A stretch of 42,279 bases of DNA from Candidatus Udaeobacter sp. (GTDB lineage: Bacteria; Verrucomicrobiota; Verrucomicrobiia; Chthoniobacterales; UBA10450), in assembly GCA_035258625.1 (NCBI GenBank), contig DATFXC010000150.1:1-42279 (forward strand), in the 5' to 3' direction. Position 1 is the stretch's first letter. The number at the start of each line of letters is the position of its first letter. Made by a program: the position numbers and the translations under genes. Shown here in pieces: positions 1 through 42,279 of this stretch. The notes beneath the pieces were generated by a model. It saw only the letters and a program-made list of their open reading frames with translations, was not told the DNA's origin and did not search any database.

Positions 1-1308
1 GAGTGCCTCAAACGCCGTTTTGCCGGTGTCGCCGTGCCCGTGCATAATGGAGCGAAATTCCGCTTCACTCAATTTCGCTGCCTTCATGACGGCGCGGTAA
101 ATAATCGAGCCGCCCACTTGTAACGCACGCAGATCGCTCTGCGCGAAAGGCCGACCGGTGAAATAAATCGCCGCGATCGGAAGTTGCTCCTGATCGAGGG
201 TGCCAAGATAATCGGCGAGGAAACGTACCTTCTCTAATTTGGCGACGGTTGCTCCAATTGCTTCGCCGACCTGCGCAAAGGCGGCGAATTCGGATTGGGG
301 AGCGCTAGCATTCTGCCGAACAGGCTCTGACATGCGAAGCGAAAACTCCATCTGGTTTTCCGCCCTCAGTGCCCACGCTTCGATGCCCCGCTCGCGTAAA
401 TCGCGCGCGAATTCGACGGCGAATCCATGAAGAGTAAACACACGTTTGGGTCGAACAAGATCGACATAGCGGACGAGCTCATTGTAATCGGCGTGATCGG
501 AAAGCGGAAATGCAGCATCGACTTGATAGCGGTAAATTGCATTCGGATCGAGTGCCCAGCCAGTGAGCATTGCCACACGTTTGCGCGGAATTTTTTCAAG
601 CGCGCACGATCCATTTGCGGTGGGTGGGCAAATGAGAACCTTCCCGGCAACCTGGTTCGCGTTGTACGAGACATAGTTGCAAAAGGACTGGCCCAGCTGC
701 CCGTAAACACGGGTCATCCGATACACAGAACTGTGCAACATCGGCGTCAGCCCGGCGCCCTCGAGCGAGCACAAAATCTCCTGCGCCTTGCCTAACGAGC
801 AGCCAAGCAGCACTGGCACGCGATCGTCCTCGATTGCTTCGCGGCAGAACGCCACAACTTGATGGACGATTTGTTCCGTTGGCGGAAATCGGTAACGCGA
901 CAGCCCAAAAGTCGTTTCCATGATGAGGGTATCGGCCTCGCGCCATTCCACCGGCTCGGCGGATTTGCCCGGACGCAGTTTAAAATCGCCGGTGTAAAGT
1001 AGTGTGTCGTCGCTCCCGAACAGAAGGCATTGTGCCGAACCAAAGATATGACCTGCCGGCAATAACATGAGGTCGAGATGGCGAACCGTTCGTCTTTCGC
1101 CAAATGGCAGGATATGCTCTTTGCGGACACCAGAGAGCCGGCTTTGCATCAAGCGTGCTGTGCGTTCCGAGACAATGATCTCGCGATGCCGCGCTATGTG
1201 GTCGCTGTGCGCGTGCGAAACGAAAGCCATATCCTTCGCATCCCAGGGATCGAGCCACAAATCTTGTCGCGGCAGATAAATCCCACGCTCATAACGAACG
1301 TCGATCAC
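1..1308 (-). CDS. MBL-fold ligase-associated nuclease fused in frame to the N-terminal part of an ATP-dependent DNA ligase; partial, the 3' end runs off the left edge
   Basis: Absent from the ORF track because there is no in-window stop. The reverse-strand frame ending at nt 1 is open for 436 codons from GTG (rc of 1306-1308). It reads VIDVRYERGIYLPRQDLWLDPWDAKDMAFVSHAHSDHIARH (HxHxDH metallo-beta-lactamase motif), then FPLSDHADYNELVRYV. After a linker near nt 350-290 it reads FAAFAQVGEAIGATVAKLEKVRFLADYLGTLDQEQLPIAAIYFTGRPF, typical of the start of bacterial ATP-dependent ligases. Confidence 0.75.
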   Translation of the reverse strand, partial: MIDVRYERGIYLPRQDLWLDPWDAKDMAFVSHAHSDHIARHREIIVSERTARLMQSRLSGVRKEHILPFGERRTVRHLDLMLLPAGHIFGSAQCLLFGSDDTLLYTGDFKLRPGKSAEPVEWREADTLIMETTFGLSRYRFPPTEQIVHQVVAFCREAIEDDRVPVLLGCSLGKAQEILCSLEGAGLTPMLHSSVYRMTRVYGQLGQSFCNYVSYNANQVAGKVLICPPTANGSCALEKIPRKRVAMLTGWALDPNAIYRYQVDAAFPLSDHADYNELVRYVDLVRPKRVFTLHGFAVEFARDLRERGIEAWALRAENQMEFSLRMSEPVRQNASAPQSEFAAFAQVGEAIGATVAKLEKVRFLADYLGTLDQEQLPIAAIYFTGRPFAQSDLRALQVGGSIIYRAVMKAAKLSEAEFRSIMHGHGDTGKTAFEAL

Positions 1309-1411
1309 CCCAAAATCTAGACGTGAAACAGCGACAGCAAAACCGTGGGACTTATACCCCAATGCGACCTTTATTGACAGGCAGCCTCTGAGCCCGTTTC
1401 ATTAATGAGAG

Positions 1412-1981
1412 ATGAAATTTATCCCAGTGGCGCTTGTTTTTATCGCTACCGCAAGCGGGCTGGCCGCAGCGACCGAGGAACCCAGGATTGTCCAAAAAGT
1501 TACACCGCTTCCGGTCGCGCTGAGTAAGGATTTCGAATTTCGAAAAACGAAGCTTTTCTTTATGAGTGAGCAGGCGCCGAAAAACCCTGGCTCGCGGCAG
1601 ACGACGAGCACGTTTAGAGGGCCGAGCGGGAAAACGGCCACGCTTCAGGACGCGCCTATTACTTTTGAGCGGCAATACCGGCTTTTTGGCGCCGTGACCG
1701 GCCTCGATCAACGCCAGCGGTTCGGTGATTACTTCGATTTTTTTTGGCGCGCCAGGCGACTGGCGGACGTGACCGTCCGCCTCGAATATCGTCAGGAGAA
1801 ATTGCATGATCACATTCAGGCGCAGGAAATTTCTTATCGAAATGTCCGCGGCACTCAGAAGACGGAATTCAAAGTGATCGGCGACGATTACTTTGACGAT
1901 GGACGCGTAATCGCCTGGCGCTGCTTGCTGATCGAAAACGGGCGGGTGGTAGCGGAAAATCGCTCTTACATGTGGGACTAG
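1412..1981 (+). CDS. secreted hypothetical protein (signal peptide)
   Basis: 189-aa ORF with N-terminal MKFIPVALVFIATASGLAAA signal-like segment; no recognisable catalytic motif. Confidence 0.55.
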   Translation: MKFIPVALVFIATASGLAAATEEPRIVQKVTPLPVALSKDFEFRKTKLFFMSEQAPKNPGSRQTTSTFRGPSGKTATLQDAPITFERQYRLFGAVTGLDQRQRFGDYFDFFWRARRLADVTVRLEYRQEKLHDHIQAQEISYRNVRGTQKTEFKVIGDDYFDDGRVIAWRCLLIENGRVVAENRSYMWD

Positions 1982-2061
1982 CCGGTCGAGGTCGATGGGA
2001 TACCGCTAGGCAACCTCCCTATTCCGAATCCAATTTAGAGCTTTCCAGTGGCTGGCCGGGT

Positions 2062-2091
2062 TTGACACCGTGCCTGCCGATCTTGTATCTT
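2062..2091 (+). promoter_or_regulatory. candidate sigma-70-type promoter (TTGACA-N18-TATCTT) for the STAS/PP2C/grpE/dnaJ unit
   Basis: TTGACA at 2062-2067 and TATCTT at 2086-2091, 14 nt upstream of the GTG at 2105. Pattern match only. Confidence 0.35.
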
Positions 2092-2104
2092 TTATTGAAC
2101 AAAC

Positions 2105-2620
2105 GTGGAGTCATCGATTCTAGTAGGGGTAAGCGGTCCGACCGTATGGGTGAAAGTGGAGGGAAAAGGTAGTTTCCTCAATAGCGGCAACCTCAAGGAG
2201 TTCGCGCGCGAAATGCTGGACCGCGGGTATCGCGAATTTGTGGTGGACCTGGCGGATTGCGCCATGATGGATTCCACATTCATGGGAACTATGGCGAGTG
2301 TGGCGTTGCGGCTAAAAGAACTCGGCCATGGCCATCTGCATATCGTTCATTGTGGAAACCGCAGCCAGCAACTGCTTTCCGGGCTTGGTCTGGATCAGAT
2401 ATTCGATATTCACAGCGATGGTACTGGTGCGCCTGAATGTGAAGCGCTCGAGCAAGCCACCAGGAACCAGTCACCGGATTTCCGAAAGAAGGAACAGGCA
2501 GAAACGATGCTGGAAGCGCACGAAGCGCTTTGCGAAGCGGCGCCAGAAAATATCTTTCGCTTTAAGGACGTTCTCGACTTTCTCAGACAAGACCTTCATC
2601 ACGAGACGTCTTCGAAGTAA
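2105..2620 (+). CDS. STAS-domain anti-sigma-factor antagonist (SpoIIAA/RsbV-like) with about 60-aa C-terminal extension
   Basis: VKVEGKGSFLNSGNLKEFAREML...FVVDLADCAMMDSTFMGT matches the STAS fold pattern and keeps the D-S phosphorylatable-serine position. The tail (EQAETMLEAHEALCEAAPENIFRFKDVLDFL) is beyond normal STAS length. Confidence 0.75.
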   Translation: MESSILVGVSGPTVWVKVEGKGSFLNSGNLKEFAREMLDRGYREFVVDLADCAMMDSTFMGTMASVALRLKELGHGHLHIVHCGNRSQQLLSGLGLDQIFDIHSDGTGAPECEALEQATRNQSPDFRKKEQAETMLEAHEALCEAAPENIFRFKDVLDFLRQDLHHETSSK

Positions 2621-2634
2621 GCTGGCCCTGCGCG

Positions 2635-4071
2635 ATGTGGCCGACTCTTCTCCTTGGGCTGCTCGTCGCGTCTGTGACCGGGTGGGTTGTAACTGCCTAC
2701 CTTCAGACGCGCCGAATTCGCAGGCTAGAGCGCTCGCATGAGGAGATCCAAGTCGAAGAAACGCTGGTGTTCGATTTCCTGCACGGTCTAGGCGAAGCCT
2801 TTCGGGAGACGATTCGACCGCAGGAACTGCATCGGCTGATTGTTGAAGGCGCCGTGCGCGTTCTCGACGCACACGGCGGTGCGCTCTATGTGACCGATCG
2901 CACCGGCGGCAAGCTCACCCCGGCGTTCATCTCAAAAGGTTGTCCGCCTCTTGTCGAAGTTCCGTCAAATATTTTGCAACAAGCGGCTGCCAATCCCGTG
3001 GCTTTGGAGACTTTCCTGCGGCTGCACGCCGTCGCTCAGCGCGAAGGATTAATTGGGCGCGTGTGGCAAACAGGACAGGCTGTCTGTCTGAACGAGTTCT
3101 CCGAAGCTCCGGAATTGGCCAGATTGCGTGGAAGCGCCTTTGGCAGCGTGTCGGTGATGGCGACGGCGCTTCGTTATGGAGACCAGGACCTCGGTGTGCT
3201 GGCGCTGGCCAACGGTCCCATGGGTGCGCCTTTTTCGCAGGGTGATTTTGTGGTCTTTAAATCAATCGCTGAGCAGTCCGCTTTTGCGCTCTACAACGCC
3301 ATCATTTATTCGATGGCGAACGAAAAGAAACGGCTGGATCACGATCTCGAAATTGCCAGAGACATTCAGCGCATCCTGCTCCCATCGGAAGCGCCGGCCA
3401 TCAATGGATTTCAGATCAGTGGCATCAACGTGCCGGCCCGCCAGGTAAGCGGCGATTACTTCGATTACATCGACGTAGATAAGGAGCGGCTTGGCGTGGC
3501 GATCGCAGACGTCTCCGGGAAAGGGGTACCAGCATCTCTGATCATGGCGATCTGCCGCAGCGTATTGCGTGCAGAAGCCGCTCGCAATCCGTCTCCGGCT
3601 GATGTTTTACGAAAAGTAAACCGACAGCTTTATCCGGATATCAAAGAAGACATGTTCATTAGCATGGCCTACCTTATCCTGGATCATCATCACGATGGGG
3701 TCACGCTCGCGCGCGCCGGACACGACGCGCCGTTATGGTACAAGCGGCAATCGCAAACCGTCACGCCGGTAAAGTCTCCGGGAATGGTGGTGGGAATTGA
3801 CAGTGGAAGCGTGTTCGATAGGCTTACGGTTGATTTCGCAGTAGCGCTCGAACGCAACGATTGTCTCGTTCTCTACACCGACGGTGTCACCGAGACGCTT
3901 AACTCCGAGGGAGACGAGTTTGGTGTCGACCGGATGATGCAGTCGGTCCGCGCCAGCGCAAACGATGGCGCCCAAGCGATTGTAAAGAGGATCACCGAGG
4001 ACGTGCGCGAGTTTACCGGTTCGGTGCCGCAAAATGATGACATAACCTTGATCGCGATCCGTAAAACATGA
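2635..4071 (+). CDS. membrane-anchored GAF-domain PP2C/SpoIIE-family serine phosphatase (RsbU-like)
   Basis: N-terminal TM helix and a GAF-like middle (GGALYVTDRTGGKLTP...GLIGRVWQTGQAV). C-terminal SpoIIE/PP2C motifs: ARDIQRILLP, SGDYFDY, VAIADVSGKGVPASL, LYTDGVTE, NDDITLIAI. Confidence 0.85.
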   Translation: MWPTLLLGLLVASVTGWVVTAYLQTRRIRRLERSHEEIQVEETLVFDFLHGLGEAFRETIRPQELHRLIVEGAVRVLDAHGGALYVTDRTGGKLTPAFISKGCPPLVEVPSNILQQAAANPVALETFLRLHAVAQREGLIGRVWQTGQAVCLNEFSEAPELARLRGSAFGSVSVMATALRYGDQDLGVLALANGPMGAPFSQGDFVVFKSIAEQSAFALYNAIIYSMANEKKRLDHDLEIARDIQRILLPSEAPAINGFQISGINVPARQVSGDYFDYIDVDKERLGVAIADVSGKGVPASLIMAICRSVLRAEAARNPSPADVLRKVNRQLYPDIKEDMFISMAYLILDHHHDGVTLARAGHDAPLWYKRQSQTVTPVKSPGMVVGIDSGSVFDRLTVDFAVALERNDCLVLYTDGVTETLNSEGDEFGVDRMMQSVRASANDGAQAIVKRITEDVREFTGSVPQNDDITLIAIRKT

Positions 4072-4613
4072 AAAAGATTCCTTCCCCTGAAGAAGAAGAG
4101 AAAATGAATTCAGCACGGGCAAGGCAAGCGTCTGAACCCGGCGCCGACTCCGAAGATGCAATGGCCGGCCTGCAAGCCGATCTCGACCGATTTCGCGATC
4201 TAGCGCTGCGCAGCCAGGCTGATTTCGAAAACTACAAGAAACGATCCGCGCGCGAGAAAGAAGAGGCGATCAAATACGCCAACAGCGCGTTGCTCCAGCG
4301 GCTGGTCTCAATTCTCGATAATTTTGAGCTCGGGCTCGCGGCTGCAAAAACGGAGAGCCAGGAATCGCCGATTTATTCTGGGATGGTTCTCGTTCAAAAA
4401 CAGCTCAACGATTTACTTGCGGAAAACGGGCTGGAACCGATCGACGCCGAGGGCAAAAGATTTGATCCGAACCTGCACGAAGCAATTGCCCATGAGCCGG
4501 GCGAGTCTCCCGAAGAAACGGTCATCCGCCAGACGCGGCGAGGCTATCGTTTTAAGGATCGCCTGCTGCGACCGGCGCGCGTGATTGTTTCCAGCGGACC
4601 TGCGAAGAAGTGA
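4068..4613 (+). CDS. grpE: nucleotide exchange factor GrpE
   Basis: DFENYKKRSAREKEEAIKYANSALLQRLVSILDNFELGL is the GrpE signature. The ATG overlaps the phosphatase stop (ATGA). Confidence 0.9.
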   Translation: MKKIPSPEEEEKMNSARARQASEPGADSEDAMAGLQADLDRFRDLALRSQADFENYKKRSAREKEEAIKYANSALLQRLVSILDNFELGLAAAKTESQESPIYSGMVLVQKQLNDLLAENGLEPIDAEGKRFDPNLHEAIAHEPGESPEETVIRQTRRGYRFKDRLLRPARVIVSSGPAKK

Positions 4614-4669
4614 GCATTCTTGCTTGCTTGGCATATTAGTCCCATACGTCCCACAGGACTCATCACTGC

Positions 4670-5815
4670 ATGGCTACCGTGAAACGCGATTATTACGAAG
4701 TGCTCGGCGTCGAACGAACTGCCGCCGATGAGGAAATCAAACGCGCCTATCGCAAACTCGCTGTAAAGTTTCATCCCGACAAAAATCCAGACGATCCGCA
4801 CGCTGAGGAAAAATTTAAAGAATTAGGCGAGGCGTACGACGTGCTCATGGATCCTGATAAACGCGCCGCGTACGATCGCTTCGGTCACGCCGCGTTTGCA
4901 CAGGGGGGCGCCGGTTTCGGTGGCGGCGGTTTCCATGATCCGTTCGAGATTTTCCGCGAAGTGTTTGGCGGCGGCGGATTTGGCGGCGGCATTTTCGAGA
5001 CGTTCTTCGGCGGCGGCGCCGGTGAGCGCTCAGGCGAACGTCGTCGCGGATCCGATTTGCGCTATGACATGGAAATCAAACTGGAGGAGGCGGCCTTTGG
5101 CGCAGAGAAGACGATTGAGATCGAGAAGCTCGATACCTGCGATAAATGCCATGGGAGCGGTGCTGAACCGGGTTCGAGTAGAATCAATTGCCCGACGTGC
5201 GGTGGGCGCGGGCAGGTGATCAGTTCGCGTGGGTTCTTTCATATCTCGCAAACATGTCCGCGCTGCCATGGCGCCGGTCAGATCATCGAAAAACCGTGCC
5301 AGAAATGCCGTGGCGACGGTCGCGTCGAAAAGCTAAGCCGGATCAAGCTGAAAATTCCCTCCGGTATCAGGGCGAGCACACGGTTGCGTTCTCCGGGAAA
5401 CGGCGAAGCGGGCATCAGCGGCGGTCCGGCGGGCGATCTGTATGTGGTAGTTCACATCAAAGAGCACAATATTTTTCACCGCGAAGCCGACGATTTGTAT
5501 TGCGACGTGCCGATTCCGTTTTCGGTTGCAGCCCTGGGCGGCGAGATCGACGTGCCGACCCTCGAAGGCAAAGCGCATCTTAAAGTGCCCGCCGGCACTC
5601 AAAGTGGGCAGATGTTCAAATTGCGCGGCAAAGGTATTATAAACGTTAACGGTCGCAGCCATGGCGATTTGTTTGCGCGGCTCATTGTCGAGGTACCTTC
5701 GCGCCTGAACCTCGAGCAACGCCGCAAGCTCGAGGAATTCGCAGCGCTTTGCGGCGATGAAAACACGCCGATGCGCAAGAGTTTTTTCGATCGGGCAAAG
5801 GAATTCTTCAGATAA
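4670..5815 (+). CDS. dnaJ: molecular chaperone DnaJ
   Basis: J-domain with HPD (KFHPDKNP), G/F-rich linker, and four CxxCxGxG zinc-finger repeats ([32 protein letters not shown]). Confidence 0.95.
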
Positions 5816-5828
5816 GCGCTGCAATTCC

Positions 5829-6692
5829 GTGGTTCGCAATGCCATTAAGCTCATCGAATGCCCACGCGACGCGTGGCAGGGCCTCAGTCGGCAAATGCCC
5901 AGCGAACTGAAAGCGCGTTATCTACGCGCGCTGATTGGTGCGGGTTTCAAACACATCGATGCCGTTAGCTTTGTTTCTCCCAAAGCGGTTCCGCAAATGG
6001 CCGACAGCGAGCGAGTGTTGGAGCAAATCGAGCTGTCTGACGAGATCGAAATCATCGGGATCGTGGTAAATGAAAAAGGCGCGGAGCGCGCCGTGGCGAC
6101 CGAAGCAGTTTCGACACTGGGTTTCCCTTGCTCAGTATCTGAGACCTTTGTGCGCAAAAACCAGAATCAGACAGTCGAAGAATGTTACAAGACTTTGGGA
6201 TTGATTAAGGCAAGAGCGGATATCTCGGGGCTGAGCACTGTCGCTTATATCTCGATGGCGTTCGGGAATCCGTATGGCGATCCGTGGAATGAGACGGAAG
6301 TCCGCGAGGCAATGGCTAAATTGGTGGACCTCGGTATTGGATCCGTTTCACTCGCTGACACTGTTGGGATGGCCGGTCCTGATTTGATTCAGCGTGTGTT
6401 TGATTCCGCGATCAGCCAGTACCCTAACTGCGACATCGGCGTGCATCTTCACAGTGCACCCAGCGAAGCCGCACCAAAAATACTTGCTGCTTACGATGCA
6501 GGTTGCCGCCGTTTCGATTCGGCCATCGGCGGCCTTGGCGGATGCCCATTCGCGCAGGATGCGCTGGTTGGAAATATTCCCACAGAAGGCCTGCTCGCCG
6601 CTTTGCAACAGCGTGGTGTAGAGCTGCCGATCAGTAAGGCGCTCACAGACGTGCTGGCGCTCAATTCCCTGATCGCAGGCGAATACGCATAG
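5829..6692 (+). CDS. HMGL-like (hydroxymethylglutaryl-CoA lyase family) aldolase/lyase
   Basis: IECPRDAWQG...VSFVSPKAVPQMADSE...LADTVGMAGP...HLHSAP...GGLGGCPFA match the HMG-CoA-lyase/pyruvate-carboxyltransferase TIM-barrel pattern. The track start at 5757 overlaps dnaJ; the in-frame GTG at 5829 is preferred. Confidence 0.75.
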   Translation: MVRNAIKLIECPRDAWQGLSRQMPSELKARYLRALIGAGFKHIDAVSFVSPKAVPQMADSERVLEQIELSDEIEIIGIVVNEKGAERAVATEAVSTLGFPCSVSETFVRKNQNQTVEECYKTLGLIKARADISGLSTVAYISMAFGNPYGDPWNETEVREAMAKLVDLGIGSVSLADTVGMAGPDLIQRVFDSAISQYPNCDIGVHLHSAPSEAAPKILAAYDAGCRRFDSAIGGLGGCPFAQDALVGNIPTEGLLAALQQRGVELPISKALTDVLALNSLIAGEYA

Positions 6693-6715
6693 GTCGTATT
6701 CGTCGCATAGGTTAC

Positions 6716-7468
6716 ATGCATCGCTTCTACGTTGCGCCGGAACACTGGGACCCGCGCGGACTCGCATTGCGCGGCTCCGAAGCGCACCACGCGCGCGACG
6801 TCTTGCGACTGGGTGCTGGGGAGAAGCTTGTGCTGTTCAACGGACAAGGCCGCGAACTGACAGCGGAAATTGCGAGTTTTGCCGGCGACGAAATTCAGCT
6901 GCGAAAATTACACGAAGCGCAAACACCGCCGCTGCGCTGCCGGATCGTCCTCGGACAGGCGATTCCAAAAGGCAAAAACATGGAGCTGATTGTGCAAAAG
7001 GCAGTCGAGATCGGTGCAGCGGAAATCGCGCCGATCATTTCTGACCGCACGATTGTGCAGCTCGCCTCCGACAGTGTCGCGCAAAAACAGACAAAGTGGC
7101 AGCAGATCGCCATTGAAGCGGCCAAGCAGTGCGGTCAGAACTGGCTGCCGCGCGTGCACGCACCAAAAAAATTAGCGGAGTTCTTTTCCACAGCATCGGA
7201 GCAAGCTTTCAATCTTTGCCTGATCGGTTCGCTCCAGCCTGATGCGCAACACTTGAAACAAATTCTGGAAACGTATTCGAGCGAGCACGGTGATCGTCCT
7301 CGAAGCGTGTTGGTGCTTGTTGGGCCCGAGGGCGACTTTACTCCAGCGGAGCTAGCACTGGCGCGGCGTCACGGTTGCCAGCCACTTACGCTCGGCCCAA
7401 TTATCTTGCGAGTAGAAACGGCGGCAATTTATTGCCTCAGCATCCTGTCGTACGAATTACTGATTTAA
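6716..7468 (+). CDS. rsmE: 16S rRNA (uracil1498-N3)-methyltransferase RsmE
   Basis: MHRFYV start, EAHHARDVLRL, and the C-terminal SPOUT motif LVGPEGDFTPAEL. Confidence 0.85.
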   Translation: MHRFYVAPEHWDPRGLALRGSEAHHARDVLRLGAGEKLVLFNGQGRELTAEIASFAGDEIQLRKLHEAQTPPLRCRIVLGQAIPKGKNMELIVQKAVEIGAAEIAPIISDRTIVQLASDSVAQKQTKWQQIAIEAAKQCGQNWLPRVHAPKKLAEFFSTASEQAFNLCLIGSLQPDAQHLKQILETYSSEHGDRPRSVLVLVGPEGDFTPAELALARRHGCQPLTLGPIILRVETAAIYCLSILSYELLI

Positions 7469-7524
7469 CGGAGCCGCTTGTTGCTGCTCACGCCGGGCTG
7501 AGCGACAAGAATCAATCAGTGCTC

Positions 7525-9417
7525 TTATTGCGCGGCGGCCGTTTCAACGGCCGATTCGGATGCTGGAATGGAGACTGGCGCTACCCCATCAACCGGCGCG
7601 GGCTGAATCGAGACAATCCTGAATTGTGCCCCACCGTGCTCCGTACTCAGCGAAACGGCCTCACCTACCTCGTGACCGAGGAGCGCGCGGCCGATGGCGG
7701 TTTGGTACGAGATGATGTGGCGCTCCGGGTCGCTGTCCCATGCGCCGAGAATCGTGTACGTTTCTTCTCCGTTCGTCTCTGCATTGCGCAACGTGACAAT
7801 TGTGCCGATGGACACGCGCGATATGTCTGGATTTTCAAATGATGTGCCACGCGCGTCGTGCAGCATCTGTTCCAGCTCGGCTTTGCGTCGCATCAGGACG
7901 CTTTGCATTTGCTTGGCCGCTTTAAATTCGAAATTCTCGCTCAGATCGCCGTACGATCTGGCAATTGCGATCTCCTTGCTGTTCTCGGGAATTTTTACCT
8001 TAACGAGCTCGTCGTATTCGCCTCTGCGTTTTTCCAAACTGCTCCAGGACACAATAAGCGGCGCGGCCTTCTCCTGCGGTTGCGCGCTGGCAATCATGGT
8101 TTCCAGTTCTGGATGGACTTTGACCATCCGCGCAAGCAGCGAACGTTTCGTTAATTCGTCGAATAACGGCGTTAACTGGAGGCGTCGCATAGCATCGCGC
8201 GCCAAACCGACGTCAACTTTCTTGAACATTTCCCCGAGCAATTGACGGTCGTCCACCAGCGCCCGCTGCAATTTGCTGGCGCGGCCCGGAGAATTGTGCT
8301 GTTCGCGCTCCAGCGCGGCCAGAATGGCCCAGAGCAATTCTGGGTTTATCAGTTCGTCCCAATTTTCCTTTTCGCCGCACAACCAGGTGAGCATCTCGCT
8401 CGTGGCTGAATGTTCGCGAATACTTCGCTCGAGCATTGCCCGAAGCTCGGTGTGCTGCCCGGCTTCGTTCAGGATGCGCGGAATTTGCGCAACCATTCGA
8501 CCATGCGTGGCCTCCATCAGGCGCAAGGCGCGCTCTGTCCAACCCAAGCCCAACGCGGTCGGCAGTGCTTGCAAGACGCGTTTCTCTTTTGCCGCCGGTA
8601 AGTTTGGCAGAATTGATGTCAGACGTTTTTCCTCGTCGAGGATTAATTTGGAAAGAGTCAGACCGATGTGCGTGGTGTGCAGGGACTGAACACGCGCCAG
8701 CAAATCGTCCCGCGCCATGATCAGTTCGAAGGCCAGCTCGGGATGTAATTTCTGGTTGCGCGCCGCTGCGTTCTCGATGGACACGACGATCGGCTGAAGC
8801 TGTTTTTCAGGGTCTTTGAATTGATCGTGAGATTTTATGATTTGCTCGAGCGCCGCAATTTGCTGCTTCGGTTGCCGTGCCTTACTGAAAGTCGCGAGCA
8901 GCTCGTCAGCGTGCGACACCCCTTCGCCGCGAATTTGGATTGGCTCGGTCTTCTTTGCTGGAATGGAGAACGCGCCGCTTGCTTTGAGCGCCTTCCTGGT
9001 CGATTCCCACCAGCGTTTGCATTCCGCTTCGGTAAAGATATCGCCAATGAGCCATTCCCCGATCTGCTGCGCGCTGGCTTTGCCGTCCAGACTCTCCAGA
9101 ATATTTTGGACCAGGGCCACTGGGTTTTCCCTGGCCAGATTCTTGATTGACGCAATGTCCGTTGCCTTTCGGACCAGAAAATGTTCCGGAGCGAGCGGCG
9201 TAAGATTTTCCCCTGCGTATTGTGCCTGCATCGGATGAGACTTCTTGCTGGCGAAATCAATCACGATCTGACTCAGCAGGAGGTTCCATTCACGGACCCG
9301 GCCGAATCCCCAGCTCTTGTGCAGGCAAAATGTGCCTGGTTGCAACTTTTCCAACTGGCCGGCGGATTTAGTGCTGAGCTTGCCAGCTTCAACCAGCTTT
9401 TGTAATTCAGCGTCCAT
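7525..9417 (-). CDS. long GreA/GreB-family protein with N-terminal CarD/TRCF-like RNAP-interacting domain
   Basis: The C-terminal ~160 aa form a complete GreA module (IARSYGDLSENFEFKAAKQMQ coiled-coil tip; VSIGTIVTL...YTILG...ISYQTAIGRALLGHEVGE). The N-terminus FCLHKSWGFGRVREW...IDFASKKSHPM resembles CarD_CdnL_TRCF. Confidence 0.75.
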   Translation of the reverse strand: MDAELQKLVEAGKLSTKSAGQLEKLQPGTFCLHKSWGFGRVREWNLLLSQIVIDFASKKSHPMQAQYAGENLTPLAPEHFLVRKATDIASIKNLARENPVALVQNILESLDGKASAQQIGEWLIGDIFTEAECKRWWESTRKALKASGAFSIPAKKTEPIQIRGEGVSHADELLATFSKARQPKQQIAALEQIIKSHDQFKDPEKQLQPIVVSIENAAARNQKLHPELAFELIMARDDLLARVQSLHTTHIGLTLSKLILDEEKRLTSILPNLPAAKEKRVLQALPTALGLGWTERALRLMEATHGRMVAQIPRILNEAGQHTELRAMLERSIREHSATSEMLTWLCGEKENWDELINPELLWAILAALEREQHNSPGRASKLQRALVDDRQLLGEMFKKVDVGLARDAMRRLQLTPLFDELTKRSLLARMVKVHPELETMIASAQPQEKAAPLIVSWSSLEKRRGEYDELVKVKIPENSKEIAIARSYGDLSENFEFKAAKQMQSVLMRRKAELEQMLHDARGTSFENPDISRVSIGTIVTLRNAETNGEETYTILGAWDSDPERHIISYQTAIGRALLGHEVGEAVSLSTEHGGAQFRIVSIQPAPVDGVAPVSIPASESAVETAAAQ

Positions 9418-9472
9418 TTATCGGAACAAATGCGTTGTGTGACGTATAGGTCGCATCGGGGCGTCGCGCAAT

Positions 9473-10450
9473 TTGCGTTTGCCCCCCGGCTTTCGGCATG
9501 AAAACCTGCCCCCAGTGACGACGAGCATCTGGTTTTGGGTCGCCTTTCACATTGGGGTGTTGATTGCCATTGGCGTCGACCTCTTCACGTTTCATCTGCG
9601 CGGCCGCGCATTGAGCATGGCCGCTGCAGCGCGACGCAGCGTTCTTTGGATCATTGTCTCGCTCGCGTTTAACGCCGTTGTTTGGCGCATCAAAGGCCCA
9701 CATCACGCTCTCGACTTTCTTACCGGTTATCTGATCGAGTACTCCCTAAGCATGGACAACATTTTTGTGTTCGTGCTCATCTTCACGCATTTCCGGGTTC
9801 CACCCCGTGCACAACACCGCGTATTGGTCTGGGGAATTATTGGCGCTCTGATCATGCGCGGCACCATGATCCTGTTCGGCATCGCTTTGGTGCGACGGTT
9901 TCATTTCGTTCTCTACATCTTCGGCCTTTTCCTGCTGATCACCGCAGCGCGCATGCTTTTCGGGAAATATCCGGCGCACGATTTCAGGGAAACGCGCGTG
10001 ATGCGGTTCTGTCGCAGGATTCTTCCGATCACCCCCGAATTTCACAACCGAGACTTCAAAGTGCGCGTTGATGGGCGCTGGATGTTTACGCCGCTCGCTC
10101 TAACCATGATCGTGATTGAAATCACGGACCTGGCGTTCGCGGTAGATTCGATCCCGGCGATCTTCGCGATTACTCAAGACCCATTTATTGTTTATACGTC
10201 GAACATCTGCGCCATCCTTGGCTTGCGATCGCTTTACTTCCTGCTGGCAGGTCTGATGAACCGGTTCATTTATCTCAGAACCGGACTAGCATTGGTGCTT
10301 GGATTCGTGGGCCTGAAAATGATTACCGCAGAATTCCTGCCATTCCCCCGAGTCGTCTCACTAGCAATCATTGTTCTTATCCTAGGAGTTACCATATGGC
10401 TTTCCATGCTGAAAACGAAGAACGGCGCTGCGCCCGAACACCAAAAATAA
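9473..10450 (+). CDS. TerC-family integral membrane protein (Alx/YkoY-like)
   Basis: YLIEYSLSMDNIFVFVLIF and ITDLAFAVDSIPAIFAIT are the duplicated TerC signature. An alternative in-frame GTG start lies at 9515. Confidence 0.85.
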   Translation: MRLPPGFRHENLPPVTTSIWFWVAFHIGVLIAIGVDLFTFHLRGRALSMAAAARRSVLWIIVSLAFNAVVWRIKGPHHALDFLTGYLIEYSLSMDNIFVFVLIFTHFRVPPRAQHRVLVWGIIGALIMRGTMILFGIALVRRFHFVLYIFGLFLLITAARMLFGKYPAHDFRETRVMRFCRRILPITPEFHNRDFKVRVDGRWMFTPLALTMIVIEITDLAFAVDSIPAIFAITQDPFIVYTSNICAILGLRSLYFLLAGLMNRFIYLRTGLALVLGFVGLKMITAEFLPFPRVVSLAIIVLILGVTIWLSMLKTKNGAAPEHQK

Positions 10451-10497
10451 AGTATTGCCTTTGCGGTTCGGAATCATTTAACTGCTACCCAGCGCCT

Positions 10498-10917
10498 ATG
10501 AAAACTATTCTTGCCTTCGCTGCGGTAGTTGGCCTTGCCATCGGAGCTTTCGCCGATATTCAAGATCCGCCGGGGAACGATTACGGTCCAACGCGCAAGC
10601 TCGGACGCGGTATTGGGAATTTCATCATCGCGCCGACTGAGTTCTTCACAACCGTTAATCAAATCAACCAGACGGAAGGTAATTCGGCCGGCGCAAGCTA
10701 CGGCGTTTGGAAGGGAGCCGGCCGCGCAGCGGCGCGCCACGTGGCTGGCCTTATTGAGATCTTAACTTTTCCGTTTCCGATTTGGCACGACAGCTATCAG
10801 CCGTTGCTGCCGTCCGAGATTCCTTACATCCATGGCGGTTACGCGGAATTTCCGCCTGAGGTCGGTAACGAGTCGAAATACCCGTACGTGCGCGATACGC
10901 ACCACGATTTCAACTAG
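10498..10917 (+). CDS. small secreted protein resembling the exosortase-system-associated family with the RKLGRGxxN motif
   Basis: Signal peptide MKTILAFAAVVGLAIGAFA followed by TRKLGRGIGNFIIAPTEFF. ATG at 10498 is chosen over the track start at 10396, which overlaps the TerC gene. Confidence 0.6.
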   Translation: MKTILAFAAVVGLAIGAFADIQDPPGNDYGPTRKLGRGIGNFIIAPTEFFTTVNQINQTEGNSAGASYGVWKGAGRAAARHVAGLIEILTFPFPIWHDSYQPLLPSEIPYIHGGYAEFPPEVGNESKYPYVRDTHHDFN

Positions 10918-11133
10918 CGTCCGCTCTGCAGAAAAAGCGCGTAGTTTATCGACTTGCCTGAGCATCGCTCCACGGTAGTCGCTGTGTTAACGCGAACACC
11001 CTTTGGACGTTTCCGCGCTTGCCGCATAATCGCTTAAGTGGGGACGACCATTCTGGAAACTTCGCGCGATTCAAGGCGATTTGACCCGCGCTAGAGTCAG
11101 CGTCAAAGTAACTGAGACTAAGCGGTTGGGACT

Positions 11134-13152
11134 ATGCAATCGCGACGTTTCTCCGGGCTGCCGCTCATCGGCACGCTAGCGGTCATTTACTTCATCGCCG
11201 GCAAACTCGGCTTGATGCTGGCGTCATTACACGCCAGTGCATCGCCAGTGTGGCCGGCGGCGGGAATGGCGCTGGCCGCGTTACTCTTATTCGGGTATCG
11301 CATGTGGCCGGCGATCTTTGTTGGTGCGTTTCTGGTGAACGTTACGACTGCGGGAAACGTTGCTACATCCTTTTGCATCGCCTTGGGCAACACACTTGAA
11401 GCGTTGGCCGGCGCGTTTTTGGTAAATCGGTTCGCGGGCGGCAAAAATGTTTTTGATCGGCCACAAGGAGTTTTCAAATTCGCGATCGCAGCGGCGATCA
11501 GCACTGTCCTCAGCCCGGTGTTCGGCGTGACGAGTCTCGCGCTTGCTGGCTTCGCCGACTGGGCGAACTACGGCGCGATTTGGGTTACCTGGTGGCTTGG
11601 CGATGCAACGGGTGATCTTGTTTTTACTCCGCTGATTCTTCTTTGGGGCATTCGGTTGAAGCTGTGTTGGAAAAAAGGGGAAGCCGTAGAAGTTGCCGTA
11701 CTCCTTTTGTTGTTAGCGCTTTTGAGTGCCGTCGTCTTTGGCGGGTGGCTGGAGGTTTCAGCGAAAAATTATCCGATCGCTTTCGTTTGTGGCCCGATTG
11801 TGATTTGGACCGCGTTCCGCTTTACGCAACGAGAAACTGCCACGGGTATTTTTATTCTGTCAGTGATAGCCCTTTGGGGAACATTGCACGGGTTCGGGCC
11901 CTTCGCCGAACAAACCGAGAATCAGTCGCTTCTCACCGTGCAATCGTGGACAGCCGTTTTGGCCATTACGGCGATGGCGCTTTCCGCTGGCATGGCTGAG
12001 CGACGGCGTATTGAGGAAGAGCTACAGCAGCAAAAAAGTATGGTCGAAGCGGCAAATCGCACCAAAGACCATTTTCTGGCAATGCTTTCACACGAACTGC
12101 GCACGCCACTGACTCCGGTAGTTTCCGAGTTGGAATCACTCCAAACAGAGTCGACGCAAACTGAAGATACCAGAGCATCGCTGGCGATGATCCGTCGCAA
12201 TATTGAATTGGAAACGCAGCTGATTGATGACCTGCTGGATTTTACCCGAATCGCCAGAGACAAAATGGAATTGCGTTTCGTTCCAGTCGATGTGCATTTG
12301 GCGGTGTCGAATGTGGTCGAGATTTGCCGCGCCGAGACGAAGTCCAAAAGACTTAATATACATCTCAAGTTGCGAGCACAGAGCTGCCATGTAACGGCCG
12401 ACGGCGCGAAATTCCAGCAGATCATCTGGAACCTGCTAAAGAATGCGATCAAATTCACGCCTGAAGGAGGGGACATCATAATCTCCTCTGAGAATCCGTC
12501 GGAAACAGTCTTAAGTGTTAGTGTCGGCGATACCGGCATCGGCATGGAGCCGGAAGTCATGCAGCGTATTTTTGATCCGTTCGAACAGGGCAACCGCTCA
12601 TTCGAGCGCCGCCTTGGCGGACTCGGTCTGGGTCTGGCCATTTCAAAATCTCTCGCGCAGGCGCACGGCGGGACGCTCACTGCGCAAAGCGACGGATCCA
12701 ATCGTGGATCGACTTTTACTTTGTCAATGCAAGCTCTCCCCGCAGGCGAAGCAGGCAGCGTCGCTTCAAGGTCAGTGACCGAATCGGCACGACAAGCTTT
12801 GAAGATTCTGCTGGTCGACGATCATCAAGACACCTGCGCTGCACTGGAGAAATTGCTGGCGCGTCGCGGGCATCTGGTCGCTGTGACGCACGACGTCCGC
12901 TCGGCAATGGAAGCTGCCGTACGCAACAAATTTGATTTGCTCATCAGCGATATTGCCCTGCCGGATGGCAGCGGCATGGATCTAATGATGCAGTTGCGCG
13001 CGATCTCCAGCATTCCAGGAATTGCAATCAGCGGTTTTGGCAATAACGGCGATATCGAACGAAGTTTGCAGGCCGGGTTTTCCGAGCATCTGATCAAACC
13101 CATCAAGCTCGACAACCTCGAGGCCGCTATCGAGCGCGCCATTGCAGGGTAG
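11134..13152 (+). CDS. hybrid sensor histidine kinase (MASE1 - HisKA - HATPase - receiver)
   Basis: MASE1-like membrane N-terminus (AGKLGLMLASLHASASPVWPAAGMALAALL), H-box LAMLSHELRTPL, G-boxes DTGIGM and GGLGLGLAIS, and a C-terminal receiver (ILLVDDH...LLISDIALPDGSG...KP). Confidence 0.9.
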   Translation: MQSRRFSGLPLIGTLAVIYFIAGKLGLMLASLHASASPVWPAAGMALAALLLFGYRMWPAIFVGAFLVNVTTAGNVATSFCIALGNTLEALAGAFLVNRFAGGKNVFDRPQGVFKFAIAAAISTVLSPVFGVTSLALAGFADWANYGAIWVTWWLGDATGDLVFTPLILLWGIRLKLCWKKGEAVEVAVLLLLLALLSAVVFGGWLEVSAKNYPIAFVCGPIVIWTAFRFTQRETATGIFILSVIALWGTLHGFGPFAEQTENQSLLTVQSWTAVLAITAMALSAGMAERRRIEEELQQQKSMVEAANRTKDHFLAMLSHELRTPLTPVVSELESLQTESTQTEDTRASLAMIRRNIELETQLIDDLLDFTRIARDKMELRFVPVDVHLAVSNVVEICRAETKSKRLNIHLKLRAQSCHVTADGAKFQQIIWNLLKNAIKFTPEGGDIIISSENPSETVLSVSVGDTGIGMEPEVMQRIFDPFEQGNRSFERRLGGLGLGLAISKSLAQAHGGTLTAQSDGSNRGSTFTLSMQALPAGEAGSVASRSVTESARQALKILLVDDHQDTCAALEKLLARRGHLVAVTHDVRSAMEAAVRNKFDLLISDIALPDGSGMDLMMQLRAISSIPGIAISGFGNNGDIERSLQAGFSEHLIKPIKLDNLEAAIERAIAG

Positions 13153-13177
13153 TGTAGGCCTCTTGGAAGTTCGTCGC

Positions 13178-14278
13178 ATGCGCGTCGTCGATCTAAAAAT
13201 CGAGGACGTCGCGTTCGGCGGAAAAGGTGTCGCACGCGAACAAGGGAAAGCGGTATTCGTCCCGTACACGATTGATGGCGAGCTTGTCTCCGCCGAAGTC
13301 GTCCGGGAAAAGAAGCAGTTCGCCGAAGCAGAGCTGGTCGAAGTTAAGCAGGGTTCGCCGAATCGCGTCGCGCCACAGTGCCCCTATTTCGGCCGATGCG
13401 GCGGCTGCGCGTATCAACATATTAGCTACGAACACCAGCTTGCGATTAAATGGCGACAGGTGCGCGATGCACTCCAGAGGATCGGCAAACTGAGGGACGT
13501 TCCCATGCGGCCGATTGTCTCGTCGCCAAGTCACTACGCGTATCGGAACCGCATCACCGTGCACGCGCAGGACAGCGTGATCGGTTTTTTTCGGCGCGAT
13601 TCGCATCAGCTGATTGATATCAAGCGCTGCCCGATCTCTCGCGAAGAGGTCAATCGCGCGCTGGCGGAGTTGCGTGAGCAAAAACGTGTGCGCGACGGGC
13701 ATTACACGCTTCGAACCACTTCTGAGCCGCGCGTGTTTTCGCAGGTAAACGACGATGTCGCATACGCGCTGCGCAATTTGATTGTCGATCTCATACCGCC
13801 AAATCAGGAGCTGTTAATCGACGCCTACTGCGGCGCGGGATTTTTCGCAAAAGCATTGCGCGACAAATTCGAGCGCGTGATTGGGATTGATTGGGACCGG
13901 TTCGCTATCGCTGCGGCAAGGGAGAACGCGATCGCGAAGGAGACGTATATCGCCGGCGATGTGGAAGATGTGGAGGCGGCTGTGTCAGCCGCCTTTGCGA
14001 GTGGCGATGTCCAACCCCGGGCGCTTGGCACAAGCGCCGCTACCACAATCATTGTCGATCCACCTGCTACCGGGTTGAGCGCGCCCGTTCGCCAAGCGAT
14101 TGCCGATCTTGCGCCGGAAACATTGATTTACGTGTCCTGCAACCCGCCGACGCTGGCGCGCGATTTGAGACATTTGCACGAGAAATTTGCCATCGAATCT
14201 GTCACAACTCTCGACATGTTCCCGCAAACCGCCGAGATCGAAGTCGTAGCGCATTTGCGAGCGATGCCAGCAAAATAA
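13178..14278 (+). CDS. TRAM-domain class I SAM-dependent RNA (uracil-5) methyltransferase, RumA/RlmD family
   Basis: TRAM-like start (DLKIEDVAFGGKGVAR), Fe-S cysteines CPYFGRCGGCAYQH, SAM motif LIDAYCGAGFFA, and C-terminal DPPATG...YVSCNP. ATG at 13178 is preferred over 13142, which overlaps the kinase. Confidence 0.8.
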   Translation: MRVVDLKIEDVAFGGKGVAREQGKAVFVPYTIDGELVSAEVVREKKQFAEAELVEVKQGSPNRVAPQCPYFGRCGGCAYQHISYEHQLAIKWRQVRDALQRIGKLRDVPMRPIVSSPSHYAYRNRITVHAQDSVIGFFRRDSHQLIDIKRCPISREEVNRALAELREQKRVRDGHYTLRTTSEPRVFSQVNDDVAYALRNLIVDLIPPNQELLIDAYCGAGFFAKALRDKFERVIGIDWDRFAIAAARENAIAKETYIAGDVEDVEAAVSAAFASGDVQPRALGTSAATTIIVDPPATGLSAPVRQAIADLAPETLIYVSCNPPTLARDLRHLHEKFAIESVTTLDMFPQTAEIEVVAHLRAMPAK

Positions 14279-14378
14279 AGACGCCAAGCCGCGATGTTTG
14301 ACGTTTTCGGAATATTTAAAGCAGGCGCAACTCTCGAGTTTCGTTGACGTATGATGCGACGATAACTCCAATGGCAAC

Positions 14379-15653
14379 ATGATTTGCTTTTTGCCCGTGG
14401 CCGGGCAGCACCTGGACTGCCTGATTATGCTGCCCTTCGGATTCTTGTTGCTCGCAATCGCTCTCGGTCCATTAATCGCGCAACACCACTGGGAGCGGCA
14501 CTACCATAAGCTTTGCCTTATCCTCGCCGGCTTTGTCTGTCTTTATTACCTCTTGGTTGGCGAGCCGGCGCGGGTCCTCCACGCAGGAATCGATTACGCG
14601 ACGTTCATGGTTGTCGTCGGCTCGTTCTTCGTTATCTCCGGCGGGATTCACCTGCAGGCAAAAGGACCAAGCAGCCCGGTTCGAAACACGCTGTTTCTTT
14701 TGTTCGGCGCTGTATTGGCAAATCTGATCGGAACGATTGGCGCGTCGATGTTGCTCATCCGTCCATGGATCGCGATGAACCGCGGACGGATCGCGCCGAT
14801 GCATATCGCGTTTTTTATTTTTCTGATCAGCAACATTGGCGGCGCGCTTTTGCCCACTGGTCCGCCCGTAATCCTCGGGTTTCTAAAAGGCGTACCATTT
14901 GGTTGGACATTCCAACATTGCTGGCCGCATTGGTTAATCACGGTCGGAATTGTTCTCCTTGTATTTGTCGTTCTTGATTTGATCAATCTTCGCAGAAGCA
15001 GAAGAAGCATTCATGAGGCGAAGTTGACGTCATGGCGATGCGACGGTGCACACAATTTCATTTTTTTGTTCGTCATTTTGGCTGTGCTCATTGCCGTGCC
15101 GGCCGGCTGGCGCGAACCGCTCGTGTTTCTGACCACGCTTGGATCTTATCTGGGAACGCCCGAACGAATTCGCGACGCGAATAATTTCAATTTTGCGCCG
15201 CTTAGAGAAGTGGGGTGGCTTTTCCTCGGCATTTTCGGAACCATGATTCCGGTTTTGGAATTTATGGAAGGATCGGCCGGAAGACTCGGACTAAACTCCG
15301 ATCTGGCATTCTTTTGGGCGACTGGACTGCTCTCGGCATTGCTCGATAACGCGCCGACCTATCTGGCGTTTTTCGCGGCTGCACTCGGACGTTACGGTTT
15401 AGACACTAACGATGTGTCACATATAGCCAAGTTCCTCTTTGAAAATGGCCGCGAGTTGATCGCGATCTCACTGGGCGCGACTTTTTTTGGGGCCCTCACT
15501 TATATCGGCAACGCGCCAAACCTGCTCGTGAAAACGATTGCCGAACACGCACGCGTGCCAACACCAAACTTCATCGGTTATATCTGGAAGTTTGCGCTTC
15601 CAATTCTGCTTCCAGTATTTGCGCTGCTGTCGATCTTATTCTTCTCGCGGTAG
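14379..15653 (+). CDS. NhaD/ArsB-superfamily ion transporter (putative Na+/H+ antiporter)
   Basis: 424-aa polytopic membrane ORF with LLSALLDNAPTYLAFF and GNAPNLLV, typical of the NhaD/citrate-transporter-like family. An alternative start lies at 14427. Confidence 0.7.
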   Translation: MICFLPVAGQHLDCLIMLPFGFLLLAIALGPLIAQHHWERHYHKLCLILAGFVCLYYLLVGEPARVLHAGIDYATFMVVVGSFFVISGGIHLQAKGPSSPVRNTLFLLFGAVLANLIGTIGASMLLIRPWIAMNRGRIAPMHIAFFIFLISNIGGALLPTGPPVILGFLKGVPFGWTFQHCWPHWLITVGIVLLVFVVLDLINLRRSRRSIHEAKLTSWRCDGAHNFIFLFVILAVLIAVPAGWREPLVFLTTLGSYLGTPERIRDANNFNFAPLREVGWLFLGIFGTMIPVLEFMEGSAGRLGLNSDLAFFWATGLLSALLDNAPTYLAFFAAALGRYGLDTNDVSHIAKFLFENGRELIAISLGATFFGALTYIGNAPNLLVKTIAEHARVPTPNFIGYIWKFALPILLPVFALLSILFFSR

Positions 15654-15677
15654 CACTGAGCTTCATCCTGGCTCGCG

Positions 15678-15695
15678 TTAATGATTTTTTAATAT
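15678..15695 (+). promoter_or_regulatory. candidate OmpR-family (KdpE-type) direct-repeat box TTAATga-N4-TTAATat
   Basis: TTAAT pentamers at 15678 and 15689, 11 bp (one helical turn) apart, in the AT-rich tract 60-77 nt upstream of the first kdp mini-ORF. Pattern only. Confidence 0.25.
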
Positions 15696-15754
15696 CTTTG
15701 CGCAGCAGTTTAACTAACGCTGTCGCCAAAGTTCGTTCATGATTAGGTCAGTTC

Positions 15755-15841
15755 ATGAGCGAATTCATCATCATCGGTATTGTTCTGATTCTGGGTGTGA
15801 ACGGGCTGTACTCTCGGTTCTGTGAACAGGCGAAGGAGTGA
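15755..15841 (+). CDS. 28-aa single-TM mini-protein (MSEFIIIGIVLILGVNGLYSRFCEQAKE), first of three stacked ORFs ahead of kdpA
   Basis: Hand translated (below the track size cutoff). It has a hydrophobic helix and is a paralog of the next ORF. Its last codons contain the AAGGAG Shine-Dalgarno of the next ORF. Confidence 0.4.
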   Translation: MSEFIIIGIVLILGVNGLYSRFCEQAKE

Positions 15842-15845
15842 TCTC

Positions 15846-15929
15846 GTGAGTGACTTAATTTTTGTCGGAACAATCGTCGCGTTTTTTATGGTGGGCGCGC
15901 TGTACACGCTGCTTTGCGAAAAGCTGTAG
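15846..15929 (+). CDS. 27-aa single-TM mini-protein (VSDLIFVGTIVAFFMVGALYTLLCEKL)
   Basis: GTG start 7 nt after AAGGAG (15833-15838). It shares S-[ED]-x-I-x-x-G-x-[IV] ... G-x-LY-x-x-[FL]-CE with the preceding peptide. Its stop sits inside TAGGAGG, which supplies the SD for kdpF. Confidence 0.45.
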   Translation: MSDLIFVGTIVAFFMVGALYTLLCEKL

Positions 15930-15937
15930 GAGGATAA

Positions 15938-16021
15938 ATGGAAACCGTCGTCGTCGGCGTTATCGCGCTCTTGCTGTTTGTTTATCTGCTCGTCGCCATG
16001 ATCCGGCCTGAAAAATTCTAG
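15938..16021 (+). CDS. kdpF: K+-transporting ATPase subunit F
   Basis: METVVVGVIALLLFVYLLVAMIRPEKF is a single TM helix ending in the RPEKF/PExF signature of KdpF. AGGAGG SD lies 5 nt upstream, and the ORF ends 7 nt before kdpA. Confidence 0.8.
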   Translation: METVVVGVIALLLFVYLLVAMIRPEKF

Positions 16022-16028
16022 CGTCGAA

Positions 16029-17822
16029 ATGGAAGCGTCTGGTTGGATTCAATTTGCCATTTTCATCGTGGCACTAGCACTGATCACGAAGCCGATGGGC
16101 CTCTACTTAATGCACGTGCTCGACATGAACGGCACGACTTGGCTCGACCCGGTGCTACGGCCGTTAGAGCGCGCGACATACCGAGTCATGGGTGTCGACC
16201 CACGCAAGGAGCACAATTGGAAGCAATACACGCTTGCGATGCTGCTTTTCAGTCTTGTGGGCTGTTTGTTCACCTACGCGATCCTGCGCTTGCAATATTT
16301 TCTGCCACTGAATCCACAAAAATTGGCAGGAGTCAGTCCCGATCTTTCGTTCAACACCGCCGCTAGTTTTACCACCAACACCAACTGGCAGAATTACGGT
16401 GGGGAATCGACCATGTCGTACTTCTCGCAGATGGTCGGGCTGGCGTTTCACAATTTCGTTTCGGCCGCCATCGGGATCGCGATCGCGGCTGCGCTCGTTA
16501 GGGCGATCGCGCGGCATTCGGCAACAACACTCGGCAATTTCTGGATCGACCTGGTTCGGGTGACTTACTACCTGCTATTGCCGATCTGTCTGATATTCGC
16601 AGTCTTTCTGGTGTCGCAAGGAATGATTCAGAATTTCAAGCCGTACACCAAGGCCACACTGGTTGAGCCGATGAAGATCCAGGTGGAGAAAAAGAACGAC
16701 CAAGGCGAGGCGATCAAAGGACCGGATGGCAAGGCAGTCACAGAAGAGCAAACGGTAACCGATCAAAACATCGTGCAAGGCCCGATGGCTTCGCAGGTAG
16801 CGATCAAGATGCTCGGCACAAACGGCGGCGGATACGTGAACGCCAACGCAGCGCATCCGTTCGAGAATCCAACGCCGCTCTCAAATTTCTTCCAGATGCT
16901 GTCGATCTTCTCGATCGGGACCGGGCTCACCTACTACCTCGGCCGGATGGTGAAGAACCAGAAGCACGGCTGGACCGTCTGGGCCGCAATGTTGATCCTT
17001 TTTATCAGCGGTGTGCTGTTGTGTTGGTGGGCGGAGGCGAATGGTAATCCAATCCACCAGAGTCTCGGCGTTGCCGGCGGCAACATGGAGGGGAAAGAAG
17101 TCCGGTTCGGCGTTTTCAATTCTGCGCTCTTTGCCACGGTCACAACCGATGCTTCCTGCGGTGCGGTCAATTCGATGCACGACTCATTCACCGCGCTCGG
17201 CGGCTTCGTTCCATTGTTCAACATTCAGTTAGGCGAAATCATTTTTGGCGGTGTCGGTGCTGGCCTTTACGGGATGCTCGTATTCGTCGTGCTCGCGGTT
17301 TTCATCGCGGGTCTGATGGTTGGCCGCACCCCAGAATATCTCGGAAAAAAAATTGAAGCGTACGACGTAAAGATGGCGATGCTCTCATTGCTTATCCTTG
17401 CCATCTCGATTCTTGGTTTCGCCGCCTGGGCGATAGTCACGAAGTGGGGCTTGGATGGACGGAATAACATGGGCCCGCACGGGCTGAGCGAAATTCTTTA
17501 CGCATTCAGCTCCGGCGCAGGCAATAACGGCAGCGCATTCGCCGGTCTCTCAGGCAATACTCCGCCTTACAACACGACGCTTGGTCTCGACATGTTATTC
17601 GGCCGATTCCTCATGATCATCCCGATCATGGCGCTGGCGGGTTCGTTAGTGCAAAAGAAAGTCGCGCCGCCAAGCGTCGGCACGTTTCCAGTCTCCGGCG
17701 GCACGTTTCTCATTCTGCTGCTCGGAACAGTGCTTTTGATCGGCGCGCTCAACTATTTCCCTGCCCTGGCACTCGGACCAATCGTCGAACACTTCCTCAT
17801 GCAAGGCGGAAAACTTTTCTAG
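16029..17822 (+). CDS. kdpA: K+-transporting ATPase subunit A (channel-like subunit), canonical copy
   Basis: N-terminus ITKPMGLYL, plus all four canonical pore-loop signatures: TNTNWQNYGGE, LGTNGGGY, DASCGAVNSMHDS, NNGSAFAGLS. Confidence 0.95.
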   Translation: MEASGWIQFAIFIVALALITKPMGLYLMHVLDMNGTTWLDPVLRPLERATYRVMGVDPRKEHNWKQYTLAMLLFSLVGCLFTYAILRLQYFLPLNPQKLAGVSPDLSFNTAASFTTNTNWQNYGGESTMSYFSQMVGLAFHNFVSAAIGIAIAAALVRAIARHSATTLGNFWIDLVRVTYYLLLPICLIFAVFLVSQGMIQNFKPYTKATLVEPMKIQVEKKNDQGEAIKGPDGKAVTEEQTVTDQNIVQGPMASQVAIKMLGTNGGGYVNANAAHPFENPTPLSNFFQMLSIFSIGTGLTYYLGRMVKNQKHGWTVWAAMLILFISGVLLCWWAEANGNPIHQSLGVAGGNMEGKEVRFGVFNSALFATVTTDASCGAVNSMHDSFTALGGFVPLFNIQLGEIIFGGVGAGLYGMLVFVVLAVFIAGLMVGRTPEYLGKKIEAYDVKMAMLSLLILAISILGFAAWAIVTKWGLDGRNNMGPHGLSEILYAFSSGAGNNGSAFAGLSGNTPPYNTTLGLDMLFGRFLMIIPIMALAGSLVQKKVAPPSVGTFPVSGGTFLILLLGTVLLIGALNYFPALALGPIVEHFLMQGGKLF

Positions 17823-17860
17823 AGATGATCATTCAACGCATGATTCCATTCCGTCACATT

Positions 17861-18006
17861 TCATTAACACCCGACTTCAGTCGGGTGTTAGTAGCCACAC
17901 GGATGACGGAACCGTTTCAACGGTTTTCCGTTATAGGGGAAGCTGTTGAAACAGCTTTTAGCTCGTTAGGTCTGGAACACACCTGGCTGAAGCCAGGTGT
18001 TAATGA
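17861..18006. repeat. 146-nt composite palindromic element (four stem-loops in two nested inverted pairs) filling the kdpA-kdpB spacer
   Basis: Stem-loops at 17865-17890 (11 bp, loop TTCA), 17906-17931 (imperfect), 17940-17957 (7 bp, loop TGAA) and 17979-18000 (9 bp, loop TGAA). The outer arms TCATTAACACCCGACTTCAGTCGGGTGT and rc TCATTAACACCTGGCTTCAGCCAGGTGT are inverted copies. Confidence 0.85.
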
Positions 18007-18036
18007 GAGCGAAATGTTTCTGGTGACTCGAGCGTT

Positions 18037-20079
18037 ATGACACAAAAACCTGCATCGCTTTTCGACTGGAACATTGTCGCCCCGGCCATCGGCGACGCGT
18101 TCAAGAAACTGAACCCGCGTCTGATGGTGAAGAACCCGGTCATGTTTGTGACGATGGTCGGCGCTGCCCTAACGACCGTCGGGATCTTCACTGCTGAACC
18201 CGAACTGCGCGGCTTCGTAGCACAACTGGCGCTCTGGCTGTGGTTCACGGTGCTCTTTGCAAATTTTGCTGAAGCGGTCGCAGAGGGCCGTGGCAAAGCG
18301 CAAGCAGCAAGCCTGCGCCGTGCGCGCAAGGACACGATGGCCAGGCGCTTGATAAATGGTCGCGAAGAGAAAGTCCCCGCGCCCATATTGCAGAAGGGGA
18401 ATGTCGTCGTATGCGAAGCGGGCGACATCATCCCGGCGGACGGTGATGTTATAGAAGGGATCGCCAGTGTGGATGAAGCAGCGATTACCGGCGAATCCGC
18501 GCCCGTGATTCGTGAGAGCGGCGGCGACCGCAGTGCGGTGACTGGCGGCACACGCGTCTTGAGCGACCGAATTGTGATCCGAGTCACCGCAGATAAAGGC
18601 GCTGGTTTTCTCGACAAAATGATCGCGCTGGTCGAGGGCGCGCGTCGCCAGAAAACGCCGAATGAAATCGCGCTTACGATCCTGCTTGCCGCATTGACGT
18701 TCATTTTTCTACTCGTGTGTGTCACGCTCAAACCGTTCGGCATTTATTCGGGTGCGAACTTTTCGGTTCCGGTCCTGGTCGCGCTTCTGGTCTGTCTCAT
18801 TCCCACAACCATCGGGGGCTTGCTTAGCGCCATTGGAATTGCTGGAATGGACCGTGTGCTTCAACGCAACGTGCTCGCAATGAGCGGACGTGCAGTCGAA
18901 GCGGCGGGCGACGTTGACGTGTTGTTACTCGACAAAACCGGCACGATCACGCTCGGCAATCGCATGGCGGTCGCTTTTCATGCCGCACCCGGCGTCTCGC
19001 CCGATGATCTCGCGGCCTCTGCGCAGTTGAGCTCGCTGGCCGATGAAACGCCGGAAGGACGGTCGATAGTTGTGCTGGCGAAAGAGAAATTCGGATTACG
19101 CGCGCGCGAAATGCACGAGCTGGAGGCGACCTTTGTGCCGTTCACAGCGCAAACACGCATGAGCGGCGTCGACCTTCATGCCAATGGCTCGCAACCGACG
19201 ATGCGCGTACGCAAAGGCGCCGCGGAGGCGGTCCGCGGGTTTGTGGAATCATCGGGCGGAATTTTTCCGCAGCCGGTCACGAAAACAGTGGATGAGATTT
19301 CGCATCGCGGCGGCACGCCGCTCGTCGTTGCGTCCGACCTCCTGACGCTCGGCACGATCGAGCTAAAGGACGTTGTGAAAGGTGGAATCAAGGAACGGTT
19401 CGCGCAGTTGCGTAAAATGGGAATCAAAACGGTGATGATTACCGGCGATAATCCGCTGACCGCAGCAGCCATCGCAGCCGAAGCAGGCGTCGACGATTTC
19501 ATGGCACAAGCGACACCGGAACAAAAACTCAAACGCATCCGTGAGGAGCAAACCGAGGGTCACCTGGTTGCGATGACCGGCGACGGCACAAACGATGCGC
19601 CGGCGCTGGCGCAGGCCGACGTGGGCGTTGCCATGAACACCGGCACGCAAGCCGCCCGCGAAGCCGGCAACATGGTCGATCTCGACAGTAATCCGACCAA
19701 GCTGCTCGACATCGTCGAGATCGGGAAACAGATGCTGATCACGCGCGGTTCGCTCACTACGTTCAGCATCGCAAACGACGTCGCGAAATACTTCGCAATC
19801 GTACCGGCGATGTTGATGGCTAGGTTTTCCGAGATCGCGCCGCTGAACATCATGCACTTGCACAGTCCGACCAGTGCGATTCTCAGCGCCGTCATTTTTA
19901 ACGCGCTGATCATCGTCGCGCTGATCCCTCTGGCGTTGCGCGGCGTTGCTTACAAGCCAATGGGCGCGCTCGCCGTTTTGCAACGCAACCTGCTGATCTA
20001 TGGCTTCGGCGGTCTCATCGTTCCATTTATCGGAATCAAACTGATCGATTTGATTATCACTGCGCTTCACTTGGCCTAA
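18037..20079 (+). CDS. kdpB: K+-transporting P-type ATPase subunit B
   Basis: ITGESAPV (TGES), [10 protein letters not shown] phosphorylation motif, [18 protein letters not shown] hinge. Confidence 0.95.
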
Positions 20080-20083
20080 CGAC

Positions 20084-20668
20084 ATGAAAGAATTTTTTTC
20101 CCACATCCGCGGCGCAGTCGTATCGACGCTCGTGCTCGCAGTCGTCTGCTGCGGTCTTTACCCGCTCATCGTCTTTGGAGTTTCGCAGACACTCTTTCGC
20201 GATAAGGCCAACGGCAGTTTGATCACCGGTGCAGATGGGAGCGTCCGCGGTTCGAAGTTGTTAGGCCAGGCGTTCTCTGATCCGAAATATTTTCATCCGC
20301 GACCTTCGGTTGCCGGCAACGGCTACGACGCGACCAGTTCCGGCGGCAGTAATTTGGGGCCGACCTCACGCAAACTGGACGAGGCGATCAAAGAACGCAT
20401 CGCGGCGTATCGCGCGGAAAACAGTTTGAGCGAAACCGACTCTGTGCCTGCGGATGCAGTTACTGCATCCGGCAGCGGCCTCGATCCAGAGATCACCTTG
20501 CGTAATGCCGAGCTCCAGATCGCGCGTGTCGCTAAATCTCGGGGATTGAGCGAAGACAAAATCCGCGAGCTCGTCCAAAAAAACACCGATGGCCGTGATT
20601 TGGGAGTGTTCGGTGATCCCGGAGTCAATGTGCTGCAACTAAACGTCGCGCTCGATCAACAGCACTGA
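20084..20668 (+). CDS. kdpC: K+-transporting ATPase subunit C
   Basis: One N-terminal TM helix, then SGGSNLGPTS and ASGSGLDPEITL, which are KdpC signatures. Confidence 0.9.
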   Translation: MKEFFSHIRGAVVSTLVLAVVCCGLYPLIVFGVSQTLFRDKANGSLITGADGSVRGSKLLGQAFSDPKYFHPRPSVAGNGYDATSSGGSNLGPTSRKLDEAIKERIAAYRAENSLSETDSVPADAVTASGSGLDPEITLRNAELQIARVAKSRGLSEDKIRELVQKNTDGRDLGVFGDPGVNVLQLNVALDQQH

Positions 20669-20745
20669 TGAAGACACATCGAACAGACGTTTTCTTATTC
20701 GTTCCGATTTTTGTGGATTCGGTAGCGAACGCATCTCGCGTGCCG

Positions 20746-20837
20746 GCGATGGCGTCCTCGCCATCGCGAACTTCTCTCGATTCGCTCGGGTTTCAGCAAG
20801 TGTCGACAAATCCGAAACCAGCACGCGAGACGCGTGC
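20746..20837. repeat. two GC-rich stem-loops in the kdpC-porin spacer (REP-like)
   Basis: GCGATGGCG-tcct-CGCCATCGC (9 bp, 20746-20767) and GCACGCG-aga-CGCGTGC (7 bp, 20821-20837). Confidence 0.6.
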
Positions 20838-20915
20838 GCTACCCAACGATTTATTCTGGACACGGTTCGTCGATAATCCCCGCCGGAACCTACAGTGAAA
20901 ACAAGGAGGAAAAGC

Positions 20916-22571
20916 TTGAACACTAAAAAATGTCTGATCACGATCGTGTCGGCGATAGTTTTTACTGCTGTGGTGCACGCGCAGGGAACGTCTGAAGATT
21001 TGACCGCTGAACGACAGCAGCTTGCTCAATTGAAAGCCGAGCTCGATGCGCGCGAGAAAGCATTAGATAAACGCGAGAAAATATTGGCTGAAAAAGAAGG
21101 GGCCACGGCAAATTCCACTGTGCAGTCCCGCGAGAAAAGAAAAGCCAAGGACACGCACAAGCCTCAGCAAACCATAGCGCAGAGCCAGGAAGAACAGGCG
21201 AAAGCGGCGCGCGCCGAAAAGAAATTGCATGAACCGTTTTTCCAACGTTTGGACGAAGCTTTTTTGGAACAGTTAGGCACGCCAGCCTACGTTCCGCCTG
21301 ATCCCAACGCGCCAAACCCACGCCGCATTCCGCCGCCACCCTTCGATTCACCGCCGTTCCCTTCGGGTGACTGGCAAATTGGCGGTACTCCGATCATAGG
21401 AGATCCCGGTGAGCTTCCGCCGGGTCCTCTGATGCAGGCGATTTATGAAGGCCCAGGCGGCGATGCGTGGAAGAAAAGCAAAATCCAACTTTATGGCTGG
21501 GTCAATTTCTCCGGCAATATCAGCACCTCGCACCCATCAAACAAGAGTGAGAACGGAAACTTTCCGTTGATTTACGATCTGCGCCCAAACCGGATGGAGC
21601 TGAATCAGATTGTTCTGTACCTCGAGCGGTTGCCTGATACAAATCAAATGGACCACATCGACTGGGGTTTTCGTATCTCAGCTCTCTATGGGCTCGACTA
21701 CCGATTCACGACGACCTACGGCTTTCTGAGCGATCAATTGTTAATACACAATAGTTACTCCGGCTTCGACATGCCGATGATTTATCTCGATCTCTACATT
21801 CCTTTCGTAGCTCAGGGAATGAATATCCGGATAGGGAGAATCATTTCCGAGCCGGACATCGAAGCCCAACTGGCGCCGAATAATTTGATGGCGACTCACT
21901 CGCTCCTTTATGGCTTTGATAACTACTGTCAGGAAGGAATTTTCACCACGACTAAACTCAACGATCAGTGGACGATTCAAGCCGGAATCTCGGATGGGAC
22001 TGACGTCGCTCTTTGGCAGAATGATCCGGGCCGGCAGGTAACGGGCACTGTGATGGTTCAGTGGATTTCACCCAGCCAGATGGATTCGATTTACGCCGGT
22101 GACAATAATTTTAACAACGGCAAATTTGGCTACAACAATCTCCAGCAGATCGTTGGCACCTGGACGCACAAGTTCAATGACAAGATTTATACCGCGACCG
22201 AGGCGTGGTACATGTACATGAACGACGCAATCGACCATCCGACCGAGGAGGTGCCATTCCAAGGCGGTTCATTTCCGGTGAGGAACGGCTACGCACCGGA
22301 ATGGGCGGTGCTGAACTACACAATGTTCCGGCTTGCCCCGAATACCTTTTTCACCGTACGAAACGAATACTTTAAAGACAAGGTTGGGAGCCGGACTGGG
22401 TTTGCCACCGATTATTCCGAGCACTCGATTGGCATCACCTGGTGGCCTTGTAAGCTGATCACCATTCGCCCCGAGCTTCGCTACGACCATTCTTACGCTG
22501 AACGGGCGTTCGATAACGGAACCAGACATAATCAGCTGGTCTTCACGACCGACATGATCTTTCACTTCTAA
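20916..22571 (+). CDS. outer-membrane beta-barrel porin (OmpL-like/bbp2-type) with N-terminal coiled coil
   Basis: Signal peptide (CLITIVSAIVFTAVVHA), then the coiled coil LAQLKAELDAREKALDKREKILAEKE. Alternating beta-strand pattern with aromatic girdle; terminal ...TTDMIFHF ends in Phe. TTG at 20916 follows AAGGAGG (20903-20909); the track start is GTG 20895. Confidence 0.75.
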   Translation: MNTKKCLITIVSAIVFTAVVHAQGTSEDLTAERQQLAQLKAELDAREKALDKREKILAEKEGATANSTVQSREKRKAKDTHKPQQTIAQSQEEQAKAARAEKKLHEPFFQRLDEAFLEQLGTPAYVPPDPNAPNPRRIPPPPFDSPPFPSGDWQIGGTPIIGDPGELPPGPLMQAIYEGPGGDAWKKSKIQLYGWVNFSGNISTSHPSNKSENGNFPLIYDLRPNRMELNQIVLYLERLPDTNQMDHIDWGFRISALYGLDYRFTTTYGFLSDQLLIHNSYSGFDMPMIYLDLYIPFVAQGMNIRIGRIISEPDIEAQLAPNNLMATHSLLYGFDNYCQEGIFTTTKLNDQWTIQAGISDGTDVALWQNDPGRQVTGTVMVQWISPSQMDSIYAGDNNFNNGKFGYNNLQQIVGTWTHKFNDKIYTATEAWYMYMNDAIDHPTEEVPFQGGSFPVRNGYAPEWAVLNYTMFRLAPNTFFTVRNEYFKDKVGSRTGFATDYSEHSIGITWWPCKLITIRPELRYDHSYAERAFDNGTRHNQLVFTTDMIFHF

Positions 22572-22577
22572 CGATCT

Positions 22578-22682
22578 ATGAATGACTTTCCGCTCAGATT
22601 TCTTATCCTAGTGCTGCTTATAGTGCTACTCAGTGTGCCTATGATTTTCGAGACAAGAGGCTCTAAGCGTCGGCAGCCTTAG
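22578..22682 (+). CDS. possible 34-aa single-TM mini-protein (MNDFPLRFLILVLLIVLLSVPMIFETRGSKRRQP) upstream of the kdpA paralog
   Basis: Hand translated; hydrophobic core followed by a basic tail. No convincing SD. Confidence 0.25.
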   Translation: MNDFPLRFLILVLLIVLLSVPMIFETRGSKRRQP

Positions 22683-22776
22683 CTACAGCAGCGCGGCCTT
22701 TTTTTGTTCAGGACCTTCGTAATACCGAAGCAGCCATTTGGCCGGTCGCGCCTATGTTTGCTTTCACGAATTTAAG

Positions 22777-24465
22777 ATGAACGCGAATGCGCTTCAGGCT
22801 GGGCTCTTTGTGCTTGTCGTGGTGCTTCTCGTCAAACCGGTCGGTGCGTACCTTGAACGTGTTTTCGAACGACGGCAGACTCTGCTCGATCCGATTCTTC
22901 TCCCAATAGAGCAACTAATCCACCGGCTTGTTGGAACCGATTGTCAACGCGAAATGGATTGGAAATGCTACTCGGTAGCGTTCGGTATTTTCGGCGCAGC
23001 CAACATCGTCCTTCTCTATTTGGCACTGCGCTCGGAGGCATGGTTGCCGTGGTTCTTTCCGAAAGTCATGACGACGCCGATGACGCCGGATCTCGCGGCT
23101 AACACGGCAGTAAGCTTTGCAACTACGACTACGTGGCAAGCCTACGCCGGCGAAACAACAATGAGTTACTTCAGTCAGCTTTTGCTGGCAGGGCAAAACT
23201 TTTTGGCTGGCGCAGCGGGTCTCGCTGTCGGCATCGCTTTCATTCGCGGTTATGCCCGAGAAAGAACTACGGAGCTCGGCAACTTCTGGGTGGATCTGAT
23301 CTGTGCGGTTTTGTGGGTGTTATTGCCGGTTTCGTTAGTGGGGAGCTTGTTTCTGATTGCGCAAGGCGTGCCGATGAATTTCCGGGCTTACACAGTTGCG
23401 CACACGTTGGAAGGTACCACGCAGATCATCGCCCACGGTCCGGTTGCGGCACTGGAGTTTATCAAAAATCTCGGGACTAACGGTGGCGGCTTTTTCAACG
23501 CGAATGGTGCGCACCCGTTCGAGAATCCTACACCGCTGACCAATTTTATCGAACTGCTTGCCATCGCCGTCATTCCGGCAGCGCTCACGCACACCTTCGG
23601 ACGCATGGTGGGCCGGTCGCGCGACGGTTGGGTAATTTTCTGGACGATGACGGCCCTCTTTGTGGCGGGATTGCTCTTGTGCACTTGGGCTGAAACGAGT
23701 GCTCCCGGACTAACGAAGCAGCTTGTTGGCGGCAATATGGAAGGAAAAGAGGTTCGCTTCGGTGTAAGCGGATCGGTGCTTGCTGCAGTTGTGACTTCAA
23801 ATGGCGCGACCGGTTCCTACAACTCGATGCACGACAGCTTTCAGCCGCTCGGAGTGACGGTGCCTTTGGTCAACCTGCTCCTCGGTGAAATCGTGTATGG
23901 CGGTCTCGGTGCGGGACTTTATGGGATGATCTTTGTAGCGTTGATAGCCCTTTTTGTCGGCGGCCTGATGATTGGCCGCACACCGGAGCATCTTGGTAAG
24001 CAAATTGGCCCGCCAGAAATGAAAATTATCGCCATTTATACGCTCGTCGGTCCTGTCACGGTCCTGGCGTTGACGGCGCTCGCGGTCATTACAAAACCCG
24101 GCCTCGCAGGATTGACGATAAACAGTGGGCCTCATGGATTTACGGAAATCCTATTTGCTTACGCGAGCGCCTTTGCCAACAACGGCCAAAGCATGGCCGG
24201 TCTTAGCGCTAACAATATTTTCTATAACACAACAACCATAATCGCGATGCTGGCAGGCCGATACATCCTTGCGGTGTTGGCTCTTTTGCTCGCTGGCCGG
24301 TTCGCCGCAATGTCACGACGGCCTCCCAGTTCCGGTACGATGCCTTCCGACGGGTTTGTCTTCGGCGTGTTGTTAGCCGGAACGACACTGTTGCTTGGCG
24401 CCCTAAACTTTCTCCCAGCCCTCGCGCTGGGCCCGATTGTCGAGCAGTTCTCAACTCATTCTTAA
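22777..24465 (+). CDS. orphan KdpA paralog (K+-transporting ATPase A-subunit family) with diverged pore loops
   Basis: Collinear with kdpA along its length (LVKPVGAYL, GETTMSYFSQ, LGTNGGGFFNANGAHPFENPTP, NMEGKEVRFG, MHDSF, GRTPEHLGK, GPHGFTEILF, ALALGPIVE). Loops 1, 3 and 4 read TTTTWQ, SNGATGSYN and NNGQSMAG. ATG at 22777 is preferred over TTG 22738. Confidence 0.9.
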   Translation: MNANALQAGLFVLVVVLLVKPVGAYLERVFERRQTLLDPILLPIEQLIHRLVGTDCQREMDWKCYSVAFGIFGAANIVLLYLALRSEAWLPWFFPKVMTTPMTPDLAANTAVSFATTTTWQAYAGETTMSYFSQLLLAGQNFLAGAAGLAVGIAFIRGYARERTTELGNFWVDLICAVLWVLLPVSLVGSLFLIAQGVPMNFRAYTVAHTLEGTTQIIAHGPVAALEFIKNLGTNGGGFFNANGAHPFENPTPLTNFIELLAIAVIPAALTHTFGRMVGRSRDGWVIFWTMTALFVAGLLLCTWAETSAPGLTKQLVGGNMEGKEVRFGVSGSVLAAVVTSNGATGSYNSMHDSFQPLGVTVPLVNLLLGEIVYGGLGAGLYGMIFVALIALFVGGLMIGRTPEHLGKQIGPPEMKIIAIYTLVGPVTVLALTALAVITKPGLAGLTINSGPHGFTEILFAYASAFANNGQSMAGLSANNIFYNTTTIIAMLAGRYILAVLALLLAGRFAAMSRRPPSSGTMPSDGFVFGVLLAGTTLLLGALNFLPALALGPIVEQFSTHS

Positions 24466-24580
24466 CCAATGAATGACGTCATGGTGTGACTTGCGTTTAC
24501 GATGAGGCCGCGAACGTGATCCGTACGCACGATTAGATGTGCGATTTCAAAGAGTTGGTGAAATTCTTCCCGTATCACCA

Positions 24581-24976
24581 ATGACCGCCGAATTATGGCT
24601 CTTAGCAGCTAGCGTTGGTTTGGGGCTGGTGCATTTGATTGCCGCATCACATCTGATTAGCTGGCAGCGCGGTTATCGCTGGACGGCCAGCAGCCGTGAT
24701 GATGAAGTCGCGCCTTTGCGCGGGTTAGCAAATCGCGTTGATCAGGCAACCACGAATTTCCTGGAGACGTTCCCGTTCTTCGCTGCCCTTGTTCTGATCG
24801 CTCATGTCACCGACCATCATGGTTTACTTACCCTTTTGGGAGCGCATCTATATTTTTGGGCTCGGGTAGGCTACTTGCTGGCCGCTGCACTCGGTTACAG
24901 TCTCGTGCGCTCCGCCATTTTCTGGAACTCGGCGTTGGTTGGCATGATTCTCGTTTTTGTGGCGCTTTTACCGTAG
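24581..24976 (+). CDS. MAPEG-family membrane protein
   Basis: ~130 aa with four TM segments. RVDQATTNFLETFPFFAALVL matches the MAPEG R-x3-N-x2-E-x2-P-x-F core. Confidence 0.7.
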   Translation: MTAELWLLAASVGLGLVHLIAASHLISWQRGYRWTASSRDDEVAPLRGLANRVDQATTNFLETFPFFAALVLIAHVTDHHGLLTLLGAHLYFWARVGYLLAAALGYSLVRSAIFWNSALVGMILVFVALLP

Positions 24977-25060
24977 AGCCGGAGGCCATCGGCTCGATTA
25001 CGAAATAAGTCCAGCTTGCTTGCCGCGCCACCTTGCCGTGGCTAATCTTTGTCTGGTTAG

Positions 25061-25327
25061 ATGGTAATCGGGGCGATACTCACACTGATACTCGGCTTGC
25101 TCATCGCTGTGCCAGCGGCGATTTACTGTTTCAAGCCCGCCATAATTGTTCGCCAAGCGAGCGAAACTGCGCATCGTTCGTTTAGGTTGCTACACTTTGC
25201 GCTTCCTATTGCGCCGCGCGATGGCCGCATCACCGCGCGACAAGTCCGTAGCACCGGCCTAGGTCTTTTTTTGCTTAGCGCCTGGTTTCTGCTGGTCGCA
25301 TTTCTGGCTATCATTGCACAGCACTGA
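25061..25327 (+). CDS. hypothetical two-TM membrane protein
   Basis: 88-aa ORF with hydrophobic segments at both ends; no motif or clear SD. Confidence 0.3.
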   Translation: MVIGAILTLILGLLIAVPAAIYCFKPAIIVRQASETAHRSFRLLHFALPIAPRDGRITARQVRSTGLGLFLLSAWFLLVAFLAIIAQH

Positions 25328-25903
25328 TGTTGCGCCGACCATCTGACCAATCGCTGCAGCCAACCGCAGGCGAGCGTGGATGACCAGCGAGAGCGACGAT
25401 GTGATCAAAAGAGTGCGTTCGAATCAGTGCAGGCCAAAGCAGACGGACAAACGTGAGCGGCGTGTAATCGTTGTGGGGTTTGTCACCAGGAACGCGAAAT
25501 GTGAGGCGTTAACTGCCGCATTTACATGACCAAAATCTATCTTTCGGTCCTCTCCCCGGGTGCGCCAAGTGCACAAGAGATCGCTCGTTGGCAAAGAAAT
25601 CCGTAGAGGAATTCGATTACTAAAACGGAAGATAAATCGCGCAATTCACACCGAACGAGAAAACGCTGTTATGTACCCTTTGTTGGCACGGCGGTTCCCA
25701 CCAGATTCAAATGAAGCCTTGTTACTCCGTTTGGAGGGCCGAGGTGCAATGCGCCGTGTCAAAAGATTGAAAAGGACCACTCGCCGAGTTGGACGCGATT
25801 TGGCGTCCTGCTTCGAGAACATGGTGGTTTTACGGGCGGCACTTGCATACGTTGTACACACCTCGAGGATGGTTATCGAAATGGAAAACCTAAAATCTAG
25901 GAT

Positions 25904-26833
25904 ATGGCCACAATGTCTGTTTTAGCACGGCGTACGTGCATCAATCGCCCTACGAAGAAGTATCCGCGTAACGCGGCGCGATCCGTCACCAGAATGCTCA
26001 TTTGCTCTGTGGGTGTGGCGTTCGGAGATCCGATTTTTGCCGACCCGAGTCCCACGCCGACGCCAAACAAGTCGCAATACACGCTCTTTAATCCAACGCC
26101 GGTCGATGTGCGGCGTCCTTACAACACAGATCGACCGAGCAAGACTGACAGTCCATACACGATCGACGCCGGAGTTTTTCAAATCGAAAGCGATATTCCG
26201 AACTGGACGCTCGATTACCAGGGAGGCGTACGGACTCGCTCCTGGATCGTTGGCAACAGCAACTTCAAACTTGGCCTAACGAATTGGATGGATTTCCAGG
26301 TGTTCCCTCAATTTTACGTTAACAAGCGCACCAGCGGATCCGGCTTCGGAAAACCGCTTGAGCAGGACGGCTTCGGCGATACGACCGTGCGCCTGAAAAT
26401 CAATCTCCTCGGCAACGACTCCGGAAAATTAGCCATCGGCTTCCTTTCGTCATTGAAAATACCCACGAACACCGGCCATACCGGCAACCATGTCTGGGAA
26501 CCCGGCTTTGAATTACCTGTGAATTACTCGTTACCGTGGGGTTTCACGTTGTTCGCCCAGACGAGGATCGACATTCTCGATAAAGCTCGCAGCAGCAACA
26601 TGCAGGTGCAGTGGCAAAATCCGATCGGACTCTCCCGGACAATAGTCGGCAAATTGAGCGGGTATGTTGAATTCTACGACGCGGTCAGTTCGGGACCCTG
26701 GGTCGGCACACTGGACACCGGTTTGATTTATCAAGTGACGCCAAACTTCTCGGTGGACGTAAACTCGTTTTTTGGACTGACCGACAGCGCTCCCGATTAC
26801 AATGTATTTAGCGGCTTCGGCTATCGCTTTTGA
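25904..26833 (+). CDS. outer-membrane beta-barrel channel of the 'MetA-pathway of phenol degradation'-like transporter family
   Basis: NPTPVDVRRPYNTDRPSKTDSPYTIDAGVFQIE is the family's N-terminal signature, and the C-terminus FSGFGYRF ends in Phe. The true start may be ATG 25994 (MLICSVGVAFGDPIFA signal peptide). Confidence 0.7.
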   Translation: MATMSVLARRTCINRPTKKYPRNAARSVTRMLICSVGVAFGDPIFADPSPTPTPNKSQYTLFNPTPVDVRRPYNTDRPSKTDSPYTIDAGVFQIESDIPNWTLDYQGGVRTRSWIVGNSNFKLGLTNWMDFQVFPQFYVNKRTSGSGFGKPLEQDGFGDTTVRLKINLLGNDSGKLAIGFLSSLKIPTNTGHTGNHVWEPGFELPVNYSLPWGFTLFAQTRIDILDKARSSNMQVQWQNPIGLSRTIVGKLSGYVEFYDAVSSGPWVGTLDTGLIYQVTPNFSVDVNSFFGLTDSAPDYNVFSGFGYRF

Positions 26834-26842
26834 TTCGGTTCG

Positions 26843-26870
26843 AACCGGTTTGCCTAACCGGTTTAGTCTT
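26843..26870 (+). terminator. possible weak intrinsic terminator or operator: two AACCGGTTT copies able to pair
   Basis: AACCGG-tttgcctaa-CCGGTT (6-bp stem) followed by TAGTCTTT. The T-tract is poor. The 8-mer AACCGGTT is itself palindromic and occurs at 26843 and 26856. Confidence 0.25.
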
Positions 26871-26875
26871 TAGCG

Positions 26876-27310
26876 ATGCGAAAGCCCTTAGGACATATTG
26901 CGCAGGTGCGAAGTTCAGGAGTTCACCGCTGGTTCGCGGCGTTTTTTGCTTTTGGCGCAACGATGTGCGCTCTCACCGTCAGTTTACTTCTGTTTCCTGG
27001 TAGCGCGCTCGATTGGTTATGGCGACTAAATCCTGATGCGCGACTCGCGTTTCAATCATTGCGCTATTGGTCGTTGGTTCTCATGGGGACCGTCGGAACG
27101 GCGTGTTTGTTCGCAGCGATCGGATTATGGCGTGCTAGACCGTGGGGCACGTGGCTGGCCTTAATAATTCTCTCGGTTAACATGCTCGGTGACCTCACAA
27201 ATGTGTTCGCTCGTCACGACTACCGTGGCTTGATCGGAGTGCCTGTCGCGGGGATAATGATTTTTTTCCTACTCGCATGCGGTCGACGCTCGAAAAGTTT
27301 TCGTACTTGA
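26876..27310 (+). CDS. hypothetical four-TM membrane protein
   Basis: 144-aa ORF with four hydrophobic segments; no recognisable family. Confidence 0.45.
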   Translation: MRKPLGHIAQVRSSGVHRWFAAFFAFGATMCALTVSLLLFPGSALDWLWRLNPDARLAFQSLRYWSLVLMGTVGTACLFAAIGLWRARPWGTWLALIILSVNMLGDLTNVFARHDYRGLIGVPVAGIMIFFLLACGRRSKSFRT

Positions 27311-27447
27311 TTATGGCGCCGCCGGCTGGATGCACACGGCAACGATTTGCTGCCTCTCGATGGATTTACCGATCGTGGCCAAGATTGTCCATTTGTGTAG
27401 CTGCTTGGGAATGTGGAGATAGCGTGGCAAAGGAGTAGAATTGTCGC

Positions 27448-30147
27448 ATGATTGAAACGGAGCGGCCCGATCCAGACGCACTTCTCGCGCAGATGAAGCG
27501 CGCAGAAGCAAAGTCCACTCGCGGCAAGCTCAAGATCTTCTTTGGGATGTCGCCGGGCGTTGGGAAGACGTACGCGATGCTTCAGGCTGCGCGCCAAAAG
27601 CAAGTCGAAGGCTGCGAGGTGGTGGTGGGTATTGTCGAGACTCACGGGCGCAAAGACACGGAGGCATTACTCGAAGGAATGCCAATCATGCCGCGGCTGC
27701 AGGTCGAATACCGCGGCACCACACTTACCGAAATGGATCTGGATGCGATTCTGACCTGGCATCCCGAACTCGCAGTGGTTGATGAGCTCGCGCACACCAA
27801 CGCGCCCGGCTCGCGTCATCCAAAACGTTATCAGGACGTGCTCGAGCTGCTGGATGCGGGTATCAATGTTTATACGACGCTTAACGTCCAGCACGTCGGC
27901 AGTCGCAGCGACACGGTTCGCCAAATCACCGGTGCGCCGGTCAGTGAGACCGTTCCCGATTCGGTTCTCGATCTGGCGGATGAAATTGTTCTGGTCGATC
28001 TGACACCCGAACAACTTTTGTCGCGGCTAGCCGAGGGAAAAGTTTATCTCGGCGAACGCGCAGAATGGGCGGCAAAAAATTTCTTTCGGGAGAGCAACCT
28101 TACCGCTTTGCGTGAAATGGCGCTGCGCGTCGTTGCAGAGCACGTGGACCGCGATCTGCGCGAGATCATGTCGCAGCAAAGAATACCGGGTCCGTGGAAA
28201 AGCGCCGATCGGCTGCTGGTCGCTGTCAGCGCCAGTCCGTACTCGGAGCGATTGATCCGGTATACCCGGAGGTTGGCCTCGTCGATGGAGGCGTCATGGA
28301 TTGTGGTGAACATCGAAGGGCCCCGGTTGCTTTCGCAGGAGGAACAAACGCGACTAACTCGCTATATCGCGCTGGCGCGGCAGCTCGGCGCGGAGGTGAT
28401 TACGACTCCGGGCAGGGATGTTGCTGAAGCGTTGCTGCGTGTCGCCCGACAAAACAATGTTACGCAAATCATAATGGGGAAACCGCTGGGGACGCCGTGG
28501 TTTAGTTTTTTTAAGCCTGATCTGTTGCGCTGGCTCATGCGCCATAGCGGCAACATCGATATTCACATGATTCCGTCCGAAGAAGGCGCACAGCCGAGAC
28601 GTGATTCGCTCGAGGAACGTCTGGCGCGCACGCCTTGGCAGGAGTTTGGAATCGCGCTTGGGATCGCGGTTGTCGTGACGGGCTTCTCATTGTCAGTCTT
28701 TAATTACATTGGTTATTGGGCAGTCGCGCTCTTCTATTTGTTCGCAGTCGTAATCGCTGGAATGCGATTGCGTCGCTGGCCCACATTTTTCCTGGCTGCA
28801 CTTAGCGCGCTGCTCTGGAACTTTCTGTTCATTCCGCCACGCTTCACGTTTTACATCAGCAAATTCGAAGACTTCATGATGTTCGGCGCTTACTTCGTCA
28901 TCGCTGTTGTCATCGGACATCTGGCGACCCAATTGCACGAACGCGAACAAGCCGAACGCCGCCGGGAAGAACGTGCCACCGCTTTGTATCGTTTGACACG
29001 TGCGCTAGCTGCTAGCCGTGATCTTAGTGAAGCCCTTCCCAAAGTGTTGCAGTTGATCAGAGATTTCTTTGAGGCGGATGCAGCAGTTTGGTTTCGTGAT
29101 GACAATGGCCTGACCCAACATCCCGCGAGCACGTTTGTGCCGTCCAAAAAGGACGAAAGCGTCGCAATGTGGGCCTTTCAAAAAAAACAAGCCGCCGGAA
29201 AATCAACGGATACTCTTCCTGATTCAGAATGCTTGCACATTCCGCTGGTCGCCGGTGATCGCGCTGAGGGCGTGCTAAGTGTGCGGCTAAAGACCTTGCC
29301 CACCCTGGAGCAGCGCGAATTACTCGATGCATTCGCTGCGCAACTCGCTGTTTTTGTGAACAAGGAACGCGCCCTGCAGGAGAGCCGCGAAGCTCAGGTC
29401 GCCCGCGAATCGCAGAAACTACAAAAGGTGCTTTTCGATTCCGTGTCGCATGAGTTAAAGACGCCACTCGCCGCGATGAGCGCCGCATTGCAACAACCAT
29501 GCCCCAATAGCTCTGAGTTACAACAAGCGGTGCGGCGTCTGACCCACACAGTCGATAATTTGCTCGACGCAACGCGTCTGGAATCTGGTCTTCTCCAACC
29601 GGTCCGCGAGTGGTGCGACCCAGGCGAGCTTGTGCACGAAGCGGTTACCGCTTCAGGATTGAAAGAAGGCGACGTGCAAATCAACATCGCAAACAACCTA
29701 CCGGCGGTATCTGTGGACTCAGGCCTGATTCAGCAGGCGTTCAATGCATTGCTCTCGAACGCGATCAGTTATGGCAAAAGCGATCAACCGATTGAAGTGA
29801 ACGCCACCCGCGATGATTCCATGCTGGTCATTTCGGTTGCCGATCGGGGCGTTGGTCTCGAGGCGGGAGAAGAAACAAGAATATTCCAAAAGTTTTATCG
29901 TGGTCCGCGCTCTCGACCTGGTGGTATCGGCCTCGGTTTGTCGATTGCGCGACAATTGGTCGAGGCGAATGGCGGTGAGATTGTTGCGCAGAACCGTCAG
30001 GGCGGCGGTGCGGTCTTTTCCATTCGTTTACCTGTCAGCGAAGCAATGCGACTTCCTTCTGGGGAATCTGTGTCGCTAGGAGAAGTTATGGAGGCGGATG
30101 GATCCGCCGTTAAGGTTGCAGCGGCGCGGGTTTCATCTGCTAAATGA
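27448..30147 (+). CDS. kdpD: sensor histidine kinase KdpD
   Basis: N-terminal KdpD domain (GKLKIFFGMSPGVGKTYAML), USP-like segment, four TM helices, GAF-like region, H-box SVSHELKTPL, and HATPase G-boxes (DRGVGL, GIGLGLSIA). Confidence 0.95.
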   Translation: MIETERPDPDALLAQMKRAEAKSTRGKLKIFFGMSPGVGKTYAMLQAARQKQVEGCEVVVGIVETHGRKDTEALLEGMPIMPRLQVEYRGTTLTEMDLDAILTWHPELAVVDELAHTNAPGSRHPKRYQDVLELLDAGINVYTTLNVQHVGSRSDTVRQITGAPVSETVPDSVLDLADEIVLVDLTPEQLLSRLAEGKVYLGERAEWAAKNFFRESNLTALREMALRVVAEHVDRDLREIMSQQRIPGPWKSADRLLVAVSASPYSERLIRYTRRLASSMEASWIVVNIEGPRLLSQEEQTRLTRYIALARQLGAEVITTPGRDVAEALLRVARQNNVTQIIMGKPLGTPWFSFFKPDLLRWLMRHSGNIDIHMIPSEEGAQPRRDSLEERLARTPWQEFGIALGIAVVVTGFSLSVFNYIGYWAVALFYLFAVVIAGMRLRRWPTFFLAALSALLWNFLFIPPRFTFYISKFEDFMMFGAYFVIAVVIGHLATQLHEREQAERRREERATALYRLTRALAASRDLSEALPKVLQLIRDFFEADAAVWFRDDNGLTQHPASTFVPSKKDESVAMWAFQKKQAAGKSTDTLPDSECLHIPLVAGDRAEGVLSVRLKTLPTLEQRELLDAFAAQLAVFVNKERALQESREAQVARESQKLQKVLFDSVSHELKTPLAAMSAALQQPCPNSSELQQAVRRLTHTVDNLLDATRLESGLLQPVREWCDPGELVHEAVTASGLKEGDVQINIANNLPAVSVDSGLIQQAFNALLSNAISYGKSDQPIEVNATRDDSMLVISVADRGVGLEAGEETRIFQKFYRGPRSRPGGIGLGLSIARQLVEANGGEIVAQNRQGGGAVFSIRLPVSEAMRLPSGESVSLGEVMEADGSAVKVAAARVSSAK

Positions 30148-30821
30148 ATCCCGTCGCGCTAATTATTGACGACGAGGTTCAGATCCGGCGGTTGCTGCGG
30201 CTCGTTCTTGAGGGCGAGAACTACAAGGTGTATGAAGCCGAGACCGGACAGCAGGGGCTAATGGAAATCGCCACGCGCAAACCGGACGCAGTCCTGCTGG
30301 ATCTCGGCCTGCCGGACCTTGATGGACTGCAGATACTAAAACGCTTGCGAGAATGGAGCGAAGTCGCGGTCATTGTGCTGACCGTGCGCGATGATGTGCA
30401 GGAAAAAGTGGCGGCGCTGGATGCTGGCGCGGACGATTACATCACCAAGCCATTTAGTACTCCTGAATTGCTTGCGCGCCTCCGCGCCGCTCAACGCAAG
30501 ACACGGCCGTCCGAAGAAGTCTCAGTATTTAAAAATGGTGATTTGGTCGTCGATCTTACGGCGCATGTGGTCACGCGCGCAGGCCGTGAAATTAAATTGT
30601 CCGCCACCGAATATGCGTTGCTCCGCTTATTCGTGAAACACCCGGGACGCGTTCTCACGCATCGCCACATCTTACGCGAAATCTGGGGCCCGAAGTCCGA
30701 GGAGCATCGACAATACCTGCGTGTTTACGTCACGCATCTGCGCCAAAAGATCGAGACCGATCCGGCAAAACCGTCTTTAATTCAGACTCAGCCCGGGATT
30801 GGTTACCGGTTCACAGGTTAA
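30144..30821 (+). CDS. kdpE: OmpR-family response regulator KdpE
   Basis: Receiver domain (LIIDDE...LLDLGLPDLDG...KP) plus a winged-helix output (LSATEYALLRLF...GIGYRF). The ATGA overlaps the kdpD stop. Confidence 0.9.
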   Translation: MNPVALIIDDEVQIRRLLRLVLEGENYKVYEAETGQQGLMEIATRKPDAVLLDLGLPDLDGLQILKRLREWSEVAVIVLTVRDDVQEKVAALDAGADDYITKPFSTPELLARLRAAQRKTRPSEEVSVFKNGDLVVDLTAHVVTRAGREIKLSATEYALLRLFVKHPGRVLTHRHILREIWGPKSEEHRQYLRVYVTHLRQKIETDPAKPSLIQTQPGIGYRFTG

Positions 30822-30833
30822 GCCGGCTCCGCA

Positions 30834-32804
30834 TTGCCCGAGAAAGCGCTTGCCATCGAGCGCGCGTACAATCGAGAGTCACTGCCTACACCGATGGCGC
30901 AGCTAATAGACGATGTTGTTCTCGATGCGAGTGCGGGCGTCCATCGGCCTCGCAACCTGGATTGGAAACGCGCCGCCGCTTTGCTCTACGGCGATTGGGG
31001 AACCAGCAAAGCATATGTAATTGGGCTCGCGTTTCTCGCTGCCGGATTTTCATCTCTACCAATCATTCTTGCAGTCTGCGCTGTGACTGCGCTCGTCGGG
31101 ATCAATTACATCGTCATCTGTCGTCACTTCCCCGATGGCGGCGGTGTCTACTCATCCGCACGTTCACAGGGACGCTTGCTAGCCGTGGTAGGGGCCCTAT
31201 TGCTCGTTGCTGACCTGACAGTAACGGCCGCTCTGAGCGGTTGGTCAGCGCTGAGCTACATCACATCAGGCACTGAGGACATCGTTTGGATCAAGTTCAT
31301 GCGCGACCACATCGCGTTCACAACGATCGGTGTGCTTTTGGTCATGGGGTTAATTAATTTTCTCGGGCCGAAACATTCCGGAAGTTTTGCGGTAGCGCTG
31401 GCGCTGCCGACGGCAGTAGTAGTGGTGGTTTTGATCGCGCTCAGTGCGCCGCATTTGACCACGCGATTTCTCGAGCGACCGCATCAGAGTTTCACCACTG
31501 TTTGGGTGCAGTTTGTTGGTGTGATCCTGGCCTTATCAGGTGCGGAGTCGATCGCGAACCTCACCGGCGTGATGAAACTCGACCCGGGATCGACGATGGA
31601 GCATCCAAGCGTTGGGCGTGAGTCGCTGAAGGCAATCTTGCCTATTGCCATCGAAGTCGTCTTCGGCACGGCGCTTCTTGGATGGGCAATGCTTTCGCTG
31701 CCGACCGTGCTTGGTAAAACGCTGCATATAACTGACGAAGGCACGATCGCCACAGTTCTTAACCAGAGAAGTGAAGACATGTTGCGCTTTGTCGGGGAAG
31801 AATTTGCAGCCGCGACGTTTTCGCCGGCTGTCGGACAAGTCTTCGGCTGGGTTGTCGGAATTGTCTTTTGCCTGCTGCTTTTGAGCGCAGCCAATACAGC
31901 GATCGTAGCGATGATCGGTCTGCTGTACATGATGTCGCGTGATCGTGAGATGCCCCGGCAATTTCGCCGGCTGAACCGGCACGGTGTTCCGGTGTGGCCG
32001 CTCGTGATTGCCGTCGGCCTGCCGGTCGTGGTGCTGCTTTTTGCAGCAGATTTCAGCGCGCTTGCCGGTCTTTACGCGATTGGAGTCGTTGGCGCGATCA
32101 CGGTGAACCTCGGCTCCTGCACATTCAATCGGAATGTAGATTTCACCTGGTACGATCGTGTGCTCTTTGGTATCACGTTTGTGATTTTGGCTTTCGTCGA
32201 GCTGACGCTGGCTCACACGAAAGTCGATGCGCTTCAATTTGTGCTCGCGATTTTGATCGGCGGCCTCGCGTTGCGTGCCTACACATTGAAACGGCAGGGT
32301 CTCACAACGCTAACGGTTACGCGCGAGGTTGCCAAGATGGTTACGCCCGACCTCGTGACCAGTATGCGACCACGGCTGGAGGAAGGGCAAAAAATCCTGG
32401 TCGCTGCGCGTGGTATGACACCGGTGCTCACTTTTGCCCTTGAAGAGGCGGAACTGCGCAAGGCGACGTTATGTGTTCTTTACGTTAGAGAGATCGCTGT
32501 TTTCTACGGCGGCAGCCCGATAACGCCTATGCGTGGCCGTTGGCAGGATAACCCAGAGGCGGCAGCAATCATGTCGATGATGCTTAAACTTGGCGCCGAG
32601 CGCGGCATCACAGTCCTGCCGGTTTATGCAGTGAGCGACGATGCCGTCACGACGATTTTAGATCTCGCTGCCACGCTGGGCGTTGATTATCTCGTTATTG
32701 GCGCATCGCAACGCTCGGCGATGACAAAGTTACTCCGCGGCAGCGTGGCTACTAATGTTGCCCAGCAATTGCCTGATTCGATTCACTTGATCATTTACGG
32801 ATGA
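30834..32804 (+). CDS. APC-superfamily permease fused to a C-terminal universal-stress-protein (USP) domain; candidate K+ transporter
   Basis: About 12 TM helices with the APC hallmark FPDGGGVYSSAR. TM1 reads AALLYGDWGTSKAYV (compare Kup VVYGDIGTSPLY). The tail ILVAARGMTP...LCVLYV...DYLVIGASQRSAMTKLLRGSVATNV is USP-like. An alternative ATG lies at 30894. Confidence 0.8.
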   Translation: MPEKALAIERAYNRESLPTPMAQLIDDVVLDASAGVHRPRNLDWKRAAALLYGDWGTSKAYVIGLAFLAAGFSSLPIILAVCAVTALVGINYIVICRHFPDGGGVYSSARSQGRLLAVVGALLLVADLTVTAALSGWSALSYITSGTEDIVWIKFMRDHIAFTTIGVLLVMGLINFLGPKHSGSFAVALALPTAVVVVVLIALSAPHLTTRFLERPHQSFTTVWVQFVGVILALSGAESIANLTGVMKLDPGSTMEHPSVGRESLKAILPIAIEVVFGTALLGWAMLSLPTVLGKTLHITDEGTIATVLNQRSEDMLRFVGEEFAAATFSPAVGQVFGWVVGIVFCLLLLSAANTAIVAMIGLLYMMSRDREMPRQFRRLNRHGVPVWPLVIAVGLPVVVLLFAADFSALAGLYAIGVVGAITVNLGSCTFNRNVDFTWYDRVLFGITFVILAFVELTLAHTKVDALQFVLAILIGGLALRAYTLKRQGLTTLTVTREVAKMVTPDLVTSMRPRLEEGQKILVAARGMTPVLTFALEEAELRKATLCVLYVREIAVFYGGSPITPMRGRWQDNPEAAAIMSMMLKLGAERGITVLPVYAVSDDAVTTILDLAATLGVDYLVIGASQRSAMTKLLRGSVATNVAQQLPDSIHLIIYG

Positions 32805-32805
32805 T

Positions 32806-32914
32806 CTGTAGCCACCGGTTCGCCACAGGACGAATCCGTCCAGTGTGCGGACCTGTTGCCGGTCTGCTCGCGACAAAAAGAAGAAGTGAACGGCCCATAG
32901 GACCGTGGCTACAG
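32806..32914. repeat. 109-nt intergenic element bounded by 10-bp terminal inverted repeats CTGTAGCCAC...GTGGCTACAG (REP/MITE-like), copy A
   Basis: The TIRs are read directly. Internal hairpin GGACG-aatc-CGTCC. The right arm CGGCCCATAGGACCGTGGCTACAG is the reverse complement (22/24) of the left arm of copy B. It is followed by the palindrome GCCACGTGGC (32917-32926). Confidence 0.8.
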
Positions 32915-32926
32915 GTGCCACGTGGC

Positions 32927-33865
32927 CTATTTCTTGATTCCGAAGAATGCTTCGAGCGCTCGCGTTCCCAGCGCTTTCCAGATCTTAATCACTTCATAGG
33001 TGATGACTGTGGTGAACGTCACAGCGAACCAAACAAGAACTGCTTCGATCGGCAGGCCCGACCACGCTCCAATGTGCAGCCCCATCATGGTACGAGGCCG
33101 ATATTCCCACCAACCATAAGGCAACGCGAGCGTCGCTTCCCATAGCAAGCTGATCAACAGCAACAGAAAGAACGTAAAACTGAATGCGCGCCAGTTGATG
33201 AATGGTCTCGCGGTGTGGAAAAAGCCCGCGGATGGAATCAGCGATGCGCAGACGAGATAAATGAAATACCACGGGAAACCTTCTGGCGCGCCGGAAAAAA
33301 ACTTTCGATACACAATCGCAGCTGCGATCAGCACAACTCCAAGTGCGACAGACGCAAAATGAAAACGAACGATCCGCGGTATGTTTTCAGCTGTCGCGGC
33401 GCAATCGCGCACGTTATACGCCGCCATCCAGTATTCATCGCCCCAAATATAACTCAGCAGCACCAGCATGAACCCGGCGAGATAAAAAACGAATTCTTCA
33501 ATCGGAATCGCTCCACCCACGGCCGGTACTTCCAAACCGAGAGTGGCCGATTTATTTGGGAAAACGAAGAAAGCGTTGCCAAACAACAGATCGAGCAAGA
33601 AACCGAGTGGCGTTAACACCGCGATCGTTCGCGAGAACGCTTTTCTCGGAAACTGCAAATCGGGTCGACAGGCAAACCACCAACCGAGCGCGCCGATCGG
33701 GATGATGAACAACAGCAGGCTCCACGTGTATCCAAGCGGCGTCGGGTTATCCGATGTGGCTTGCAAAATGACGGGATGGATGACCGTCCGCAACGTGAGC
33801 GCAGCTGGAATGACAAGCGTGGCTACGATTGCAAAAATTACAAGGAACGCTCTCCGCTCTTGCAT
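32927..33865 (-). CDS. lycopene-cyclase-domain membrane protein (two fused CrtYc/d-like repeats)
   Basis: Polytopic; has the repeated motif P-I-E-E/A (GAIPIEEFVFYLAGF and GLPIEAVLVWFAVTF) typical of the heterodimeric-type lycopene cyclase domain. Start taken at MQERRAF; the track start is 33886. Confidence 0.6.
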   Translation of the reverse strand: MQERRAFLVIFAIVATLVIPAALTLRTVIHPVILQATSDNPTPLGYTWSLLLFIIPIGALGWWFACRPDLQFPRKAFSRTIAVLTPLGFLLDLLFGNAFFVFPNKSATLGLEVPAVGGAIPIEEFVFYLAGFMLVLLSYIWGDEYWMAAYNVRDCAATAENIPRIVRFHFASVALGVVLIAAAIVYRKFFSGAPEGFPWYFIYLVCASLIPSAGFFHTARPFINWRAFSFTFFLLLLISLLWEATLALPYGWWEYRPRTMMGLHIGAWSGLPIEAVLVWFAVTFTTVITYEVIKIWKALGTRALEAFFGIKK

Positions 33866-33897
33866 GCGACGAAAGTTTAAGCACAACCGGCCTTAAC

Positions 33898-33918
33898 TTT
33901 TAAGATTTAAGTTTTAAG
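33898..33918. repeat. three perfect tandem heptamers (TTTTAAG ATTTAAG TTTTAAG) in a divergent promoter region
   Basis: Read directly. A fourth GTTTAAG lies at 33875-33881. Confidence 0.7.
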
Positions 33919-33967
33919 TTTGGCACACGCTTGCCTCTGTGGTTAGAACCTGAACAGCAACTCTGCC

Positions 33968-35560
33968 GTGACTCCGCCTAAGGTCCTCATCGCCGATTCC
34001 ATTTCGCAACGTGGAGTGGATGAACTCGCGCGCGAGAACGCGCTGCAGGTCACGGTTAAAACCGGCTTGAACGAGCGCGAACTCGTCGAATTAATACCGC
34101 CATTCAGCGCGCTTGTGGTTCGCAGCCAGACCAAGGTCACCGCCAAAATTCTGAATGCCGCTAACAAACTGCGTGTGGTGGGCCGAGCCGGAGTCGGAGT
34201 GGATAATGTGGATGTTGAAGCAGCGACCCGCCGGGGCGTCGTCGTGTTGAACGCGCCGGGAGGAAATACGATTTCGACTGCCGAGCACGCGTTCTCGTTA
34301 TTGCTCTCTGTCGCGCGCAAGATTCCGCAGGCCGACGCAAATGTTCGTAGCAAGGCGTGGGACAAAAAGAATTTCGAAGGCGTCGAGCTCTATAACAAGA
34401 CGCTGGGAGTAATCGGCATGGGCCGCATCGGCAGCGAACTGAGTCGGCGCGCAATCAGTTTTGGTATGCGCGTGGTTGCTTACGATCCTTATCTCTCCGC
34501 GACACGCGCACGTAGTCTGCAGGTAGAACTCGTAGATGAACTCGACGATTTGCTTGCCGGTGCCGATTTCATCTCGCTGCACACGCCGCTTACGGCTGAG
34601 ACACACCACATTCTCGATGCCGTGCGGTTAATGAAGACAAAGCGCGGCGTACGCATCATCAATTGCGCTCGAGGCGGTTTGGCCGATGAAGCGGCGCTGG
34701 CGCAGGCGTTGCGAGACGGTCAGGTTGCGGGCGCGGCGTTGGATGTTTTCGAAACTGAACCGCTGCCGGCCGATTCGCCTTTGCGCGGTGCGCCCAATGT
34801 TGTTCTTACGCCGCACTTGGGCGCATCGACGGCGGAAGCGCAGGAGAGCGTGGGTATTGAAATTGCGCAATCGATCCGCGCCGTGTTGCTCGAAGGCACG
34901 ATCCGTAACGCAGTGAACATGCCGAATCTCGACGCGAAGACACTGGCGATCATCGGACCGCATCTGCGTTTTGGCGAAAGGCTGGGCAAATTCTTGTCGC
35001 AGATCGCGCCGAAACGCGCGGAGTCGCTGAACATCAATTATAGCGGCAAGGTGAACGAAGTTGATACGACGGCAATCACCCGCGCTGCGCTGAAAGGCTT
35101 CCTGCAAGTCGCCGGCGGCAGCGAAATCAACGAAGTGAATGCGCCTGCGTTTGCCGAAACTCTCGGTTTGAAAGTGAGCGAATCACGCCTGAGCGCGCCC
35201 GGCGATTACACAGACATGCTCGAACTGTCTGCCGCTGGCGAAGGCAGAACCGTTTCAGTGGGTGGCGCATTCTTCGGCGCCACGCCGCGAATTGTGAGCA
35301 TCAACAGCCGACCGGTCGAAGCCCGACCACAGGGCGTGGTGCTCGTGCTGGAAAATACGGATCGTCCAGGAATGGTTGGGCGGATCGGCACGCTCCTCGG
35401 CGAGCATGGCGTAAATATCGCCACGATGTCGCTCAGCCGAAATCAGGCCGGCGGTACCGCACTCACGGTGCTAAATCTCGACACCGCTCCGAGCGAACAG
35501 CTGCTCGACGAAATTCGCGCAAGCCACGACATTCGCTCCGCTCAGGTGATCCAACTGTAG
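33968..35560 (+). CDS. serA: D-3-phosphoglycerate dehydrogenase, long form with ASB and ACT domains
   Basis: KVLIADSIS start, NAD-binding site GVIGMGRIGSEL, catalytic region NCARGG...TPHLGAST, and a C-terminal ACT-like segment (VLENTDRPGMVGRIGTLLGEHGVNIATMSL). Confidence 0.95.
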   Translation: MTPPKVLIADSISQRGVDELARENALQVTVKTGLNERELVELIPPFSALVVRSQTKVTAKILNAANKLRVVGRAGVGVDNVDVEAATRRGVVVLNAPGGNTISTAEHAFSLLLSVARKIPQADANVRSKAWDKKNFEGVELYNKTLGVIGMGRIGSELSRRAISFGMRVVAYDPYLSATRARSLQVELVDELDDLLAGADFISLHTPLTAETHHILDAVRLMKTKRGVRIINCARGGLADEAALAQALRDGQVAGAALDVFETEPLPADSPLRGAPNVVLTPHLGASTAEAQESVGIEIAQSIRAVLLEGTIRNAVNMPNLDAKTLAIIGPHLRFGERLGKFLSQIAPKRAESLNINYSGKVNEVDTTAITRAALKGFLQVAGGSEINEVNAPAFAETLGLKVSESRLSAPGDYTDMLELSAAGEGRTVSVGGAFFGATPRIVSINSRPVEARPQGVVLVLENTDRPGMVGRIGTLLGEHGVNIATMSLSRNQAGGTALTVLNLDTAPSEQLLDEIRASHDIRSAQVIQL

Positions 35561-35628
35561 CCACGGCCCTATGGGCTGTCTCTCGGGGCGCTGCGGTGGT
35601 AAAACGCGCCACAGGCGCGTGGCTACAG
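35555..35628. repeat. 74-nt element bounded by 11-bp terminal inverted repeats CTGTAGCCACG...CGTGGCTACAG, copy B
   Basis: Read directly. The TAG inside the left TIR (35558-35560) is the serA stop codon. Internal hairpins GCCC-tat-GGGC and CGCGCC-aca-GGCGCG. Confidence 0.8.
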
Positions 35629-35697
35629 TATTGATTGCTTCAATCCAAACCAATTTCCTTGCCGCGCGCGATTTAATCCAGTAAAACGCGGTTCACT

Positions 35698-35949
35698 ATG
35701 GCTATCCTTTCGACTATTCTTGTCGGCCTTATCGTTGGCGCAATCGCGAAGCTATTGATGCCGGGAAAAGATCCTGGTGGTTTTATCATCACAATCCTAC
35801 TCGGCATCGCTGGCGCATTCATTGCCACTTACATCGGCCAGGCGATTGGCTGGTACAAGGCCGGGCAACCAGCGGGCTGGATTATGTCAATCGTCGGCGC
35901 CATGATCCTGTTGTTGCTATATCGAGTGATCTTTAAGCGTAAAACGTAA
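35698..35949 (+). CDS. GlsB/YeaQ/YmgE-family stress-response membrane protein
   Basis: ILVGLIVGAIAKLLMPGKDPGGFIITILLGIAGAFIATYIG is the family signature. Confidence 0.85.
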   Translation: MAILSTILVGLIVGAIAKLLMPGKDPGGFIITILLGIAGAFIATYIGQAIGWYKAGQPAGWIMSIVGAMILLLLYRVIFKRKT

Positions 35950-35978
35950 GCACGCGCCGTGTAAAATCTGTTTGCACT

Positions 35979-36239
35979 ATGGACTTCAGCGCTCATTCAA
36001 TCATCTGGACTATTCTTGTTGGTCTCGTTGTCGGCGCGATCGCAAAGCTTCTGATGCCGGGCAAAGATCCCGGCGGTTGCATCATCACGATTCTGCTCGG
36101 TATCGCAGGCGCGTTGGTAGGGACATGGATCGGTCGCATCTTTGCGGGCAGTAATTACGTCGCCGGCTGGATCATGTCGGTCGTCGGCGCCATGATTCTG
36201 TTGCTGCTCTATCGATTGCTTTTCAAACGCGGCGCGTAG
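35979..36239 (+). CDS. GlsB/YeaQ/YmgE-family stress-response membrane protein (tandem paralog)
   Basis: ILVGLVVGAIAKLLMPGKDPGGCIITILLGIAGALVGTWIG; by eye about 70% identical to the upstream copy. Confidence 0.85.
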   Translation: MDFSAHSIIWTILVGLVVGAIAKLLMPGKDPGGCIITILLGIAGALVGTWIGRIFAGSNYVAGWIMSVVGAMILLLLYRLLFKRGA

Positions 36240-36290
36240 GTAGGGAGATCGCGCTGCGATGTCCGGACGGCGCAGCGCGTCGTCCCTACC
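36239..36290. repeat. long imperfect hairpin (8 bp + 3-nt internal mismatch + 9 bp) abutting the stop codon; REP-like, possible transcript-end structure
   Basis: GGTAGGGA-gat-CGCGCTGCG-[atgtccggacgg]-CGCAGCGCG-tcg-TCCCTACC. No downstream T-tract. Confidence 0.6.
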
Positions 36291-36335
36291 AAATACCGCT
36301 TTCAGCCTGAGCTCGCGGGTTGCTCTGCGTAACGA

Positions 36336-37307
36336 ATGCGACATTGTCATTCCCCAATGGCCCCACCGAAGAAAACGTTTGTTATCATCGCGTTTGCCGC
36401 GCTGTATGTGATTTGGGGATCAACGTATCTCGGCATTCGGTTTTCCATTGAAACGATTCCGCCGTTTCTGATGGCAGGCGCGCGATTTGTTTTGGCCGGG
36501 TTGATCATGTATGCGATTGCCTGGTCGCAGGGAACAGGCAAATCGACCTGGAGGAACTGGCGCACGTCGTTCATCATCGGAGCGTGTTTGCTTCTCGGCG
36601 GCAACGGTGGGGTGACGATCTCACAACAGTATATCGATTCCGGGTTGGCGGCGCTGATCGTGGCGATCGTTCCGATTTACATCACGCTGCTTGGGTGGGC
36701 CACGGGAATGGCAGCTCAGCCGACGCCAATCATGTGGATGGGGCTTGCTGGCGGTTTTATTGGGGTGGGAATCCTATTCGGACCGGGTTTACATCTTCAC
36801 TCTCCAGGCGGACGAAATCCTGTGATCGGAATATCGATCCTGCTCGTCACAAGTTTCATTTGGTCGGCGGGCTCGCTTTACTCCCGCGCTACGAAACATG
36901 CGCCCTCACCATTTCTCACTGCTGCTCAACAAATGATCTGTGGAGGAGTTTTGCTTTTGGTTGCAGGTCTTATTACCGGTGAACTGCCGCGGTTTCATCC
37001 CAGTTCCGTTTCCATGTTGTCGTTAGGCGCGTTTGTTTATCTCGTAATCATCGGCGCTGTGGTTGGGTATACGGCTTACATTTGGCTGTTGCGTCATTGC
37101 GACCCGGCGAAGGTCGCCACTTACGCTTATGTGAATCCAATTGTTGCCGTGTTGCTCGGCACCTTTTTCGCAGGTGAAACCGTCACCGCACGCATGTTGG
37201 TTGCCGCCGTTCTCATCATCGGTTCGGTGGCGCTCATCATTACGGCTCAACAGCTACGAGCCCGCGCCGAGCCAGCCTTGAGCGCTGCGATGGAGCCTGC
37301 TGATTGA
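36336..37307 (+). CDS. EamA/DMT-family transporter
   Basis: Ten TM segments in a two-EamA-repeat pattern (ALYVIWGSTYLGIRF...; ...YAYVNPIVAVLLG). An alternative ATG lies at 36357. Confidence 0.8.
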   Translation: MRHCHSPMAPPKKTFVIIAFAALYVIWGSTYLGIRFSIETIPPFLMAGARFVLAGLIMYAIAWSQGTGKSTWRNWRTSFIIGACLLLGGNGGVTISQQYIDSGLAALIVAIVPIYITLLGWATGMAAQPTPIMWMGLAGGFIGVGILFGPGLHLHSPGGRNPVIGISILLVTSFIWSAGSLYSRATKHAPSPFLTAAQQMICGGVLLLVAGLITGELPRFHPSSVSMLSLGAFVYLVIIGAVVGYTAYIWLLRHCDPAKVATYAYVNPIVAVLLGTFFAGETVTARMLVAAVLIIGSVALIITAQQLRARAEPALSAAMEPAD

Positions 37308-37382
37308 AAAAGAACGCGGAAGTCGCATCAGCGTAAACCGCAGTCAACTTGGAAACCGCGTTCGGCTGCGCTTTAATGCGGC

Positions 37383-38549
37383 ATGGGCGCCGAGCAGAAA
37401 GATCATCAACAAACGATCGATGCTGCAAGGCGCAACTGGCAGGCAGAAGTCGAAACTGCGCAAACGTACCGCGATCTCGCTGAACGTGAACGCGACCAAA
37501 AACGCAAAGGCATTCTCTTGCGCATGGCAGAAGCAGAAGAGCGGCATGCGCAGCGTTGGGAAGCAAAGCTAAAGGAGCTTGGTGCCGAGGCGCCTGTTTT
37601 CAGGAACACGATTGCGCGCCGTCTAAATCGGTGGTGGAACAAGATCGCCGGAGCTGAAATTGCCATTCGCCGAATGGAAGCGACGGAAGAACGGCAGGAA
37701 GCAGAATTTCACGATCAAGCTGAGCGTGCGTTCGCGGGCCAGGAGGACGTTCAGGAATTTCTGCGAAAAAGCGCGATCGAAGAGAAAGCTCATGCGCGGG
37801 TGCTCAGCGCGATGGCGCCGCCGACGAATCCGCGCACGGCGTTGGATAAAATTCTCAAGCGCGAACGCTGGCACGGACGCGGCATGAGTTGGGTGGCCGA
37901 CGCGATTTACGGCGCAAACGATGGGCTTGGTGCAGTGTTTGGAATCGTTTCTGGCGTCGCTGGCGCCACAAATAATCAACAGCATTACATTTTGATCTCC
38001 GGCCTTGCCGGCATGCTCGCTTCAACTCTGTCGATGGGCGCGGGCGCGTATCTCGCTGCGAAAAGTGAAGCAGAGGTGTACGAAGCAGAAATCTCGCGCG
38101 AGCGCGCCGAGGTGCAGGAGAACCCTGAAGAAGAAATCGAAGAAATGTCGCTCTTTTATCAGTTGCAGGGATTCACTCCCGAAGAATCGCAGAAAATGGC
38201 GGAACGCCTCGCTGAACAGCCTGAGCAATTCGTGCAGGCGATGGCGCAAAGCGAGCTTGGCTTGTCCGAGCATCGGTTTCCAAATCAATGGACTGCTGCC
38301 TTGTCAGCCGGCATTTCCACGGCAATCGGCGCATTCGTTCCGATCATTCCGTTCTTTTTCTCTGGCGGCCTCGACGCCGTTATCGGCTCGTTTGGAATCA
38401 GTCTTGTAGCGCACTTTGCCGTAGGCGCACTGAAATCGCTGATCACCATCCGCTCGTGGTGGGCGTCTGGTCTGGAGATGACTTGGATTGGGATCATCGT
38501 CGCGGTCGTCACGTACGGGCTCGGACTTGCGTTTGGCTCTTTCGGGTAA
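37383..38549 (+). CDS. ferritin-like (erythrin) domain fused to a VIT1/CCC1 iron/manganese transporter (MbfA-like)
   Basis: N-terminal ExxH pairs (EAEERHAQRW, EEKAHARV). C-terminal VIT1 pattern: DAIYGANDGLGAVFGIVSGVAG, SMGAGAYLAAKSE, then TM helices. Confidence 0.8.
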   Translation: MGAEQKDHQQTIDAARRNWQAEVETAQTYRDLAERERDQKRKGILLRMAEAEERHAQRWEAKLKELGAEAPVFRNTIARRLNRWWNKIAGAEIAIRRMEATEERQEAEFHDQAERAFAGQEDVQEFLRKSAIEEKAHARVLSAMAPPTNPRTALDKILKRERWHGRGMSWVADAIYGANDGLGAVFGIVSGVAGATNNQQHYILISGLAGMLASTLSMGAGAYLAAKSEAEVYEAEISRERAEVQENPEEEIEEMSLFYQLQGFTPEESQKMAERLAEQPEQFVQAMAQSELGLSEHRFPNQWTAALSAGISTAIGAFVPIIPFFFSGGLDAVIGSFGISLVAHFAVGALKSLITIRSWWASGLEMTWIGIIVAVVTYGLGLAFGSFG

Positions 38550-38614
38550 GAGCGCCGTCACGCTGGTGATAGCCTGTCGCGTACGGTGACGTGCTGCTTC
38601 GTAATATCGAGAAT

Positions 38615-38634
38615 GCGTCCCAATATCGGGACGC
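38615..38634. promoter_or_regulatory. inverted repeat GCGTCCC-N6-GGGACGC, candidate enhancer (UAS) for the downstream sigma-54 promoter
   Basis: Perfect 7-bp arms about 100 bp upstream of the -24 element. AATATCG also occurs twice (38603, 38622). Confidence 0.3.
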
Positions 38635-38720
38635 GGAAATCCCACAAGCGGCAACGTAAACGAAATTCCTTGAGTAAACGCAGATCGGTGCCGAACTGAA
38701 TTGAGGAGAGTGACGACTGT

Positions 38721-38736
38721 TGGCACGCGCATTGCA
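38721..38736 (+). promoter_or_regulatory. sigma-54 (RpoN) promoter, TGGCACG-N4-TTGCA
   Basis: TGGCACGCGCATTGCA matches the -24/-12 consensus TGGCACG-N4-TTGCW at every conserved position with the correct GG-N10-GC spacing. It lies 97 nt upstream of the ADOP start. A sigma-54 EBP gene follows the permease. Confidence 0.7.
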
Positions 38737-38832
38737 AAGCAAATTGACACTCCCCAAACACGCAGTTGAGAAATAGTGAGTGTTCGAAGCGCCATCTTCC
38801 CCAGACGTAGACCAACGCATACCACGGAATTA

Positions 38833-41244
38833 ATGAAAGATCTGTTAATGGATCTCCGCTATGCGCTGCGGGTGCTTTGGAAATCACCAGCGTTTACGCT
38901 CGTCGCTTTGGTCACTTTAATGTTGGGCATTGGGGCGAACGTCGTCGTCTTCGGAGTCGTGAATGCGGTCCTGCTGCACCCGCTGGATGTGAGCGACCCG
39001 CAGAATCTCTATCAATTTCGCCTCAAGCCGTGGACTCAAGGCAAGGCACTTACTACATCCTATCCTGCGTTCGAAGACTATCGGCAGCGCAACACGACCT
39101 TCAGTGAGATAGCCGGCTATGACGGGTTTTCTGGGGGAAGACTGAGCTGGGGTGACTCGGTAAAAAGTGTCTCCGGCTATTCGGTCACTGGCAATTATTT
39201 CGAAATGCTCGGGGTGCAACCAGAATTAGGGCGGCTTATCCAGCCGTCGACCGAGCACGGTCCGAATTCAGCGCCCTATATTGTCTTGAGCGACCATTTA
39301 TGGCGAACAGGATTCAACGCCGATCCGGCTGTAGTCGGAACGACGGTGCGGCTCAACAAGGATTCGTTCAGCGTGATCGGTGTGGCCCCGGCGCGGTTCC
39401 ACGGCACCGAGCAATTTGAATGGCCCGACTATTTCATTCCCGTCGTGAACCGTTTCGACGCGGAATACCTGGCAGACCGGACGGGAAGACCTTTGACGGT
39501 GCTCGGCCGATTGAAGCCTGGCGTGACGCCGCAGCAGGCAGCCGAAAATCTGAGCGCGATCGCGACCGAATTGGCCCAAGAGTATCCAAAGACCGACACG
39601 GGAGTGCCGCTGCGACTGATCCGTCCAGGACTGCAAGGGGACGCCGGCGATGTGATTCGCGGATTTCTTTACAGCGTTACCGGGTTGGCTCTGCTGGTGC
39701 TGGTGGCGGCGTGCGCCAATTTGGCGAGCCTTTTTGCCGCGCGCACCGCCGATCGCAGCCGCGAGCTAGCAACGCGGGTCGCCCTGGGTGCCAGTCGCTG
39801 GCGACTGGTTAGGCAACTGATGACCGAAGCAATGGTGTTGTCGATCTTGGGCGGAGCCGCGGGACTCGTGATCGCGGGTGTGCTGCTGCGTGTGCTTATC
39901 CAGTGGCGATCGCACGGTCATCTGGCAGCCAGCGTGGATGCGCGTGTTTACCTGGCAGCTCTGATCTTGACAGTGTTAAGCGCGTTGCTGTTTGGGATGA
40001 TTCCGGCGCAGCACGTGTCGCAGAGCAGTCCGTTACAGGCGATGAAGGGCGGACGGGTGGATTCAACGCCGCTGCGTCGATTTACGCTGCGCGACTTGTT
40101 GTTAGGCGCACAAATTGCCATTTGCATGCTTTTGGTAACCGCCTCACTGGTCGCCTTCCGCGGCATGGTCCGCATGTTGCACACCCCGCTGGGCTTTCAG
40201 CCGCAGGGAGCAATGCTGGCCCAGATAGACTTGAGTGAGATGGACGAGCGAGGTGACACACTGCTTCAGAAACAGAAAGCCATGCTCGGGGCGGTGCAGA
40301 GGATTCTAGGCGTAACAGCTGCGGGTGCTGTTAACCGCGTACCGTTCACCGGCGGGCTGCGCGGCGTTCCGATTTTCCCGCCAGGAACGACAGACTTCAA
40401 TCTGAACAATTCTGTGCTGGCGCCATATGTGTTTACGATGTCGCCGGGGTACCTGGAGGTTGCGGGCACCAGCCTACTGAGTGGGCGAGATGTATCATGG
40501 CATGATACCAAAACGACGCCGTATGTGGCGATCGTGAATCAAACCTTCGCGCAAAAGATGTGGGGCGAAACACCCGCTATTGGACAACGCTTCGTTCTTC
40601 AGAATCACCTGACGGAAGTGGTGGGCGTGGCCGAAGACGGCAAGTATTACGAAATCATGGACTCGCAACAACCGGCGGTGTTCCTACCGTTATTGCAAAC
40701 CGAGAACGGCGTCGCGGTCTTCGTGGTGCGGTCGCAAAGGGCGCATAACGAGATGGCCGCGGAACTCGAACGCACGCTGACCGACCTCGAACCAAACGCG
40801 CAAGTCAGAGTGCAGAGCTGGCCGGACGCGATAGCGCGTACATTTTTCCCGGCGCAAGCGGCCGCGGTGGCATTGGGCGTTATGGGTTTGCTCGCCGCGA
40901 TGCTGGCAGTGACAGGCATCTTCGGTATGGCGGCCTACAACGTGAGCCGCAGGATGAAGGAACTCGGTATCCGCGTGGCTTTGGGCGCGCGCGAGAAACA
41001 TGTGATGAGCACAGCTGTGGGGCATCCAATCGTAACCCTTATAGTCGGGTCGTTGTTAGGCCTGCTATTAGGCCTTTTCGCCAGTCGCCTGCTGGGGCAC
41101 ATTGTGTATCAAGCGGATCCGCGCGATCCCGTAGTGTTGGTCGCCGCGGTGCTAATGATGACGTTTCTCGGCGTAGCAGCCTCTGCCATTCCAGCGCTAC
41201 GTGCGATTAGCATCGACCCATCGAAACTCCTGCGGGAGGAATGA
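38833..41244 (+). CDS. ADOP-family duplicated ABC-transporter permease (MacB/FtsX-like, two FtsX repeats)
   Basis: The MKDLLMDLRYALRVLWKSPAFTLVALVTLMLGIGANVVVF start is the ADOP/MacB-like signature. It has two periplasmic MacB-PCD-like regions, each followed by an FtsX 3-TM block (RELATRVALGASRWRL; ELGIRVALGAREKHV). The track start is 38776. Confidence 0.85.
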   Translation: MKDLLMDLRYALRVLWKSPAFTLVALVTLMLGIGANVVVFGVVNAVLLHPLDVSDPQNLYQFRLKPWTQGKALTTSYPAFEDYRQRNTTFSEIAGYDGFSGGRLSWGDSVKSVSGYSVTGNYFEMLGVQPELGRLIQPSTEHGPNSAPYIVLSDHLWRTGFNADPAVVGTTVRLNKDSFSVIGVAPARFHGTEQFEWPDYFIPVVNRFDAEYLADRTGRPLTVLGRLKPGVTPQQAAENLSAIATELAQEYPKTDTGVPLRLIRPGLQGDAGDVIRGFLYSVTGLALLVLVAACANLASLFAARTADRSRELATRVALGASRWRLVRQLMTEAMVLSILGGAAGLVIAGVLLRVLIQWRSHGHLAASVDARVYLAALILTVLSALLFGMIPAQHVSQSSPLQAMKGGRVDSTPLRRFTLRDLLLGAQIAICMLLVTASLVAFRGMVRMLHTPLGFQPQGAMLAQIDLSEMDERGDTLLQKQKAMLGAVQRILGVTAAGAVNRVPFTGGLRGVPIFPPGTTDFNLNNSVLAPYVFTMSPGYLEVAGTSLLSGRDVSWHDTKTTPYVAIVNQTFAQKMWGETPAIGQRFVLQNHLTEVVGVAEDGKYYEIMDSQQPAVFLPLLQTENGVAVFVVRSQRAHNEMAAELERTLTDLEPNAQVRVQSWPDAIARTFFPAQAAAVALGVMGLLAAMLAVTGIFGMAAYNVSRRMKELGIRVALGAREKHVMSTAVGHPIVTLIVGSLLGLLLGLFASRLLGHIVYQADPRDPVVLVAAVLMMTFLGVAASAIPALRAISIDPSKLLREE

Positions 41245-41248
41245 ATCC

Positions 41249-42279
41249 GTGACAAGAATTCTAATCGCAGACGACCAGCGCGACGTGCTCGAGGCACTGC
41301 GCATCTTGCTGAAGAACGAAGGCTATCAGACAGAAGGAGTCACCTCGATTTCAGGCGTCTTCCACGCGCTGGAAAAGAAAGAGTACGCGCTGTTGCTGAT
41401 GGATTTGAACTACACCCGCGACACCACTTCCGGCCAGGAGGGTTTGGCAGCGATTGTGAAAATTCAGGAGATCGATTCGACGCTGCCGATCGTGGTGATG
41501 ACCGCCTGGGCTACCATCGAACTAGCCGTGGAAGCAATGAAACGCGGCGCACGCGATTTCGTGACCAAGCCGTGGGATAACCAGCGATTGCTGATGATCG
41601 TCAGGACGCAGATCGAGCTTGCTGCCGCGCTTCGCCGGGAGCGCAAGCTTGAAGCGGAAAATGAAATTCTGCGCGGCACCATGCCGGATTTGATTGCGCA
41701 ATCGCCCTCAATGCAGCCTGTCGTTGAAATGATTTCTCGCGTAGCGCCATCGGATGCGAACGTGCTGATTACGGGGGAAAACGGCACGGGGAAAAGTTTG
41801 ATTGCGCAGGCGATTCACGCTCTTTCGCCGCGCGCAACCCGAACCATGATCACCGTCAATATGGGCGGTCTATCCGAGACATTATTTGAGAGCGAACTAT
41901 TCGGACACGTGAAAGGCGCGTTTACTGACGCAAAAACGGACCGCGCAGGACGCTTTGAACTCGCCGATGAGAGCACCCTGTTCATGGATGAGATCGCAAA
42001 TATCCCACTTGCTCAACAGGCAAAGCTTCTGCGGGTGATTGAGACCGGCGATTTCGAGCGGGTCGGTTCATCAAAAACACTTCACGCAAACGTGCGAATC
42101 ATCTCCGCCACAAACGCGAATCTGGAGAATGAGATTGCAGCCGGCCGTTTTCGACAGGACCTCCTTTTTCGGCTCAATACGATCGAGATCGAATTGCCGC
42201 CGTTGCGCGATCGACGCGAAGACATCATGCCGCTGGCAAACAGCTTTCTTCGCCAACACGCGGAGCGTTATCGCAAACA
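41249..42279 (+). CDS. sigma-54-dependent response regulator (NtrC family EBP); partial, runs off the right edge
   Basis: Absent from the track (no in-window stop). GTG at 41249, then [17 protein letters not shown]...LLLMDLNY...KP (receiver). AAA+ domain follows with Walker [15 protein letters not shown] (GAFTGA loop variant), Walker B LFMDEI, and [10 protein letters not shown]. Confidence 0.85.

Follow-up and report, generated by a model that had tools for sequence, protein, structure and literature searches.

A selectively maintained KdpA subfamily with clade-fixed changes at filter positions, and its possible role as an alternative ion-entry subunit of the Kdp pump

The analysis of a 42,279-nucleotide stretch of DNA from Candidatus Udaeobacter sp., referred to here as the window, outlined a second kdpA gene, kdpA2 (22777..24465, + strand), which is best explained as encoding a functional protein from a KdpA subfamily that is both distinct and monophyletic. 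Comparative sequence evidence strongly supports a KdpA paralog that is maintained by selection and whose changes at filter positions are fixed across its clade. No description of this KdpA2 clade was found in the searchable literature, and the branch is apparently both large and undescribed.

The kdpA2 reading frame is intact from the ATG at 22777 to the stop codon ending at 24465. The original prediction of a second full-length KdpA homolog starting at this ATG is borne out, except that the 563 residues it reported count the stop codon; the protein has 562 amino acids. It matches the Pfam KdpA family (PF03814) over positions 2-548 of 548 (E = 7e-202), scores 610 bits against TIGR00680 (cut-off 388) and aligns with E. 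coli KdpA in a collinear manner over its full length (E = 1e-141, KdpA2 residues 8-558 against 9-556). The proposed collinearity with the canonical copy of the window, KdpA1, was also confirmed, with 45% identity over the full length. The AlphaFold model (pTM 0.80) presents a KdpA-type fold, with 10 TM segments and four M1-P-M2 repeats, and Foldseek searches with this model returned TM-scores of 0.83 against 5MRW_A, 7NNP_A and 6HRA_A. Its filter loops have pLDDT values below 50, and the model hence serves for fold assignment only and is silent on filter geometry. The dN/dS of kdpA2 across four Chthoniobacterales orthologs lies between 0.08 and 0.10 (~0.09), comparable to the values for kdpC (0.093) and the neighboring porin gene (0.090) and not far from that for kdpA1 (0.064). 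The gene is under purifying selection; decay is excluded by these values, and a pseudogene reading was ruled out.

The description of this KdpA as an orphan does not hold, since kdpA2 sits inside a kdp locus, all of it encoded on the + strand. The locus begins with a canonical kdpF (15939..16022), encoding a 27-aa protein (METVVVGVIALLLFVYLLVAMIRPEKF) that scores 35.1 bits against TIGR02115 (cut-off 26.85). It is followed by the canonical kdpA1 (16029..17822; 597 aa), with loop motifs TNTNWQ, LGTNGGGYVNAN, ASCGAVN and NNGSAFAG, by kdpB (18037..20079), identified by tblastn as a single copy within the window, and by the sole kdpC of the window (20084..20668), which is of the canonical type (DAVTASGSGLDP) and not of the KdpC2 type described below. 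An outer-membrane beta-barrel porin of the BBP2/OmpL-like type (20895..22571; Pfam PF07642, E = 1.5e-34) separates this operon from kdpA2, which lies 5 kb downstream of the canonical kdpA copy, and the genes for the KdpD-KdpE two-component regulator (27448..30821) complete the order kdpF-A-B-C, porin, kdpA2, kdpD-E. The order kdpA-B-C-porin-kdpA2-kdpD-E is conserved among related contigs: the porin gene is also found directly upstream of kdpA2 in loci L001, L002, L004 and L074, and kdpD lies immediately 3' of kdpA2 in L001, L002, L004 and L108. In the window, kdpA2 and kdpD are separated by a three-gene insertion, absent in L001 and L002, that includes a second outer-membrane barrel of the Phenol_MetA_deg type (25904..26833; Pfam PF13557).

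The region between the porin gene and kdpA2 contains a 34-aa single-TM mini-ORF (MNDFPLRFLILVLLIVLLSVPMIFETRGSKRRQP; 22578..22682, + strand), as originally reported, and its frame, length, start and stop are retained in the closely related genomes of L001 and L002 (50% amino acid identity, dN/dS 0.33). The suggestion that it might encode a KdpF-like partner was not upheld. Profile searches returned no match to KdpF or to any Pfam or NCBIfam family, the true kdpF lies at the head of the operon, and the mini-ORF is restricted to the closest relatives, being absent from the Chthoniobacterales relatives L004 and L074 and from every other phylum examined. Save for this Udaeobacter-type mini-ORF, no KdpF-like small ORFs were detected upstream of kdpA2 in 65 loci, nor upstream of lone kdpC2 genes in 14 loci. 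Just before the kdpA2 ATG, a conserved non-coding stretch (22722..22776, + strand) is ~80% identical to L001, even though dS is ~0.9 and synonymous sites are near saturation; read in frame, this stretch shows mainly non-synonymous differences, with no conservation of the TTG at 22738. It is a possible promoter or 5' UTR element. An Rfam scan of the whole window identified no known RNA, riboswitches included, upstream of kdpA2, and a scan for promoter and terminator consensus sequences around the gene yielded nothing exceeding shuffled expectation.

The four pore loops of KdpA2 carry the motifs reported for them, at the exact coordinates listed below, and the substitutions N112T, N114T, S343A, C344T, A346S and S469Q (E. 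coli numbering) fall at true filter positions. Loop 1 (TTTTWQ, 23122..23139, + strand) corresponds to T111-Q116 of E. coli KdpA and presents the changes N112T and N114T. Loop 2 (LGTNGGGFFNAN, 23470..23505, + strand) is unchanged and retains G232, with a clade-specific Asn replacing the preceding M227. Loop 3 (SNGATGSYN, 23797..23823, + strand) keeps G345 amid the changes T340S, A341N, S343A, C344T and A346S, and loop 4 (NNGQSMAG, 24178..24201, + strand) presents S469Q while keeping N466, N467 and G468. The claim that the altered positions are invariant requires revision for loop 3, where the canonical pattern is (S/T)xG and residue 344 is N in 39%, T in 23%, S in 14% and C in 8% of 109 representatives. 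Given the variability of loop 3 across KdpA, the truly unusual changes are N112T, N114T and S469Q, together with T340S and A341N. In canonical KdpA, N112, N114 and S469 are conserved in 84%, 67% and 92% of sequences, with N, D, G or S already accommodated at position 114; in the KdpA2 clade they are replaced in 100%, 100% and 94%. Thr at positions 112 and 114 is found in 100% of the clade, whose members were pre-selected by the TTTTWQAY motif, against 4% and 1% of canonical KdpA, and Gln at 469 in 94% against 0%.

The functional roles of filter, vestibule and coupling residues have been documented for KdpA (PMC12629597, PMC6255902), and the residues concerned with K+ uptake and KdpB coupling are preserved in the clade. 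Q116, W115, T113, G232, G345, G468, N231, N466 and N467 are conserved at ~100%, and E370 (99%), R493 (100%) and R400 (99%) are likewise found in the window protein. In E. coli KdpA, a salt bridge links R400 to the P domain of KdpB (PMC6255902), and the equivalent residue of KdpA2 lies in the GRTPEHLGK motif (23974..24000, + strand). The protein also retains a KdpA-type D3M2 loop and coupling motif (GEIVYGGLGAGLYGM ... GRTPEHLGK); in KdpA, the pore beneath this loop is sealed (PMC6255902). The fixed changes of the clade map to the outer half or mouth of the filter (N112T, N114T, S469Q, S343A, T340S, A341N and M227N) and to the tunnel leading toward KdpB, where V496L and I497A are accompanied by small residues in place of F386 and I421. 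Two of the six KdpA residues sealing the tunnel against KdpB hence lose bulk (F386 to A/V/I/T, I421 to A/T), which could reflect either a re-tuned tunnel or a lost KdpB interface. Clade-fixed changes from bulky to small residues are also observed at positions 141, 148, 185 and 497.

Whether this paralog belongs to a conserved clade sharing its loop substitutions received a clear positive answer. In a neighbor-joining tree, 68 full-length KdpA2 members, gathered with the pre-selection motif mentioned above, formed a monophyletic group with a bootstrap support of 100/100 against 109 canonical KdpA representatives at 50% identity, and they share fixed signature residues. Among the strongly conserved columns of canonical KdpA, 81 of 88 are retained in the clade, and the loop motifs are preserved in more than 120 clusters with identities of 81% or higher. 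Members of the clade come from about twelve phyla, mostly from bacteria living in soil, have a mean identity of 66% and include sequences from Ca. Udaeobacter, Acidobacteriota, Ktedonobacteria and Planctomycetota. One isolate copy was identified in the plasmid database, on a megaplasmid of Ralstonia sp. RRA.1. Further KdpA2-type genes are found in Ktedonosporobacter rubrisoli (NZ_CP035758), Ktedonobacter sp. SOSP1-85 and the closed MAG OY969419.

The genomic context of kdpA2-type genes suggests that the clade has a KdpC-type partner, provided either by a dedicated kdpC2 gene or by a KdpC-KdpA2 fusion. Of 119 loci, 29 have a co-oriented kdpC directly upstream of the kdpA2-type gene, at a distance of 0-150 nt, and at least 20 distinct clusters encode KdpC-KdpA2 fusion proteins, all with the KdpA2 signature. 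Linkage to the kdp operon takes several forms: kdpA1-B-C-kdpA2 operons were identified in L015, L016, L084 and L112, one fusion gene lies tail-to-tail with a complete kdpFABC operon, and kdpD/E genes are present in several further loci, most loci having none nearby. In none of the 119 loci does a KdpA2-type gene occupy the canonical slot before kdpB. Furthermore, in 18 of 35 well-flanked loci the 8-kb block holding the gene is devoid of kdp neighbors, the Ralstonia megaplasmid copy has none within 12 kb, and two fusion genes have none within 10 kb. KdpC2 sequences group across phyla, in a pattern resembling that of a mobile two-gene module, and lone kdpC2-kdpA2 pairs adjoin unrelated housekeeping genes. 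A cryptic ATPase upstream of lone kdpC2 was considered and rejected, as the neighbors, judged by reading their sequences, look like unrelated housekeeping genes, among them phosphoglycerate kinase and a sugar-nucleotide dehydratase. The recurrent neighbor families of kdpA2 are DUF2254, BBP2 porins and MetA-type barrels; BBP2 porins occur near kdpA2-type genes in 13 other loci, and a Phenol_MetA_deg-family barrel lies beside them in seven loci of other phyla. No RCK/TrkA/KtrA-like partner was found among these recurrent families, which are the ones that were annotated.

We tentatively favor the interpretation that KdpA2 serves the Kdp pump as an alternative ion-entry subunit, altering its affinity or kinetics, and would in this way re-tune K+ uptake in soil bacteria. 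KdpA2 keeps the KdpA fold and the parts known to be required for taking up periplasmic K+ and handing it over to KdpB, namely the filter glycines (G232, G345 and G468), the Q116 mouth, the E370/R493 vestibule pair and the GRTPE(Y/H)LGK motif with R400, and it would assemble with a KdpC-type cap and, putatively, with KdpB. In the window, this cap would come from the one KdpC encoded by the neighboring kdpFABC operon, and in many other lineages from a dedicated or fused KdpC2. The Kdp P-type pump would then exist in a second isoform, probably still directed at K+, that may differ in apparent affinity, turnover or tolerance to the soil environment. The identification of KdpA2 as a full-length KdpA by sequence and fold, the purifying selection acting on it and the retention of K+- and KdpB-related residues argue for this interpretation, as do the linkage or fusion to KdpC, the linkage to kdp operons and the conserved local gene order. 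Against it stand the absence of kdpA2 from the kdpB-adjacent slot, the 18 of 35 well-flanked loci without a kdp neighbor, the equally isolated Ralstonia copy and two fusion genes, the lack of KdpF-like ORFs with lone kdpC2-kdpA2 modules and the altered tunnel seal at 386 and 421. Moreover, a simple swap fits awkwardly with the stoichiometry of kdpFABC-A2 operons, where a single B subunit would face two competing A subunits.

Several of these observations fit the main rival reading, a less probable one in which KdpA2, usually capped by a KdpC-type subunit, would work without KdpB as an SKT-type K+ channel or uniporter, either passive or driven by the membrane potential. An A subunit for KdpB and a free-standing SKT-type channel were the two functions originally suggested. 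A pump subunit would here have reverted to, or remained, a channel, and its co-localization with kdp genes would stem only from a shared K+ economy. The loci devoid of kdp neighbors (about half of those well flanked), the lone pairs beside housekeeping genes, the lone fusions and Ralstonia copy, the module-like clustering of KdpC2 across phyla, the missing KdpF, the absence of the gene from the kdpA slot and the loss of bulk at 141, 148, 185, 497 and at the KdpB-facing seal (386, 421) are all in line with it. Yet the D3M2 loop and coupling motif are of the KdpA type, in which the pore beneath is sealed (PMC6255902), and R400, without a known role beyond the KdpB contact, is 99% conserved. The model is also closer to KdpA (TM-score 0.83) than to KtrB and TrkH (0.41-0.51), and RCK/TrkA/KtrA-like partners are missing from the recurrent neighbors. 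Transport by a KdpA in the absence of KdpB is not known. With a similar degree of doubt, KdpC2-KdpA2, whether as two genes or as a natural fusion, may be seen as a mobile two-part cartridge passed between soil bacteria of many phyla, acting as a KdpB-independent cation channel or as a second filter for a resident KdpB, possibly tuned to acidic, NH4+-rich or K+-poor soils. Improbable, too, is the selectivity change suggested originally, by which the altered filter would select or additionally accept NH4+, Rb+/Cs+ or Na+, with whichever partner KdpA2 works. Class I plant HKT transporters have a Ser at the equivalent position that confers Na+ selectivity, and the residue in the filter-glycine register of loop 1, N114, is Thr in 100% of the pre-selected clade; S469Q is clade-unique, and the smaller tunnel residues could admit a larger or more hydrated ion. 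The G232D precedent, moreover, indicates that the filter sets selectivity and that KdpB pumps Rb+ and NH4+ (PMC12629597). Nevertheless, residues and glycines alike are retained at the positions whose backbone carbonyls form the tight S3 site (G232, G345, G468, T113, N231, N466 and N467, ~100% conserved), and altered affinity or kinetics are a likelier outcome than a new transported ion. K+-specific canonical KdpAs themselves vary at 114 (N, D, G, S) and 344 (N, T, S, C), mouth changes of the Q116 type alter affinity and not selectivity (PMC12629597), and both kdpFABC and the genes of the K+ sensor system, kdpDE, are found linked to kdpA2. The position of kdpD directly after kdpA2 in four loci, with kdpD/E in several others, would suit a non-transporting K+ sensor or co-sensor signaling to KdpD, but this is very improbable given that most loci have no kdpD/E nearby, that the whole transport apparatus (vestibule, tunnel, R400) is conserved and that the KdpC partnership suggests a pump-like assembly. 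Least credible of all is a redundant or decaying kdpA duplicate with no distinct function, an idea favored only by the canonical copy 5 kb upstream and already refuted by the low dN/dS, by the persistence of the loop motifs in the >120 clusters and by the breadth, mean identity and signature residues of the clade.

KdpFABC is the classic example of a channel joined to a P-type pump, and the KdpA filter is credited with its exceptionally high affinity and selectivity for K+. The KdpA2 clade is natural, widespread and strongly conserved, and differs from canonical KdpA precisely at outer-filter, mouth and tunnel positions while keeping the KdpB-coupling residues; it thus constitutes a natural experiment on how these positions govern affinity, selectivity and tunnel conduction. 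Its dedicated or fused KdpC2 is directly relevant to the role of KdpC, itself unsolved, and the many copies lying apart from kdpB prompt one to ask if a KdpA could function in the absence of the ATPase. Annotation pipelines label all these proteins as KdpA through the equivalog hit, and K+-uptake inferences for abundant soil groups, among them the four named above, hence miss the distinction.

Among known systems, KdpA2 is closest to the canonical KdpA of the KdpFABC P-type ATPase (E. coli; PDB 5MRW, 6HRA, 7NNL; TIGR00680, PF03814). It shares with it collinearity and fold (TM-score 0.83), four pore loops with G232, G345 and G468, residues Q116, E370, R493 and R400, the GRTPEHLGK motif (GRTPEYLGK in canonical KdpA), 81 of the 88 conserved columns, the linkage to kdpB, kdpC and kdpD/E and a KdpC partner. 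It differs in forming a separate monophyletic clade, in its loops 1 (TTTT against TNTN) and 4 (NNGQ against NNGS(A)), in the changes S343A, T340S, A341N and M227N and in its tunnel (V496L, I497A, small residues at 386 and 421). Unlike canonical KdpA, it is never encoded in the F-A-B-C slot, following kdpC and the porin gene in the window, and it often has its own or a fused KdpC2, often far from any kdpB. From the E. coli KdpA mutants Q116R and G232D it is known that affinity and selectivity are determined by these loops, KdpB itself being promiscuous (PMC12629597). The same pore loops are changed in KdpA2, but it keeps Q116 and G232 and is substituted instead at 112, 114, 343, 344 and 469, changes for which no characterization was found in the searched literature. 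KtrB, TrkH and HKT, of the SKT superfamily, share the four-MPM architecture and provide, as stand-alone membrane subunits, the model for a KdpB-independent channel, but KtrB and TrkH reach TM-scores of only 0.41-0.51 against the KdpA2 model, and their RCK partners (KtrA, TrkA) are not among the recurrent kdpA2 neighbors. Whole kdp operons are duplicated in other bacteria, with a second operon on the staphylococcal SCCmec and two operons in cyanobacteria. As in the window, such genomes encode more than one KdpA, but they do so with full FABC sets and canonical filters, whereas in the kdpA2 case the duplication is confined to A or to C plus A, and the extra copy bears a distinct filter signature.

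The gene encoding KdpA2, the KdpA paralog with rewritten filter loops, had been described in the original prediction as an orphan encoding 563 aa; the protein is in fact 562 aa long, the larger figure including the stop codon, and kdpA2 (22777-24465) sits within a kdp locus of conserved order. All components of this locus are on the forward strand and comprise kdpF (15939-16022; TIGR02115, 35 bits), the canonical kdpA (kdpA1, 16029-17822, 597 aa), the sole copies of kdpB (18037-20079) and kdpC (20084-20668) in the window, a BBP2/OmpL-type outer-membrane porin (20895-22571), a 34-aa single-TM mini-ORF (22578-22682), kdpA2, kdpD (27448-30147), kdpE (30144-30821) and, directly 3' of kdpE, an amino-acid-permease/Usp fusion (30834-32804). 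The window most likely stems from a soil verrucomicrobium, since the nearest named relative of KdpA2 is a Candidatus Udaeobacter protein and the related genome loci belong to the Chthoniobacterales. Two of these (L001 and L002) keep the order kdpA-B-C-porin-kdpA2-kdpD-E-permease/Usp, and two others (L004 and L074) present partial versions of it. The window is set apart from L001 and L002 by a three-gene insertion between kdpA2 and kdpD (24539-27310), encoding a MAPEG protein (24539-24976), a Phenol_MetA_deg outer-membrane barrel (25904-26833) and a DUF2127 protein (26876-27310). The permease/Usp fusion, which directly follows kdpE in L001 and L002 too, may belong to the kdp regulon.

Several smaller elements accompany these genes. 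In the operon, kdpA1 and kdpB are separated by a 212-nt insert (17825-18036) composed of four hairpins, two of which (17867-17888 and 17979-18000) are copies of the palindrome ACACCYGRCTKMAGYCRGGTGT (chance expectation 0); the gap is just 18 nt in L001. The insert resembles a short repeat or MITE-like element that has entered the operon. Directly 5' of kdpF lies a tiny single-TM ORF (15847-15930, VSDLIFVGTIVAFFMVGALYTLLCEKL) with a counterpart in L001 (~3255-3338, MSDLIFIGVIIAFFLLGALYTVLCEKL) and no family match, and a further tiny single-TM ORF (15756-15842) is present only in the window. A 76-aa ORF (20668-20898) overlapping the kdpC stop codon (ATGA), again with no family match, shares its N-terminus and a C-terminal FWT(R/W)F(V/I)DNPR motif with a 65-aa called gene in the same place in L001, the middle having diverged. 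KdpA1 carries a charged insertion of ~30-35 aa (KIQVEKKNDQGEAIKGPDGKAVTEEQTVTDQ, residues ~214-245) between repeats D1 and D2 that E. coli KdpA and KdpA2 lack. The ~55 nt preceding the kdpA2 start (22722-22776) are ~80% conserved with respect to L001 despite synonymous sites near saturation; they return no Rfam match, and are non-coding, since the in-frame differences are non-synonymous.

The mini-ORF had been proposed as a KdpF-like partner of KdpA2, a role that its distribution and lack of similarity to KdpF do not support. L001 and L002 keep its start, stop, 34-aa length, hydrophobic core and basic tail (50% amino acid identity, dN/dS 0.33), but it matches neither KdpF nor other families, and it is absent from L004 and L074, where the porin-kdpA2 spacer is just ~50 nt, and from every other phylum examined. 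The mini-ORF plausibly encodes a genuine small membrane protein in this lineage, and is neither KdpF nor a general KdpA2 partner.

Over its whole length KdpA2 can be aligned with both E. coli KdpA (E = 1e-141) and KdpA1, to which it is 45% identical. Using the E. coli sequence, reassembled from alignments and with numbering checked at Q116, G232, E370 and R493, the changes map to loop 1 (N112T, N114T), loop 3 (T340S, A341N, S343A, C344T, A346S) and loop 4 (S469Q, A470S, F471M), with loop 2 identical to canonical KdpA. The filter-loop motifs and their nucleotide coordinates were exactly as predicted, but the presumed invariance of loop 3 was not borne out, with N/T/S/C at 344 and S/G/A/T at 343 among 109 canonical representatives.

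At least 120 clusters with 81-100% identity to KdpA2 were found in a 90%-identity protein collection, presenting TTTTWQ in 104, SNGATGSYN in 84 and NNGQSMAG in 89 of these 120. Among the best 150 of 10,642 KdpA-family matches (50%-identity representatives), the combined signature was confined to KdpA2-like sequences. A back-translated TTTTWQAY motif, scanned against a single genome from each species, matched at least 120 loci, and 119 of the 120 listed contain a true KdpA2-type gene (L122 being the exception), with 54-82% identity to KdpA2 and in every case more than to KdpA1. Acidobacteriota make up the majority of listed loci, with many bog, palsa, fen and peat MAGs, and are joined by Chloroflexota (including cultured Ktedonobacter and Ktedonosporobacter), Planctomycetota, Verrucomicrobiota, Gamma- and Betaproteobacteria, Methylomirabilota/Rokubacteria, Nitrospirota, Armatimonadota, Myxococcota, Syntrophobacteraceae, Obscuribacteraceae and Eisenbacteria; one more copy is found on the Ralstonia sp. 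RRA.1 megaplasmid. Loops 3 and 4, which lie outside the scan pattern, are still co-conserved as (V/T)TSN(G/T)(A/S)TGS and NNGQ. In a tree inferred by neighbour-joining only, 68 full-length KdpA2-type proteins, pre-selected by their loop-1 motif, form a clade with respect to the 109 canonical representatives (bootstraps 100/100), confirming a conserved clade with the same loop substitutions. Mean identity is 66% inside the clade, 40% between clade and canonical proteins and 38% among the latter. The dN/dS of kdpA2 across four Chthoniobacterales genomes (0.08-0.10) excludes, to near certainty, that the gene is decaying; comparing the window with L001 gives 0.064 for kdpA1, 0.042 for kdpB, 0.093 for kdpC and 0.090 for the porin. 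NCBIfam and Pfam assign KdpA2-type proteins to plain KdpA, and in the openly accessible literature searched neither a KdpA paralog clade nor a KdpC-KdpA fusion nor a TTTT/NNGQ filter was found described.

In a column-by-column comparison of clade and canonical KdpA, with no positions chosen beforehand, the clade keeps 81 of the 88 columns whose conservation in canonical KdpA is 80% or higher, the seven exceptions including N112, T340 and S469. Residues fixed in the clade but rare in canonical KdpA cluster at or near the pore loops (N112T, N114T, Q222L, M227N, S240G, T340S, A341N, S469Q), with others at V376L, A420Y and I497A and several bulky-to-Gly/Ala changes at 141, 148 and 185. Of the residues with experimentally defined roles (PMC12629597, PMC6255902, PMC8385062), Q116, G232, G345, G468 and R493 (100%) and E370 and R400 (99%) are kept, as are the GRTPEYLGK motif and the tunnel-seal residues L422 and L541, and others are changed. 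F386 (Y/F in 78% of canonical proteins) is replaced by A, V, I or T, I421 by A or T, and V496 by L in 99% of the clade. The tight S3 site, to which the literature assigns responsibility for affinity and selectivity, is thus probably preserved in KdpA2. We infer remodelling of the outer filter and mouth (114, 469, beside Q116), of the inner-end hydroxyl ligands, with one gained at 112 and one lost at 343, and of the hydrophobic tunnel end. Taken together, this pattern would favour a change in apparent affinity, in conduction or in tolerance of the environment over a wholly new ion.

Genomic context was assessed in the 119 listed loci, each an arbitrary 8-kb block. At least one kdp gene was present within the block in 49 loci, and kdpB or canonical kdpA in 18, among them clear kdpA1-B-C-kdpA2 operons (L015, L016, L084 and L112). 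Among the 35 loci whose flanks extend for 2.5 kb or more upstream and for 1.5 kb or more downstream, 18 lacked a kdp neighbour, and in none of the 119 did a KdpA2-type gene occupy the slot preceding kdpB. Other recurrent neighbours include BBP2 porins (13 loci) and Phenol_MetA_deg barrels (seven), both of which lie near kdpA2 in the window; members of the MetA-type barrel family also immediately precede kdpA2-type genes in Acidobacteriota. DUF2254 membrane proteins (~450 aa) recur in 17 loci (e.g. L023, 3410-4765), mainly in Acidobacteriota and usually directly downstream of the kdpA2-type gene. Two Gammaproteobacteria bog MAGs (L036 and L056) present the reversed order, kdpA2 then kdpC. In L056 the pair is preceded by a fragment of kdpB and a KdpD-like gene, and this could be a rearranged operon with KdpA2 as the A subunit closest to kdpB.

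A co-oriented kdpC directly precedes the kdpA2-type gene (gap 0-150 nt) in 29 of the 119 loci. In 14 loci this kdpC has no kdpB ahead of it, and the upstream genes were unrelated in all seven inspected. The KdpC proteins of these 14 loci (KdpC2) group together across phyla (60-83% identity, with the motif IDAVTRSGSGLDP in common), apart from the KdpCs encoded after kdpB, which suggests that kdpC2-kdpA2 is a two-gene module moving laterally. KdpC-KdpA2 fusions of 771-823 aa (PF02669 and PF03814) make up the cluster P0122 and 19 more 90%-identity clusters, all presenting both signatures. Two fusion genes have no other kdp gene within 10 kb, and another is oriented tail-to-tail with an entire kdpF-A-B-C operon that encodes its own KdpC. 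Since the 806-aa representative P0153 combines KdpC with a canonical-type filter (SNTNWQ, NNGSA), the C-then-A fusion is not limited to the KdpA2 clade.

We tentatively favour a model in which KdpA2 would serve as an alternative ion-entry subunit, operating with a KdpC-type cap and the resident KdpB as a second isoform of the Kdp pump. The retained KdpB-contact and vestibule residues, the location of kdpA2 within kdp operons and loci of the regulon, and the partnership with KdpC argue for such a subunit, but must be set against the frequent separation of kdpA2-type genes from kdpB, their absence from the canonical slot, the lack of KdpF, the two A per one B stoichiometry of kdpFABC-A2 operons and a weakened tunnel seal. 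The main rival, a KdpB-independent channel formed by KdpA2 and KdpC2, is conceivable but rather doubtful. That the filter changes switch the transported ion, a matter partly independent of the choice between subunit and channel, appears unlikely given the pattern around the S3 site, and a sensor role for KdpA2 is a minor and highly improbable alternative.

The predicted structure of KdpA2 (mean pLDDT 71, pTM 0.80) cannot refine the filter inferences because pLDDT falls below 50 in the filter loops. The modelled fold is that of KdpA (TM 0.83), and is less similar to those of KtrB, TrkH and HKT (TM 0.41-0.51).
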